From Candidatus Hydrogenedentales bacterium (GTDB lineage Bacteria > Hydrogenedentota > Hydrogenedentia > Hydrogenedentales > JAEUWI01), in assembly GCA_044359155.1 (NCBI GenBank), contig JBIKMR010000002.1:1-45544 (forward strand): 45,544 nucleotides of DNA, in the 5' to 3' direction. Made by a program: the position numbers and the translations under genes. Below are positions 1 to 45,544 of the stretch, piece by piece. The notes beneath the pieces are model-generated. The model was not told the origin of the DNA and made no database searches. It was given only the letters and a program-made list of their open reading frames with translations. Numbering within the stretch: the first letter of the stretch is position 1; each line of letters begins with the position of its first letter.

Positions 1-3000
1 ACGGAGTAGTCCCCCACTGCGGACTCATCCACGGCGGAGAGGTCGGCCACGATGTCCGTAGTCAAGTCTTCGCCACAGCCGCCATTGGCCGTCGCGCCGG
101 GATCGGAGTAGGTGGTATTGATCTCTAATTGGATCGGGTCTAAACCCACAAGCGTGAGGAAGGGATCCGGGTCGTCGGCCTCGTACGCGCCAATGTCGTA
201 GGTGCAATCCGTGCTGCGAATGGTGCGTGCCTGTCCATCGGCGTCGCTTACCACATAGCCGTATATCTTGCCGCTGGTGTCCACGCCACTGTCGATGGCG
301 GGCGAGCCTGCCACCGGGCGCAGGTCTCCGGGGTCGGAACCGTCCACGGGCGGCGTAGCGAATTGCGGGTCGGTGTCCACCACGTTGCTTCCCGCAAACC
401 CACCTTCCACGATGCAGTTTTCGAGGATGGGCGCATTCAGGCCCACCGAGGTGACCTGGTTGGTGACCACGCCGTCTCCCCACAGGATGCAGTTGAGTAG
501 CCGCGCCTGGTTTACGCCACTGTTGCTTACGTATAACGATTCGCCCTGCGGCGTGGGGATACTGGTGGAAGCGTTTAACGCGAAGGTGCAATTCGCCACG
601 TTCACGCCCGAATCGATGATGGCCATGCCCGCGCCCAGGTCGCCGGTGTTGTCGATGAACTGGCAATTGGCCACCACCATGCTTGTGCTCAGCTCGAACT
701 TCAGGCCGCCGCCTTCTTCAAAGGTATTGTTCTGGTAAAACACGCAGTTCGATACCACCGAGTCAGAGTTTGCAGAGAAATACACTGCGCCGTTGTTGCC
801 ACCAGAAAAGGCGAACCTGATGCCGTCGAGCATCACGCCGCTTGCGCCAAAGAACAACGAGTCGGAATTGTCGCCGTTCATAATGCTCAGGTTTACCAGC
901 GGGTTGCGCTGGCTGCGCACCGTGTCGCCGTTGGTAAAACCGCCATAGATGCGCTGGCCGCTGGACAGGGTGAGGCCGGATTCGTTGTAGGTTCCCGCGT
1001 CGATCCATATTTCCGAATTTGCTCCGGCGTCCGAAAGCCCTAGCCCAACCGTCTGGCACGCGGACGCCCAGGTGTCGCCGCACGGCAGGCCGGAATTGGG
1101 CGAGTCGGAATCGACCAGCACCACGTCGTTGAAGACCGCAACGAAGCCTTCTTGCGCGCCGGAGTATCCTTTGTCGAAACCGTTGGACGAGGGGAAGTTG
1201 GTCGAGGTGGTCTGCCCCGCCACATAGATGCGCCCCAGCGAATCGGTGGCCACATCGGTTATCGTGTCTACGCCGCGCCCGCCGAAGTAGGTGCGCCAGT
1301 CATCAGCATAGGGAGGCGTGCTGTTTATGTCTGGCAGGCGAATGATCATCCCGTCGTTGTTGCTTGCGTCGTCGCCGACTTGCTGGTTGGGGTTGAGAGT
1401 GGACTGAACGGTTTCGAATTCGGAGGCGACCGTAAGCAGGTCTGTGGAGTTTGTAGCCCCCCCAAGCACTAAGCCGGTAGTGCCTATGGCGGCAATGTCG
1501 CGCAGGCCATCGCTGCCGTTGCCGCCAATGTAATAGGCGTGATTCAACGTGGGCACCACGCCTGGTAGGGTAATCTTGGCGAGGAAGCCGTCCTCGGCGC
1601 CGCTTAGGGTGGTGCCGAGGTTGGCGGGCAGGTCGGTGGAAGCCGTGCGTCCCACGATGTGCATGGCCGTGCCCACTGCCACCACGCCCTGGGCGAAGTC
1701 CAGCGCGTTGCCGCCAAGGTAGCTGCTGAAGATAAGCGTGCTGTTCGCCACGGACTGGCTGGTGTCGAATGCCGCCACAAAGCCGTCCAGCGCGTCGGGT
1801 ATAACGCCACTATTGAAGCTACCCAGGAAGGCGTTTTTCAGCGTGAGCCCGTCAAAGGTCTGGCCCACCACCACGGCACGGTTGCTGTCTATCGCCGCAA
1901 TGCCCAAGGGACGGGCGTTCTGCGCGCCAAGGTAGGAAGAGTACTGGCGGGCAAAAGTCTCGGGGCCGACGGCGTAATCCAGCGATTGGAAGAATACGTC
2001 CACCGTGCCGCTAAAAGTTCCGTCGAAAGGAAATGCAGACAGGGGGATGTCGTTCGATGCAGTCTCACCAGCAAGGTAGACGCGGCTGCCAATATTCGTT
2101 AGGGCAGCGATGGTGTCCACGCCCGTGCCGCCCACGTAAGTCAGGTTATTGATGCCTGTGCCGAAGGGGTCCAGGGACAACACAAAGCCGTCGCTGTTGG
2201 TGGTGTTCGCGCCGTCGTTCAGCGTGCCGTCCAAGGGGTTGACCGTGGGCAGGTCGGTAGAGGTCGTCGTGCCGCCCACAAAGATCGCGTCCTCCGTCGC
2301 GGCATACAGCCCAATGTCCGATGCCGTGTCGGTGCCCGAGCCGCCCACGATGGTGAGCCACTCGAGTGTCTTTGCGCCGTTGGCATAGGGGTCAATCTTG
2401 GCCACGTAGATGTCGCGATCGCCCTGCGTGCCCAAGTTGCTGGTAGCGGTGATGCTCAAGCCCTCGGTGCTGCCTGCGGTGTAGAACGCCGGGCGCGTTC
2501 CCGAATTCTTGGAGACAATGCCGGCGCCCGCGTCGAACGCGCTGCCTGCAATCAGGGTGCTGTAGGTGAGCAGCGGATCGATGACCAGCGTGTGCGCCGC
2601 GTTGTGCGCGCCCACTTCAAAGCCCAGGCTGCCATCGGCGTGCTGGGTGTAGTGGCCGCTCACCGGCACGCGCGCGCCGTTGATTTCCTGGAAGAGCACC
2701 GGCGCGTGTTGCAACACGGTGCCCCCGTTGATGGTCAGTTCAAGCGCACCGCCTTCAGTGATCGACGCAGTGGAGGCCCCCTCAAAGCGGATGCGGATTT
2801 CACTGAAATCTGCGCCGGGCGCAACAATGAAGTCGTACTCCAGTTCGCCCTTGTTCGGGTAGTAGACCACGTCGATGCCGGGGTACACGTCGGCATACTG
2901 GGCGCGTTCGTGCAGGGGAGCGCCTATCGTCCAAAGGGATGGGTCCCGCCCCTTCAGGTAATTCACCCGACCCGGCAGCAGGCCCACGCCCGCACCGATG

Positions 3001-3260
3001 GGGCCATCGTTCGCGCCTTCGAGCACAAGGCGGAGCGGCTCCGCACCCGGCACATACAACGAAGCATTGCCGCGCGAAAGCGATAGGGCAAAGCCCTTGC
3101 CGCGCGCGAGGAAATCCACGCCTGCATCAAGTTGCCCAAGGTTGGTCTCAAACACCAGGGGGAGCGGGTCTATTGTTGGCTGGGCCGTGCCCGCCACCGC
3201 GCTGTTCCCCAATAGCAACACCGCTGCCCCAACCAGACAGCCCAGCCAAGCGTTTCTCAT
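1..3260 (-). CDS. Secreted multi-domain surface protein (signal peptide, SBBP-type beta-propeller repeats, right-handed beta-helix region, Ig-like DUF5011-type domain). The C-terminus lies beyond the window edge.
   Basis: Not in the supplied ORF track because it has no stop inside the window. Reverse-complement reading from the ATG at 3258-3260 gives MRNAWLGCLVGAAVLLLGNSAVAGTAQPTIDPLPLVFETNLGQLDAGVDFLARGKGF..., a signal peptide followed by a PLxFExNxGQ-type N-terminus. I hand-checked the frame at 3000-3260, 1500-1560, 720-780 and 3-35, and it stays open. No listed minus-strand ORF uses this frame. There are about 6-7 repeats such as TYVGGTGVDTIAALTNIGSRVYLAGETASNDIP and RTYFGGRGVDTITDVATDSLGRIYVAGQTTSTNFP. 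Beta-helix-like rungs follow (SNCVFYQN, VANCQFIDN, VANCTFALN, LLNCILWGD). YSDPGATANGGCGEDLTTDIV sits at the edge. Confidence 0.8.
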   Translation of the reverse strand, partial: MRNAWLGCLVGAAVLLLGNSAVAGTAQPTIDPLPLVFETNLGQLDAGVDFLARGKGFALSLSRGNASLYVPGAEPLRLVLEGANDGPIGAGVGLLPGRVNYLKGRDPSLWTIGAPLHERAQYADVYPGIDVVYYPNKGELEYDFIVAPGADFSEIRIRFEGASTASITEGGALELTINGGTVLQHAPVLFQEINGARVPVSGHYTQHADGSLGFEVGAHNAAHTLVIDPLLTYSTLIAGSAFDAGAGIVSKNSGTRPAFYTAGSTEGLSITATSNLGTQGDRDIYVAKIDPYANGAKTLEWLTIVGGSGTDTASDIGLYAATEDAIFVGGTTTSTDLPTVNPLDGTLNDGANTTNSDGFVLSLDPFGTGINNLTYVGGTGVDTIAALTNIGSRVYLAGETASNDIPLSAFPFDGTFSGTVDVFFQSLDYAVGPETFARQYSSYLGAQNARPLGIAAIDSNRAVVVGQTFDGLTLKNAFLGSFNSGVIPDALDGFVAAFDTSQSVANSTLIFSSYLGGNALDFAQGVVAVGTAMHIVGRTASTDLPANLGTTLSGAEDGFLAKITLPGVVPTLNHAYYIGGNGSDGLRDIAAIGTTGLVLGGATNSTDLLTVASEFETVQSTLNPNQQVGDDASNNDGMIIRLPDINSTPPYADDWRTYFGGRGVDTITDVATDSLGRIYVAGQTTSTNFPSSNGFDKGYSGAQEGFVAVFNDVVLVDSDSPNSGLPCGDTWASACQTVGLGLSDAGANSEIWIDAGTYNESGLTLSSGQRIYGGFTNGDTVRSQRNPLVNLSIMNGDNSDSLFFGASGVMLDGIRFAFSGGNNGAVYFSANSDSVVSNCVFYQNNTFEEGGGLKFELSTSMVVANCQFIDNTGDLGAGMAIIDSGVNVANCTFALNASTSIPTPQGESLYVSNSGVNQARLLNCILWGDGVVTNQVTSVGLNAPILENCIVEGGFAGSNVVDTDPQFATPPVDGSDPGDLRPVAGSPAIDSGVDTSGKIYGYVVSDADGQARTIRSTDCTYDIGAYEADDPDPFLTLVGLDPIQLEINTTYSDPGATANGGCGEDLTTDIVADLSAVDESAVGDYS

Positions 3261-3435
3261 GCTATTCCTCGCCTTCCCTTGCCCATGCACACTCGACAAA
3301 TTATACCCGATCAGTTGCCAGAGTGATACCCGCAACTTGGTTTTATACGCCTGATTTGGGTAGTCTTCCCGCGCGCTGCCCGGCCAGATTCGGGGCGCAA
3401 TCCCCACCCGCCGCCACGGAAAAGAAAGGCGCGCC

Positions 3436-4560
3436 ATGTCCACTATCCCCGGCTGGAAAGACAACATACTCTTTACTCCCGGCCCCCTGACCACCAGCCG
3501 CACGGTGAAGCAAGCCATGCTGCGCGATCTAGGCTCCCGCGACTTCGAGTTCATCGAGGCCGTGCGTGAGATTCGCGCCGGGCTGCTCGACGCAGGCGGC
3601 GTTACCGGCAAAGGCTACGATGCCATCCTCATGCAGGGCAGTGGCACCTTCAGCGTCGAGGCCGTGCTTGCCAGCACGGTGCCGCCAGACGGCGGCGTGG
3701 CTGTCGTTATCAACGGGGCCTACGGCGATCGCATCCTCAAGATGTGCGAAGTGTTGAAGATTCACGCCGTGGCCGTGCGCTTTGCGGAGGATGTTGCCCC
3801 GAGCGCGGTGGCCATTCGCGAAGCGCTGGCCGGGCAGACCGGGCTGACGCACTTGGCCGTGGTACATTGCGAAACCACCACGGGGATTTACAACCCGATT
3901 GAAGAGATTGGCTTGCTGGCAGCGGAGATGGGGCTGGTCTACTTCGTGGACGCCATGAGCAGCTTTGGCGCGGTGCCCATAGATTTCGAGGCCGCCCGCA
4001 TTGACTACCTCGTCTCCTCGGCCAACAAGTGTATCGAGGGCGTGCCGGGCTTTGGCTTCGTTATTGCCAAGCGCTCAACTCTGGACGCCACCGCAGGCTG
4101 GGCGCGCAGCTTGAGTCTCGACATTCTCGCCCAGCGCAAGGGGCTGGACAGTAACGGCCAGTTCCGATTCACCCCGCCCACCCACACCCTGTTGGCCTTT
4201 CACCAAGCCTTGAAAGAATTGCAGCAGGAAGGAGGCGTGGCCGGGCGTGCCGCGCGCTACCAGCGCAACAACATTGTGCTCGCCGCGGGAATGCGTGAGC
4301 TGGGCTTCCGCGAATACCTGCGCCCCGAATTGCAGGGATACATCATCACCTCGTTCTTGTACCCCGATAACCCGGCCTGGGATTTCGAGACCTTCTACCG
4401 CCTCCTCAACGAGCGCGGCTACACTATCTATCCCGGCAAGGTAAGCAATGCGGACTGCTTCCGCATCGGCAATATAGGCCGCGTCTTCGAATCCGACATC
4501 CGCGACCTGCTCGGTGCGATAGCCGATGTCACCCGTGAGATGGGCCTCAAGCTTCAGTAA
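3436..4560 (+). CDS. phnW: 2-aminoethylphosphonate--pyruvate transaminase
   Basis: 374-aa ORF. N-terminus ILFTPGPLTTSRTVKQAMLRDLGSRDFEF and the SSANKCIEGVPGFGFV (PLP-Lys region) match PhnW/class-V aminotransferases. It lies directly upstream of phnX. Confidence 0.85.
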   Translation: MSTIPGWKDNILFTPGPLTTSRTVKQAMLRDLGSRDFEFIEAVREIRAGLLDAGGVTGKGYDAILMQGSGTFSVEAVLASTVPPDGGVAVVINGAYGDRILKMCEVLKIHAVAVRFAEDVAPSAVAIREALAGQTGLTHLAVVHCETTTGIYNPIEEIGLLAAEMGLVYFVDAMSSFGAVPIDFEAARIDYLVSSANKCIEGVPGFGFVIAKRSTLDATAGWARSLSLDILAQRKGLDSNGQFRFTPPTHTLLAFHQALKELQQEGGVAGRAARYQRNNIVLAAGMRELGFREYLRPELQGYIITSFLYPDNPAWDFETFYRLLNERGYTIYPGKVSNADCFRIGNIGRVFESDIRDLLGAIADVTREMGLKLQ

Positions 4561-4573
4561 AGGAAACCACGCC

Positions 4574-5404
4574 ATGACCTTCCACTACACGCGCAGCTAT
4601 TGCGGTCCCGTCCAATTGGTTGTCTTCGACTGGGCAGGCACCACGGTGGACTACGGCTGCCTTGCCCCTGCGGGCGCATTCCGCGAACTGTTCAGCCGCC
4701 ACGGTATGGAGGCAACCATCGCCCAGGCACGCGGCCCCATGGGAATGCACAAGCGCGACCATATCGCCACCATGCTGGCCATGCCGGAATTGGCGGCCCA
4801 GTGGGTGCGCGCCCACGGCGCGCCCCACACCGACGACGACATTGAGCGCCTGTTCCAGGAGTTCATCCCTATGCAGCTCGACGCGCTGCCGCCCTTCTGC
4901 AAGCTGATTCCCGGTGTGGTGGAAGTGGCCGCCGAATTGCGCGCTCAGGGCATCAAGCTGGGCGGCACCACGGGCTACAACGAAGCCATGATGAAGCTCT
5001 GCATGGACGGAGCAGCCAAGGGCGGCTACGAGCCCGACCACAGCATCGCTGGGAACATGGTGACCGCCGGCCGCCCTGCCCCATGGATGGCCGTGAAGGT
5101 GGCCATGGACCTGAACATCTACCCCTTCGAGTCCGTCGTGAAAGTGGGGGACACCGTCACCGATATTGAAGAAGGGCTCAACGCCGGCATGTGGACTATC
5201 GGCATCACCCGCACCGGCAACGAAGTGGGGCTGTCCGAAGAAGAATGCGCCGCCATGCACCCCGAACAGCTCGATTCCTTGGTGCGCCATGCAGAAAACA
5301 AACTCCGCCAGGCAGGCGCGCACTACGTCTGCGACGGCGTCGCCGACATCCTGCCCATCATCGAAGAGATTGGACTAAGACTGTCGCAAGGCGAGCGGCC
5401 TTAG
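4574..5404 (+). CDS. phnX: Phosphonoacetaldehyde hydrolase (phosphonatase), HAD superfamily
   Basis: The ATG at 4574 gives MTFHYTRSY...VVFDWAGTTVDYGC (HAD DxAGT nucleophile motif) and GPMGMHKRDHI (Schiff-base Lys region). It is 14 nt after the phnW stop. The track start at 4526 is an out-of-context extension. Confidence 0.85.
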   Translation: MTFHYTRSYCGPVQLVVFDWAGTTVDYGCLAPAGAFRELFSRHGMEATIAQARGPMGMHKRDHIATMLAMPELAAQWVRAHGAPHTDDDIERLFQEFIPMQLDALPPFCKLIPGVVEVAAELRAQGIKLGGTTGYNEAMMKLCMDGAAKGGYEPDHSIAGNMVTAGRPAPWMAVKVAMDLNIYPFESVVKVGDTVTDIEEGLNAGMWTIGITRTGNEVGLSEEECAAMHPEQLDSLVRHAENKLRQAGAHYVCDGVADILPIIEEIGLRLSQGERP

Positions 5405-5406
5405 GC

Positions 5407-5781
5407 TCATTGCTTGGCGCGATATTGAACGCCATCAATCCCGGCAAAGTGCGCGTCCTGAGTCCAGAGGGTGGCGTTGTGCAGGCGGGCCGTGGCAAGG
5501 ATGACGCTGTCGGCGAGGGAGAGTTTATGCTGAATGCTGACCTCGGCAGCAAGCAGCGCAATCGGTTCTGTCAGGTCAACGATCTTGGCTATCTGCATCA
5601 GGGCCTGTACACGCATAGCCTCAGCTTCGCCGTGACGTTGTCGAGTAACCCTGTATACTTCGTATACGCTTATCGTCGGGACAAGTAACTTTTCTGGTGC
5701 GCTAAGCGGCGGCAGGAAAAAGCTGATATTCGCGCCATCCACGGCCAATTCCAGCCAACCACAAGAATCCACCAGGTTCAT
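5407..5781 (-). CDS. vapC: PIN-domain ribonuclease toxin (VapC family)
   Basis: The ATG at 5781 gives MNLVDSCGWLE..., with the PIN acidic residues in LVDS, LADSVILATA and TQDAHF, about 124 aa in total. Its start overlaps the upstream antitoxin stop by 4 nt (ATGA). Confidence 0.75.
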   Translation of the reverse strand: MNLVDSCGWLELAVDGANISFFLPPLSAPEKLLVPTISVYEVYRVTRQRHGEAEAMRVQALMQIAKIVDLTEPIALLAAEVSIQHKLSLADSVILATARLHNATLWTQDAHFAGIDGVQYRAKQ

Positions 5782-5987
5782 AGATCGCGTTCCGGGTCGT
5801 CTTCTATCGTTGTATCCATGCCTTTGCATAGTCCATGAATATCATCGATGGTAGGCGTGGGAATGATTTCGATACGATTGCCAATAAGAAGAACACTAAG
5901 CCCCTGACCGGGCCGGAGCTTTAGCGATCTTCCGAATTCGCTTGGAATAACAATCTCGTAATTCGGTGACATCGTTACTTCAGCCAT
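5778..5987 (-). CDS. vapB: AbrB/SpoVT-type antitoxin (VapB family)
   Basis: The ATG at 5987 gives MAEVTMSPNYEIVIPSEFGRSLKLRPGQGLSVLLIGNRIEIIP, a swapped-hairpin looped-hinge-type DNA-binding N-terminus, about 69 aa. It overlaps vapC by 4 nt. An alternative start is the Met at 5972. Confidence 0.65.
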   Translation of the reverse strand: MAEVTMSPNYEIVIPSEFGRSLKLRPGQGLSVLLIGNRIEIIPTPTIDDIHGLCKGMDTTIEDDPERDL

Positions 5988-6122
5988 GGCATGAATTCCT
6001 TGTGTAGCGCCTGCGCTAAGGATAGGGCATATCACCGGAAAGGCACAACCACGTAGTGGTGTTCTTCAAATGATTCCGAGCATACTATCGCCATCCTATG
6101 TGTCCGGGTGCGAGTAGCCATC

Positions 6123-9100
6123 ATGCGTCCAACCAATTTATTTCTCGGGCTTTTAATCTCCTGCGCCATCACCCATGCGCAGGCCCAGCCCCTGCGCTTC
6201 AACCGCGACATCCGCCCCATCCTTTCGGAAAACTGCTTCACCTGCCACGGCCCCGACGCCAATGCCCGCAAAGCAAAGCTGCGGCTAGATGTGGCGGAAG
6301 ACGGGCCTACCTATCGTGGGGCCTATTCCGTGTTCTCGCCGGGCGGGGGAGACGGCGGCGATCTCGTGGCGCGCGTTTTGTCCACAGACCCCGACGAGGT
6401 GATGCCGCCGCCCGCTACCGAGAAACACGTCACCCCCGTGCAGGCCGCGCTGCTTCAGCGTTGGATAGCCGAGGGTGCGCCCTTCGAGGCGCACTGGTCC
6501 TACGTCGCGCCCGAGCGCCCTGCCATTCCCGATCTGCTGGGAGACCCCTGGGTGCGCAACCCGGTGGACGCCTTTGTGCTGGCGCGCTTGCGCACCGCAG
6601 GCATTGAACCCGCCCCCCCTGCCGACACCACCGCGCTGGTGCGACGTCTGCATTTCGACCTTACCGGTCTGCCGCCTACGCCCGAGGTGGTAAAGCAATT
6701 CGCCACCAGCGGTTGCGACGACGCCTATGCCGTGATGGTCGAGGAACTGCTCGCCTCCCCGCACTACGGCGAACGCATGGCCATCGACTGGCTGGACCAA
6801 GTGCGCTATGCCGACACCAACGGCTTCCACAGTGACGAAGTGCGCAGCGTATGGCCCTACCGCGATTACGTCATCCATTCCTTCAACACCAACAAGCCCT
6901 TCGACCAGTTCACCCGCGAGCAACTGGGCGGCGACCTGATTCCGGGGGCCACGATCGAGCAGCGCGTGGCAGCGGCCTACAACCGCATGAATCAACTCAC
7001 CGCCGAGGGCGGCGCGCAACCCAAGGAATACATCACCATCTACGCCGCCGACCGCGTGCGCACCGTGTCTTCCGTTTGGCTCGGGTCAACCCTCGGCTGT
7101 GCCCAATGCCACGACCATAAGTACGACCCCTTCTCAACAAAAGACTTCTACCAGATGTCCGCCTTCTTCGCGGATATCAAAGAGCAGCCCGTCTACGGTT
7201 CCGGCCAGCGCTGGGAACCCGTGATGGAACTGCCCAAGCCGGAACAGACGGCAGAGATGGCCAAGCTCACCAAGCGCGTGGCGCTTATCGAGAAGCGCTT
7301 GACCACGCCCACTCCCCGTATCGAGCGGGCCTTTCAGGAATGGCTGGCGGAAACCGCCCCCAAGCTCGCAGGCCTGGGCGCAAAGCATTGGCGCTACACC
7401 GCGCCCGAAAGCGTGACCGCTGCCAACGGCACCACCTTCCAGATTCTGCCCGACGCCTCCGCGCTTTCCACCGGCCCTTTACCGGTGGACGAGGTCTACC
7501 GCGTAACAATTGCGCCGGGCGAAGGTGAGGTGTCCGGCTTCCGCTTGGAAACCCTGCGGCACGAGTCCTTCCCCAGAGGCGTGGCGCGAGGCAATGGCAA
7601 CTTCGTCTTGTCGGGAGTTGAACTCTGGCTCAAGCGCGAAGGCGCCGAGCCGCAGCAGTTGACGCTCACCGCGCCCGAGGCTACCTTCGAGCAAGCTACC
7701 TGGCCCATCGCCAACGCGCTAGATGCCGACCCCAAGACCGGCTGGGCCGTGTCTGGCCACGAGATTGGCGAGGCCCAAGCCGCCGCCTTCACCTTGTCCG
7801 AGCCGCTGCAACTTACGGCGGCAGACCGCTTCGAGTTGGTGCTGCGCCACGAGTCCGGCCTGGCGGGCCACGCCGTGGGCCGCTTCCGTGTGGCGTGGAC
7901 CGACCTGCGCCACCCGCGCGCCAAGCTGCCGGGGGGCGTGGCCCCAGACTTGCTCTATCCGCTGATGCACCTTGCCCAGGTGCAGGGCGACCCAACAACC
8001 ATGGAAGCCCTGCGCAAGCGCTTCCTTGAAGACTTCGACGATCTGGACGACGAACGCCAACTGTTGGCGGAAACGCGCACCGCCATCGACACGCTGAAGA
8101 AGCAGATTCCCTACGTGATGGAAACCGTGGCCACCGAACCGCTGGTCACCCGCGTGCTAGATCGCGGCAACTGGATGGACGAATCCGGCGAAGTGGTAGA
8201 ACCCGGCACCCCCACCTTCCTGCCCGCGCTCGCTGTAGAAGGCCGCCGCGCCAACCGCCTCGATCTCGCCGAGTGGTTGGTGTCTCCGCAGAATCCCCTC
8301 ACCGCCCGCGTCTTCGTCAATCGCCTCTGGCGCAACTACTTTGGTAAGGGTATATCCGCCGCGCTCGACGACCTCGGCTCGCAAGGCAAGCTGCCCGCCA
8401 ACCCCGAATTGCTCGATTGGCTCGCGGTAGAATTCCGCGAATCCGGTTGGGACGTGAAACACATGGTGCGCCTCATCGTCACCTCCTCCGCCTACCGCCA
8501 AGGTTCCCACGCCCCCGCCGCCGAAGAGAAAGACCCGCTCAACGAGCTTTTCGCCCGCCAGTCGCGCTACCGGCTCGAAGCCGAGCTCGTGCGCGACAAC
8601 GCGCTTGCGGTCGCGGGCCTGCTCACCCCCGCCGTCGGCGGCCCCAGCTTTTACCCTTACCAGCCCGACGGATACTACGCCAACTGCAACACCTTCGGCG
8701 GCGACCTCAGCTATCCCATCTCGCCCGGCGAAGAACAATACCGGCGCGGCATGTACACCTTCTGGAAGCGCTCCTTCCTGCACCCCAGCATGTTGGCCTT
8801 CGACGCGCCCAGCCGCGAAGAATGCACCGCCGACCGCCCCGCCTCGAACACCCCGCTCCAGGCGCTCGTGCTGTTGAACGACCCTACCTACGTCGAGGCT
8901 GCCCGCGTATTCGCGCAACACATCATTGAGCAGGGGGGAGGCACCGCCGACGAACGCCTGCACTTCGCCTTCCAGCGCGCCCTTTCCCGCGAGCCCCTGC
9001 CCGAGGAAGTCGGTCTGCTCACCCAGTTCCTAGAATCGCAAAGCACGCACTACACCGCTGCACCCGAAGAGGCCCAAGCGCTGGTTTCCACCGGGCAATA

Positions 9101-9197
9101 TCCCATGCCCGCAGACTTGTCCAAGCCCGAGCTTGCCGCATGGACCGCCGTCGCCCGCACGATATTAAACCTGCACGAAGTGATTACCCGTCTCTAG
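6123..9197 (+). CDS. PSCyt1 (c-type heme CxxCH) - DUF1549/PSCyt2 - discoidin-like insert - DUF1553/PSD1 protein
   Basis: The ATG at 6123 gives a signal peptide, MRPTNLFLGLLISCAITHAQAQ. FNRDIRPILSENCFTCHGPD is the planctomycete cytochrome-c motif. NPVDAFVLARL...RRLHFDLTGLPPTPEEV is DUF1549-type. CAQCHDHKYDP lies between the DUF1549-type and DUF1553-type segments. ALDADPKTGWAVSG is discoidin/F5-8-C-like. VNRLWRNYFGKGI...DFG is DUF1553-type. Confidence 0.85.
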   Translation: MRPTNLFLGLLISCAITHAQAQPLRFNRDIRPILSENCFTCHGPDANARKAKLRLDVAEDGPTYRGAYSVFSPGGGDGGDLVARVLSTDPDEVMPPPATEKHVTPVQAALLQRWIAEGAPFEAHWSYVAPERPAIPDLLGDPWVRNPVDAFVLARLRTAGIEPAPPADTTALVRRLHFDLTGLPPTPEVVKQFATSGCDDAYAVMVEELLASPHYGERMAIDWLDQVRYADTNGFHSDEVRSVWPYRDYVIHSFNTNKPFDQFTREQLGGDLIPGATIEQRVAAAYNRMNQLTAEGGAQPKEYITIYAADRVRTVSSVWLGSTLGCAQCHDHKYDPFSTKDFYQMSAFFADIKEQPVYGSGQRWEPVMELPKPEQTAEMAKLTKRVALIEKRLTTPTPRIERAFQEWLAETAPKLAGLGAKHWRYTAPESVTAANGTTFQILPDASALSTGPLPVDEVYRVTIAPGEGEVSGFRLETLRHESFPRGVARGNGNFVLSGVELWLKREGAEPQQLTLTAPEATFEQATWPIANALDADPKTGWAVSGHEIGEAQAAAFTLSEPLQLTAADRFELVLRHESGLAGHAVGRFRVAWTDLRHPRAKLPGGVAPDLLYPLMHLAQVQGDPTTMEALRKRFLEDFDDLDDERQLLAETRTAIDTLKKQIPYVMETVATEPLVTRVLDRGNWMDESGEVVEPGTPTFLPALAVEGRRANRLDLAEWLVSPQNPLTARVFVNRLWRNYFGKGISAALDDLGSQGKLPANPELLDWLAVEFRESGWDVKHMVRLIVTSSAYRQGSHAPAAEEKDPLNELFARQSRYRLEAELVRDNALAVAGLLTPAVGGPSFYPYQPDGYYANCNTFGGDLSYPISPGEEQYRRGMYTFWKRSFLHPSMLAFDAPSREECTADRPASNTPLQALVLLNDPTYVEAARVFAQHIIEQGGGTADERLHFAFQRALSREPLPEEVGLLTQFLESQSTHYTAAPEEAQALVSTGQYPMPADLSKPELAAWTAVARTILNLHEVITRL

Positions 9198-9208
9198 GAG
9201 TCTGTCTC

Positions 9209-10645
<1,437 letters not shown>

Positions 10646-10688
10646 TCATGGGAGCGCAGCCACGCGGTGGCGATTCGCGAAGAATGAC

Positions 10689-11675
10689 CTACAACTCGCC
10701 CTGCTGGCCCATCAGCTCCACGAAGCCCTTGAACAGCTTCAGGTCAATCTCGTCCGCCATGTGCGCACGCATGAATTGCAGGCTGTCGAATGAAAGCCGC
10801 GCTTCCTTATAGCTGCGCCGCGTGGTGAGCGCGTCGAAGATATCCACAATGGTACACATGCGCGCCCAGGGGGATATCTCGTCCCCGCTGATGCGGTCAG
10901 GGTAGCCTTTGCCGTTCAGCTTCTCGTGATGGTGACGCGTCACGTCCAGCACAATCGGGTCTTTCATCCCCTGCTCCACAAGGATGTCATACCCATGAAT
11001 CGGGTGCATTCGCATCAGTTGCCATTGCTCATCGCTCAACTGGCCGGGGGAATTGATCACGTCCAGCGGCAGGTTGCTCTTGCCCACATCATGCAGCAAT
11101 GCGCCCTGCCCGAAGCGCTTCACTTCCGCCTCGGGAAAGCCCAAGTGCTGTGCCAGCGCCACGCAAAACGTGAACACGTTCACGCTGTGGGTGTAGGTAT
11201 AGTAATCATAGGAGCAGACCTTGAGCAGGCAGCGAAAGCTGCGCTGTTCACGGTAGATGAAGTTCACCATGTGCGGCACCATCGCCCCGCTCCGCTCCAC
11301 CATCTTGCCGCTACGCGGGTCGTCCATGGCTTCCCGCACTAACCCCTGCGCGGATTCATACATCATCTCCGACCGCTCTTCCACCGGCACCGAGGCGTCC
11401 GCCAGCAGTGCCTCAATGTTCTCCTCGATGTACCGTCGCAACTGTACACGGTCATCGTTCTGCACATACAGCCGCGTCACGCCGTGCTGTTGCAGCCGGT
11501 CGCGAATGTCTTCGGTGAAGGTCAGGTCGCCCGCCCGATACAACACCGGTGGGGCACCGGGCCGCGTTTGCAGCCACAGCGAGAAATCCGTCACCAAGTC
11601 CACGCGCAGCGTGCTTACGGGGATGCTAACGAAGCCGTCAATCGAGGGTATGGCAGGCGCGTTTGGATGTTTCAT
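10689..11675 (-). CDS. HD-GYP domain c-di-GMP phosphodiesterase-type protein
   Basis: Motifs HDVGKS...MRMHPIHGYDIL...HHEKLNGKGYPD (HD...HHExxDGxGYP) are present. The ATG at 11675 gives MKHPNAPAIPS. Confidence 0.85.
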   Translation of the reverse strand: MKHPNAPAIPSIDGFVSIPVSTLRVDLVTDFSLWLQTRPGAPPVLYRAGDLTFTEDIRDRLQQHGVTRLYVQNDDRVQLRRYIEENIEALLADASVPVEERSEMMYESAQGLVREAMDDPRSGKMVERSGAMVPHMVNFIYREQRSFRCLLKVCSYDYYTYTHSVNVFTFCVALAQHLGFPEAEVKRFGQGALLHDVGKSNLPLDVINSPGQLSDEQWQLMRMHPIHGYDILVEQGMKDPIVLDVTRHHHEKLNGKGYPDRISGDEISPWARMCTIVDIFDALTTRRSYKEARLSFDSLQFMRAHMADEIDLKLFKGFVELMGQQGEL

Positions 11676-11726
11676 GCGGGGAGTATAGCCAGACCGCAGG
11701 GGCAAAATCTCTGTGCGCACGCTGCC

Positions 11727-12713
11727 CTATTCAAAGGGATACCGCAATCCCCACTGCCCGCGCAGGGTGTCCATTGTTGCCATGATTTCCTGCGACTTCG
11801 ACCACGGCACACGTGGGCTTTCCGTGCGACCTTCGCGCAGGCATTGCATCACGTGCTCCGCCTCATAGTCATAGCCATTGCCACGCAGCGGCAGGGCTAT
11901 CGTCTCCGGTTCCTGCTCGGGCCGGTGAATCGATATCGCCGGGCAGCGCCCCCAGAAAGGGGTATGAATCTTTATCATCCCCGTCTCGCCCATTAGCCAC
12001 GCATCATAAGGAGTGTCAGTTACCACAGCGCTGGTCAGCGTGGCCAGCCCGCCGTCAGCATACCCAAACAACATCGCTGCCTGTGCGTCCACGCCCGATT
12101 CCGCCCGCTCCCAATCGCTCTGGATACGCGCTGGCGCGCCGCCAAAGAACAGCGAGGCCAGGGCAATCGGATAAATGCCCACGTCGAGCAGGCTGCCACC
12201 CGCGAGATCCGGGTTCAACAACCGCCCCGTCTCTTCCTGGTCTGTGCTGAAACCAAAGTTCGCCTGCACCATCTTCAGCTTGCCAATCGCCCCCGCCCGC
12301 ACCAGTTCTTCCGCCTTGATAATGTGCGGGCTGAAATACATCCACATCGCCTCCATCAAGAAGCAGTTCGCCTTGCGAGCCGCCGCAAGCAACTCTTCCA
12401 GCTGTCTGCCGTTAACCGTCACCGGCTTCTCGCACAGCACATGCTTGCCATGCTCCAGGCACAGGATGCTGTTTTCCAAGTGATACGGGTGCGGCGTGGC
12501 AACGTAAATCACGTCCACCTCGGGGTCTGCCGCAAGCGCGGCATAGCTGCCATGTGCCCGCGACACCCCAAACTCGGCGGCAAATGCATCCGCCCCCGCC
12601 TGCGTGCGCGATCCCACCGCAGCGATCTCCGCATCGGGCAACACCTGCAACCCCGCCGCAAACTTATGCGCAATCGCTCCCGTACCCAATATCCCCCAGC
12701 GAATCTTGTCCAT
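11727..12713 (-). CDS. Gfo/Idh/MocA family NAD(P)-dependent oxidoreductase
   Basis: The ATG at 12713 gives MDKIRWGILGTGAIAHKFAAGL (Rossmann GxGxxA) and the EKP motif (VLCEKPVTVN). The upstream part of the track ORF has no family resemblance. Confidence 0.85.
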   Translation of the reverse strand: MDKIRWGILGTGAIAHKFAAGLQVLPDAEIAAVGSRTQAGADAFAAEFGVSRAHGSYAALAADPEVDVIYVATPHPYHLENSILCLEHGKHVLCEKPVTVNGRQLEELLAAARKANCFLMEAMWMYFSPHIIKAEELVRAGAIGKLKMVQANFGFSTDQEETGRLLNPDLAGGSLLDVGIYPIALASLFFGGAPARIQSDWERAESGVDAQAAMLFGYADGGLATLTSAVVTDTPYDAWLMGETGMIKIHTPFWGRCPAISIHRPEQEPETIALPLRGNGYDYEAEHVMQCLREGRTESPRVPWSKSQEIMATMDTLRGQWGLRYPFE

Positions 12714-13053
12714 GATGATCTCTTTCGTTGCACCGGAGGCGCTTGAAGCAGTGCGGCCTATGGCAGGAAATTGTGGATTTTGAGCCAAGAGCCACGGCCC
12801 GGTTGGCAATTATCTATTTCGCGCCAGCCCCAAACAAATGATGCGCTGATACCTGCTGCCTGCAATCGTCATCTCGGGCGCTGGATAAACTCTTTACACT
12901 TGTTGAGGTAAGAGATCTCGCTTTTCAAACAGGGTGGTATACTCGACTTGTGAAGTGCCGCGTGGCCATGCCGCGTGTTGCTTCAGCCGCAAGCTTCTGC
13001 CTGCGGTCGGACCGATTGGCTACTGCGGTTTTCAGCCTTTAGAGGGTCATGCT

Positions 13054-14292
13054 GTGTTCAATGTACTCACGGTGATTTTGGCGGGCGGCGCGGGGGAGCG
13101 GCTCTACCCGCTGACGGAGAACCGGGCGAAGCCCGCCGTTCCCTTTGGCGGGCTTTACCGCATCATCGACTTCACCCTCTCGAACTGCATCAACAGCGAC
13201 ATGCGCAAGATTCATGTGCTGACGCAGTACAAGTCCAATTCCCTTGTGCGTCATATCCACACGGGCTGGGACGTGGTGAGTCGCCCGCTGGGGGAATTCA
13301 TCGACGTGGTGCCGCCGCAGATGCGGGTGAGCCGTAACTGGTACCTGGGCACGGCGGATGCGCTGTACCAGAACTTGTACAACATCGACCAGGTGAGCCC
13401 GGACGAGGTCATCATTCTTTCGGGGGATCATGTCTACAAGATGGACTACCGGAAAATGCTGTACTTTCACCGGGCTAACAACGCGGACCTGACGATAGCC
13501 ACGGTGCCGGTCCCTCTTGAGGAGGCGCACCGCTTTGGGGTGTTGTCGGTTGACTTGCACGCCCGCGTGACGGGGTTTCAGGAGAAGCCTTGCAACCTGG
13601 ATGGATTCGGGGCGCATGGGGCGTATGCCCATGCGTCTATGGGAATTTATATCTTCAAGGCGCGCGTGTTGCGCGATGTGTGCATTGCGGACGCGGACGA
13701 CGCGAGCAGCTCTCACGACTTCGGGAAGGATATCATCCCGAAGATGATCCGCTCGCACCGGGTGGTGGCGCACATGTTCGACGACGTGAACCATAAGGAC
13801 ACGCCCTATTGGCGCGACGTGGGAACGTTGTCTAGCTATTTTGAAGCGAACATGGATTTGCTGGAAGTGGAGCCGCACTTCAACCTGTATGACAAGAAGT
13901 GGCCCCAGCGCAGCAACTTGCCGGTGGCACCGCCAGCCAAGTTTGTGTTTGGCGATCCGGGTGAGCGCTTTGGCGTGGCGATTGATTCCATTGTAAGCCC
14001 AGGCTGCATTGTCAGCGGGGGCACCGTGCGCCGTTGTGTGCTCTCGCCCGACGTGCGGGTGAACTCGTTCTCGTCTGTCGAGAACTCGATCCTCTTCGAG
14101 GGGTGCAGTGTTGGTCGGCATTCGAAGGTGAGGAACGCCATAATTGAGAAGCGCGTCCATTTGCCCGCCGGTACGGTGATAGGGTATGACTTGGAAGAAG
14201 ACGCGCAGCGCTTTCATGTGTCGCCCGAGGGAATCGTGGTGGTGACAGCGCCCCCGGTTGTTGAATTCGCCGGGGCACCCGCGTTTCTTTGA
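13054..14292 (+). CDS. glgC: Glucose-1-phosphate adenylyltransferase
   Basis: VLTVILAGGAGERLYPLTENRAKPAVPFGGLYRIIDFTLSNCINS and GTADALYQN are classic GlgC motifs. The GTG at 13054 lies 7 nt after AGAGGG (13041-13046). The 40-aa extension from 12934 in the track is atypical for GlgC. Confidence 0.85.
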   Translation: MFNVLTVILAGGAGERLYPLTENRAKPAVPFGGLYRIIDFTLSNCINSDMRKIHVLTQYKSNSLVRHIHTGWDVVSRPLGEFIDVVPPQMRVSRNWYLGTADALYQNLYNIDQVSPDEVIILSGDHVYKMDYRKMLYFHRANNADLTIATVPVPLEEAHRFGVLSVDLHARVTGFQEKPCNLDGFGAHGAYAHASMGIYIFKARVLRDVCIADADDASSSHDFGKDIIPKMIRSHRVVAHMFDDVNHKDTPYWRDVGTLSSYFEANMDLLEVEPHFNLYDKKWPQRSNLPVAPPAKFVFGDPGERFGVAIDSIVSPGCIVSGGTVRRCVLSPDVRVNSFSSVENSILFEGCSVGRHSKVRNAIIEKRVHLPAGTVIGYDLEEDAQRFHVSPEGIVVVTAPPVVEFAGAPAFL

Positions 14293-14306
14293 ACCTGGAG
14301 ATACCT

Positions 14307-15275
14307 ATGTTTGCGGTTACGCTTGTCGCCCTGTGTTCCCTTGTGAGTGTGCCCCCCTTGCCCGAAGCCTACCAGCCGCTGGCGGCGGTGTGGGAGGATG
14401 AGAAGGCGCTGACGGATACGCTGCGGGCGATTGACAAGGCGCAGTCTAAGGAGATGGAGGTGTTGATGGAGGCCTTGCGCGGAGGGGCGGCCCCGGAAGG
14501 CGCAGCCAAGACGCCAGATGCCATTGCCGCCGAGGGCAAGCAAAAAACTACGGACCTGCGGACGGTGTATGAGCTTGCCGTGGAGGCCTACCCGAACAAC
14601 GCACGGCTGCGCACCTACTATGGCGAGGTGCTGTATGACCGCTTCGGAGACAACGCGGGGGCCATCAAGCAGTGGCAGCAGGCCTTGAGCCTGGATGAGG
14701 AGTTCAGTCCGGTCTACAACAACCTGGCCCTGCACTATATCCACCTGGGCGAATATGCCAAGGGCCTTGGTCTGTTGGATGTGGCCTTAAAGCATGACAA
14801 GAAGAACACGGACTACCTGTTCAACATGGTGAATATTTACCTGGTTCATTTTCCCGAGGTGGCCAAGCTGCGCAAGTGGGACACTGCACGGGTATACAAA
14901 GAAGCGATGAAGCTGTCCAAGAAGGCGGCCTCCCTTGCGGAGGAGGACTACACCCTGCTCGAGGATTACGCGGTCAATTTCTATGCGGCGGAGAATTTCA
15001 AGGTGGTGGCAGACTGGGAAGCTGCGGCCAAGGCATGGGGCGCGGCGCGTGGCAAGGCGCGGGATACGGACGAACAGTTCTATTGCTGGCTGAACGAGGC
15101 GCGGGTGTGGATGAAGGCAGGCGAAAACGAGAAGGCACGCCCTTGCTTGGACGAGGCGCTGCGCATCCGCCCCGAAAGCGAGCCTGTGCGCGAGTTGCTT
15201 AACCGCGTGAACGGAGTTGCAACCGAATCGAGCCAGCCAGCGCCCCAGCCCGAGAAATCGCCCGCCAGCCCATGA
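14307..15275 (+). CDS. Secreted TPR-repeat protein
   Basis: The ATG at 14307 lies after GGAGA (14296-14300) and gives a signal-like N-terminus, MFAVTLVALCSLVSVPP. TPR-like helical repeats follow (AYPNNARLRTYYGEVLY..., SPVYNNLALHYIHLGEYAKGL...). The ORF ends with an ATGA overlap into lepB. Confidence 0.65.
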   Translation: MFAVTLVALCSLVSVPPLPEAYQPLAAVWEDEKALTDTLRAIDKAQSKEMEVLMEALRGGAAPEGAAKTPDAIAAEGKQKTTDLRTVYELAVEAYPNNARLRTYYGEVLYDRFGDNAGAIKQWQQALSLDEEFSPVYNNLALHYIHLGEYAKGLGLLDVALKHDKKNTDYLFNMVNIYLVHFPEVAKLRKWDTARVYKEAMKLSKKAASLAEEDYTLLEDYAVNFYAAENFKVVADWEAAAKAWGAARGKARDTDEQFYCWLNEARVWMKAGENEKARPCLDEALRIRPESEPVRELLNRVNGVATESSQPAPQPEKSPASP

Positions 15276-15847
15276 GTGGTGCGGCAGACCTTCCAGAGCC
15301 GGGTGTGTCGCCCGGTGTCCGCTGGAGCATTCGCGTGGCCAACGTGCTTCTGCTCCTGCTATTCGCGGCATTGGCGTATTTCTTCATCTACCGCGAAGCG
15401 CGCTTTTTCCTCGTACCCTCGGGTTCCATGATTCCCACGCTAATGCCGGGCGACCGCATCGTCACGCTGAATGAGGCGGAGTATCAGCGGGGAGATATCG
15501 TGGTGATTTGGGACGAGGAAACGCGTGAGGACTTGGTGAAGCGCATTGCCGGGGTGGAAGGGGATGAGCTTTCCATCGAGGGCGGGGCGCTTTTTCTGAA
15601 CGGAGCCTACGCATCGGAGCCCTACGTGGCCGAGCCGATGCGCTACGAGTTCCAGCCGTTGGGCTCCATCGCCACCGGGCAGGTGCTGTTACTGGGAGAC
15701 AACCGCAACCACAGCGCCGATAGCAGCGTGACCCAGCACACCTACCCAACCAGCGCAATCAAGGGTCGGGTCCGCTTCATCTATTTCCCGCTGCAACGTC
15801 GTGGGCTGGTGCAGCGGTTCCCGTTGGTTAACTCATTGGGACAATAG
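15272..15847 (+). CDS. lepB: Signal peptidase I
   Basis: It has a TM helix, then PSGSMIPTLMPGDRIV (catalytic Ser box), GDIVV, VKRIAGVEGD (Lys box) and LLGDNRNHSADS. Confidence 0.85.
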   Translation: MSGAADLPEPGVSPGVRWSIRVANVLLLLLFAALAYFFIYREARFFLVPSGSMIPTLMPGDRIVTLNEAEYQRGDIVVIWDEETREDLVKRIAGVEGDELSIEGGALFLNGAYASEPYVAEPMRYEFQPLGSIATGQVLLLGDNRNHSADSSVTQHTYPTSAIKGRVRFIYFPLQRRGLVQRFPLVNSLGQ

Positions 15848-15885
15848 CTGGGGGACCGCAAGCCTGGCGAGCGACGGAGCTTTTC

Positions 15886-17055
15886 TTACTCCTGCTGCAA
15901 CCGCTTCTTCTGCTCGCCCTGCAACATCGCGTGAGCCTCGTGGAGGTAGCCGATGATAGCGTCGGCGTATGGGGATTTTTCCAAGGCGGGGCGAACAGCG
16001 TCAATGTCGGCGGCTTCTTTCACGCGGCGACCGGGGAACCAGGTGCCGCCGCTGCCGAGCAGGTTGTAGCGCATCTTGGCGTATTCCACCATGTCGAAGG
16101 CGAGCGCCAAGTTACGCAGGCGCAGCATCACGGCGATGTTCAAACCGCCGGGGGTGTCCTCGGGTTCGGGTAGGCCTGTGTTCCAGGTCTGCGCCCATTC
16201 CGCGCCCACGGCGGATTCCAGCGCATCGCGCAGGCGCGCCTCGATTGGGGGAAGCAACTCGGCGGATTGATCGAGCAGCGCCACCATCTCCATGTGTTCA
16301 TCGAAGTCTGAAGGCCGCGCCACGCCACAGCTGAGGGTATGCACCTCGGGGCGTTGCAGGCACCACAGGCCGTTGAACACCATGGGGTGCAGCGGGGCGC
16401 AGAGTTCGCGCAACTTTTCGCTGGGCTTGTAGAGCAGGCCGCCCTTGTCGTTGGGGCTGATGATGAACACGCCCATGTCGCGCTGGGCACACGCCTCAAT
16501 GCAGGACCAGTTGTCCTGGAAGATGTAGTACCAGTGCAGGTTCACGTGCTCGAAGCGCTCGGTCTCGATGGCCTTCTGGATGACGTGCGTGGGGGCGTGG
16601 GTGGAGAAGCCGATGTCGCGTATGCGACCCTGTTTCTTCCATTCCTCGGCCTTGTCCAAGCAGGGCATTGCCCATTCCAGTTCCTGCATGGTGTTGATGC
16701 CATGCACCGAGAAGATGTCCACGTAGTCCAGCTTAAGCAGCGACATGGACTTCTCGAAGGTGTCCACGAATTTCTCGACGCTCTCGTAAGCTTCCACCTT
16801 TGTCTGAACCAGCATCTTGTCGCGCGGCAGCGTGGGCAGTATCTTGCCCAACTGGTATTCGCTGGTGCCATAACCGCGCGCCGTCTCAATGTGGTTCACG
16901 CCCACTTCAAGCGCGCGGCGAATGCAGGCTTCCAGGTTGGCCTGGCTCTCGTCGCTAACCGGGTCGCTGTCTTTCCAAGATTGCTGGTAGCGCATTCCGC
17001 CGCAGCTCACCACGGGAATCTGAAACTCGGTCTTGCCAAAACGCCGGTATTGCAT
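15886..17055 (-). CDS. Aldo/keto reductase family oxidoreductase (long form with a C-terminal extension)
   Basis: MQYRRFGKTEFQIPVVSCGGMRYQ...INHIETARGYGTSE... is typical of AKR-type predicted oxidoreductases. ATG at 17055. Confidence 0.75.
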   Translation of the reverse strand: MQYRRFGKTEFQIPVVSCGGMRYQQSWKDSDPVSDESQANLEACIRRALEVGVNHIETARGYGTSEYQLGKILPTLPRDKMLVQTKVEAYESVEKFVDTFEKSMSLLKLDYVDIFSVHGINTMQELEWAMPCLDKAEEWKKQGRIRDIGFSTHAPTHVIQKAIETERFEHVNLHWYYIFQDNWSCIEACAQRDMGVFIISPNDKGGLLYKPSEKLRELCAPLHPMVFNGLWCLQRPEVHTLSCGVARPSDFDEHMEMVALLDQSAELLPPIEARLRDALESAVGAEWAQTWNTGLPEPEDTPGGLNIAVMLRLRNLALAFDMVEYAKMRYNLLGSGGTWFPGRRVKEAADIDAVRPALEKSPYADAIIGYLHEAHAMLQGEQKKRLQQE

Positions 17056-17085
17056 CGTGTCTTCTCTCTTGTTGCCTTGCGCCCG

Positions 17086-18183
17086 CTATAACTGCGTGGC
17101 GTTGCGCTTCTTCAGTTCGGCCACCAAGTGGCGCACGTCTTGTGCGCGATCCTTGGGGATCACCAGCACGGCGTCTGCCGTAACGGCGATAACCAGATCA
17201 TGCACGCCTGCCACGCCTACCGCCACCTGCGCCGCGCCGGGCGCGTTGTATACGATGCAGCCGGTACTGTCGATCAGCACCGGGTCGCCGGTTGTGCTGT
17301 TGCCATTCTCGTCTGGCGGCAACAGGTGATCCAAGTGGGACCACAGGCCCACATCGCGCCAGGGGAAATCGGCCACCACCATGAGTACGTTGGTAGCGCG
17401 CTCCATCAGGGCGTAGTCGATCGAGATGTCTTCCAGTGACTCAAACAATTCCAGTGCTTCGACCGCGTTGCCGCGTTTCAATGCGGCTGCCATGCCATGG
17501 CCGATAGTGGCGAGGTCGGGCCGGGCCTGCTGGAACTGGGCGTAGAAGGTGGACAGCCGCCAGAAGAACATGCCGCTGTTCCAGAAGTGGTTGCCTTGCG
17601 CTATGAAGGCTTCAGCCTTGGCGAGATTAGGCTTTTCGTGAAACGCGGCCACGGGGTGAAAGCCATCGTCCCGCGCGGCGGCTGCCTCGATGTAGCCGAA
17701 TCCGGTCTCGGGGGTGTCGGGCAATATGCCGCAGATCACCAGTGTGTCTTCGCGCTCAGCCGTCGATAGTGCGGCGTTGAGCGTGGCGAGGAAGTTTTCC
17801 GGTGCGCCAATCTTATGGTCCGCCGTGACGATGGCTAGGCTGATGTCTTCAGGGGAAAGCTCTGGGTGCGCGGCCAGGATATGCGCCGAGATGTAGAGCA
17901 GTGCGCCAGCGGTGTTGCGCTTGCACGGTTCCGCCACCACATTCTCGGGCGGCACGCCCACGTTGGCAAGGCGAATGGGGTCTACCAGCGAACGCGAGGT
18001 TATCACATAGATGCGCTCGCGCGGGGTGATGGGAACCAAGCGGTCCACGGCCTCCGCCAGCATTGAGCGGTTGGGATCGGTGAGGTGGAGCAACTGCTTG
18101 GGGCGCGACTGGCGTGACAAAGGCCAGAAGCGCTCGCCCGCGCCGCCCGCCATGATGACTGCAAATCGTTGGATATTCGACAA
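17086..18183 (-). CDS. Mannose-1-phosphate guanylyltransferase-like sugar-1-P nucleotidyltransferase
   Basis: FAVIMAGGAGERFWPLSRQSRPKQLL is the NTP-transferase signature. The TTG at 18183 lies 10 nt after AGGAG. The first ATG would remove the first beta-strand. Confidence 0.8.
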   Translation of the reverse strand: MSNIQRFAVIMAGGAGERFWPLSRQSRPKQLLHLTDPNRSMLAEAVDRLVPITPRERIYVITSRSLVDPIRLANVGVPPENVVAEPCKRNTAGALLYISAHILAAHPELSPEDISLAIVTADHKIGAPENFLATLNAALSTAEREDTLVICGILPDTPETGFGYIEAAAARDDGFHPVAAFHEKPNLAKAEAFIAQGNHFWNSGMFFWRLSTFYAQFQQARPDLATIGHGMAAALKRGNAVEALELFESLEDISIDYALMERATNVLMVVADFPWRDVGLWSHLDHLLPPDENGNSTTGDPVLIDSTGCIVYNAPGAAQVAVGVAGVHDLVIAVTADAVLVIPKDRAQDVRHLVAELKKRNATQL

Positions 18184-18196
18184 GGGGATACTACTC

Positions 18197-19642
18197 CTAG
18201 GGGGCGACGGCCCAGATGGGTTCCGGTCTGCAGCCGGTTTCCTTCAACAACACCTGCAACTGCCCCGATAGTTCCACGAAGGTCTCGGCAGCGGGGGCGG
18301 CCTTTCGCTTGCCGCGAATGAACCCGTCTAGTGTACCGCCTTCGCTGGTGGTGATGTAGGGGGCAAGCAGGTTGTTGCGTTCTTGCGGGTCGGTGGCGAT
18401 GTCGTACATCTCATACCGGTCCCACACGCCGTGGTATTGCATCAGCTTGCGATTGCCGGTATGCACGCCCAGCACGGTGGGGGTCTGCGGAAAGCTGCGC
18501 TCCCAGAAGTATTCGTAGAGGAAGGCTTCTCGCCATGCGCTGGCATCTCCCTTGATGACGGGCCAGAGCGAGCGCCCGTGGAATTCGGCTGGCGCAGCCA
18601 CGCCTGCCAATTCCAGAAAGGTGGGGGCATAGTCGAGGTTGGTCACTAGCTCCGTGCGGCGTTCGCCAGCAGGCAAGGTGCCGGGGCACCACATGAGCAG
18701 CGGCACGCGGATGGACGGTTCGTACATGGTGCGCTTGTCTATCAGGCCATGCTCGCCAAACTGGAATCCGTTATCCGAGGTGAAGACCACAAGCGTGTCT
18801 TGGGCGATGCCCTGCGCCGTGAGAAGTTCCATCACCTTGCCAACGCTGTCGTCGACGGCGCGCATAGTCTCGGCATAGTCCTTGGCGAACTGGTCGAAGT
18901 CCACGGTCTTGTTATACATGCCATCCACACCATGCCAGCTTTCGCGCTGTGAGCGCACCCATTCGGGCTTGCCCGCATAGTTCTCGTCGGTGTCCGCCAT
19001 GGTGTCGGGGTGGGGATAGGTCTCGTTAGCGTAGCTGCCCTTGTGGCGTTCTGCCGGAAAGAAATCAGCGTGGACTGCTTTGTGCGCGAGAAAGAGCATG
19101 AAGGGCCTGTCACGCTTGCGTTCGATAAAGTCGGTGGCGAAACCCGTCAACAGGTCGGTGATGTAGCCCTCGTGCTTCGACTCCTCACCATTCACGTTGA
19201 GCACGGGGTTCTCATACACGCCCTGTCCCTTGAAGGAAACCCAATGGTCGAAGCCGGGGCGTGGCGCGGCGGATTCTCCGCCCATGTGCCACTTGCCGAT
19301 GAAGGCGGTCTCGTAGCCCGCACCCTGCAACAGGTGGGGGAAGGTGGGCAGGCCCTCGGGCAGCGCGGTGATGTTGTCCAGCACGCCGTGCTGGTGCGCG
19401 TATTGGCTGGTGAGAATGGTGGCGCGGCTGGGGGAGCAGAGGGCGGTGGTCACATAGGCGCGCTCGAAGAGCAGCCCCTCCGCCGCCATGCGGTCGAGGT
19501 GGGGCGTCTTCAGGAAGGGGTGCCCCATGCAACTCATCGCGTCGAAGCGTTGATCGTCGGTGAGGATAAACACAATATTGCGCGGGGCGGCGTGTGCCGA
19601 GAGGCAGAGCAAGCACCACAGGACCGAGAGCACCAGCCTCAT
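18197..19642 (-). CDS. Cys-type sulfatase (secreted)
   Basis: The ATG at 19642 gives signal peptide MRLVLSVLWCLLCLSAHAAP, then NIVFILTDDQRFD and the CSPSR (CxPxR) formylglycine motif. It overlaps the upstream sulfatase stop by 4 nt (ATGA). The track extension to 19885 overlaps that gene. Confidence 0.85.
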   Translation of the reverse strand: MRLVLSVLWCLLCLSAHAAPRNIVFILTDDQRFDAMSCMGHPFLKTPHLDRMAAEGLLFERAYVTTALCSPSRATILTSQYAHQHGVLDNITALPEGLPTFPHLLQGAGYETAFIGKWHMGGESAAPRPGFDHWVSFKGQGVYENPVLNVNGEESKHEGYITDLLTGFATDFIERKRDRPFMLFLAHKAVHADFFPAERHKGSYANETYPHPDTMADTDENYAGKPEWVRSQRESWHGVDGMYNKTVDFDQFAKDYAETMRAVDDSVGKVMELLTAQGIAQDTLVVFTSDNGFQFGEHGLIDKRTMYEPSIRVPLLMWCPGTLPAGERRTELVTNLDYAPTFLELAGVAAPAEFHGRSLWPVIKGDASAWREAFLYEYFWERSFPQTPTVLGVHTGNRKLMQYHGVWDRYEMYDIATDPQERNNLLAPYITTSEGGTLDGFIRGKRKAAPAAETFVELSGQLQVLLKETGCRPEPIWAVAP

Positions 19643-20988
19643 GGCTGCGCCGCTTCCACTTCCGCCAGCCATGCCTCGTGCAGGGCAGTCAGTTCCGCCA
19701 CAATCTCGGGGTTCTTTGCGGCAAGGTCTTCCCGCTCCCGGTGGTCTTCGTCTAGGTTGCTGAGGAACAGCGCATCCACCGGGGCAGCGTCTTTCGGCAG
19801 GGTGGGGTCGGTGGTGTTCACCATCAACTTCCAAGGTCCCTTGCGCACGGCCCATTGAACCTTGTCTCCCTTGCCCCAATGCCACACGAGATGCTCATGC
19901 GGGGAGGGCAGTTCGCCATCGTAGAGCATGGAGGTCATGCTTACGCCGTCCAACTTTTTGTTGGGCAGTGGCACGCCGCAAAATTCCGCCAGCGTGGGGA
20001 GCCAGTCACAGCCATGCACTTCCTGGTCGCGCACGGCGCCTGCGGGCAGGTGGCCGGGCCAGCGGATGATGGCGGGCACGCGGATGCCCCCCTCGAAGAA
20101 GGAGAACTTGGCTCCGCGATAGGAACCTGCACTGCCGCCGCCAAAGTGCGCACGCTCTTCCACGCTATGGCCGTTGTCTGCCTGGAACACCACGATGGTG
20201 TCCTCGGCCAAGCCGTCCGCGTCCACGTGCGCCAGCAGTCGCCCGATGCTCGCGTCCACGGTGGAGAGGAAGGCGGCGTAGAGATCGCGCGGGTAGGCCA
20301 TGCCGGCCTCGCGGTATTTCTCCAGCCATTCGGCTTTCCCTTGGTAGGGGTAATGGGGGCCATTGATGGCGAGGTACAGGAAGTAAGGGGCTTCGCGGTG
20401 GGACACCATGAACTGCACGGCTTCATCGACAATACGGTCCGGGAAGAAACGACCGTCCTCGAATATCTCTTCACCGTTTCGGTAGAGGTCGTGCTGGTTG
20501 GGGCCGCTCCAGAAATGGAAGTGGGAATAGTTGTCGATGCAGCCGCCCATGTGGCCGTAGGAATAATCGAAGCCTTGGGCAGTGGGCATGGTTTCGGGCG
20601 TGAACCCAAGGTGCCACTTGCCGAAATGCCCGGTGGCATAGCCCGCATCGTGGAACATCTCGGCCATTGTCACCTCGTCGGCGGGCATACCGGCCTCGGG
20701 CGATACGTTACTTGGCACGCCCGCGCGTAGGGGATAGCGCCCCGTGAGCAGGCCCGCCCGCGAAGGAGAGCAGACCGGGGCGGGGGCATAACACTGCGTC
20801 AGCCGCACGCCGCCATCGCCCAGCGCCTTGAGGTGGGGGAGTTCCAAATCGCGCGCGCCGAATCCGGGAGCGTCCACCGTGCCTTGGTCGTCGGTGTAGA
20901 TGACGATAACGTTTGGCTTGCGTGCGTGGGCCAATGCTGGTGAGAGCAGCAAGGCGAGCAAGGTGAGGTAAATCAGGTCTTGGCGCAT
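19639..20988 (-). CDS. Cys-type sulfatase (secreted)
   Basis: The ATG at 20988 gives signal peptide MRQDLIYLTLLALLLSPALAHA, then PNVIVIYTDDQG, CSPSRAGLLTGRYP and GKWHLG. Confidence 0.85.
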   Translation of the reverse strand: MRQDLIYLTLLALLLSPALAHARKPNVIVIYTDDQGTVDAPGFGARDLELPHLKALGDGGVRLTQCYAPAPVCSPSRAGLLTGRYPLRAGVPSNVSPEAGMPADEVTMAEMFHDAGYATGHFGKWHLGFTPETMPTAQGFDYSYGHMGGCIDNYSHFHFWSGPNQHDLYRNGEEIFEDGRFFPDRIVDEAVQFMVSHREAPYFLYLAINGPHYPYQGKAEWLEKYREAGMAYPRDLYAAFLSTVDASIGRLLAHVDADGLAEDTIVVFQADNGHSVEERAHFGGGSAGSYRGAKFSFFEGGIRVPAIIRWPGHLPAGAVRDQEVHGCDWLPTLAEFCGVPLPNKKLDGVSMTSMLYDGELPSPHEHLVWHWGKGDKVQWAVRKGPWKLMVNTTDPTLPKDAAPVDALFLSNLDEDHREREDLAAKNPEIVAELTALHEAWLAEVEAAQP

Positions 20989-21004
20989 GGTAGGGGGCTT
21001 TCCC

Positions 21005-22672
21005 CTACTCGCCGATGAACTGTTGCAGCGCATCAATCATCGACTTGCGCCCGCCGCCGCGCGGGGCGCGTGCAGGGGCTTCTTCCTCGCGCCGCGCATC
21101 GGGAGCACGGCGGGCGATAGCTGCGTAGTCTGGCTCGAAGTCTTCTACCGGCTCTTCCTCCACCACAGGCTCCGGCAGCGGGGCTGCGGGAATGGGGCGG
21201 GGGGCTGCACGGCGGCTGGACTCGGCTGTCTCTAAGGCTTCGAGCACGCTCGCGGGTTCTTCGGCAGGGGCTTCTTCCTCTGCTTCGATGTCTGCCACTT
21301 CGGGCTCGGGCTCAAGCACTTCCGGCACCAGCGTCTCGATGTCCTCTTCCGCTTGGAAACGCTCGGCGGGCTCAGGCGATGCGAAGGCTTCGATGAGCAA
21401 CTCATCGTCGTCTTGCGGGCGAGAGGTATCAGGCTCCCAACGGTGGGAAGGTTCTTCCACCTCGAGGGTAGCGGGTTCCAGATCGTCCAGCACTTCCACA
21501 GGCTCGGTGCTGTCGGGAACTACATCATCACCCAGCGCCTCGGCCAAGCGTTGTTCCGTAGATGTATCGGGGGTGTCGAGTCGTTCGAGCGAATCCACTT
21601 CGAGCAAGGCACCCCAATCTGTACCTTCTTCTTCCGTAGTGAGTACTTCAACCACTTCTGGGGCGCTCACTTCCGGAGCGTTGCCCCAGCTCTCAAGCAC
21701 GGCAAGCAGGCTGTCCTCTATCGTTGCAGACGGCTCGGCTTCCTGCCTTGGTGACGAGGGTTTGTCACCGTCGGTGGATTCCGCTTCACCCCATGCAGAT
21801 AGTGCGTCTTCAAGGGCCACTTCTTGGTTGGCTTCTGCCTGCTCGTGGCTTTCGCCCAAGTCACCCCAGGCCTGAAGGGCGTCTTCCAATCCCTCGCCAC
21901 CCTCCATGGGGGCACCCAATTGAGGGATGTGCTCTTCCAGCGCAGGCGATTCGGAGAGTGCCGCCGCCAGTTCGTCGATGGCATCCCCCATAGGCGCGGT
22001 CTCATGCGCGGGGGAGAGGAGGCCAGGTGCTTCCATCTCGACAGGAGCGGCTGCGGCTGCGTCCGATTTGTTTGTCCAGCGCGCGGCAGGGGTAGGCGAC
22101 AGGGCCGTTGCATCAAAGCGTTCACGCAATCCACGCATGGCTGCGGAAAGGCGAATCTGCTCGGCGCGGGCCGAGGCCAGTTCCTCGGTCAACTTGCGCA
22201 CCTGCACGGCATTGTGAGAAGCACGCGCCTCGGCGGCGTCTATGGCCATCTGGGCCGACGCCATCTTGTCGTCAAAGTCTTTGGGCGCGGGTTGCGCGGG
22301 GGCAGGCTGCGGTGCAGCCTCGGGTACGTTTACGTATTGAATGATGCGCTGCGCACCAGCGGAAGCAGGAGCAGCGGCGGCTTCCGCCTCGGCATTCGCC
22401 ACCAGTTCCAGCTCGAGCAGGTTCAATTCAAGCGTGGCACGCGCGGCCTGTGTGGCCATTTCTGTGGCCAGTTGGGACTTGAGTTGCAGCAGGTCCGCAT
22501 CGGGACCGTGCGGTGCAGACACCGCAGCCAAAGCGGTTTCGAGGCTGCGCTCGGTGTCGCGCAAGCGGCGCTCAAGCAACTCACGCTGGCGACGTTCCGA
22601 ATCCAGCGCCGCTTCTACCCGAGCCAGAAACTCGGGACTCAGCTTATGACCGCCGTTGCCTTGCTGCTCCAC
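21005..22672 (-). CDS. Acidic coiled-coil / low-complexity protein of unknown function
   Basis: 555-aa ORF with a GTG start at 22672, and no in-frame ATG for about 70 codons. The N-terminal third is coiled-coil-like (ERRQRELLERRLRDTERSLETAL, VRKLTEELASARAEQIRLSAAMR). The rest is very E/D/P/A-rich, with repeated (L/I)ED(A/S)L..W G motifs. Coding status rests on length and third-position GC pattern only. Confidence 0.55.
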   Translation of the reverse strand: MEQQGNGGHKLSPEFLARVEAALDSERRQRELLERRLRDTERSLETALAAVSAPHGPDADLLQLKSQLATEMATQAARATLELNLLELELVANAEAEAAAAPASAGAQRIIQYVNVPEAAPQPAPAQPAPKDFDDKMASAQMAIDAAEARASHNAVQVRKLTEELASARAEQIRLSAAMRGLRERFDATALSPTPAARWTNKSDAAAAAPVEMEAPGLLSPAHETAPMGDAIDELAAALSESPALEEHIPQLGAPMEGGEGLEDALQAWGDLGESHEQAEANQEVALEDALSAWGEAESTDGDKPSSPRQEAEPSATIEDSLLAVLESWGNAPEVSAPEVVEVLTTEEEGTDWGALLEVDSLERLDTPDTSTEQRLAEALGDDVVPDSTEPVEVLDDLEPATLEVEEPSHRWEPDTSRPQDDDELLIEAFASPEPAERFQAEEDIETLVPEVLEPEPEVADIEAEEEAPAEEPASVLEALETAESSRRAAPRPIPAAPLPEPVVEEEPVEDFEPDYAAIARRAPDARREEEAPARAPRGGGRKSMIDALQQFIGE

Positions 22673-22896
22673 AGACGAATGCCGCCTTTCCCGTTGTGCG
22701 CGCCAAGTATGCCCAAGGGCACCCCGGTCGCCAACTGCGTCCTCACGCGGCGGGCAGTGCTAAACCCACCCACTGCACGGGTTTAACAACGTATTCTCAC
22801 TCCCCGACCGCAATGTGAAGTCTAGCATACATTCGGCAATTAAAAGCAACCGGCTTAACGGGCTTGGTTAAGAAGGCAGGGGGGAGGGGATTTCGT

Positions 22897-23136
22897 TCAT
22901 CCCCCCGCCACGGGGGGGATGAAGACAACGGTATCGCCGTCGTGGAGGGCGTGGTCCCAGCCGGTGTAGGCGTCGTTGACGACGACCATCATGCGTTCGC
23001 GGGGGAGGGTGAAGTCGTGGCGGGTGCGGAGTTCGTCGTAGAGCGTGGCGGGCGTGGAGGCGGTGGTGTCCACCTGTTCCTCTTCCAGTCCTCGTTCTTC
23101 ACGGAGCAAGGCAAAATATCGAAGGGTAAGTTTCAT
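22897..23136 (-). CDS. moaD: MoaD/ThiS-family beta-grasp sulfur-carrier-like protein (C-terminal Gly-Gly)
   Basis: 79 aa: MKLTLRYFALLREERG...VVVNDAY...LHDGDTVVFIPPVAGG. This is the canonical MoaD pattern, including FA.LRE, V.VN and the terminal PPV.GG. Its ATG is 2 nt after the stop of the upstream gene. Confidence 0.8.
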   Translation of the reverse strand: MKLTLRYFALLREERGLEEEQVDTTASTPATLYDELRTRHDFTLPRERMMVVVNDAYTGWDHALHDGDTVVFIPPVAGG

Positions 23137-23138
23137 GG

Positions 23139-23918
23139 TTACAGCATCACGGTGGTTTGTATTTGAACGCGTTCGGCGGCGGCGCGGGCATGGGACAAAG
23201 CTTCGTTTGGCGTGGCGCCAGTGGCCACCACGTAGCCGAGTTTATCACGCCCGGCTTGGTCCACCACGTGTTGCAGCAGGTCACCGGGCTGCACGTTGAC
23301 CTGCACGGAGTGCACGCCGGGCAGGGCTTGGGCCTCGGGGATGCCGGTGACTTCCGTCACCCGGCCCGAGCGCGACGTGAGCCAGCATACGGCTGTGGCC
23401 AGTGCAGCGTTGTTGCAGCAGGCGTCTACTGCCAGGGGCAGGGTGGGGTGGGTCCATACTCCGGTGAGCAAGAGGCCGTCCGCCGTGAGCGCTATTTCGG
23501 CTTCGAACACGTCCGTAAAGTGGGAAGCGACAGCCGCCGCCAGATGGGAAATTCCGGGATGATCTTCTCGCGCCACGGTGACAATTCCCTCAGTGAGCCG
23601 GTAGGGGGGATCGTCTGAAAGGGAGACTTGAAATAGGGTGTGGTTCCAAACCTGGAACAGGGGCGCATCCACTGCGTGTTGCAACACCACGCCCGCGCTA
23701 CCGCGCTTGGCCGCTTGTTGGTAGACCAGGGGTAAGTCATCCGGCGTGTTAAGGCGGGCGCAGAATCGAGCTTCCAACTTGCCATTGCTGCGCACCCAAA
23801 GGGGATAGCCCAATTCATTGGCAAGCCGAAGCGCCTCGGGAAAGTCCGTAGCCACATGGTGCTGCGCCAGCCTTACGCCGGGCAGGGGGATGTGTGAAAT
23901 GTCTGTGTTTCCGTGCAA
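23139..23918 (-). CDS. ATP-grasp-like protein (central and C-terminal subdomains only, divergent)
   Basis: 259 aa. The TTG at 23918 lies 9 nt after GAGGA. ALRLANELGYPLWVRSNGKLEARF...DDLPLVYQQA resembles the ATP-grasp B-domain. LGYVVATGATPNEALSHARAAAERVQI resembles the PurK/carboxylase-type C-terminal end. No pre-ATP-grasp N-domain is present, and there is no room for one before the divergent ABC gene. The usual E-x-N Mg site appears replaced (GVWTHP). Confidence 0.5.
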   Translation of the reverse strand: MHGNTDISHIPLPGVRLAQHHVATDFPEALRLANELGYPLWVRSNGKLEARFCARLNTPDDLPLVYQQAAKRGSAGVVLQHAVDAPLFQVWNHTLFQVSLSDDPPYRLTEGIVTVAREDHPGISHLAAAVASHFTDVFEAEIALTADGLLLTGVWTHPTLPLAVDACCNNAALATAVCWLTSRSGRVTEVTGIPEAQALPGVHSVQVNVQPGDLLQHVVDQAGRDKLGYVVATGATPNEALSHARAAAERVQIQTTVML

Positions 23919-24058
23919 TGCCTTGGTTCCTCGATACCCTATTCTGCATGGTTTGCCTCTGGGATTTCTTCCGGGGGCCTGATTGTTTGTGGTAGCATCG
24001 GCAGGTGTTTCGGCGGCTGGTCATTCGGTTGGGTCGCCGCGTATTGGAGGATAGTTCT

Positions 24059-25798
24059 TTGAAGTACACGATTGCCCTGAATGGTGCGGCCATGGCCGCT
24101 TTGGTTTTGCTTTCCGCGTGCGGCCAATCGGGAGTGTCTGCGCCTGCTGTGGGTCAGTCTGCCGCGCCCGAAGCCCCGGCGGAAGTTCCCGCTGCGCCTG
24201 ACGTGGCAGAGCCAGACGTGGACCGTAGCGTGGCGCAGCTGGGGGAGGAGGGCGCGGAGACGCCGGTGAAAGGGGACTGGCTGATTGGGGTGTTGCCTGC
24301 GGAGATGGCGCACCTGAATCCCATCACGAATTCGGACTCCTATGCCACGCGCATTAGCGAGCATATCTTCGACAACCTGCTGGACACGGACCCGATAACC
24401 CTGGAGATGAAGCCGCTGGTTGCGGAGCGGTGGGAGGTTTCCCCGGATCACTTGGTCTACACCTTCTTCTTGCGCAAGGACGTGGTCTTCTCCGACGGCA
24501 AGCCGCTGACCGCCCACGACGTGAAGTTTACCTTCGACAAGATCATGGACCCCACGGTGGATGCTGCGCCGATGCGTAATTACTACATGGACGTGACGAA
24601 CTCGGAAGTGATTGATGACCACACGATCCGTTTCACCTGCAGCAAGCCCTTCTGGCAGCACCTGATCTATCTCGGCGATTTCGACATCATGCCGAAGCAC
24701 ATCTATGAAACGGGCGACTTCAACGATCACCCCAATGCGCGCACGCCGGTGGGGTCGGGTCCATATCTGTTGGAAGCGTGGGAGACTAACCAGCAGATAG
24801 TGCTGTCGCGCAACCCGAATTACTGGAACAAGGACAGCATCAACGCAGGCAATCTCGACAAGCGCATCTACAAGATCATCACGAATGAAGACACGGCGCT
24901 GGAGGTGTTGTTGTCGGGAGGGGTGGACCTGAATGCCCTGCGTCCGAAGCAATGGGTGGGGCGTGCAGCGCAGCCGGACTTTTCAGAGCGCTTCGAGAAG
25001 AAGAACTGGTACTCGCCCTTCTACAATTACATCGGCTGGAACTCTGCGAACCCACTGTTTGCCGACAAGATGGTGCGGCGCGCATTGACCCAACTGCTCG
25101 ACCGCGAGACGATTCGGCAGACGGTGTTCGAGGGCCTGGCGCAGACGGTGACGGGGGGCTTCCTGCCGGGCACGGCAGCGTGCAACCCGAACATTCAACC
25201 GTGGCCCTTTGACCCGGCGGCGGCGGTTGCCCTGCTGGATGCGGCGGGCTGGGTGGACAGCGATGGCGACGGCCTGCGCGACAAGGGCGGCGTGCCGTTT
25301 CGCTTTGAGCTGATGACGGTAAACTCGAGCACCGAGGCTGAGCAGACGGCGACGGTGTTCAAGGAAGAATTGCAGCGCGCGGGGATTGAATTGAATATCC
25401 GCCAGCTGGAATGGGCGGTGATGATTGAGCGGGTGCAAAAGCGGGAGATGGACGCATTCATGCTGGGCTGGTCGATGCCGCCCTTCCCGGACGAGTACCA
25501 GTTATGGCACTCGTCGCAGATTGCAGAGGGGTCGAACTATGTGGGCTTCTCGAACGCCGAGGCGGACGAGCTGATTACCAAGGCGCGTGAGACTTTCGAC
25601 ACCGAGGCGCGCAACAAAATGTTCCATCGTTTCCACGAGATACTGCACGAGGAGCAACCCTACACCTTCATGTTCTCGCCATCGGCCCTGTTGGCGGTGG
25701 ACAAGCGCGTACACAACACGGTGGTGTATCCGCTGTTGCGCAACCGCCCTTACTTTGAATGGTTTGTGCCCTTGGAATTGCAGAAGTACGGCAAGTAG
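24059..25798 (+). CDS. ABC transporter substrate-binding lipoprotein, family 5 (Opp/Dpp/oligosaccharide type)
   Basis: The TTG at 24059 lies 7 nt after GGAGGA (24046-24051) and gives (M)KYTIALNGAAMAALVLLSAC with an LSAC lipobox. The body has family-5 features (VFSDGKPLTAHDVKFTF, GSGPY, NPNYW, AELMTVNS). Confidence 0.85.
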   Translation: MKYTIALNGAAMAALVLLSACGQSGVSAPAVGQSAAPEAPAEVPAAPDVAEPDVDRSVAQLGEEGAETPVKGDWLIGVLPAEMAHLNPITNSDSYATRISEHIFDNLLDTDPITLEMKPLVAERWEVSPDHLVYTFFLRKDVVFSDGKPLTAHDVKFTFDKIMDPTVDAAPMRNYYMDVTNSEVIDDHTIRFTCSKPFWQHLIYLGDFDIMPKHIYETGDFNDHPNARTPVGSGPYLLEAWETNQQIVLSRNPNYWNKDSINAGNLDKRIYKIITNEDTALEVLLSGGVDLNALRPKQWVGRAAQPDFSERFEKKNWYSPFYNYIGWNSANPLFADKMVRRALTQLLDRETIRQTVFEGLAQTVTGGFLPGTAACNPNIQPWPFDPAAAVALLDAAGWVDSDGDGLRDKGGVPFRFELMTVNSSTEAEQTATVFKEELQRAGIELNIRQLEWAVMIERVQKREMDAFMLGWSMPPFPDEYQLWHSSQIAEGSNYVGFSNAEADELITKARETFDTEARNKMFHRFHEILHEEQPYTFMFSPSALLAVDKRVHNTVVYPLLRNRPYFEWFVPLELQKYGK

Positions 25799-25810
25799 CA
25801 ACCGGACCGC

Positions 25811-26806
25811 GTGAAAGCTTATCTCCTCAGACGGCTGTTGCTGATCATTCCCACATTCGTGGGGGTGAGCCTGATTACCTTTGCCGTAATTCAACTGGCC
25901 CCGGGCAGCCCCCTTACCGTGCGGTTGCAAGGCGCAGACGGTGGCATGAATTCCAGCGCGGCGTCGAAGGAGATTGTCGAGCAGACCAAGGCCCTATATG
26001 GGCTGGACAAGCCCATGCCCCAACGCTATGCGCTTTGGCTGTGGCGGCTGGTGCGGCTGGACTTTGGCGAGAGCTACAAGGACCATCGCCCGGTAATCGA
26101 CAAGATTGCCGAGGCTCTGCCGATCACGCTTCAGCTCAACCTGCTGTCCGTTTTCATCGCTTACCTGATAGCCATTCCGATTGGGGTCTATTCCGCCACG
26201 CGGCAATACTCGTTGGTGGATTCCACGCTTACGCTGCTGCTTTTCATCTTGTACAGCGTACCCAGTTTCTGGGCGGCCACCATGTTGCTGATGCTGTTTA
26301 CCAGTGGGGACTACTGGCAGCTGTTCCCCAGCTATGGAATGCAGACCATCGGGTCTGAGGCATGGCCGTGGCACCAGCGCTTGGGGGACAGGCTGTGGCA
26401 CTACGCGCTGCCGCTCTTCTGCTACACCTACGCCAGCCTTGCGGGCATTTCGCGCTACATGCGTGCCAGCATGTTGGAAACGATTCGGCAGGACTATATC
26501 CGCACGGCGCGCGCCTTTGGGTTTAAGGAACGCACGGTGGTCTATCGTTATGCCATGCGCAATTCGCTCATTCCGATTGTCACCCTGTTTGGTGCGTTGC
26601 TGCCTTCGCTCATTGGTGGCAGCGTGATTGTCGAGAGCATCTTCTCGATACCCGGTATGGGGCGGCTGGCCTTCGAGTCGGTGTTGTCGCGCGACTATCC
26701 CACCATCATGGGCGTATTCACCATCACGGCGCTGCTCACCATGGTGGGCCTGCTGTTGAGCGATCTGCTTACCGCGCTGGTGAACCCAAGGGTCTCCTTC
26801 AAATGA
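25811..26806 (+). CDS. ABC transporter permease (DppB/OppB-like)
   Basis: A GTG start gives (M)KAYLLRRLLLIIPTFVGVSLITFAVIQLAPG, the typical OppB/DppB N-terminus, on a polytopic protein. There is a 4-nt overlap with the next gene. Confidence 0.9.
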   Translation: MKAYLLRRLLLIIPTFVGVSLITFAVIQLAPGSPLTVRLQGADGGMNSSAASKEIVEQTKALYGLDKPMPQRYALWLWRLVRLDFGESYKDHRPVIDKIAEALPITLQLNLLSVFIAYLIAIPIGVYSATRQYSLVDSTLTLLLFILYSVPSFWAATMLLMLFTSGDYWQLFPSYGMQTIGSEAWPWHQRLGDRLWHYALPLFCYTYASLAGISRYMRASMLETIRQDYIRTARAFGFKERTVVYRYAMRNSLIPIVTLFGALLPSLIGGSVIVESIFSIPGMGRLAFESVLSRDYPTIMGVFTITALLTMVGLLLSDLLTALVNPRVSFK

Positions 26807-27816
26807 GCGCGGAGACCTACACCAAAGAAGGGTACTGGCGCGTGGTGTGGCGGCAGTTTCGTCGCCGCCCGCGCGGGTTGGCGGGGCTGGCTATTGTGGC
26901 GTTCATTGCTCTTGTGGCATTGGCCGCGCCGATGCTAGCGGAAGACACGCCCATCTACATGCTCAAGGCGGGCAAGTCGTATTGGTTCCCGTATTACATC
27001 AAATACGACGACCTGAAGGCGCAGAACCTCTACGCCAACTTCGACCGCTGGCAGCCTGCCGAGGGCGAGTATGTGGTGCGTCCGCCGATACCTTTCGGGC
27101 CGAACCGCCAAGACCTGCGCGACCGGTTGAAACCGCCCAGCGAAACACACTTGTTGGGCACCGACGATCGCGGGCGTGATGTGCTGAGTCGCATGATCCA
27201 CGCCTCGCGCGTGGCCATCAGCGTGGGCTTTGTGGCGATGGGCATTGCCGTGTTGATTGGCGTGGTGCTGGGGGCCTTGGCCGGATACTTCGGTGGCTGG
27301 GTAGATGCGTTGGTGCTGCGCGCCATAGAAACGATGATGGTGTTTCCCACCTTCTTCTTCATCCTCACGGTGATCGCGTTCCTGCCGCCCAGCATCTACA
27401 ACATCATGATTGTCATCGGGCTTACGGAGTGGGCGGGCGTCGCGCGGCTGGTGCGTGGAGAGTTTCTGCGGGAGCGTAGTTTGGACTACGCCACGGCGGC
27501 GCGCGCCACCGGGCTGGGCAATGCGCGCATCATCTTTCGGCACATCCTGCCCAACACCCTCAGCCCGGTGTTTGTCACCGCAGCATTTGGCGTGGCGGGC
27601 GCGATACTTGCCGAATCTGCCCTGAGCTTCCTCGGCTTCGGCATCCAGCCGCCCCAAGCCAGTTGGGGCGAATTGCTGAAGCAGGGTAAGAGCTACGTGC
27701 GCGAGGCGTGGTGGCTGGTCACCTTCCCCGGCGTGGCGATATTTGCCACGGTCACGGCGTTTAACTTGGTGGGCGAAACCCTGCGCGATGCCATGGACCC
27801 GAGGATGCGGCAATGA
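26803..27816 (+). CDS. ABC transporter permease (DppC/OppC-like)
   Basis: N-terminus [21 protein letters not shown], then [21 protein letters not shown] (the OppC signature). ATGA overlaps occur on both sides. Confidence 0.9.
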
Positions 27817-28790
27817 GCGGCGCACCCCTCTTGTCCGTGCGCGATTTGCGCACCCATTTCTTTACCGACCGGGGCGTCGCCCGCGCGGTGGATGGCGTGT
27901 CGTTTGATCTGCACGCTGGTAAGACGCTGGCGTTGGTGGGGGAGAGCGGCTGCGGCAAGAGTGTCACGGCCATGTCGCTATTGCGCCTGATTGCCAATCC
28001 GCCGGGGCGCATCGTGTCGGGGTCGGTGTTGTTTGAAGGGCGCGACCTGGTGCAGCTGCCTGAGCACGAGCTTCGGAAGGTTCGCGGCAACGACATATCG
28101 ATGATCTTCCAGGAACCCATGACCTCGATGAACCCGGTGTTCAGCACGGGGGAGCAAGTGGCTGCGGTGCTGCGGCTGCACCAGGGGCTGAACAAGGCCG
28201 ACGTCACCGAGCGCGCCATAGCGCTGTTCAAGCTGGTGGGCATTCCCGCGCCCGAGCGGCGCATACGCGATTACCCGCACCAGATGTCGGGCGGCATGTT
28301 GCAGCGCGTGATGATTGCCATGGCGCTGGCCTGCGGGCCCAAGTTGTTGATTGCCGACGAACCCACGACCGCGCTCGACGTGACAGTGCAGGCGCAGATA
28401 CTCGACCTGCTACGCGTCCTGCGCGACGAAACGGGAATGGCGCTGCTGATGATCACCCACGACCTGGGTGTGGTGGCGGAAATGGCGGACGACGTGGCGG
28501 TGATGTATGCGGGCCAGATTGTGGAACACGCCCCAGTGGCGGAGTTATTCGCACGCCCCAGCCACCCCTACACGCAGGGGCTGTTCGCGTCTCTACCCGG
28601 CATGAACATCGGCAACGAACGCCTGAACACCATCCCGGGAACCGTGCCCCCCGCCACGCGATTCCCCGAGGGGTGCAGGTTTCATCCACGTTGCTCGCAT
28701 GCATTCGACCGTTGCCGCACACAGGTGCCACCTGCGTTCAAAGTAAGCGACACGCATGAGGCTTCATGCTGGTTGATGGATACGCCATGA
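27813..28790 (+). CDS. ABC transporter ATP-binding protein (DppD/OppD-like)
   Basis: Walker A GESGCGKS, signature MSGGMLQR, Walker [13 protein letters not shown], and a C-terminal Cys-containing oligopeptide-type tail. Confidence 0.9.
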
Positions 28791-29761
28791 GCGAACCCCT
28801 GCTCAAGGTCGCTGGACTGAACAAGCACTTTCCCGTAACCTCTGGCGTGTTCGGGCGCACGGTGGGGGCCGTGCGGGCTGTGGAGGATGTCAGCTTTGAG
28901 TTGCGCCGGGGCGAGACCTTGAGTCTGGTGGGGGAGAGCGGCAGCGGCAAGACCACCACGGGGCGGTGTGTGCTGCGGCTTATCGAACCCACAGCGGGCA
29001 CCATCACCTTTGACGGTACCGACGTGAGTACCTTGTCTCCCAGCGAATTGCGCGGCGTGCGCAAGCGGATGCAGATTATTTTTCAAGACCCCTACAGCTC
29101 GCTCAACCCACGCATGACGGTGCAGAGCGTGTTGTCCGAGGCGATGGCCGCGCATGGCCTGCACGACCGCAGCACCCGACGCGACCGCGTGCTGGAACTG
29201 CTGGAGCTGGTGGGGCTGCCGCGAGAAGCGGCGGACCGCTATCCCCATGAATTCAGCGGCGGGCAGCGCCAGCGCATCGGCGTGGCGCGCGCCTTGGCGG
29301 TAGAGCCAGACCTGATTGTGGCGGACGAGCCGGTCTCCGCGCTCGACGTGTCGATTCAGGCGCAGGTGGTGAACCTGTTGAAAGACCTGCAACAAAGGCT
29401 GGGGATTGCCTACCTCTTTATCGGCCATGACCTGTCGGTCGTACGCCACATATCCCACCGGGTCGCGGTCATGTACCTGGGGCGTATCGTGGAAACCGGG
29501 CCGGTGGACGAACTGTTCGACCGACCTGCGCACCCCTATACCAAGGCCCTGCTCAGCGCCGTGCCCCGCCCCGAGCCGGGCCGCAAGCGCACGGCCCAAG
29601 TGCTGCAAGGCGACGTGCCCAGCCCGCTCAATCCCCCACCGGGGTGCGCGTTCCACCCGCGATGCCCAGAGGCCATAGCCCTCTGCCAGCAAGCGCTACC
29701 CCCTGCCTACCCCGTGGGAGAAGCGCACACGGCCCGGTGTGTACACTGTGAAAAGAAATAA
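28787..29761 (+). CDS. ABC transporter ATP-binding protein (DppF/OppF-like)
   Basis: The ATG at 28787 overlaps the upstream TGA. Walker A GESGSGKT, signature FSGGQRQR, Walker [13 protein letters not shown]. Confidence 0.9.
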
Positions 29762-29778
29762 CCGCCACTGAATTCCAT

Positions 29779-29839
29779 GGGACAGATGCGACGGATGGGA
29801 CAGATGGGTCTCATCCGTCCTATCCGTCACATCCGTCCC
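29779..29839. repeat. 61-nt imperfect palindrome built from 9-mers: three inverted units, a 7-nt spacer, then three direct units
   Basis: Read directly from the sequence: GGGACAGAT GCGACGGAT GGGACAGAT (29779-29805), spacer GGGTCTC, then ATCCGTCCT ATCCGTCAC ATCCGTCCC (29813-29839). The arms pair at 23 of 27 positions. It lies in the 99-nt gap between the last ABC gene and the GH31 gene. Confidence 0.7.
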
Positions 29840-29860
29840 ATAAGCATTTAGGAACATCCC

Positions 29861-31690
29861 ATGTCCGGCTGTCTCAAGCGCATTTTCCAACTGCTCATCG
29901 CGTTCGTGGTGCTCATCGCGTTGTTCATTACCTTCTATATTGGCATCCCCATCCAGGGGTGGATGTCGCGGGAGGCGCGTGTCACCGCCCCCATCCCAAT
30001 CACCCCCATGTGGGCGTTGGAGCCGTGGGTTTGGGAGGACGATGTGAACACGGGCGCGTTCGTGCAGGAGTTGCTAGATGGATACAAGCAGCACGACATC
30101 CCTGCGCGCACCATCCTTATCGACAGTCCGTGGTCCACGCGTTACAACGATTTCATTGTGGACGAGGCGCGCTATCCGAACCCGAAGGAGTTCTTCACAA
30201 AGCTGCAGGATGACGGCTACCGCGTGGTGTTGTGGATGACGAGCAGCGTGAACCATACGAGCAAGGACACGGCCCTGCCCGAATCGCGCGACTGGTTTGA
30301 GGAAGCGAAGGCCAAGGGCTATCTGATGAACAACGGCGTGGACACCCGCTGGTGGAAGGGGGCGGGCGGCTTCATTGATTATCGCAATCCCGAGGCCATG
30401 AAGTGGTGGCGGGGGTTGCAGCAGGACGTGTTCGATTTTGGGCTGGATGGCTGGAAGCTGGACGGAGCGGAGGTTTACGCGCTCAACAAGTGGGGCGCCA
30501 TTCCCACCCCGTGGCTGAAATCGCACGAGGGCACCATCACCCTGCGAGACTACACCGACGATTACTACAACGAGGAGTACAAGCACGGGTTGACGCAGAA
30601 TCCCGAGTTCATCACGTTGGCGCGGTCTGTGGACAATGGCCCCATTGAAGAGGCGCGGCAAGGTTTGCTGCGAGAGTTGCCCGAGTTCATGGCGGGGCTT
30701 CCCTTTCCGTCCCCCCATCCCGATGGCTTCGCCCCGCGCCAGTCTGCCCCCGTCACATGGGTGGGCGACAACGACCACGCGTGGGTCGAGGAGGAAGAGG
30801 GTATCGAGGAAGCTTTGCGCGACATACTCGAGGCGGCCCGCAAGGGCTACGGCGTCATCGGGTCCGATGTGGGGGGCTATTCCGGCAAAGAGTTTCCGCC
30901 GAACGTCTACATCCGTTGGGCGCAGTTCTCCACCTTTTGCGGGTTGTTCCTCAACGGTGGCCACGGAGAGCGTCGTCTATGGCTGCGCACCCCGCAGGAG
31001 CTGGAGCTGATCCGCGAGGCCGCGTGGCTGCACAGCGAATTGGTGCCCTATATCTACTCCGCCATTGTCGAGCAGCACAGCGGCGGTCCGGTGCTCATGC
31101 GGCCCATGGATGTGGATTTCCAATATGAGTTTGGTCCTGCTTTCTTCGTCGCCCCGATATTCGAGGACAAGCTGGAACGCACGGTGACGCTGCCCGAGGG
31201 CAAGTGGCGCTATTGGTACGATGACTCCGAGCTTATCACAAGCCCGTCAGTGCTCACGCGCTCGTTCCCCATGGACGAGTTCCCCGTATTCGTGCGCGAG
31301 GGCAGCATCATCCCCATGAAGATATCCCGCGACTACACCGGCATTGGTCAGCGCGATTGGGAATCGTTCACGACTTTCAGCATCTACCCTCATGGCGCTG
31401 AATTCACCGAAGAAAGCAGCACGACTTTGCATCGCGAAGGCGCAGGACCAGTTACGGTTCGCGTGCGAAACAAGGAGGCAGCCACAGAGATTACTTTGTC
31501 AGGCGAGCCGCTGGCCCACATACTCCGCCTGCGTGCGGATGCCGCGCCGCAGGGGGTGTCGCTGAATGGGCAAGCGCTTCCAGTGGATCAGTGGAGTTAT
31601 GACGCAGCGAGTAAGAAGATTGTCATCAAGCGCACGTTAGAATTGGACCAGCCTCTTGGAACAGGAGAGCGCGTGTATCGAATCAATTGA
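29861..31690 (+). CDS. Glycoside hydrolase family 31-like enzyme, N-terminally membrane-anchored
   Basis: N-terminal TM helix IFQLLIAFVVLIALFITFYIGI. DIPARTILIDSPWSTRYNDF and GLDGWKLDGAE resemble the GH31 nucleophile region (YicI GVDCFKTDFGE). WVGDN and GSDVGGY are also GH31-like. Specificity is unknown. Confidence 0.8.
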   Translation: MSGCLKRIFQLLIAFVVLIALFITFYIGIPIQGWMSREARVTAPIPITPMWALEPWVWEDDVNTGAFVQELLDGYKQHDIPARTILIDSPWSTRYNDFIVDEARYPNPKEFFTKLQDDGYRVVLWMTSSVNHTSKDTALPESRDWFEEAKAKGYLMNNGVDTRWWKGAGGFIDYRNPEAMKWWRGLQQDVFDFGLDGWKLDGAEVYALNKWGAIPTPWLKSHEGTITLRDYTDDYYNEEYKHGLTQNPEFITLARSVDNGPIEEARQGLLRELPEFMAGLPFPSPHPDGFAPRQSAPVTWVGDNDHAWVEEEEGIEEALRDILEAARKGYGVIGSDVGGYSGKEFPPNVYIRWAQFSTFCGLFLNGGHGERRLWLRTPQELELIREAAWLHSELVPYIYSAIVEQHSGGPVLMRPMDVDFQYEFGPAFFVAPIFEDKLERTVTLPEGKWRYWYDDSELITSPSVLTRSFPMDEFPVFVREGSIIPMKISRDYTGIGQRDWESFTTFSIYPHGAEFTEESSTTLHREGAGPVTVRVRNKEAATEITLSGEPLAHILRLRADAAPQGVSLNGQALPVDQWSYDAASKKIVIKRTLELDQPLGTGERVYRIN

Positions 31691-31709
31691 GTTCTGAGTT
31701 TACCGGTGG

Positions 31710-33389
31710 CTAATCCTGCACCGGCAACACGCAGCGAAAGCCGATGATGGGAAGCTGACTCTCGGGGAAATAGGCTCGGCGTGCGGTGGTTACCAAGTCT
31801 TCTTCGGGCGAAGACCAGCATCCCCCGCGACATACCCTACGCGGTTCTTTGGCCAAGGCCTCCTCGCGACGCCCACTGCGCAATGCGCCGTATGGGCTAT
31901 ACGGGTCAACGGTCCATTCCATCACATTGCCTGCCAGATCAAATATGCCCTCAGGAGATTGCCCCTCTTCATGCATGGTCACCATGCTGGGCATTCCTAT
32001 GAACTCGCCAAAGTTGGCGCGCGTGGAAGACGGGGGCAGGCTGCCCCAGGGATACCTACGGTTCTCACGCCCGCGCGCGGCAAATTCCCACTGTGATTCC
32101 GTCGGCAATTCCTTGCCGCACCAGTGGGCATAGGCCTGCGCCTGTTCCCAGCTGACCCCCACCACGGGCTGGTCCAGCCCATTAAAGTTCGGGTCGCGCC
32201 AGAACTTGGGTTCGGGCTGGCCCGTGGCTTCAAGATAGGCCGTGAACTGCGCCACCGTCACCGGGTACTTGTCCATCCAGAACGGACCCACCGTCACTTC
32301 TTCCTCAGGCGCCTCCGCGCGGATAGCGTCGTTCCCCATCAGGAAGCTGCCGCCTTCCAGGTGGACCATACCTTCGGTCGACACCTCAGCCCGGTCGCCG
32401 TTCACCACGATGTTGGCCGCCGTGGGACGGTACGATTCGTTGTAGGCGTCTCGCAACGCAATGCGGAAATCGCGGGCCGAGGTCCAGCGCTGCTCGCGTT
32501 CTTCCTTTACGGCGCGCCGCAACACCGAAAGCAGACCGGGGGATACATCGCGCCGTACCTGCTCCACTGTAACGGGCGCATCCACTGGCGTGCGGAGTGT
32601 CAGCAGTTCATGAAACACGAGCCCCACGGCATAGAGGTCGGCGCGAGCATCGGTTTCTTGTTGTTTAAGTTGCTCTGGGGCGGCATACGCAAGTGTACCT
32701 ACGACCTTGCCCTTGCCCGCCGCGCGCATCTCCGCTTGGTGCGCGGCTAGGTCCTGGTGCACGGCGCGTGCCAAACCAAAGTCCAGTACTTTCACCGTCT
32801 CGCCCGGCAGCATCATCACGTTCTCGGGCTTGATGTCCCGATGCACCACGAACTTGTGGGCGTATTCCAGCGCCGCCAGCACCTGCTTAATCACCTCGAC
32901 TGCCAAGCGTACCTTCACCAGCTTGCGCTGTTCGCGGTGCCCACGCAGGAAATCGCGCAAGGATTGCCCTTTGGCGAACTCCATGGAAAGGTAGAGGATG
33001 CCCTCGCTGGTCCAGTTTACGTCATGCACCGCGACGATGTTCTCATGCCGCAGTCGCCGCGCCACTTGGGCTTCGCGTAGGAAGAGCTGTTTTCCTTTTT
33101 CCGTAAGCAGTTGCGTGGAAAGGAACTTGAGCGCCACGACCTCATCCACCAGCGTGTCGTGCGCGCGATAGACCACGCCCATGCCGCCGCGCCCAATCTG
33201 CTCCTCAATCAGGTAGCGGTCCGCCACCCGGTCTCCCTTCGAGAAATCGAGGTTCATGTGGCGCTTCATGGTGGTTACGGTGGGAATGGTCACCGGGCCG
33301 CCACAGTTGAAACACACCCCCGTCTTCCCCTGCACCGTGTGTGGGACCATAATTTGCAGACCGCATCTCGGACAGACAGCTTCAATCAT
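31710..33389 (-). CDS. Ser/Thr protein kinase with an N-terminal zinc ribbon and a C-terminal FGE/SUMF1-like domain
   Basis: CPRCG...CFNCG zinc ribbon. Kinase motifs VALKF, HRDIKPENVMM, DFGLAR, GTLAYAAPEQ. C-terminal FGE-sulfatase-type domain (GGSFLMGND, WMDKYPVTVAQF, WEFAARG, YPWG, NVMEWT, RVCRGGCW, IGFRCV). Confidence 0.85.
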   Translation of the reverse strand: MIEAVCPRCGLQIMVPHTVQGKTGVCFNCGGPVTIPTVTTMKRHMNLDFSKGDRVADRYLIEEQIGRGGMGVVYRAHDTLVDEVVALKFLSTQLLTEKGKQLFLREAQVARRLRHENIVAVHDVNWTSEGILYLSMEFAKGQSLRDFLRGHREQRKLVKVRLAVEVIKQVLAALEYAHKFVVHRDIKPENVMMLPGETVKVLDFGLARAVHQDLAAHQAEMRAAGKGKVVGTLAYAAPEQLKQQETDARADLYAVGLVFHELLTLRTPVDAPVTVEQVRRDVSPGLLSVLRRAVKEEREQRWTSARDFRIALRDAYNESYRPTAANIVVNGDRAEVSTEGMVHLEGGSFLMGNDAIRAEAPEEEVTVGPFWMDKYPVTVAQFTAYLEATGQPEPKFWRDPNFNGLDQPVVGVSWEQAQAYAHWCGKELPTESQWEFAARGRENRRYPWGSLPPSSTRANFGEFIGMPSMVTMHEEGQSPEGIFDLAGNVMEWTVDPYSPYGALRSGRREEALAKEPRRVCRGGCWSSPEEDLVTTARRAYFPESQLPIIGFRCVLPVQD

Positions 33390-33592
33390 AAATAGCGATA
33401 CCCACGTCTTGGCGTGGCAACTTCCCCAAGCTCCCAGATTTGGCGCACCGGACCATGCCGGTTTGCGCTACATCACTCGCAACGCATGATCGTACCCGGC
33501 AATCCCGCAAAAAGCCAATATGCCGCATAGGCAATGGGAAACAGGGTGCCCTCGCCTTGTCCGGCCTCGCCCCCAAACGGTACTCTTTCCCC

Positions 33593-34750
33593 ATGAACTA
33601 CTTTCCAGACGACCCAGCCCTCATCCGTTGCACCCGCTGCGTGATGGATTCCCGCGTGCCCGGCATTCATTTCGATGCGCAGGGCGTGTGCCAGTACTGC
33701 CACATGCAAGACCGCATGGAGAAAGACTTTCCGCTGGGCGAGGCGGGGCAGAAGATTCTCGAAGGCTTCACCCAGAAGGCCCGCGCGGCAGGAAAAGGCA
33801 AGCCCTTCGATTGCGTGGTGGGGGTAAGCGGCGGGCGCGACAGCAGCTATTGCCTGTACTACGTGAAAGAAGTGATGGGCCTGCGCCCGCTGGCCGTGCA
33901 TTTCGACAATGGCTGGGATTCCGAGGTGGCCAAGACCAACATCAGCCGCCTGTGCGACGCGCTCGACGTAGAGCTGCATACCGTGATTATGGACTGGCCC
34001 GAGTCGCGCGAGCTGACCAACGCCAACATTCGCGCCTGTGTGCCTTACATCGACATCTTCGACGATATTGGCATCGCCAATTCCCTCTACCGCACGGCGG
34101 AGAAGGAGGGAATCAAGTACGTGTTCCTGGCACATTCCTTCCGCGAGGAAGGGGTAACTCCACTCGTGTGGAACTACGTGGATGGGCGCTTCCAGCAAGC
34201 CATCATCGACCGCTTCTGCAAGATGCCGCTAAAGCAATACAAGAACATCGACATTCCCCAGATGCTCTACTGGATGTTCGTCAAGGGAATCCGTGTCGTC
34301 AATATCACCAACTATTACGACGACGTGGGCGAGCACGTTGAGACCCTGATGAAGGAGAGGCTCAACTGGCTGGACACCGGCCAGCACCACATGGACAACG
34401 AAATGTTCGCGCTTGTCTATTACTACGCGCGGCACAAGTTCGGGTTCGACTGGCGCATCGTTGAGCTGTCCGCCAAGGTGCGCACAGGCGTGTTGTCCAG
34501 GGAAGAAGCCCTCAAGGCGCTGACGGAAGTACCCTTCTTCGAGAACGAAGAGCTGGTGAACTATGGCCTAAAGAAGCAGGGCCTTTCCCGCGAAGAGTTC
34601 GACACCATCCTCCAGGCCCCCAACAAATACTTCACCGACTACCCGTCGTGGTATCCCTTAATCCGCACTATGCGCTGGCCCCTGTTCGTGCTCTGCCGCC
34701 TGCATATCCTTCCCGCGCACGTGTACGAAAAATTCATAATGGCTGTGTAG
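33593..34750 (+). CDS. PP-loop ATP pyrophosphatase, N-acetyl-sugar amidotransferase family (WbuX/WbpG-like)
   Basis: The ATG at 33593 gives MNYFPDDPALIRCTRCVMDSRVPGIHFDAQGVCQYCH (CxxC...CxxC N-terminus), then the PP-loop VGVSGGRDSSY and AVHFDNGW. The track start at 33440 is an unsupported extension. Confidence 0.7.
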   Translation: MNYFPDDPALIRCTRCVMDSRVPGIHFDAQGVCQYCHMQDRMEKDFPLGEAGQKILEGFTQKARAAGKGKPFDCVVGVSGGRDSSYCLYYVKEVMGLRPLAVHFDNGWDSEVAKTNISRLCDALDVELHTVIMDWPESRELTNANIRACVPYIDIFDDIGIANSLYRTAEKEGIKYVFLAHSFREEGVTPLVWNYVDGRFQQAIIDRFCKMPLKQYKNIDIPQMLYWMFVKGIRVVNITNYYDDVGEHVETLMKERLNWLDTGQHHMDNEMFALVYYYARHKFGFDWRIVELSAKVRTGVLSREEALKALTEVPFFENEELVNYGLKKQGLSREEFDTILQAPNKYFTDYPSWYPLIRTMRWPLFVLCRLHILPAHVYEKFIMAV

Positions 34751-36815
34751 CGATGGGCAGCATGGGGCGGCACATGTTGTGGAGCGCACGATAGGGAAAG
34801 CCGACTGGCTTCAGGCGTTCCAGTTCGGCGCCTACTCTCACTGCATCTCTTTCCTGCAAGGCAGCCCGCATCAGCGGGGCATAAAGCGGAATCCATACCC
34901 GGTCGAGCGCGAGGGCGCTATTGAACTCCTTCCACGCTTCTTCCCGCTCGCCTGCCAGCGCGCGCCCCACGGAGCGCGCGAAGAGGGCCGGGGGATAGTC
35001 GCCTGCCAACTGACAGGCTGCCTCAGCTGCTGCTCGACCAAGCTCGGCATCCCCTCCTTCTTCAAAGAGGGCCATCGCCAGAAGGAAATAGTGAACCTTC
35101 GAGTCTGGAATAGGATGTTCAAAGATGTTGGCAAGCAGGGCTTCCGTGCGCGCCGGGTCCAGCGCCATGCCAAGAGATTCCGCCGCAGGATAAACCAAGG
35201 GGGCCACTCCGCCTTGGGGCAGAGGAGGATAGGTAAGTGAGTAGCTAGTCTCTCGAACCTTTATGAGGTACAACGAAATCGGGCTGGAACCGGGGTAGGT
35301 GGTCATCTCTACCTCGTACAGTGCCTGCGAAAGAAAAGGGAGCAACGAGCCTGTGTTCGACAGCGGGGTCGCAATATCCTGCACCGCCACCCACGCCTGC
35401 TTCTCCTCGCGCATTCCCTTCAAGGTGATATCGTTGAAATACGTTTCCACTTCTAGCATCGCCTCGCGTGGCGAGTAGGCCACGGCGACCTCGTCGAGTC
35501 CCACGCCCAAGGCGTAGGCCAGCAACTCATCGTCGCAGCCCGCACCAAAAGTGCTTAGCACCAAGTCCCCCGGTGCCTTGTCGGTGCGGATCTGGTGCGC
35601 CACGCCGTTCCAATCCGGGCGGGTGCCGCCAGACAGCAAGGCTGCAATCTGGTAGCCCATCAAGACCAACACCATGGTGCCCAAGGCTGCGCGCATGGCA
35701 GGATTTCGTAGCCGCGAGAGCAGCAATCCCAGCAAGACATAAAGCGCAAAGCTGGAATACGTAGTGTAGCGCGCTTCAAAGAGGGGGCGCCATGCAAGCG
35801 AAAGCCCAAGCAGCAAGGCGATTGGGAGCAGGTAAACCAGCAGCAGCCAGGTGAGGTTCTGCCTCATCTCTATGCACCGCCACAGCATCGCCCCCCCAAC
35901 CAGAGCAGCCACAGACACCAGCACCATTCCAACGTCGAACAGGCCTTGGAAAGTAAGGAAGCGCTCTGCCGAAGTGAACCAGAGAACAGGGCCATGCAGC
36001 AGGGGAAACCAAAATTCGTTAGTGCGCATCACTGCATCGTCACCCAACAAATCGAACAGTACCTTGCCCGCGTCGGGTAGGCGGTAATGGTCCACCGCCG
36101 ATTCCAGCACGTACTCACGGTTGGACCATAGCCACAAGGCTACACTTACCGCGCCAGCCGCATGCCACGTTCCCCATGCCATCAAGAAGCGCCAACGCCC
36201 CCAGCCCGTGAGCGACAGAAACATTACTTCCGCAGCCAACATGAACGCCGTGAACGGATGCGTCCACAACAAGGCAAGATTGAGCGTGCCGTTGGCCAGC
36301 CACCATCCCGGTTTTCGCGTGCGCACACCCTCCAGCATTGTCCACCACGAAAGCAGCGCCAAGGGTTCTAGCAGGGCATAAGGGCGAATGGCTTGCGCAT
36401 ACCACACGTGGTGGGGGGAGACTGCCAGAAAAGCGCAGGCCCATAACGCGGCAGTACGTCCGCCCATGCGCGCTGCCAGCAGATACAGCAAGGGGATTGC
36501 AGCGCTGCTCAAGCAAACAGAAAACAAGCGTACGGCCAGGGTGGTGGCGCTACCAAGGTGATACACCAAGTAGGCGAGCACCGGATAGAGCGGCGTGTTG
36601 TCCGCGTTCCAGAATCGCCATGCCGAGAGAAAGCCAGCGAAATCGGTCGCGCGAAAATACCCGATGATTAGGTATTCATCGCGCCAAACAGACTGGTCTT
36701 CTATGCGCCAGCAGCGAATCAGAATGCCCAACAACGTGATAAGCAAGAGGGGGGCATGACGCATGGCAAACTGCGTGAACGCGGGGCGCTGTTCTGCCAG
36801 TTCCTTGTTGATCAT
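34734..36815 (-). CDS. GT-C fold (family 39/ArnT/PMT_2-like) polytopic membrane glycosyltransferase with a C-terminal TPR-like domain
   Basis: At least 10 hydrophobic segments. Acidic dyad after TM1 (SVWRDEY). NTPLYPVLAYLVY...AVRLFSV...AVSPHHVWYAQ fits the PMT_2/GT39 pattern. The last roughly 150 aa are helical-repeat-like. The start is either the ATG at 36815 or the ATG at 36764. The 3' end overlaps the convergent amidotransferase gene by 17 nt. Confidence 0.65.
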   Translation of the reverse strand: MINKELAEQRPAFTQFAMRHAPLLLITLLGILIRCWRIEDQSVWRDEYLIIGYFRATDFAGFLSAWRFWNADNTPLYPVLAYLVYHLGSATTLAVRLFSVCLSSAAIPLLYLLAARMGGRTAALWACAFLAVSPHHVWYAQAIRPYALLEPLALLSWWTMLEGVRTRKPGWWLANGTLNLALLWTHPFTAFMLAAEVMFLSLTGWGRWRFLMAWGTWHAAGAVSVALWLWSNREYVLESAVDHYRLPDAGKVLFDLLGDDAVMRTNEFWFPLLHGPVLWFTSAERFLTFQGLFDVGMVLVSVAALVGGAMLWRCIEMRQNLTWLLLVYLLPIALLLGLSLAWRPLFEARYTTYSSFALYVLLGLLLSRLRNPAMRAALGTMVLVLMGYQIAALLSGGTRPDWNGVAHQIRTDKAPGDLVLSTFGAGCDDELLAYALGVGLDEVAVAYSPREAMLEVETYFNDITLKGMREEKQAWVAVQDIATPLSNTGSLLPFLSQALYEVEMTTYPGSSPISLYLIKVRETSYSLTYPPLPQGGVAPLVYPAAESLGMALDPARTEALLANIFEHPIPDSKVHYFLLAMALFEEGGDAELGRAAAEAACQLAGDYPPALFARSVGRALAGEREEAWKEFNSALALDRVWIPLYAPLMRAALQERDAVRVGAELERLKPVGFPYRALHNMCRPMLPIATQPL

Positions 36816-36825
36816 CCGTGCCTGC

Positions 36826-38535
36826 TCAATAGCTTCGTTGCGCAAAGTAGGGGCCGAGCGCAAGGCAATCCAGCCCCGCCGTCACGAAAGCCTTGGCCGC
36901 CTCATCCGGCGTGCGAACAATAGGCTCCTCGTGAATATTGAAGCTGGTGTTCAACAGCACCCCCGCGCCGCTGTGCTTCGCATATGCAGAGAGTATCGTA
37001 TGGAGACCGGGGTTTCTGTCCCTATGTACAAACTGCGTGCGCGCCGTATTGTCCACATGCACTACGGCGGGGAACAGTGCCTTCATCTCTGCCGAGCAGT
37101 CGTAGCACACGGTCATGAATTCGCCCGCGAAGAGCCCGGCTTCGTGGTTCACCATGAAACGGTTTGCCTCCTCCGCCAACATGGCCGGGGCAAAAGGCAT
37201 AAAGTCCGTGCGCTTCAGTTGCTGGTTCAGCTTTGCCACCATAGACGCATCGTTAGCAGGGGCCAGAATCGAGCGGTTGCCTAGCGAGCGCGGCCCCCAT
37301 TCCATGCGCCCATCCAGTCTGCCCACCGATTTGCCTTCCGCCAGCTTATCGCCAATATGCTGTGCGATTTCTGATGGTTTCGAATATGCGAGTCCATGCT
37401 TCTTGAATGCCTGCTCGCACTCGGCATCGGAGAAGTCGTCTCCTAGGAAAACATTACTGATCCGCGTGCGCTCCAAGAATCCGCAACCGGCCAGCGCCCC
37501 CACGGGGTTACCGCCGTCGCTCATGTTAGGGGCAACAAAGATTTCCTTTACCCCCGGCAATGCGGCCAGCCGCTGGTTCAGCTTCACGTTTGCGGCAATG
37601 CCTCCGCCGAACACCAGCCGCGTTTCCCCGGTAATGCGCAGCCAATGCTGCACCAACGTTAGCATGGTTTCTTCGAGCACCTGCTGCGCCCACGCGGCCA
37701 CGTCTTCACGCGAGTAGCGCTGGAGCAGGTTGTCTCGAAACCATCGCACGGCCCGCAACCCGTGTGGGCCTTCGTAGCGGATGTCGCCTTCACGTACCAA
37801 GAAGGGATTCTTTTCCAATACCTGCACAGGGTCGCCGTGCGCGGCCAAGCCCGTAAGCTTGCCCTCGTCCCGCCCAGGCACATAGCCATAAGCCTCTGTC
37901 AAAGCTTCAAAGAACAGGCCCAGCGAATGCTGCGCTGAGCACCATGCAAGCCGCTCCACGCGCCCATCCCTGCAAGCGCTTACCGTGGTGGAAACCCCAT
38001 CACCCATGCCGTCCGCAGTAACGCACAGGGCCCGGTCGAAACCCGAAAGATAGTAGGCGCAATTGGCGTGGGCGGGGTGATGCTCAATGATATGGATGCG
38101 CGCATGGCGCAACGCTTTGGGCAGCTCTCTTCGCAGCACGGCGGGAAGGATGCGCCTCGTGATCTTGCTGGCATTACCGCCCGGTGCTTGGTGGGCCAAT
38201 GGGGTATGATGAATCACGAAGTCGGCAATGTGCCGCATCATGCCCTCGCTGCGCGAATTCTGGGATTGCCATAGTCGCTCCTGCACCACGGGGAAGAGGC
38301 GCGTCAACAGTTGCGGGGTGAGAATGCCCGACACGCAAATGTCTGTAACGGAAGCGGGAGATGCGTGCAGATACGCCAGCATCCCCGCCAAGGACGCCGC
38401 CGGGAACCCGCCGTCATTCTTGCGGCGGGTGAAGCGTTCCTCATTGGCTGCATACAGCAAGCGCTTTCCGTCGCTCGCTGCAACGCCGCTGGTGTACAGG
38501 TCCTCATTGATTCCCAGCGCAAGCAAGAATGCCAA
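36826..38535 (-). CDS. Carbamoyltransferase (NodU/CmcH family)
   Basis: (M)AFLLALGINEDLYTSGVAASDGKRLLYAANEERFTRRKNDGGFP matches the family N-terminus, and the length of about 566 aa fits. No ATG start is available. The TTG at 38535 directly abuts AAGGAG, so the TTG at 38526 (9 nt after AAGGAG) is the more likely start. Confidence 0.85.
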   Translation of the reverse strand: MAFLLALGINEDLYTSGVAASDGKRLLYAANEERFTRRKNDGGFPAASLAGMLAYLHASPASVTDICVSGILTPQLLTRLFPVVQERLWQSQNSRSEGMMRHIADFVIHHTPLAHQAPGGNASKITRRILPAVLRRELPKALRHARIHIIEHHPAHANCAYYLSGFDRALCVTADGMGDGVSTTVSACRDGRVERLAWCSAQHSLGLFFEALTEAYGYVPGRDEGKLTGLAAHGDPVQVLEKNPFLVREGDIRYEGPHGLRAVRWFRDNLLQRYSREDVAAWAQQVLEETMLTLVQHWLRITGETRLVFGGGIAANVKLNQRLAALPGVKEIFVAPNMSDGGNPVGALAGCGFLERTRISNVFLGDDFSDAECEQAFKKHGLAYSKPSEIAQHIGDKLAEGKSVGRLDGRMEWGPRSLGNRSILAPANDASMVAKLNQQLKRTDFMPFAPAMLAEEANRFMVNHEAGLFAGEFMTVCYDCSAEMKALFPAVVHVDNTARTQFVHRDRNPGLHTILSAYAKHSGAGVLLNTSFNIHEEPIVRTPDEAAKAFVTAGLDCLALGPYFAQRSY

Positions 38536-38626
38536 CTCCTTTGCCAGTCCATAAGCGGCCTGATTTCCCCGGTTCCTAGTCTAGCTTCCGGGGGCGGGCC
38601 ATGTCACTACATCGCACCGAAAGACG

Positions 38627-38655
38627 TTGCGGCTGCGCCATGCCTGCCCTATACT
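38627..38655 (+). promoter_or_regulatory. Candidate sigma70-type promoter for the radical SAM / GT2 genes
   Basis: TTGCGG (38627-38632), a 17-nt spacer, then TATACT (38650-38655), lying 64 nt upstream of the ATG at 38719 in the divergent intergenic region. This is a motif match only. Confidence 0.3.
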
Positions 38656-38718
38656 GTGGACACCAGCCACAGGCCCGCCAAGACCGGGCAATTCTTTTGG
38701 GGCATTCAGACAAACAGC

Positions 38719-39831
38719 ATGGCGGATACGGTACAGATTACCAAACCGGCGCACACCGCGCAGCCCGCCGAACCCGTTGTCGAGACGGGCGAGGGGCCGC
38801 CCTCGTCCCTGTTCTACGGCCCCGTAGGCGCGCTTATGCAGAAGCTACTGCGCCCTTATCTCTACCACGTCATCGTGCATATTACCGACCGCTGTAACCT
38901 GCGTTGCAAGACTTGCTTCATTGAGTTTGGGCGCAAGGACTTGTCCGTTGAAGAAGCCAGGGTGTTGTCCGGGAAGCTGGGATACATCCCCGCCTTGGAC
39001 CTTGGCGGCGGTGAGCCTTTCCTGCACAAGGACCTGCCCGGCCTCTGCCGGGAGTTTCGATTCGGAAGCGTCACCATCCCCACGAACGGCCAGTTCCAGG
39101 ACCGGGTTATCGAGTCAGTGAAGGTGCTGCTCAAGGAGCATCCCGGCAAGGTGACCATTGCCTTGTCGCTCGATGGGCCGGAAGAGATCAACAACGCGAT
39201 ACGCGGCCCGCGCACTTACGAGAAGGCCCTTGCCACGTACCACGAGCTGCGCAAGCTGGATGGCCTCACGCTCAAGGTAAACACCGTGGTGAACAACCGC
39301 AACGCGGATCGCATCGTTGAGTTCGTTCGCGAGATTCGCCAGCTCAACCCGGACTACCACTCGCTGCTGCTATTGCGTGGCGACCCGCTGGCCCCGGAAG
39401 AAGTGCAGCTTCCCGACATGGCCACGCTCCGCGCCATCACGCCCGAGCTGCTCGCCATTCTACGCACCTACACCTTCGGGCACCGCTTCAATTTTCTGCT
39501 GCGCCAGATGAAGTACAACTACCAGCGCTACATGTGGAACATCCAGCTCGACATGATTGAGCACCAGCGCGCCCCCTTCCAGTGCAAAGCACCCCGCTAC
39601 AACAAGGTGGTCTATGCCGATGGCCAGACTTCAATGTGCGAGCTTATGCCGCGCCTGGACAACCTGCTCGAATCTACCCCCGAAGCCGTCGACACCAAGC
39701 TGCGCAATCACTTACAGGACTTCGAGGCCAAGAACGGCAAATGCTTCTGCACGCACAACTGCAACATCTCTGAAAACATCATGACCCACCCGCCCTCCGT
39801 GGCCAAGGTCCTGCTCGGTCTCTCGCGGTAA
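38719..39831 (+). CDS. Radical SAM protein with a Cys-rich C-terminal region (possible auxiliary-cluster, SPASM/twitch-like)
   Basis: HITDRCNLRCKTCF (CxxxCxxC), GGGEPFL, and LSLDGPEEINNAIRG...TYEKALATYHELRKL. The C-terminus carries FQCK...MCEL...GKCFCTHNC. I chose the ATG at 38719. An in-frame GTG at 38656 is possible. The track start at 38311 lies antisense inside the carbamoyltransferase gene. Confidence 0.75.
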   Translation: MADTVQITKPAHTAQPAEPVVETGEGPPSSLFYGPVGALMQKLLRPYLYHVIVHITDRCNLRCKTCFIEFGRKDLSVEEARVLSGKLGYIPALDLGGGEPFLHKDLPGLCREFRFGSVTIPTNGQFQDRVIESVKVLLKEHPGKVTIALSLDGPEEINNAIRGPRTYEKALATYHELRKLDGLTLKVNTVVNNRNADRIVEFVREIRQLNPDYHSLLLLRGDPLAPEEVQLPDMATLRAITPELLAILRTYTFGHRFNFLLRQMKYNYQRYMWNIQLDMIEHQRAPFQCKAPRYNKVVYADGQTSMCELMPRLDNLLESTPEAVDTKLRNHLQDFEAKNGKCFCTHNCNISENIMTHPPSVAKVLLGLSR

Positions 39832-40760
39832 TGGCCCTTCCCGTCGCCTCCGTGCTGATACCCACCTACAACCGCCACGACGATCTGCTGCACCTGCTGC
39901 ATGATCTCGCGGCACAGTCCTCCGATTCCTTCGAGGTGGTGATAGTGGACGACGCCAGCATGCCGCCAATAGCGGAAGCTCTGGCCCCAAACGACTTTCC
40001 GTATCCCATCAAACTATCGCGCAACGAGGGCAACCAAGGTATTGGATACAGCCGCAACCGCTGCATCGATGCGTCCACCGGCGCGTTCATTCTCTGGATA
40101 GACAGCGACTCCCGCGTGCCCAGCCCTGACTGGATTGCGTGGCATGTTCGTCAACACCAAGAGGGAGAGCCAAGGCTGGTCCACAGCGAAGTGCAAGGGG
40201 CGACCCCCAACTACGCGGGCCGCACCTTCTTTTATAGCAACTGGTTCGGTTCCTGCGGCAAGGTTGCCAAGCGCGCAATGGACCACCACCTGCCCACCAA
40301 CAACACCAGTCTGCCGCGTACCTTGCTCGAACAGGTGGGGCGTTTTGATGAGACCCTCCGCGCTGCTGAAGATGTGGACTGGTCCCTACGAGCGCTGGCC
40401 CAAGGCATACCCCTGTGGTACCAGCCGGGAATGCCCGTGCTCCACCGAGACCGCGACACCCTCCGCGCCGTTTGGGACAGCTACCGCAACATCGGGAAAT
40501 ACGGCCAACGCGTGAGAATGAAGCAAGCCAGCTCTCCCCACGGCTGGCTCTACCCCAGAAGCCCAGCCCTCGCCTCCCTCTACGTCCTGCCCCTATCCCT
40601 GCTCATGACCCTCTACATCCTCTGGACCTGGCTCCCCGTCGATCCCCGAGCATTGCTCTACGCCCCCGGCCTCTACCTCGCCAACTTCGCCTACGCGCTG
40701 GGCGTGGTGGATGGGATTAAGAAGTCCTTCGCATCCAGTTGTAATGCCCCAATTCGCTAG
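39831..40760 (+). CDS. Family 2 glycosyltransferase with two C-terminal hydrophobic helices (ArnC/GtrB/Dpm1-like architecture)
   Basis: VASVLIPTYNRHDDL...FEVVIVDDAS and WIDSDS (DxD). C-terminal hydrophobic segments are ALASLYVLPLSLLMTLYILWTWL and LLYAPGLYLANFAYALGVV. Its ATG overlaps the upstream TAA by 1 nt. Confidence 0.8.
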   Translation: MALPVASVLIPTYNRHDDLLHLLHDLAAQSSDSFEVVIVDDASMPPIAEALAPNDFPYPIKLSRNEGNQGIGYSRNRCIDASTGAFILWIDSDSRVPSPDWIAWHVRQHQEGEPRLVHSEVQGATPNYAGRTFFYSNWFGSCGKVAKRAMDHHLPTNNTSLPRTLLEQVGRFDETLRAAEDVDWSLRALAQGIPLWYQPGMPVLHRDRDTLRAVWDSYRNIGKYGQRVRMKQASSPHGWLYPRSPALASLYVLPLSLLMTLYILWTWLPVDPRALLYAPGLYLANFAYALGVVDGIKKSFASSCNAPIR

Positions 40761-40783
40761 TAGCGAGATTTCTTGGGTGGCTT

Positions 40784-42844
40784 CTACTTTCTAATTCGTA
40801 ACAGAAGTGGCTCAGGATTATCGGCTACGACAGAAATGATTGGTGGAAGCAGTGGGTAGCCACGGAGTCTGGCTAGCTCTATCTTAAGTCTTGCCGTATC
40901 CTGTGATTCCAACGCAGCTACCATTTCTTTAAACGTAGCCATTATCCATCCCCCCTTTGCAAGGGCATGCTTTAGGTGTTTTATTCCGGAGTCTCGATCT
41001 CCCGCCAATATCTCAACTACACCTAGCGTAAGGTATACAGGCGGGTACAGGGGATACATCTCATGTGATTTCCGGGCGACTTTCAATGCATGACCAGTGT
41101 CAGAATTGGCAAGAAGTAATGCCGCAAGATATGTCCCTGTCATTGGGTCGGAGTTCTCCCAAGGATAGTCAAGAACTCTGCGTAATGCGGCAGCAGTCTC
41201 GGGATCGGCTGATAGTCCAAAGAAATCGGCCACATTTGCAATCTCTTCTTCCTTTAACAAACCAAAGCAGGAATCTTTCAAGGACGTCCGAAAGTTGGGT
41301 TCAGTTGAGATGCTGAGTATCTGAATCCCATCCATTCCTGAAAAAGTCCGCACTAACTTTACTGAATATCCCCTTTGCTCAAACTTGCTCTTCATCATCT
41401 CTAGTCCCTCTGGTTGTGTTGCTTCACTTACCAGCCAGACTTTATCGCCATGATCTTTAGAGTTGTCGATTACGTTCTCACAAAACATCGTAATGCTGTA
41501 CACGGGCCGCATGTCGAAACTTGCCAGCGATAGTTCGGCAAAGCGCAGTATCTTCTCGCATAGCAATGGCATGGTGGTCTTGACAAAAACAGTCTCTTCC
41601 TTGGAGACATTCTGGGCCACCCATAATGCCGCAGCTTTCCAATTCGTTCGTGTTGTTGCCGAGGCGAGCAGTGCCAACTGTGATGATTGCAAAATAAGAA
41701 GCAGAAGCACTGCAAACAAGGCAACCCGTCGCCCGAGCATGGAGAGCGAGGCCGACAAGACAAGGTAGTAGCCCGTAGAGGAATAGAGCACAAAGCGGTA
41801 TGCGAAGGCCGGCTGATAGAGCACACTGAGTAACCAAAGCACCAAGGGAGGCAAAATCCACAGCAGCACTGGCAACAACATGGGGATGCGTTCATTGATC
41901 GCCGACAATCTCCAATCGGCATCAAGGGGCTTTGCAAGCGTCCTCCAACATGCGACAATCATGCAGAAGAGTGGCAGCAGAATTATAGACAGGGTAGGTA
42001 GAAAATCTAATGGTAACAAGAAAGCCGTAATCCTTGGCATCCCCTCCTCAATTTCGTAAGAAAGTGGAAACTCGATTGTGTGTTCAATCGTGCCATGCCC
42101 CAGTAAGGTCGCGGCAAATTGCAACAGGGTTGGTACAGAATAGTCCCCGCTAAAGGAAATGAAATAGCGAAACGTGTATGCGAGCCAAAGGCTAGTCATC
42201 ACCAATGCAGGAACTTGAAAAGCACACCAAACTATGGTTTCACGTATTTTCAGGCGACGAGTAGAAACTAGATATAGTCCGGCGGCCAATAAAGCGAAGC
42301 AAGTGAAAATGTGAGTCATAAGCATCAACGAACTAACCATGCTGTTTACAATCAGCCAGGCAGGCCTGCTGCTTCGTTCCCACCGCAAGAAGGAGTATAT
42401 GAAAAGTATTGCGAGAAGGGTCGCTAATGAATAGCATAGGCAGCTCTGGGACCACCAGACGTGGGGAGGGGAGAGCGCCATAAAGACAGCCGAAAAATAT
42501 GCGAATTCTCGGGGTAAAAGTAGACGGGCGAGGTTGTACATTGCCAAGATGGACATCGTGCCAAGTACAACGTTTAGATAGCGTGGCCCGAATGTCGTGC
42601 CTTGCCACAATTCTGAGGTAAGGTATATCAGAGTGTAGTAAGCGGGAACATGCGTCCCCCCCCACGTGTTTACGCCAGCCAAGTACTCCGTCAATGAAAC
42701 CCCGGTTGGAAGGGCTGCAAGGGAGTAATCTTCCCAATAAAATGACTGGGCTTCCAGCCCGTATAGGCGAAGAGCTAAGGTTATTATGCCAAGAAAAGAA
42801 AAGGCACCAACTTCACGCCAGTCGTAGCTTGTAGTGTTATGCAT
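40784..42844 (-). CDS. Second GT-C fold (family 39/ArnT/PMT_2-like) membrane glycosyltransferase with a C-terminal TPR-like domain, low-GC copy
   Basis: ATG at 42844. Acidic dyad after TM1 (SFYWEDY). HVPAYYTLIYL...ALSPPHVWWSQ parallels the 34734-36815 protein. It is polytopic, with a helical-repeat tail (YLTLGVVEILAGDRDSGIKHLKHALAKG). Codon usage is markedly AT-richer than in neighbouring genes. Confidence 0.65.
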   Translation of the reverse strand: MHNTTSYDWREVGAFSFLGIITLALRLYGLEAQSFYWEDYSLAALPTGVSLTEYLAGVNTWGGTHVPAYYTLIYLTSELWQGTTFGPRYLNVVLGTMSILAMYNLARLLLPREFAYFSAVFMALSPPHVWWSQSCLCYSLATLLAILFIYSFLRWERSSRPAWLIVNSMVSSLMLMTHIFTCFALLAAGLYLVSTRRLKIRETIVWCAFQVPALVMTSLWLAYTFRYFISFSGDYSVPTLLQFAATLLGHGTIEHTIEFPLSYEIEEGMPRITAFLLPLDFLPTLSIILLPLFCMIVACWRTLAKPLDADWRLSAINERIPMLLPVLLWILPPLVLWLLSVLYQPAFAYRFVLYSSTGYYLVLSASLSMLGRRVALFAVLLLLILQSSQLALLASATTRTNWKAAALWVAQNVSKEETVFVKTTMPLLCEKILRFAELSLASFDMRPVYSITMFCENVIDNSKDHGDKVWLVSEATQPEGLEMMKSKFEQRGYSVKLVRTFSGMDGIQILSISTEPNFRTSLKDSCFGLLKEEEIANVADFFGLSADPETAAALRRVLDYPWENSDPMTGTYLAALLLANSDTGHALKVARKSHEMYPLYPPVYLTLGVVEILAGDRDSGIKHLKHALAKGGWIMATFKEMVAALESQDTARLKIELARLRGYPLLPPIISVVADNPEPLLLRIRK

Positions 42845-42914
42845 AACAAGAGTTTTCGAGGGTGTACCGAAGCGGGAAGAGCAACTTTAAGCAAGGAAGT
42901 CATCTTGGGGCGAG

Positions 42915-44480
42915 TTAAACTTTAGCGCGCTTGGTCCGAAAAATGGAAAAGCGAAGGCGCGAAAGCATCACTTCGGGAAGGCGTTCGAGAAGTGTCGTTG
43001 GATTGGAACGAGCTACCCGCGCTATCGATTCAATGACACGCCATGGGCGAAAAAGAAACTGGGAGCTGTAAAATATCGCCATTCCGAGAAGGGCTAAAAT
43101 TCGCAATTCTGTCCCGCTTATATTCTTGTTCCAAGAGTTCACATTTCCATAATTGTTATACAGACTCAGTGCCATGAAGCGGTCATAAGCTTCCCCTTCT
43201 GGGGGAAGCGCACCACTTGCACGGAGCTCTTTATTTAATGCGCTCCCAGGATAAGGATGGAAAATGTAGACAGGCACATCATGTACGCCCGCATAGGCCA
43301 TGCGTATCATGAACCAGTAGCTCTTAAAGATGTCCCTGCGCGCCTCAAACGGGAATCCCATAATGATGTGCGCTTTGGAAACTATTCCTTCGCGTGAGCA
43401 TGCTTTCATGCTTTTTAGCATGCTTTCGAGGTTGACTTTTTTCTGGATTCGCTCCAATACCAGCTGCGAGCCGCTCTCCGGCGCAAATGAGAGTCTGGGG
43501 CATCCGGATTGCTTAAGCAATCGAATAACTTCCCCGTCCATGGCTTCTGAACGGGTGCCAGAGGGCATGGTCCATGTAATTCCAATATTCTCTGCTATCA
43601 ATAAATTGCAGAATTCCTTTATCCAATCTTTACGAATAATCGTTGTTAGATCGAAAAAGGATACACTGTCGATGCCATACTTGTTAGTATATAACTTCAT
43701 TTCCTCCAGGACAGCAACGGGAGATCGAACATTCCATAGCTTACCCCACATTCCAGGATTAGAGCAGAACGTGCAGCGAAACGGGCACCCGCGCGATGCA
43801 AGCATCGGCATCATTCTTCCACGCGTGGAACCAAAGCCACCGCCTCGCTCAAGGTATTGCTCTATTGGAAACAAGTCCCACTTGGGAAGGGGATATGAAT
43901 CCAGATCTCGCTGGCGTTTCGCGGGAACAGTGAATGATATCTCGCCACTTGGAATACGATAAGCAATTCCTGCGACAGTAGCCAGGTCGCGCCCGTTGTT
44001 TAAGGCGTCCAACAGGTCAACAATGATTTCTTCACCTTCACCGCGAACACACGCCATTACCCCAGGGCAGCTTCGTAAAATGTAGTCGGCATCAGCGGTT
44101 GCCTGTTCGCCACCCATCACGACAGGAATAGCTGGGAAGGCCTTGAACAAGGCTTCCAGTACCAATTTGCAATGGAACCATTCTGAAGCAAACATGCATG
44201 ACACACCAATCAGTTCGGTGTCTCTTGGAATTCTTTCAACTACTTCAGTAATGGTGAGTCCGTTAACCATTAGCGGCATGTCTGGAACAGGAATATGCTG
44301 ATTTAAGGCCTCACCAACGGCGTCAATTACTTGGACCGAATAGCCGGCTTCGTCAAGAACAGCTGCAATGTACGCCAACCCTAAAGGTGGAGAACCCGTT
44401 GCACTGACGTCGGTATCAAGCTTGAATATCTGTGAAACCGATGGCGGGCGTAGCAGGATAATTTTTCGAATCCGTGTCAT
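42915..44480 (-). CDS. B12-binding-domain radical SAM protein (class B-like), low-GC copy
   Basis: N-terminal cobalamin-binding-type Rossmann region (ILLRPP...PPLGLAYIAAVLDEAGYSVQVIDA) and the radical SAM motif MLASRGCPFRCTFCSNP. 521 aa, ATG at 44480. Confidence 0.85.
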   Translation of the reverse strand: MTRIRKIILLRPPSVSQIFKLDTDVSATGSPPLGLAYIAAVLDEAGYSVQVIDAVGEALNQHIPVPDMPLMVNGLTITEVVERIPRDTELIGVSCMFASEWFHCKLVLEALFKAFPAIPVVMGGEQATADADYILRSCPGVMACVRGEGEEIIVDLLDALNNGRDLATVAGIAYRIPSGEISFTVPAKRQRDLDSYPLPKWDLFPIEQYLERGGGFGSTRGRMMPMLASRGCPFRCTFCSNPGMWGKLWNVRSPVAVLEEMKLYTNKYGIDSVSFFDLTTIIRKDWIKEFCNLLIAENIGITWTMPSGTRSEAMDGEVIRLLKQSGCPRLSFAPESGSQLVLERIQKKVNLESMLKSMKACSREGIVSKAHIIMGFPFEARRDIFKSYWFMIRMAYAGVHDVPVYIFHPYPGSALNKELRASGALPPEGEAYDRFMALSLYNNYGNVNSWNKNISGTELRILALLGMAIFYSSQFLFRPWRVIESIARVARSNPTTLLERLPEVMLSRLRFSIFRTKRAKV

Positions 44481-44529
44481 GATTTAAACCAAGTAGTCAA
44501 TACAAAGTGTGGCGAAAAAACACGAAACG

Positions 44530-45544
44530 TTAACTTGTTGCATGGTCGGACTTGATGGCATGGGCGGCTGTATCGGGCGCAGAATTTGGCTTCATGAGCA
44601 ACAAGCGGTGAAGTGCGTTGGACATCACCCGCTCAATGAGGGTCGAAGGAGAATCCGTCAACAAACGTGTTGCCGTTGCAATTAACCGCCAAGGGCGAAA
44701 CGCATACTGGAGCACGTAGAACATCAGCGAGCCACCCACCAGTAACATGCGCAATTGGCTGTCGCTTACGTACTCGTTCCAAGACTTCGGGCGGCTATAG
44801 TTATTGTTCAGGTTGGACGCAAGCATCCGGTCGTACTCGTCCCCCTCGGGGGGGAACATGCCCTTTTCAGAAAGCTCGCGTTGGAGTTCGCTTCCCGGAT
44901 AAGGGGCAAACGGAAAGATTGCAATGTCATGCAGGCCAGCCCACGCAAGCTGCACGATGAACACCAGCGTTTCCGCCATGTGGCGGGGGCGTTCTCCGGG
45001 AAATCCAAAGATGATGTTTGCGCGTGCGAATATGCCTTCCCGTGCGCATGAGCGGACGGTGGTCAACATCTTGTCCAGCTTTACCTGTTTCTTGATGCGT
45101 TCCAGCGTGTGTGGGCTGCCGCTCTCTGGGGCAAGGTTCAAGGTCAAGCAGCCGGATTTGCGCATGGCAGCCACCACCGTGCGATCCAGAGCTTCGGAGC
45201 GCGTTCCCGAGGGCAGCAGCCAATTGACATTAAGCTCCGCCTCTAATATCAGGCGAGTGAATTCAAGAATCCAGTCCCGCTTGATGACGGCGGTCAAGTC
45301 ATAGAAAGCAAAGCTGTCTACGTCGTACTCGTTCTTGTAGTAGGTCATTTCCTTTACGACGTCTTCAGGCGAACGAATGCTCCAAAGCTTGCCCCACATC
45401 TGAGGGTTCGAGCAAAACGTGCAGCGATAGGGGCAACCCCGTGAGGCCAGCATCGGCATGGTGCGCCGTCCCACGGTGCCATGCGCTGCCCCGGCATCTA
45501 GGTAATTCCGAATCGGCAGCAGGTCCCATGCGGGCCAAGGCAAC
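44530..45544 (-). CDS. B12-binding-domain radical SAM protein, paralog of 42915-44480. The N-terminus lies beyond the window edge.
   Basis: MLASRGCPYRCTFCSNPQMWGKLWSIRSP, LPSGTRSEA, APESGS and FRPWR all align with the neighbouring gene. The frame is open to the window edge, and the first codon in the track is just the edge (TTG). Confidence 0.85.
   Translation of the reverse strand, partial: LPWPAWDLLPIRNYLDAGAAHGTVGRRTMPMLASRGCPYRCTFCSNPQMWGKLWSIRSPEDVVKEMTYYKNEYDVDSFAFYDLTAVIKRDWILEFTRLILEAELNVNWLLPSGTRSEALDRTVVAAMRKSGCLTLNLAPESGSPHTLERIKKQVKLDKMLTTVRSCAREGIFARANIIFGFPGERPRHMAETLVFIVQLAWAGLHDIAIFPFAPYPGSELQRELSEKGMFPPEGDEYDRMLASNLNNNYSRPKSWNEYVSDSQLRMLLVGGSLMFYVLQYAFRPWRLIATATRLLTDSPSTLIERVMSNALHRLLLMKPNSAPDTAAHAIKSDHATS

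Follow-up and report, generated by a model that had tools for sequence, protein, structure and literature searches.

A modular, strain-variable island of glycosyltransferase and sugar-tailoring genes with a proposed role in extracytoplasmic glycan modification in a Candidatus Hydrogenedentales bacterium

The window, the whole 45,544-nucleotide stretch of DNA analyzed here, ends in an island of eight adjoining genes. Open reading frame and domain calls gave long intact reading frames with Pfam or NCBIfam domains for the gene set that the initial annotation had listed:

33593..34750, + strand: WbuX-family PP-loop N-acetyl-sugar amidotransferase, 385 aa (TIGR03573)
34734..36863, - strand: GT-C1, PMT_2-family GT-C glycosyltransferase (Pfam PMT_2 and AlphaFold model)
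36826..38535, - strand: NodU/CmcH/TobZ-type carbamoyltransferase, 569 aa (Carbam_trans_N and Carbam_trans_C)
~38656..39831, + strand: rSAM, radical SAM enzyme whose core is viperin/MoaA-like and whose tail is Cys-rich (twitch/SPASM-like) (Pfam Radical_SAM)
39831..40760, + strand: membrane-anchored GT2, 309 aa (Pfam Glycos_transf_2)
40784..42844, - strand: GT-C2, second PMT_2-family GT-C, 686 aa (PMT_2)
42915..44480, - strand: B12a, cobalamin-binding radical SAM enzyme, 521 aa (B12-binding and Radical_SAM)
44530..45543, - strand: B12b, paralog of B12a (50% identity), cut by the contig end

Judged by sequence, the catalytic motifs and domains of WbuX, the carbamoyltransferase, rSAM, GT2 and both B12 radical SAM proteins are intact. 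WbuX scored 213.4 bits against the TIGR03573 cutoff of 203.2, has an SGGRDS PP-loop and N-terminal CxxC...CxxC zinc-ribbon cysteine pairs, and matched the N-acetyl sugar amidotransferase structure 8wex at E 4e-10. The carbamoyltransferase was well over both Pfam cutoffs (93.6 bits for the N-terminal and 186.8 for the C-terminal domain), but reached only 102 of the 1000 required by the NodU equivalog of NCBIfam. The best NCBIfam matches of B12a (BchE, a P-methyltransferase family, ApyD and HpnJ) were all far under cutoff, and its best PDB match was AprD4 (E 7e-15); B12a and B12b each have a hydrophobic C-terminal helix. As the initial annotation had held, this combination of enzymes maps to no characterized pathway, and our NCBIfam and literature searches found no matching pathway or publication. 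The reported absence of a sugar-nucleotide synthase holds for the island but not for the window, which has a GlmU-like gene (12934-14292) and a ManC-like gene (17086-18183) upstream of it. No flippase, polyprenyl-phosphate sugar synthase or acceptor gene was found within the window.

Both membrane proteins exceeded the PMT_2 cutoff (31.4 bits for GT-C1 and 38.5 for GT-C2). The longest GT-C1 reading frame encodes 709 aa, the likely ATG start at 36815 giving a protein of 693 aa. The AlphaFold model of GT-C1 (pLDDT 87.7, pTM 0.88) predicts a GT-C fold: about 11 transmembrane helices are followed by an alpha/beta domain and then by about four TPR-like hairpins. The best 35 PDB neighbors of the model in Foldseek were all GT-C enzymes, with ArnT first and STT3/PglB/AglB, ALG9/12, Pmt4, AftD and Emb among them, and its C-terminus matched TPR proteins. 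GT-C2 is a full-length paralog of GT-C1 (25% identity, E 1e-38), which together with its PMT_2 match indicates a GT-C enzyme of the same architecture. Hence, the proposed GT-C folds are supported by model and structural neighbors for GT-C1 and by paralogy for GT-C2. The acidic dyads of the WRDEY and YWEDY motifs are conserved in GT-C alignments, as predicted, and share an alignment column with the catalytic DE of ArnT and Pmt1, which the family profile matched at 4.5e-20 and 1.3e-14, respectively; in both proteins the dyad sits where the first extracytoplasmic loop begins. The second shared motif of the initial annotation, SP(H/P)HVW(Y/W)(A/S)Q, occurs as SPHHVWYAQ and SPPHVWWSQ and is likewise conserved. 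The proposed TPR tail was seen in the GT-C1 model but is weak by sequence, the sole Pfam TPR match of the two proteins being TPR_14 in GT-C2, below cutoff at E 0.006. The suggested likeness to the TMTC proteins is superficial because the tail combines an alpha/beta domain with the few TPR-like hairpins.

GT2 had been taken for an ArnC/GtrB/Dpm1-type polyprenyl-phosphate sugar synthase, an assignment we reject. NCBIfam gave no ArnC or PgfS match for it, and a PDB profile search ranked chondroitin synthase, PglI and TarS first, with ArnC and GtrB at about 50 bits over the N-terminus only. The AlphaFold model (pLDDT 90.7), with two C-terminal hydrophobic helices (252-267 and 272-304), had TarS, TarP, WrtF, PcManGT, AvpGT and GalNAc-T as Foldseek neighbors, and ArnC, GtrB and DPMS were absent from the best 50. 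Profile and model thus group GT2 with TarS/TarP, PglI and PcManGT.

A 1-nt overlap of the GT2 and rSAM reading frames couples the two translationally. Translation of rSAM may start at 38656 or at 38719, and conservation sets in near 38848. The protein carries CxxxCxxC (C80/C84/C87) and five conserved C-terminal cysteines (C310/C328/C363/C365/C369), all invariant, and GDGT-MAS is among its PDB matches. No NCBIfam family came near its cutoff. The PADLOC pVip model matched the core only, at 61 bits, and rSAM and the B12 enzymes weakly matched RiPP maturase families including ApyD, SkfB and WgkB, matches that would suit a viperin-like defense cluster or a RiPP maturation cluster. We consider either scarcely credible, as viperin, the best NCBIfam match, scored 53 against a cutoff of 180, the Cys-rich rSAM tail is different, the short intergenic gaps hold no conserved ORF of precursor size, there is no RRE, protease or exporter, and none of the other seven island proteins matched a named defense system. 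B12a and B12b gave weak scores (33 and 20 bits) with the candidate defense model PDC-M51A, and PD-T4-6 matches to a kinase bordering the island span the kinase domain only.

The gene set recurs in other lineages, where its flanks differ. Two loci (L012 and L013) contain a B12 radical SAM, GT2, rSAM, carbamoyltransferase, GT-C and WbuX; L012 has two B12 enzymes and L013 is cut at that end. L019 encodes a B12 radical SAM, PMT_2, carbamoyltransferase, flippase-like protein, rSAM, GT2, PMT_2 and an ArnC/PgfS-like GT2, and L031 has the row PMT_2, rSAM, GT2, PMT_2 and further encodes an epimerase, a PIG-L deacetylase and an ArnC-like GT2. Two loci have a GT-C without the rSAM-GT2 pair: L014 (carbamoyltransferase, B12 radical SAM, GT-C, WbuX) and L015, from a Hydrogenedentota MAG, where a B12 radical SAM adjoins the GT-C. 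Conversely, rSAM-GT2 is present without a GT-C, and sometimes together with a B12 radical SAM, in L101, in L017 and in the majority of the 80 metagenome loci. The pairing of rSAM with GT2 is widespread and obligate: all 21 loci that have long flanks contain both genes, GT2 immediately following rSAM in every case where positions were checked, whereas a GT-C is present in only six of the 21. The island is therefore modular, the B12 radical SAM, GT-C, carbamoyltransferase and WbuX genes being facultative. Because GT-C and rSAM-GT2 each occur without the other, the sub-modules can work independently, and the eight genes do not have to belong to a single pathway.

Such variable content, together with four transcription units on alternating strands and heterogeneous GC, might suggest neighbors brought together by chance or shared horizontal transfer, with no joint function. 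This seems very improbable given that the same families recur jointly amid unrelated flanks on Planctomycetota-like, Hydrogenedentota and other contigs, and that rSAM is translationally coupled to GT2 and the carbamoyltransferase to GT-C1 (its stop lies at most 10 nt from the GT-C1 start or overlaps it). An unlikely but more substantial alternative is that the rSAM-GT2(-B12 radical SAM) core serves to make or alter the head group of a membrane lipid, in which case the carbamoyltransferase, WbuX and GT-C genes would be add-ons or unrelated neighbors. GT2 would attach a sugar (hexose or HexNAc) to a lipid, and the radical enzymes would rearrange or methylate the product, by analogy with HpnH/HpnI/HpnJ on hopanoids and calditol synthase on archaeal lipids. 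The constancy of the pair relative to GT-C fits this, as do L101, where rSAM-GT2-B12 radical SAM stands alone amid housekeeping genes, the membrane anchor of GT2 and the C-terminal helices of B12a and B12b, the GDGT-MAS match and weak NCBIfam matches to HpnJ, HpnH, Tes and a ladderane-lipid B12 radical SAM. However, the scores were far under cutoff (HpnJ 120 versus 578, HpnH 31 versus 225) and HpnI was not matched. A lipid head group also leaves unexplained the WbuX family, known from nucleotide-sugar pathways, and the adjacency and co-replacement of GT-C with carbamoyltransferase or B12 radical SAM in at least five lineages.

That co-replacement was seen by comparing the window with L016, the locus of a sister strain. 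DNA identity is about 95% over 29834-34904 and 38848-40714 and collapses over 34905-38847 and 40715-44622. Gene by gene, WbuX (98%; 84-98% to other island loci), rSAM (99.7%), GT2 (95%) and B12b (96.5%) are conserved, whereas GT-C1, the most divergent island gene, is 45% identical and the carbamoyltransferase, replaced jointly with it, 61%. The GT-C2/B12a block, of low GC (0.484 versus 0.60 for the window; B12a alone 0.485), is also replaced: B12a is 55% identical, and at the GT-C2 position L016 has a GT-C of only 24% identity and L012 has none. Likewise, WbuX is 96% and GT-C 48% identical between L012 and L014. Cassettes are thus replaced between near-identical strains, giving strain-variable transferase versions as in surface-antigen loci. 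Such loci typically exchange transferase alleles between strains that are 95% identical, which counts against reading the island as a cluster that makes a tailored saccharide as a secondary metabolite, either an aminoglycoside-like compound or a moenomycin-like phosphoglycolipid with carbamoylation, B12 radical SAM-dependent C-methylation and amidation of its first sugar. AprD4 is the closest solved relative of B12a, and we take the tailoring set to resemble those of aminoglycoside pathways (TobZ, GenK and AprD4) and of moenomycin (MoeM5, MoeK5 and MoeF5), MoeK5 also featuring in reviews of B12 radical SAM enzymes. We nevertheless judge such a cluster improbable, since none of the loci yielded a scaffold-forming enzyme, transporter, regulator or resistance gene and, to our knowledge, GT-C enzymes are not part of secondary-metabolite saccharide clusters.

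The longest contig of the window's lineage, L001, contains complete B12b (about 500-560 aa) and adds about 170 nt of noncoding DNA upstream of it. As had been proposed, the island runs past the right edge: about 270 nt beyond the point matching the L001 end, L016 encodes an additional GT2, which its matches to ArnC (1.9e-33), GtrB (1e-18) and DPMS (2e-16) identify as truly ArnC-like.

With about even confidence we propose that the island is a hypervariable, modular locus whose products modify an envelope glycan or glycoprotein outside the cytoplasm with tailored lipid-linked sugars, following the logic of three-component (Gtr/Arn-like) systems. As WbuX enzymes act on N-acetyl groups, the sugar would probably be an N-acetyl-hexosamine, loaded on polyprenyl phosphate by an ArnC-like GT2 such as the one that the sister strain has just past the contig end. 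Cytoplasmic enzymes needing ATP, carbamoyl phosphate, SAM or cobalamin would tailor this donor at the inner membrane face. From family membership, at scores far under equivalog cutoffs, we infer that an acetamidino group is formed and that the sugar is O-carbamoylated and radically methylated or rearranged; we know of no radical SAM enzyme whose substrate is a polyprenyl-phosphate sugar that a GT-C uses. Also weighing against this reading are the absence from the window of a flippase, a donor synthase of the ArnC/GtrB type and an acceptor gene, and the occurrence of the sub-modules apart from each other. A putative flippase would carry the donor over the membrane, and GT-C1 and GT-C2 would pass it to a periplasmic or surface acceptor bound by their periplasmic alpha/beta and TPR-like domains. 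A precedent is described by Kelly et al. 2024 (PMC11127046): a GT-C works with a flippase and a synthase of the lipid-linked donor, and auxiliary epimerases vary the sugar that is transferred; a C-terminal CBM is reported to take part in binding the substrate. The separate rSAM-GT2 sub-module would probably make or extend a glycoconjugate that is bound to the membrane and carries a radically modified sugar. The exchange of each GT-C together with its tailoring neighbor, GT-C1 with the carbamoyltransferase and GT-C2 with B12a, suggests that each transferase may be matched to one tailored donor.

The window is an entire metagenomic contig of 45.5 kb. Eight long ORFs run from 33.6 kb to its right end, and Pfam and NCBIfam searches gave them the domain content that the initial annotation had read from the sequence:

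33593-34750, plus strand: WbuX, a WbuX-family PP-loop amidotransferase (TIGR03573, 213.4 bits versus a cutoff of 203.2) with an SGGRDS motif and a Zn-ribbon
34734-36863, minus strand: GT-C1, a membrane protein (Pfam PMT_2, 31.4 bits versus a cutoff of 26.1)
36826-38535, minus strand: carbamoyltransferase of the NodU/CmcH/TobZ type (Pfam Carbam_trans_N 93.6 bits, Carbam_trans_C 186.8 bits)
38656-39831, plus strand: rSAM, a radical SAM protein
39831-40760, plus strand: GT2, a glycosyltransferase
40784-42844, minus strand: GT-C2, a membrane protein (PMT_2, 38.5 bits versus the same cutoff)
42915-44480, minus strand: B12a, a cobalamin-dependent class B radical SAM protein (B12-binding 56 bits, Radical_SAM 79 bits) with CPFRCTFC in its sequence
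44530-45543, minus strand: B12b, a 50%-identical paralog of B12a, cut short in the window; the full gene is in L001, the longest contig from the same lineage as the window

The genes fall into four transcription units: B12b, B12a and GT-C2 on the minus strand; rSAM and GT2 on the plus strand, with a 1-nt overlap; carbamoyltransferase and GT-C1 on the minus strand, with an overlap or a 10 nt gap; and WbuX alone on the plus strand. The catalytic signatures are intact (SGGRDS, HHPAH, three CxxxCxxC, the DSD and ED of GT2, and the DE/ED dyad of the GT-C proteins). No NCBIfam equivalog family came near its cutoff for B12a or B12b, and the carbamoyltransferase is not a NodU equivalog (102 versus a cutoff of 1000). 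Rfam searches of the window, L001 and the sister-strain locus L016 found no riboswitch or other RNA, and no tRNA genes were found. The combination had been said to fit no characterised pathway, and indeed no curated NCBIfam family, solved PDB structure or paper covers it; literature searches for it turned up no relevant paper.

As had been proposed, both membrane proteins belong to the GT-C enzymes. GT-C1 was modelled with AlphaFold from 54 homologs (pLDDT 87.7, pTM 0.88) and compared with the PDB by Foldseek, and the best 35 matches were all GT-C enzymes (E 4.5e-7 to 1.6e-2), with ArnT first, followed by STT3, PglB, AglB, ALG9/12, Pmt4, AftD and Emb. GT-C2 aligns end to end with the modelled GT-C1 (25% identity, E 1e-38). 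Single-sequence PDB searches with either protein gave nothing useful; the relationship to PDB entries required the predicted structure and a family profile, which matched ArnT at 4.5e-20 and Pmt1 at 1.3e-14. The acidic dyad noted in loop 1 (RDE in GT-C1, EDY in GT-C2) was found in a conserved D/E-D/E column (6/6, and in 54 sequences) that aligns with DEGRY of ArnT and DEVHF of Pmt1. The island proteins share with ArnT and the PMTs (GT83/GT39) the GT-C fold, the PMT_2 domain and the DE dyad opening the first extracytoplasmic loop, but differ in having only 12-15% identity in structural alignments (TM-scores 0.34-0.57), a C-terminal alpha/beta plus TPR-like domain of their own and a distinct conserved loop, LGDDAVMRTNEF. 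Given this family membership, the GT-C proteins would be expected to use polyprenyl-phosphate-linked donors on the extracytoplasmic face.

The comparison with TMTC proteins proved superficial. The GT-C1 model has about 11 membrane helices, an alpha/beta domain (428-530) and eight helices (583-695) that resemble small TPR proteins (2pl2, TM-score normalised to target 0.40). By sequence, Pfam gave a sub-threshold TPR_14 match in GT-C2 (E 0.006) and nothing in GT-C1. The tail is thus short and TPR-like, and no long TMTC-like run of canonical TPRs is seen behind the membrane domain. TMTC1-4, GT-C O-mannosyltransferases with TPRs, likewise have a GT-C membrane domain followed by extracytoplasmic helical-repeat modules; the island proteins differ in having about four TPR-like hairpins behind the alpha/beta domain and no canonical TPR Pfam match above cutoff, and no DUF1736 or TMTC-specific similarity was detected in them. 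When 1.84 billion representative proteins were searched exhaustively, 178 clusters of this GT-C family were found at E <= 1e-30, many of about 700 residues with an end-to-end match and only three above 40% identity. Of 185,579 species genomes scanned, a single Hydrogenedentota MAG had the close subfamily, at one locus, and a metagenome scan with GT-C peptide patterns yielded no confirmed relative.

A gene encoding a Ser/Thr kinase fused to an FGE-sulfatase-type domain (31710-33389, minus strand) borders the island. In L011 (8205-12673), a locus otherwise unrelated to the island, its 55%-identical orthologue is immediately followed by a PMT_2 protein (P0003, 890 aa) that has a long TPR array. 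From these two observations only, the kinase-FGE type and GT-C/TPR proteins may be functionally linked. The fusion is one of several genes outside the island that indicate a planctomycete-type organism, together with PSCyt1/PSCyt2/PSD1, DUF1501 and several sulfatases. A 555-residue ORF with no Pfam hit (21005-22672, minus strand) lies beside two sulfatase genes. The stretch 23139-29761, which carries an L-amino-acid-ligase C-terminal domain gene and then a complete oligopeptide/dipeptide ABC transporter operon (SBP_bac_5, two permeases, two ATPases), appears unrelated to the island.

The assignment of the window GT2 to the ArnC/GtrB/Dpm1 type had to be abandoned. Its best NCBIfam matches were EpsD and MftF, with no match to ArnC (PRK10714) or PgfS. 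Against the PDB a profile of 16 sequences scored 176 bits with chondroitin synthase and 109 with PglI, with TarS also top-ranked; DPMS (70 bits), GtrB (51) and ArnC (49) matched over the N-terminal 110-150 residues only. The top 50 Foldseek matches of the AlphaFold model (pLDDT 90.7) included TarS, TarP, WrtF, PcManGT, AvpGT, GalNAc-T, RmlT and K4CP, and ArnC, GtrB and DPMS were absent from them. The C-terminal helices (252-267 and 272-304) form a hairpin after the GT-A domain, which is common to other membrane GT2s such as PcManGT.

An ArnC-like GT2 is present in L016, which lies on a 178-kb contig. As a positive control this extra GT2 retrieved ArnC at 1.9e-33 (119 bits), GtrB at 1e-18 and DPMS at 2e-16. 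It is followed by a polytopic membrane protein of 696 residues that gave no Pfam hit, and its position is about 270 nt past the end of L001. B12a is carried by 17 contigs; the nine with DNA all stop inside B12b or a short way upstream of it, and none extends beyond about 170 nt upstream of it (window right end; L001 1-352; L016 17965-19274), which strain heterogeneity downstream would explain. Sugar-1-phosphate nucleotidyltransferase genes, GlmU-like (12934-14292, plus strand) and ManC-like (17086-18183, minus strand), are found 15-20 kb upstream of the island, in a stretch that also has an aldo/keto reductase (15886-17055) and a GFO/IDH/MocA oxidoreductase (11727-12809). These are possible suppliers of nucleotide sugars.

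Alignment of the window with L016 gave a mosaic of conserved and divergent segments.

DNA identity of window segments to the sister-strain locus L016
29834-34904: GH31, kinase-FGE, WbuX and the last 57 codons of GT-C1; 95.4%
34905-38847: rest of GT-C1, carbamoyltransferase and promoter region; collapsed (64% or undetectable)
38848-40714: rSAM and GT2; 94.6%
40715-44622: GT-C2 and B12a; collapsed
44623-45544: B12b; 88%

The proteins follow the same pattern, with identities between window and L016 of 98% for WbuX, 99.7% for rSAM and 95% for GT2, versus 45% for GT-C1 and 61% for the carbamoyltransferase. A second pair of loci, L012 and L014, gave 96% for WbuX, 48% for GT-C1 and 66% for the carbamoyltransferase (L014 lacks rSAM and GT2). 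At the GT-C2 position L016 has a GT-C protein only 24% identical plus an extra B12-binding radical SAM protein. The GC content of GT-C2/B12a (40784-44480) is 0.484-0.485, versus 0.60 for the window and 0.56-0.57 for the L016 counterparts, which suggests a recently imported cassette. The sharp identity boundaries indicate allelic replacement by recombination, and each GT-C gene has been swapped together with its adjoining tailoring gene. Serotype-determining surface-glycan loci behave in this way. No direct or inverted repeats flank the cassette junctions, the only repeat being that of the B12a/B12b paralogs.

Coincidental assembly of the eight genes is one alternative. GT-C1 homologs of 39-46% identity were found in four loci with unrelated flanks: L012 and L013 have the island set minus GT-C2, L014 has carbamoyltransferase, a different B12-binding radical SAM protein, GT-C and WbuX, and L015, from a Hydrogenedentota MAG, has a B12-binding radical SAM protein and GT-C. 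Other loci were reached via GT2 homologs. Two of these (L019, L020) carry a B12-binding radical SAM protein, PMT_2, carbamoyltransferase, a flippase-like protein, a SPASM radical SAM protein, rSAM, GT2 and PMT_2, with an ArnC/PgfS-like GT2 further on. On a MAG contig, L031 (2520-14040), the genes for PMT_2, rSAM, GT2 and a further PMT_2 are consecutive, and the neighbourhood also contains an ArnC-like GT2, a PIG-L family deacetylase and an NAD-dependent epimerase; the arrangement is Arn-like and includes the rSAM-GT2 pair. Given these differing gene sets, the island is a composite of an obligate, widespread rSAM-GT2 pair and facultative B12-binding radical SAM, GT-C, carbamoyltransferase and WbuX modules, all of which recur in envelope-glycan-type contexts.

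The core of rSAM resembles viperin/MoaA (PADLOC pVip 61 bits; NCBIfam viperin 53 versus a cutoff of 180), which hints at a nucleotide-type substrate. The tail is unlike that of viperin: it is Cys-rich, with five invariant C-terminal cysteines, including C-x17-C with G-x4-C, and CFCTHNC, and gave no match to Pfam SPASM. rSAM always has a GT2 partner. The pair was found in at least 118 metagenome stretches, and scanning metagenomes with the rSAM alignment gave 80 loci. In 21 of these, rSAM had flanks of at least 4 kb on either side; GT2 was a neighbour in all 21, a loosely assigned ArnC-like GT2 in nine, GT-C and B12a-family radical SAM proteins in six each, carbamoyltransferase in four and WbuX in two. 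The pair, often with a B12a-family protein, is also a widespread stand-alone module of marine, freshwater and other metagenomes (L021-L100, L101), and in several lineages it adjoins decaprenyl-phosphate phosphoribosyltransferase-like UbiA proteins, SDR epimerases or a 755-residue protein with no Pfam hit.

For the rSAM-GT2-B12 sub-module a lipid-head-group pathway is a plausible alternative. The pair is found without any GT-C: one locus (L101, 2676-6317) has rSAM, GT2 and a B12-binding radical SAM protein amid housekeeping genes, and Hydrogenedentes loci have only TetR, rSAM and GT2. Orthology to the hopanoid proteins HpnH/I/J was rejected, the NCBIfam scores being far under the cutoffs. The product of the pair may be a radically modified sugar carried by a membrane-bound acceptor. 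A RiPP or defence function was also considered. The intergenic gaps are 23-200 nt and contain no conserved small ORF, and the RiPP reading was rejected. As for defence, PADLOC gave only the partial pVip-core match for rSAM and weak matches of B12a/B12b to the candidate model PDC-M51A, and its matches to the neighbouring kinase were generic; this reading was rejected as well.

A saccharide natural product was weighed as well. Moenomycin unit-F tailoring uses the carbamoyltransferase MoeM5, the B12-binding radical SAM methyltransferase MoeK5 and the amidotransferase MoeF5, and so shares the three chemistries predicted for the island, carbamoylation, cobalamin-radical SAM chemistry and amidotransfer, on a lipid-linked sugar at the membrane. 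It differs in that its amidotransferase is of the AsnB type, whereas that of the island is a PP-loop WbuX-type enzyme, and the island lacks a prenyl-phosphoglycerate synthase; we know of no GT-C in moenomycin biosynthesis. Amidotransferases that make acetamidino sugars for O-antigen and flagellin glycans (WbuX/WbpG/PseA) share with that of the island the TIGR03573 match, the PP-loop and the Zn-ribbon, but the island score is just over the cutoff (213 versus 203), and near the island we found no WbuY/WbuZ-type partners and no Wzx, Wzy or initiating transferase.

The evidence best supports a model of three-component-like periplasmic glycosylation, for which the pentofuranose GT136 systems provide the framework (Kelly et al. 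2024, PMC11127046). Like GtrA/GtrB/GtrC, ArnC-ArnD-ArnE/F-ArnT and GT136, the island has a GT-C with a (predicted) periplasmic C-terminal substrate-binding domain; ArnC/PgfS-like GT2s occur in the related loci L016, L019 and L031; its auxiliary enzymes could remodel a lipid-linked donor, as ArnD or epimerases do; and it varies from strain to strain, as serotype-converting loci do. The differences are that the window lacks a GtrA, MATE or ArnE/F flippase and a donor synthase of its own, and that a single locus can have two to three GT-C paralogs. As far as their description goes, the three-component systems have no counterpart to the two B12-binding radical SAM proteins, the twitch-like rSAM, the carbamoyltransferase or the WbuX amidotransferase. 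The GT-C component is thus in the window and the donor synthase in L016, L019 and L031; the only flippase candidate is the flippase-like protein of L019 and L020, a sub-threshold match.

In this glycosylation model, cytoplasmic tailoring enzymes would modify lipid-linked sugar donors by acetamidino formation, O-carbamoylation and cobalamin-radical SAM chemistry, and matched GT-Cs would then transfer the tailored donors to a surface acceptor. The analysis shows the folds and motifs, the co-occurrence of the genes and their hypervariability; the donor and acceptor, the flippase, the sequence of steps and what the rSAM-GT2 pair does are inferred. Our more specific proposal is a tentative one, which we consider rather unlikely as it stands: that radical SAM enzymes (two to three cobalamin-dependent ones plus the viperin-core enzyme tied to GT2) diversify polyprenyl-phosphate sugars that co-evolving GT-Cs install on the surface, as a cassette-swapping 'serotype' system of Planctomycetota and Hydrogenedentota. 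No component falls outside the known superfamilies, and in its overall logic the island is like GT-C modification systems already known, so it is not categorically new; the association of radical SAM enzymes with GT-C transferases is unprecedented.

If the proposal is correct, radical SAM enzymes would for the first time be linked to three-component periplasmic glycosylation, and GT-C based periplasmic glycan modification would extend to radical SAM-, carbamoyl- and amidino-tailored donors, which could yield sugars at once C-methylated (or ring-contracted), carbamoylated and amidinated. The B12-binding radical SAM proteins would join the candidates for C-methylating or rearranging sugars on lipid carriers, and the uncharacterised rSAM-GT2 pair and the distinct GT-C family of about 700 residues would gain a testable context. 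The island would then be a hypervariable surface determinant in the poorly understood envelope of the PVC group, probably shaped by phage or grazer pressure.
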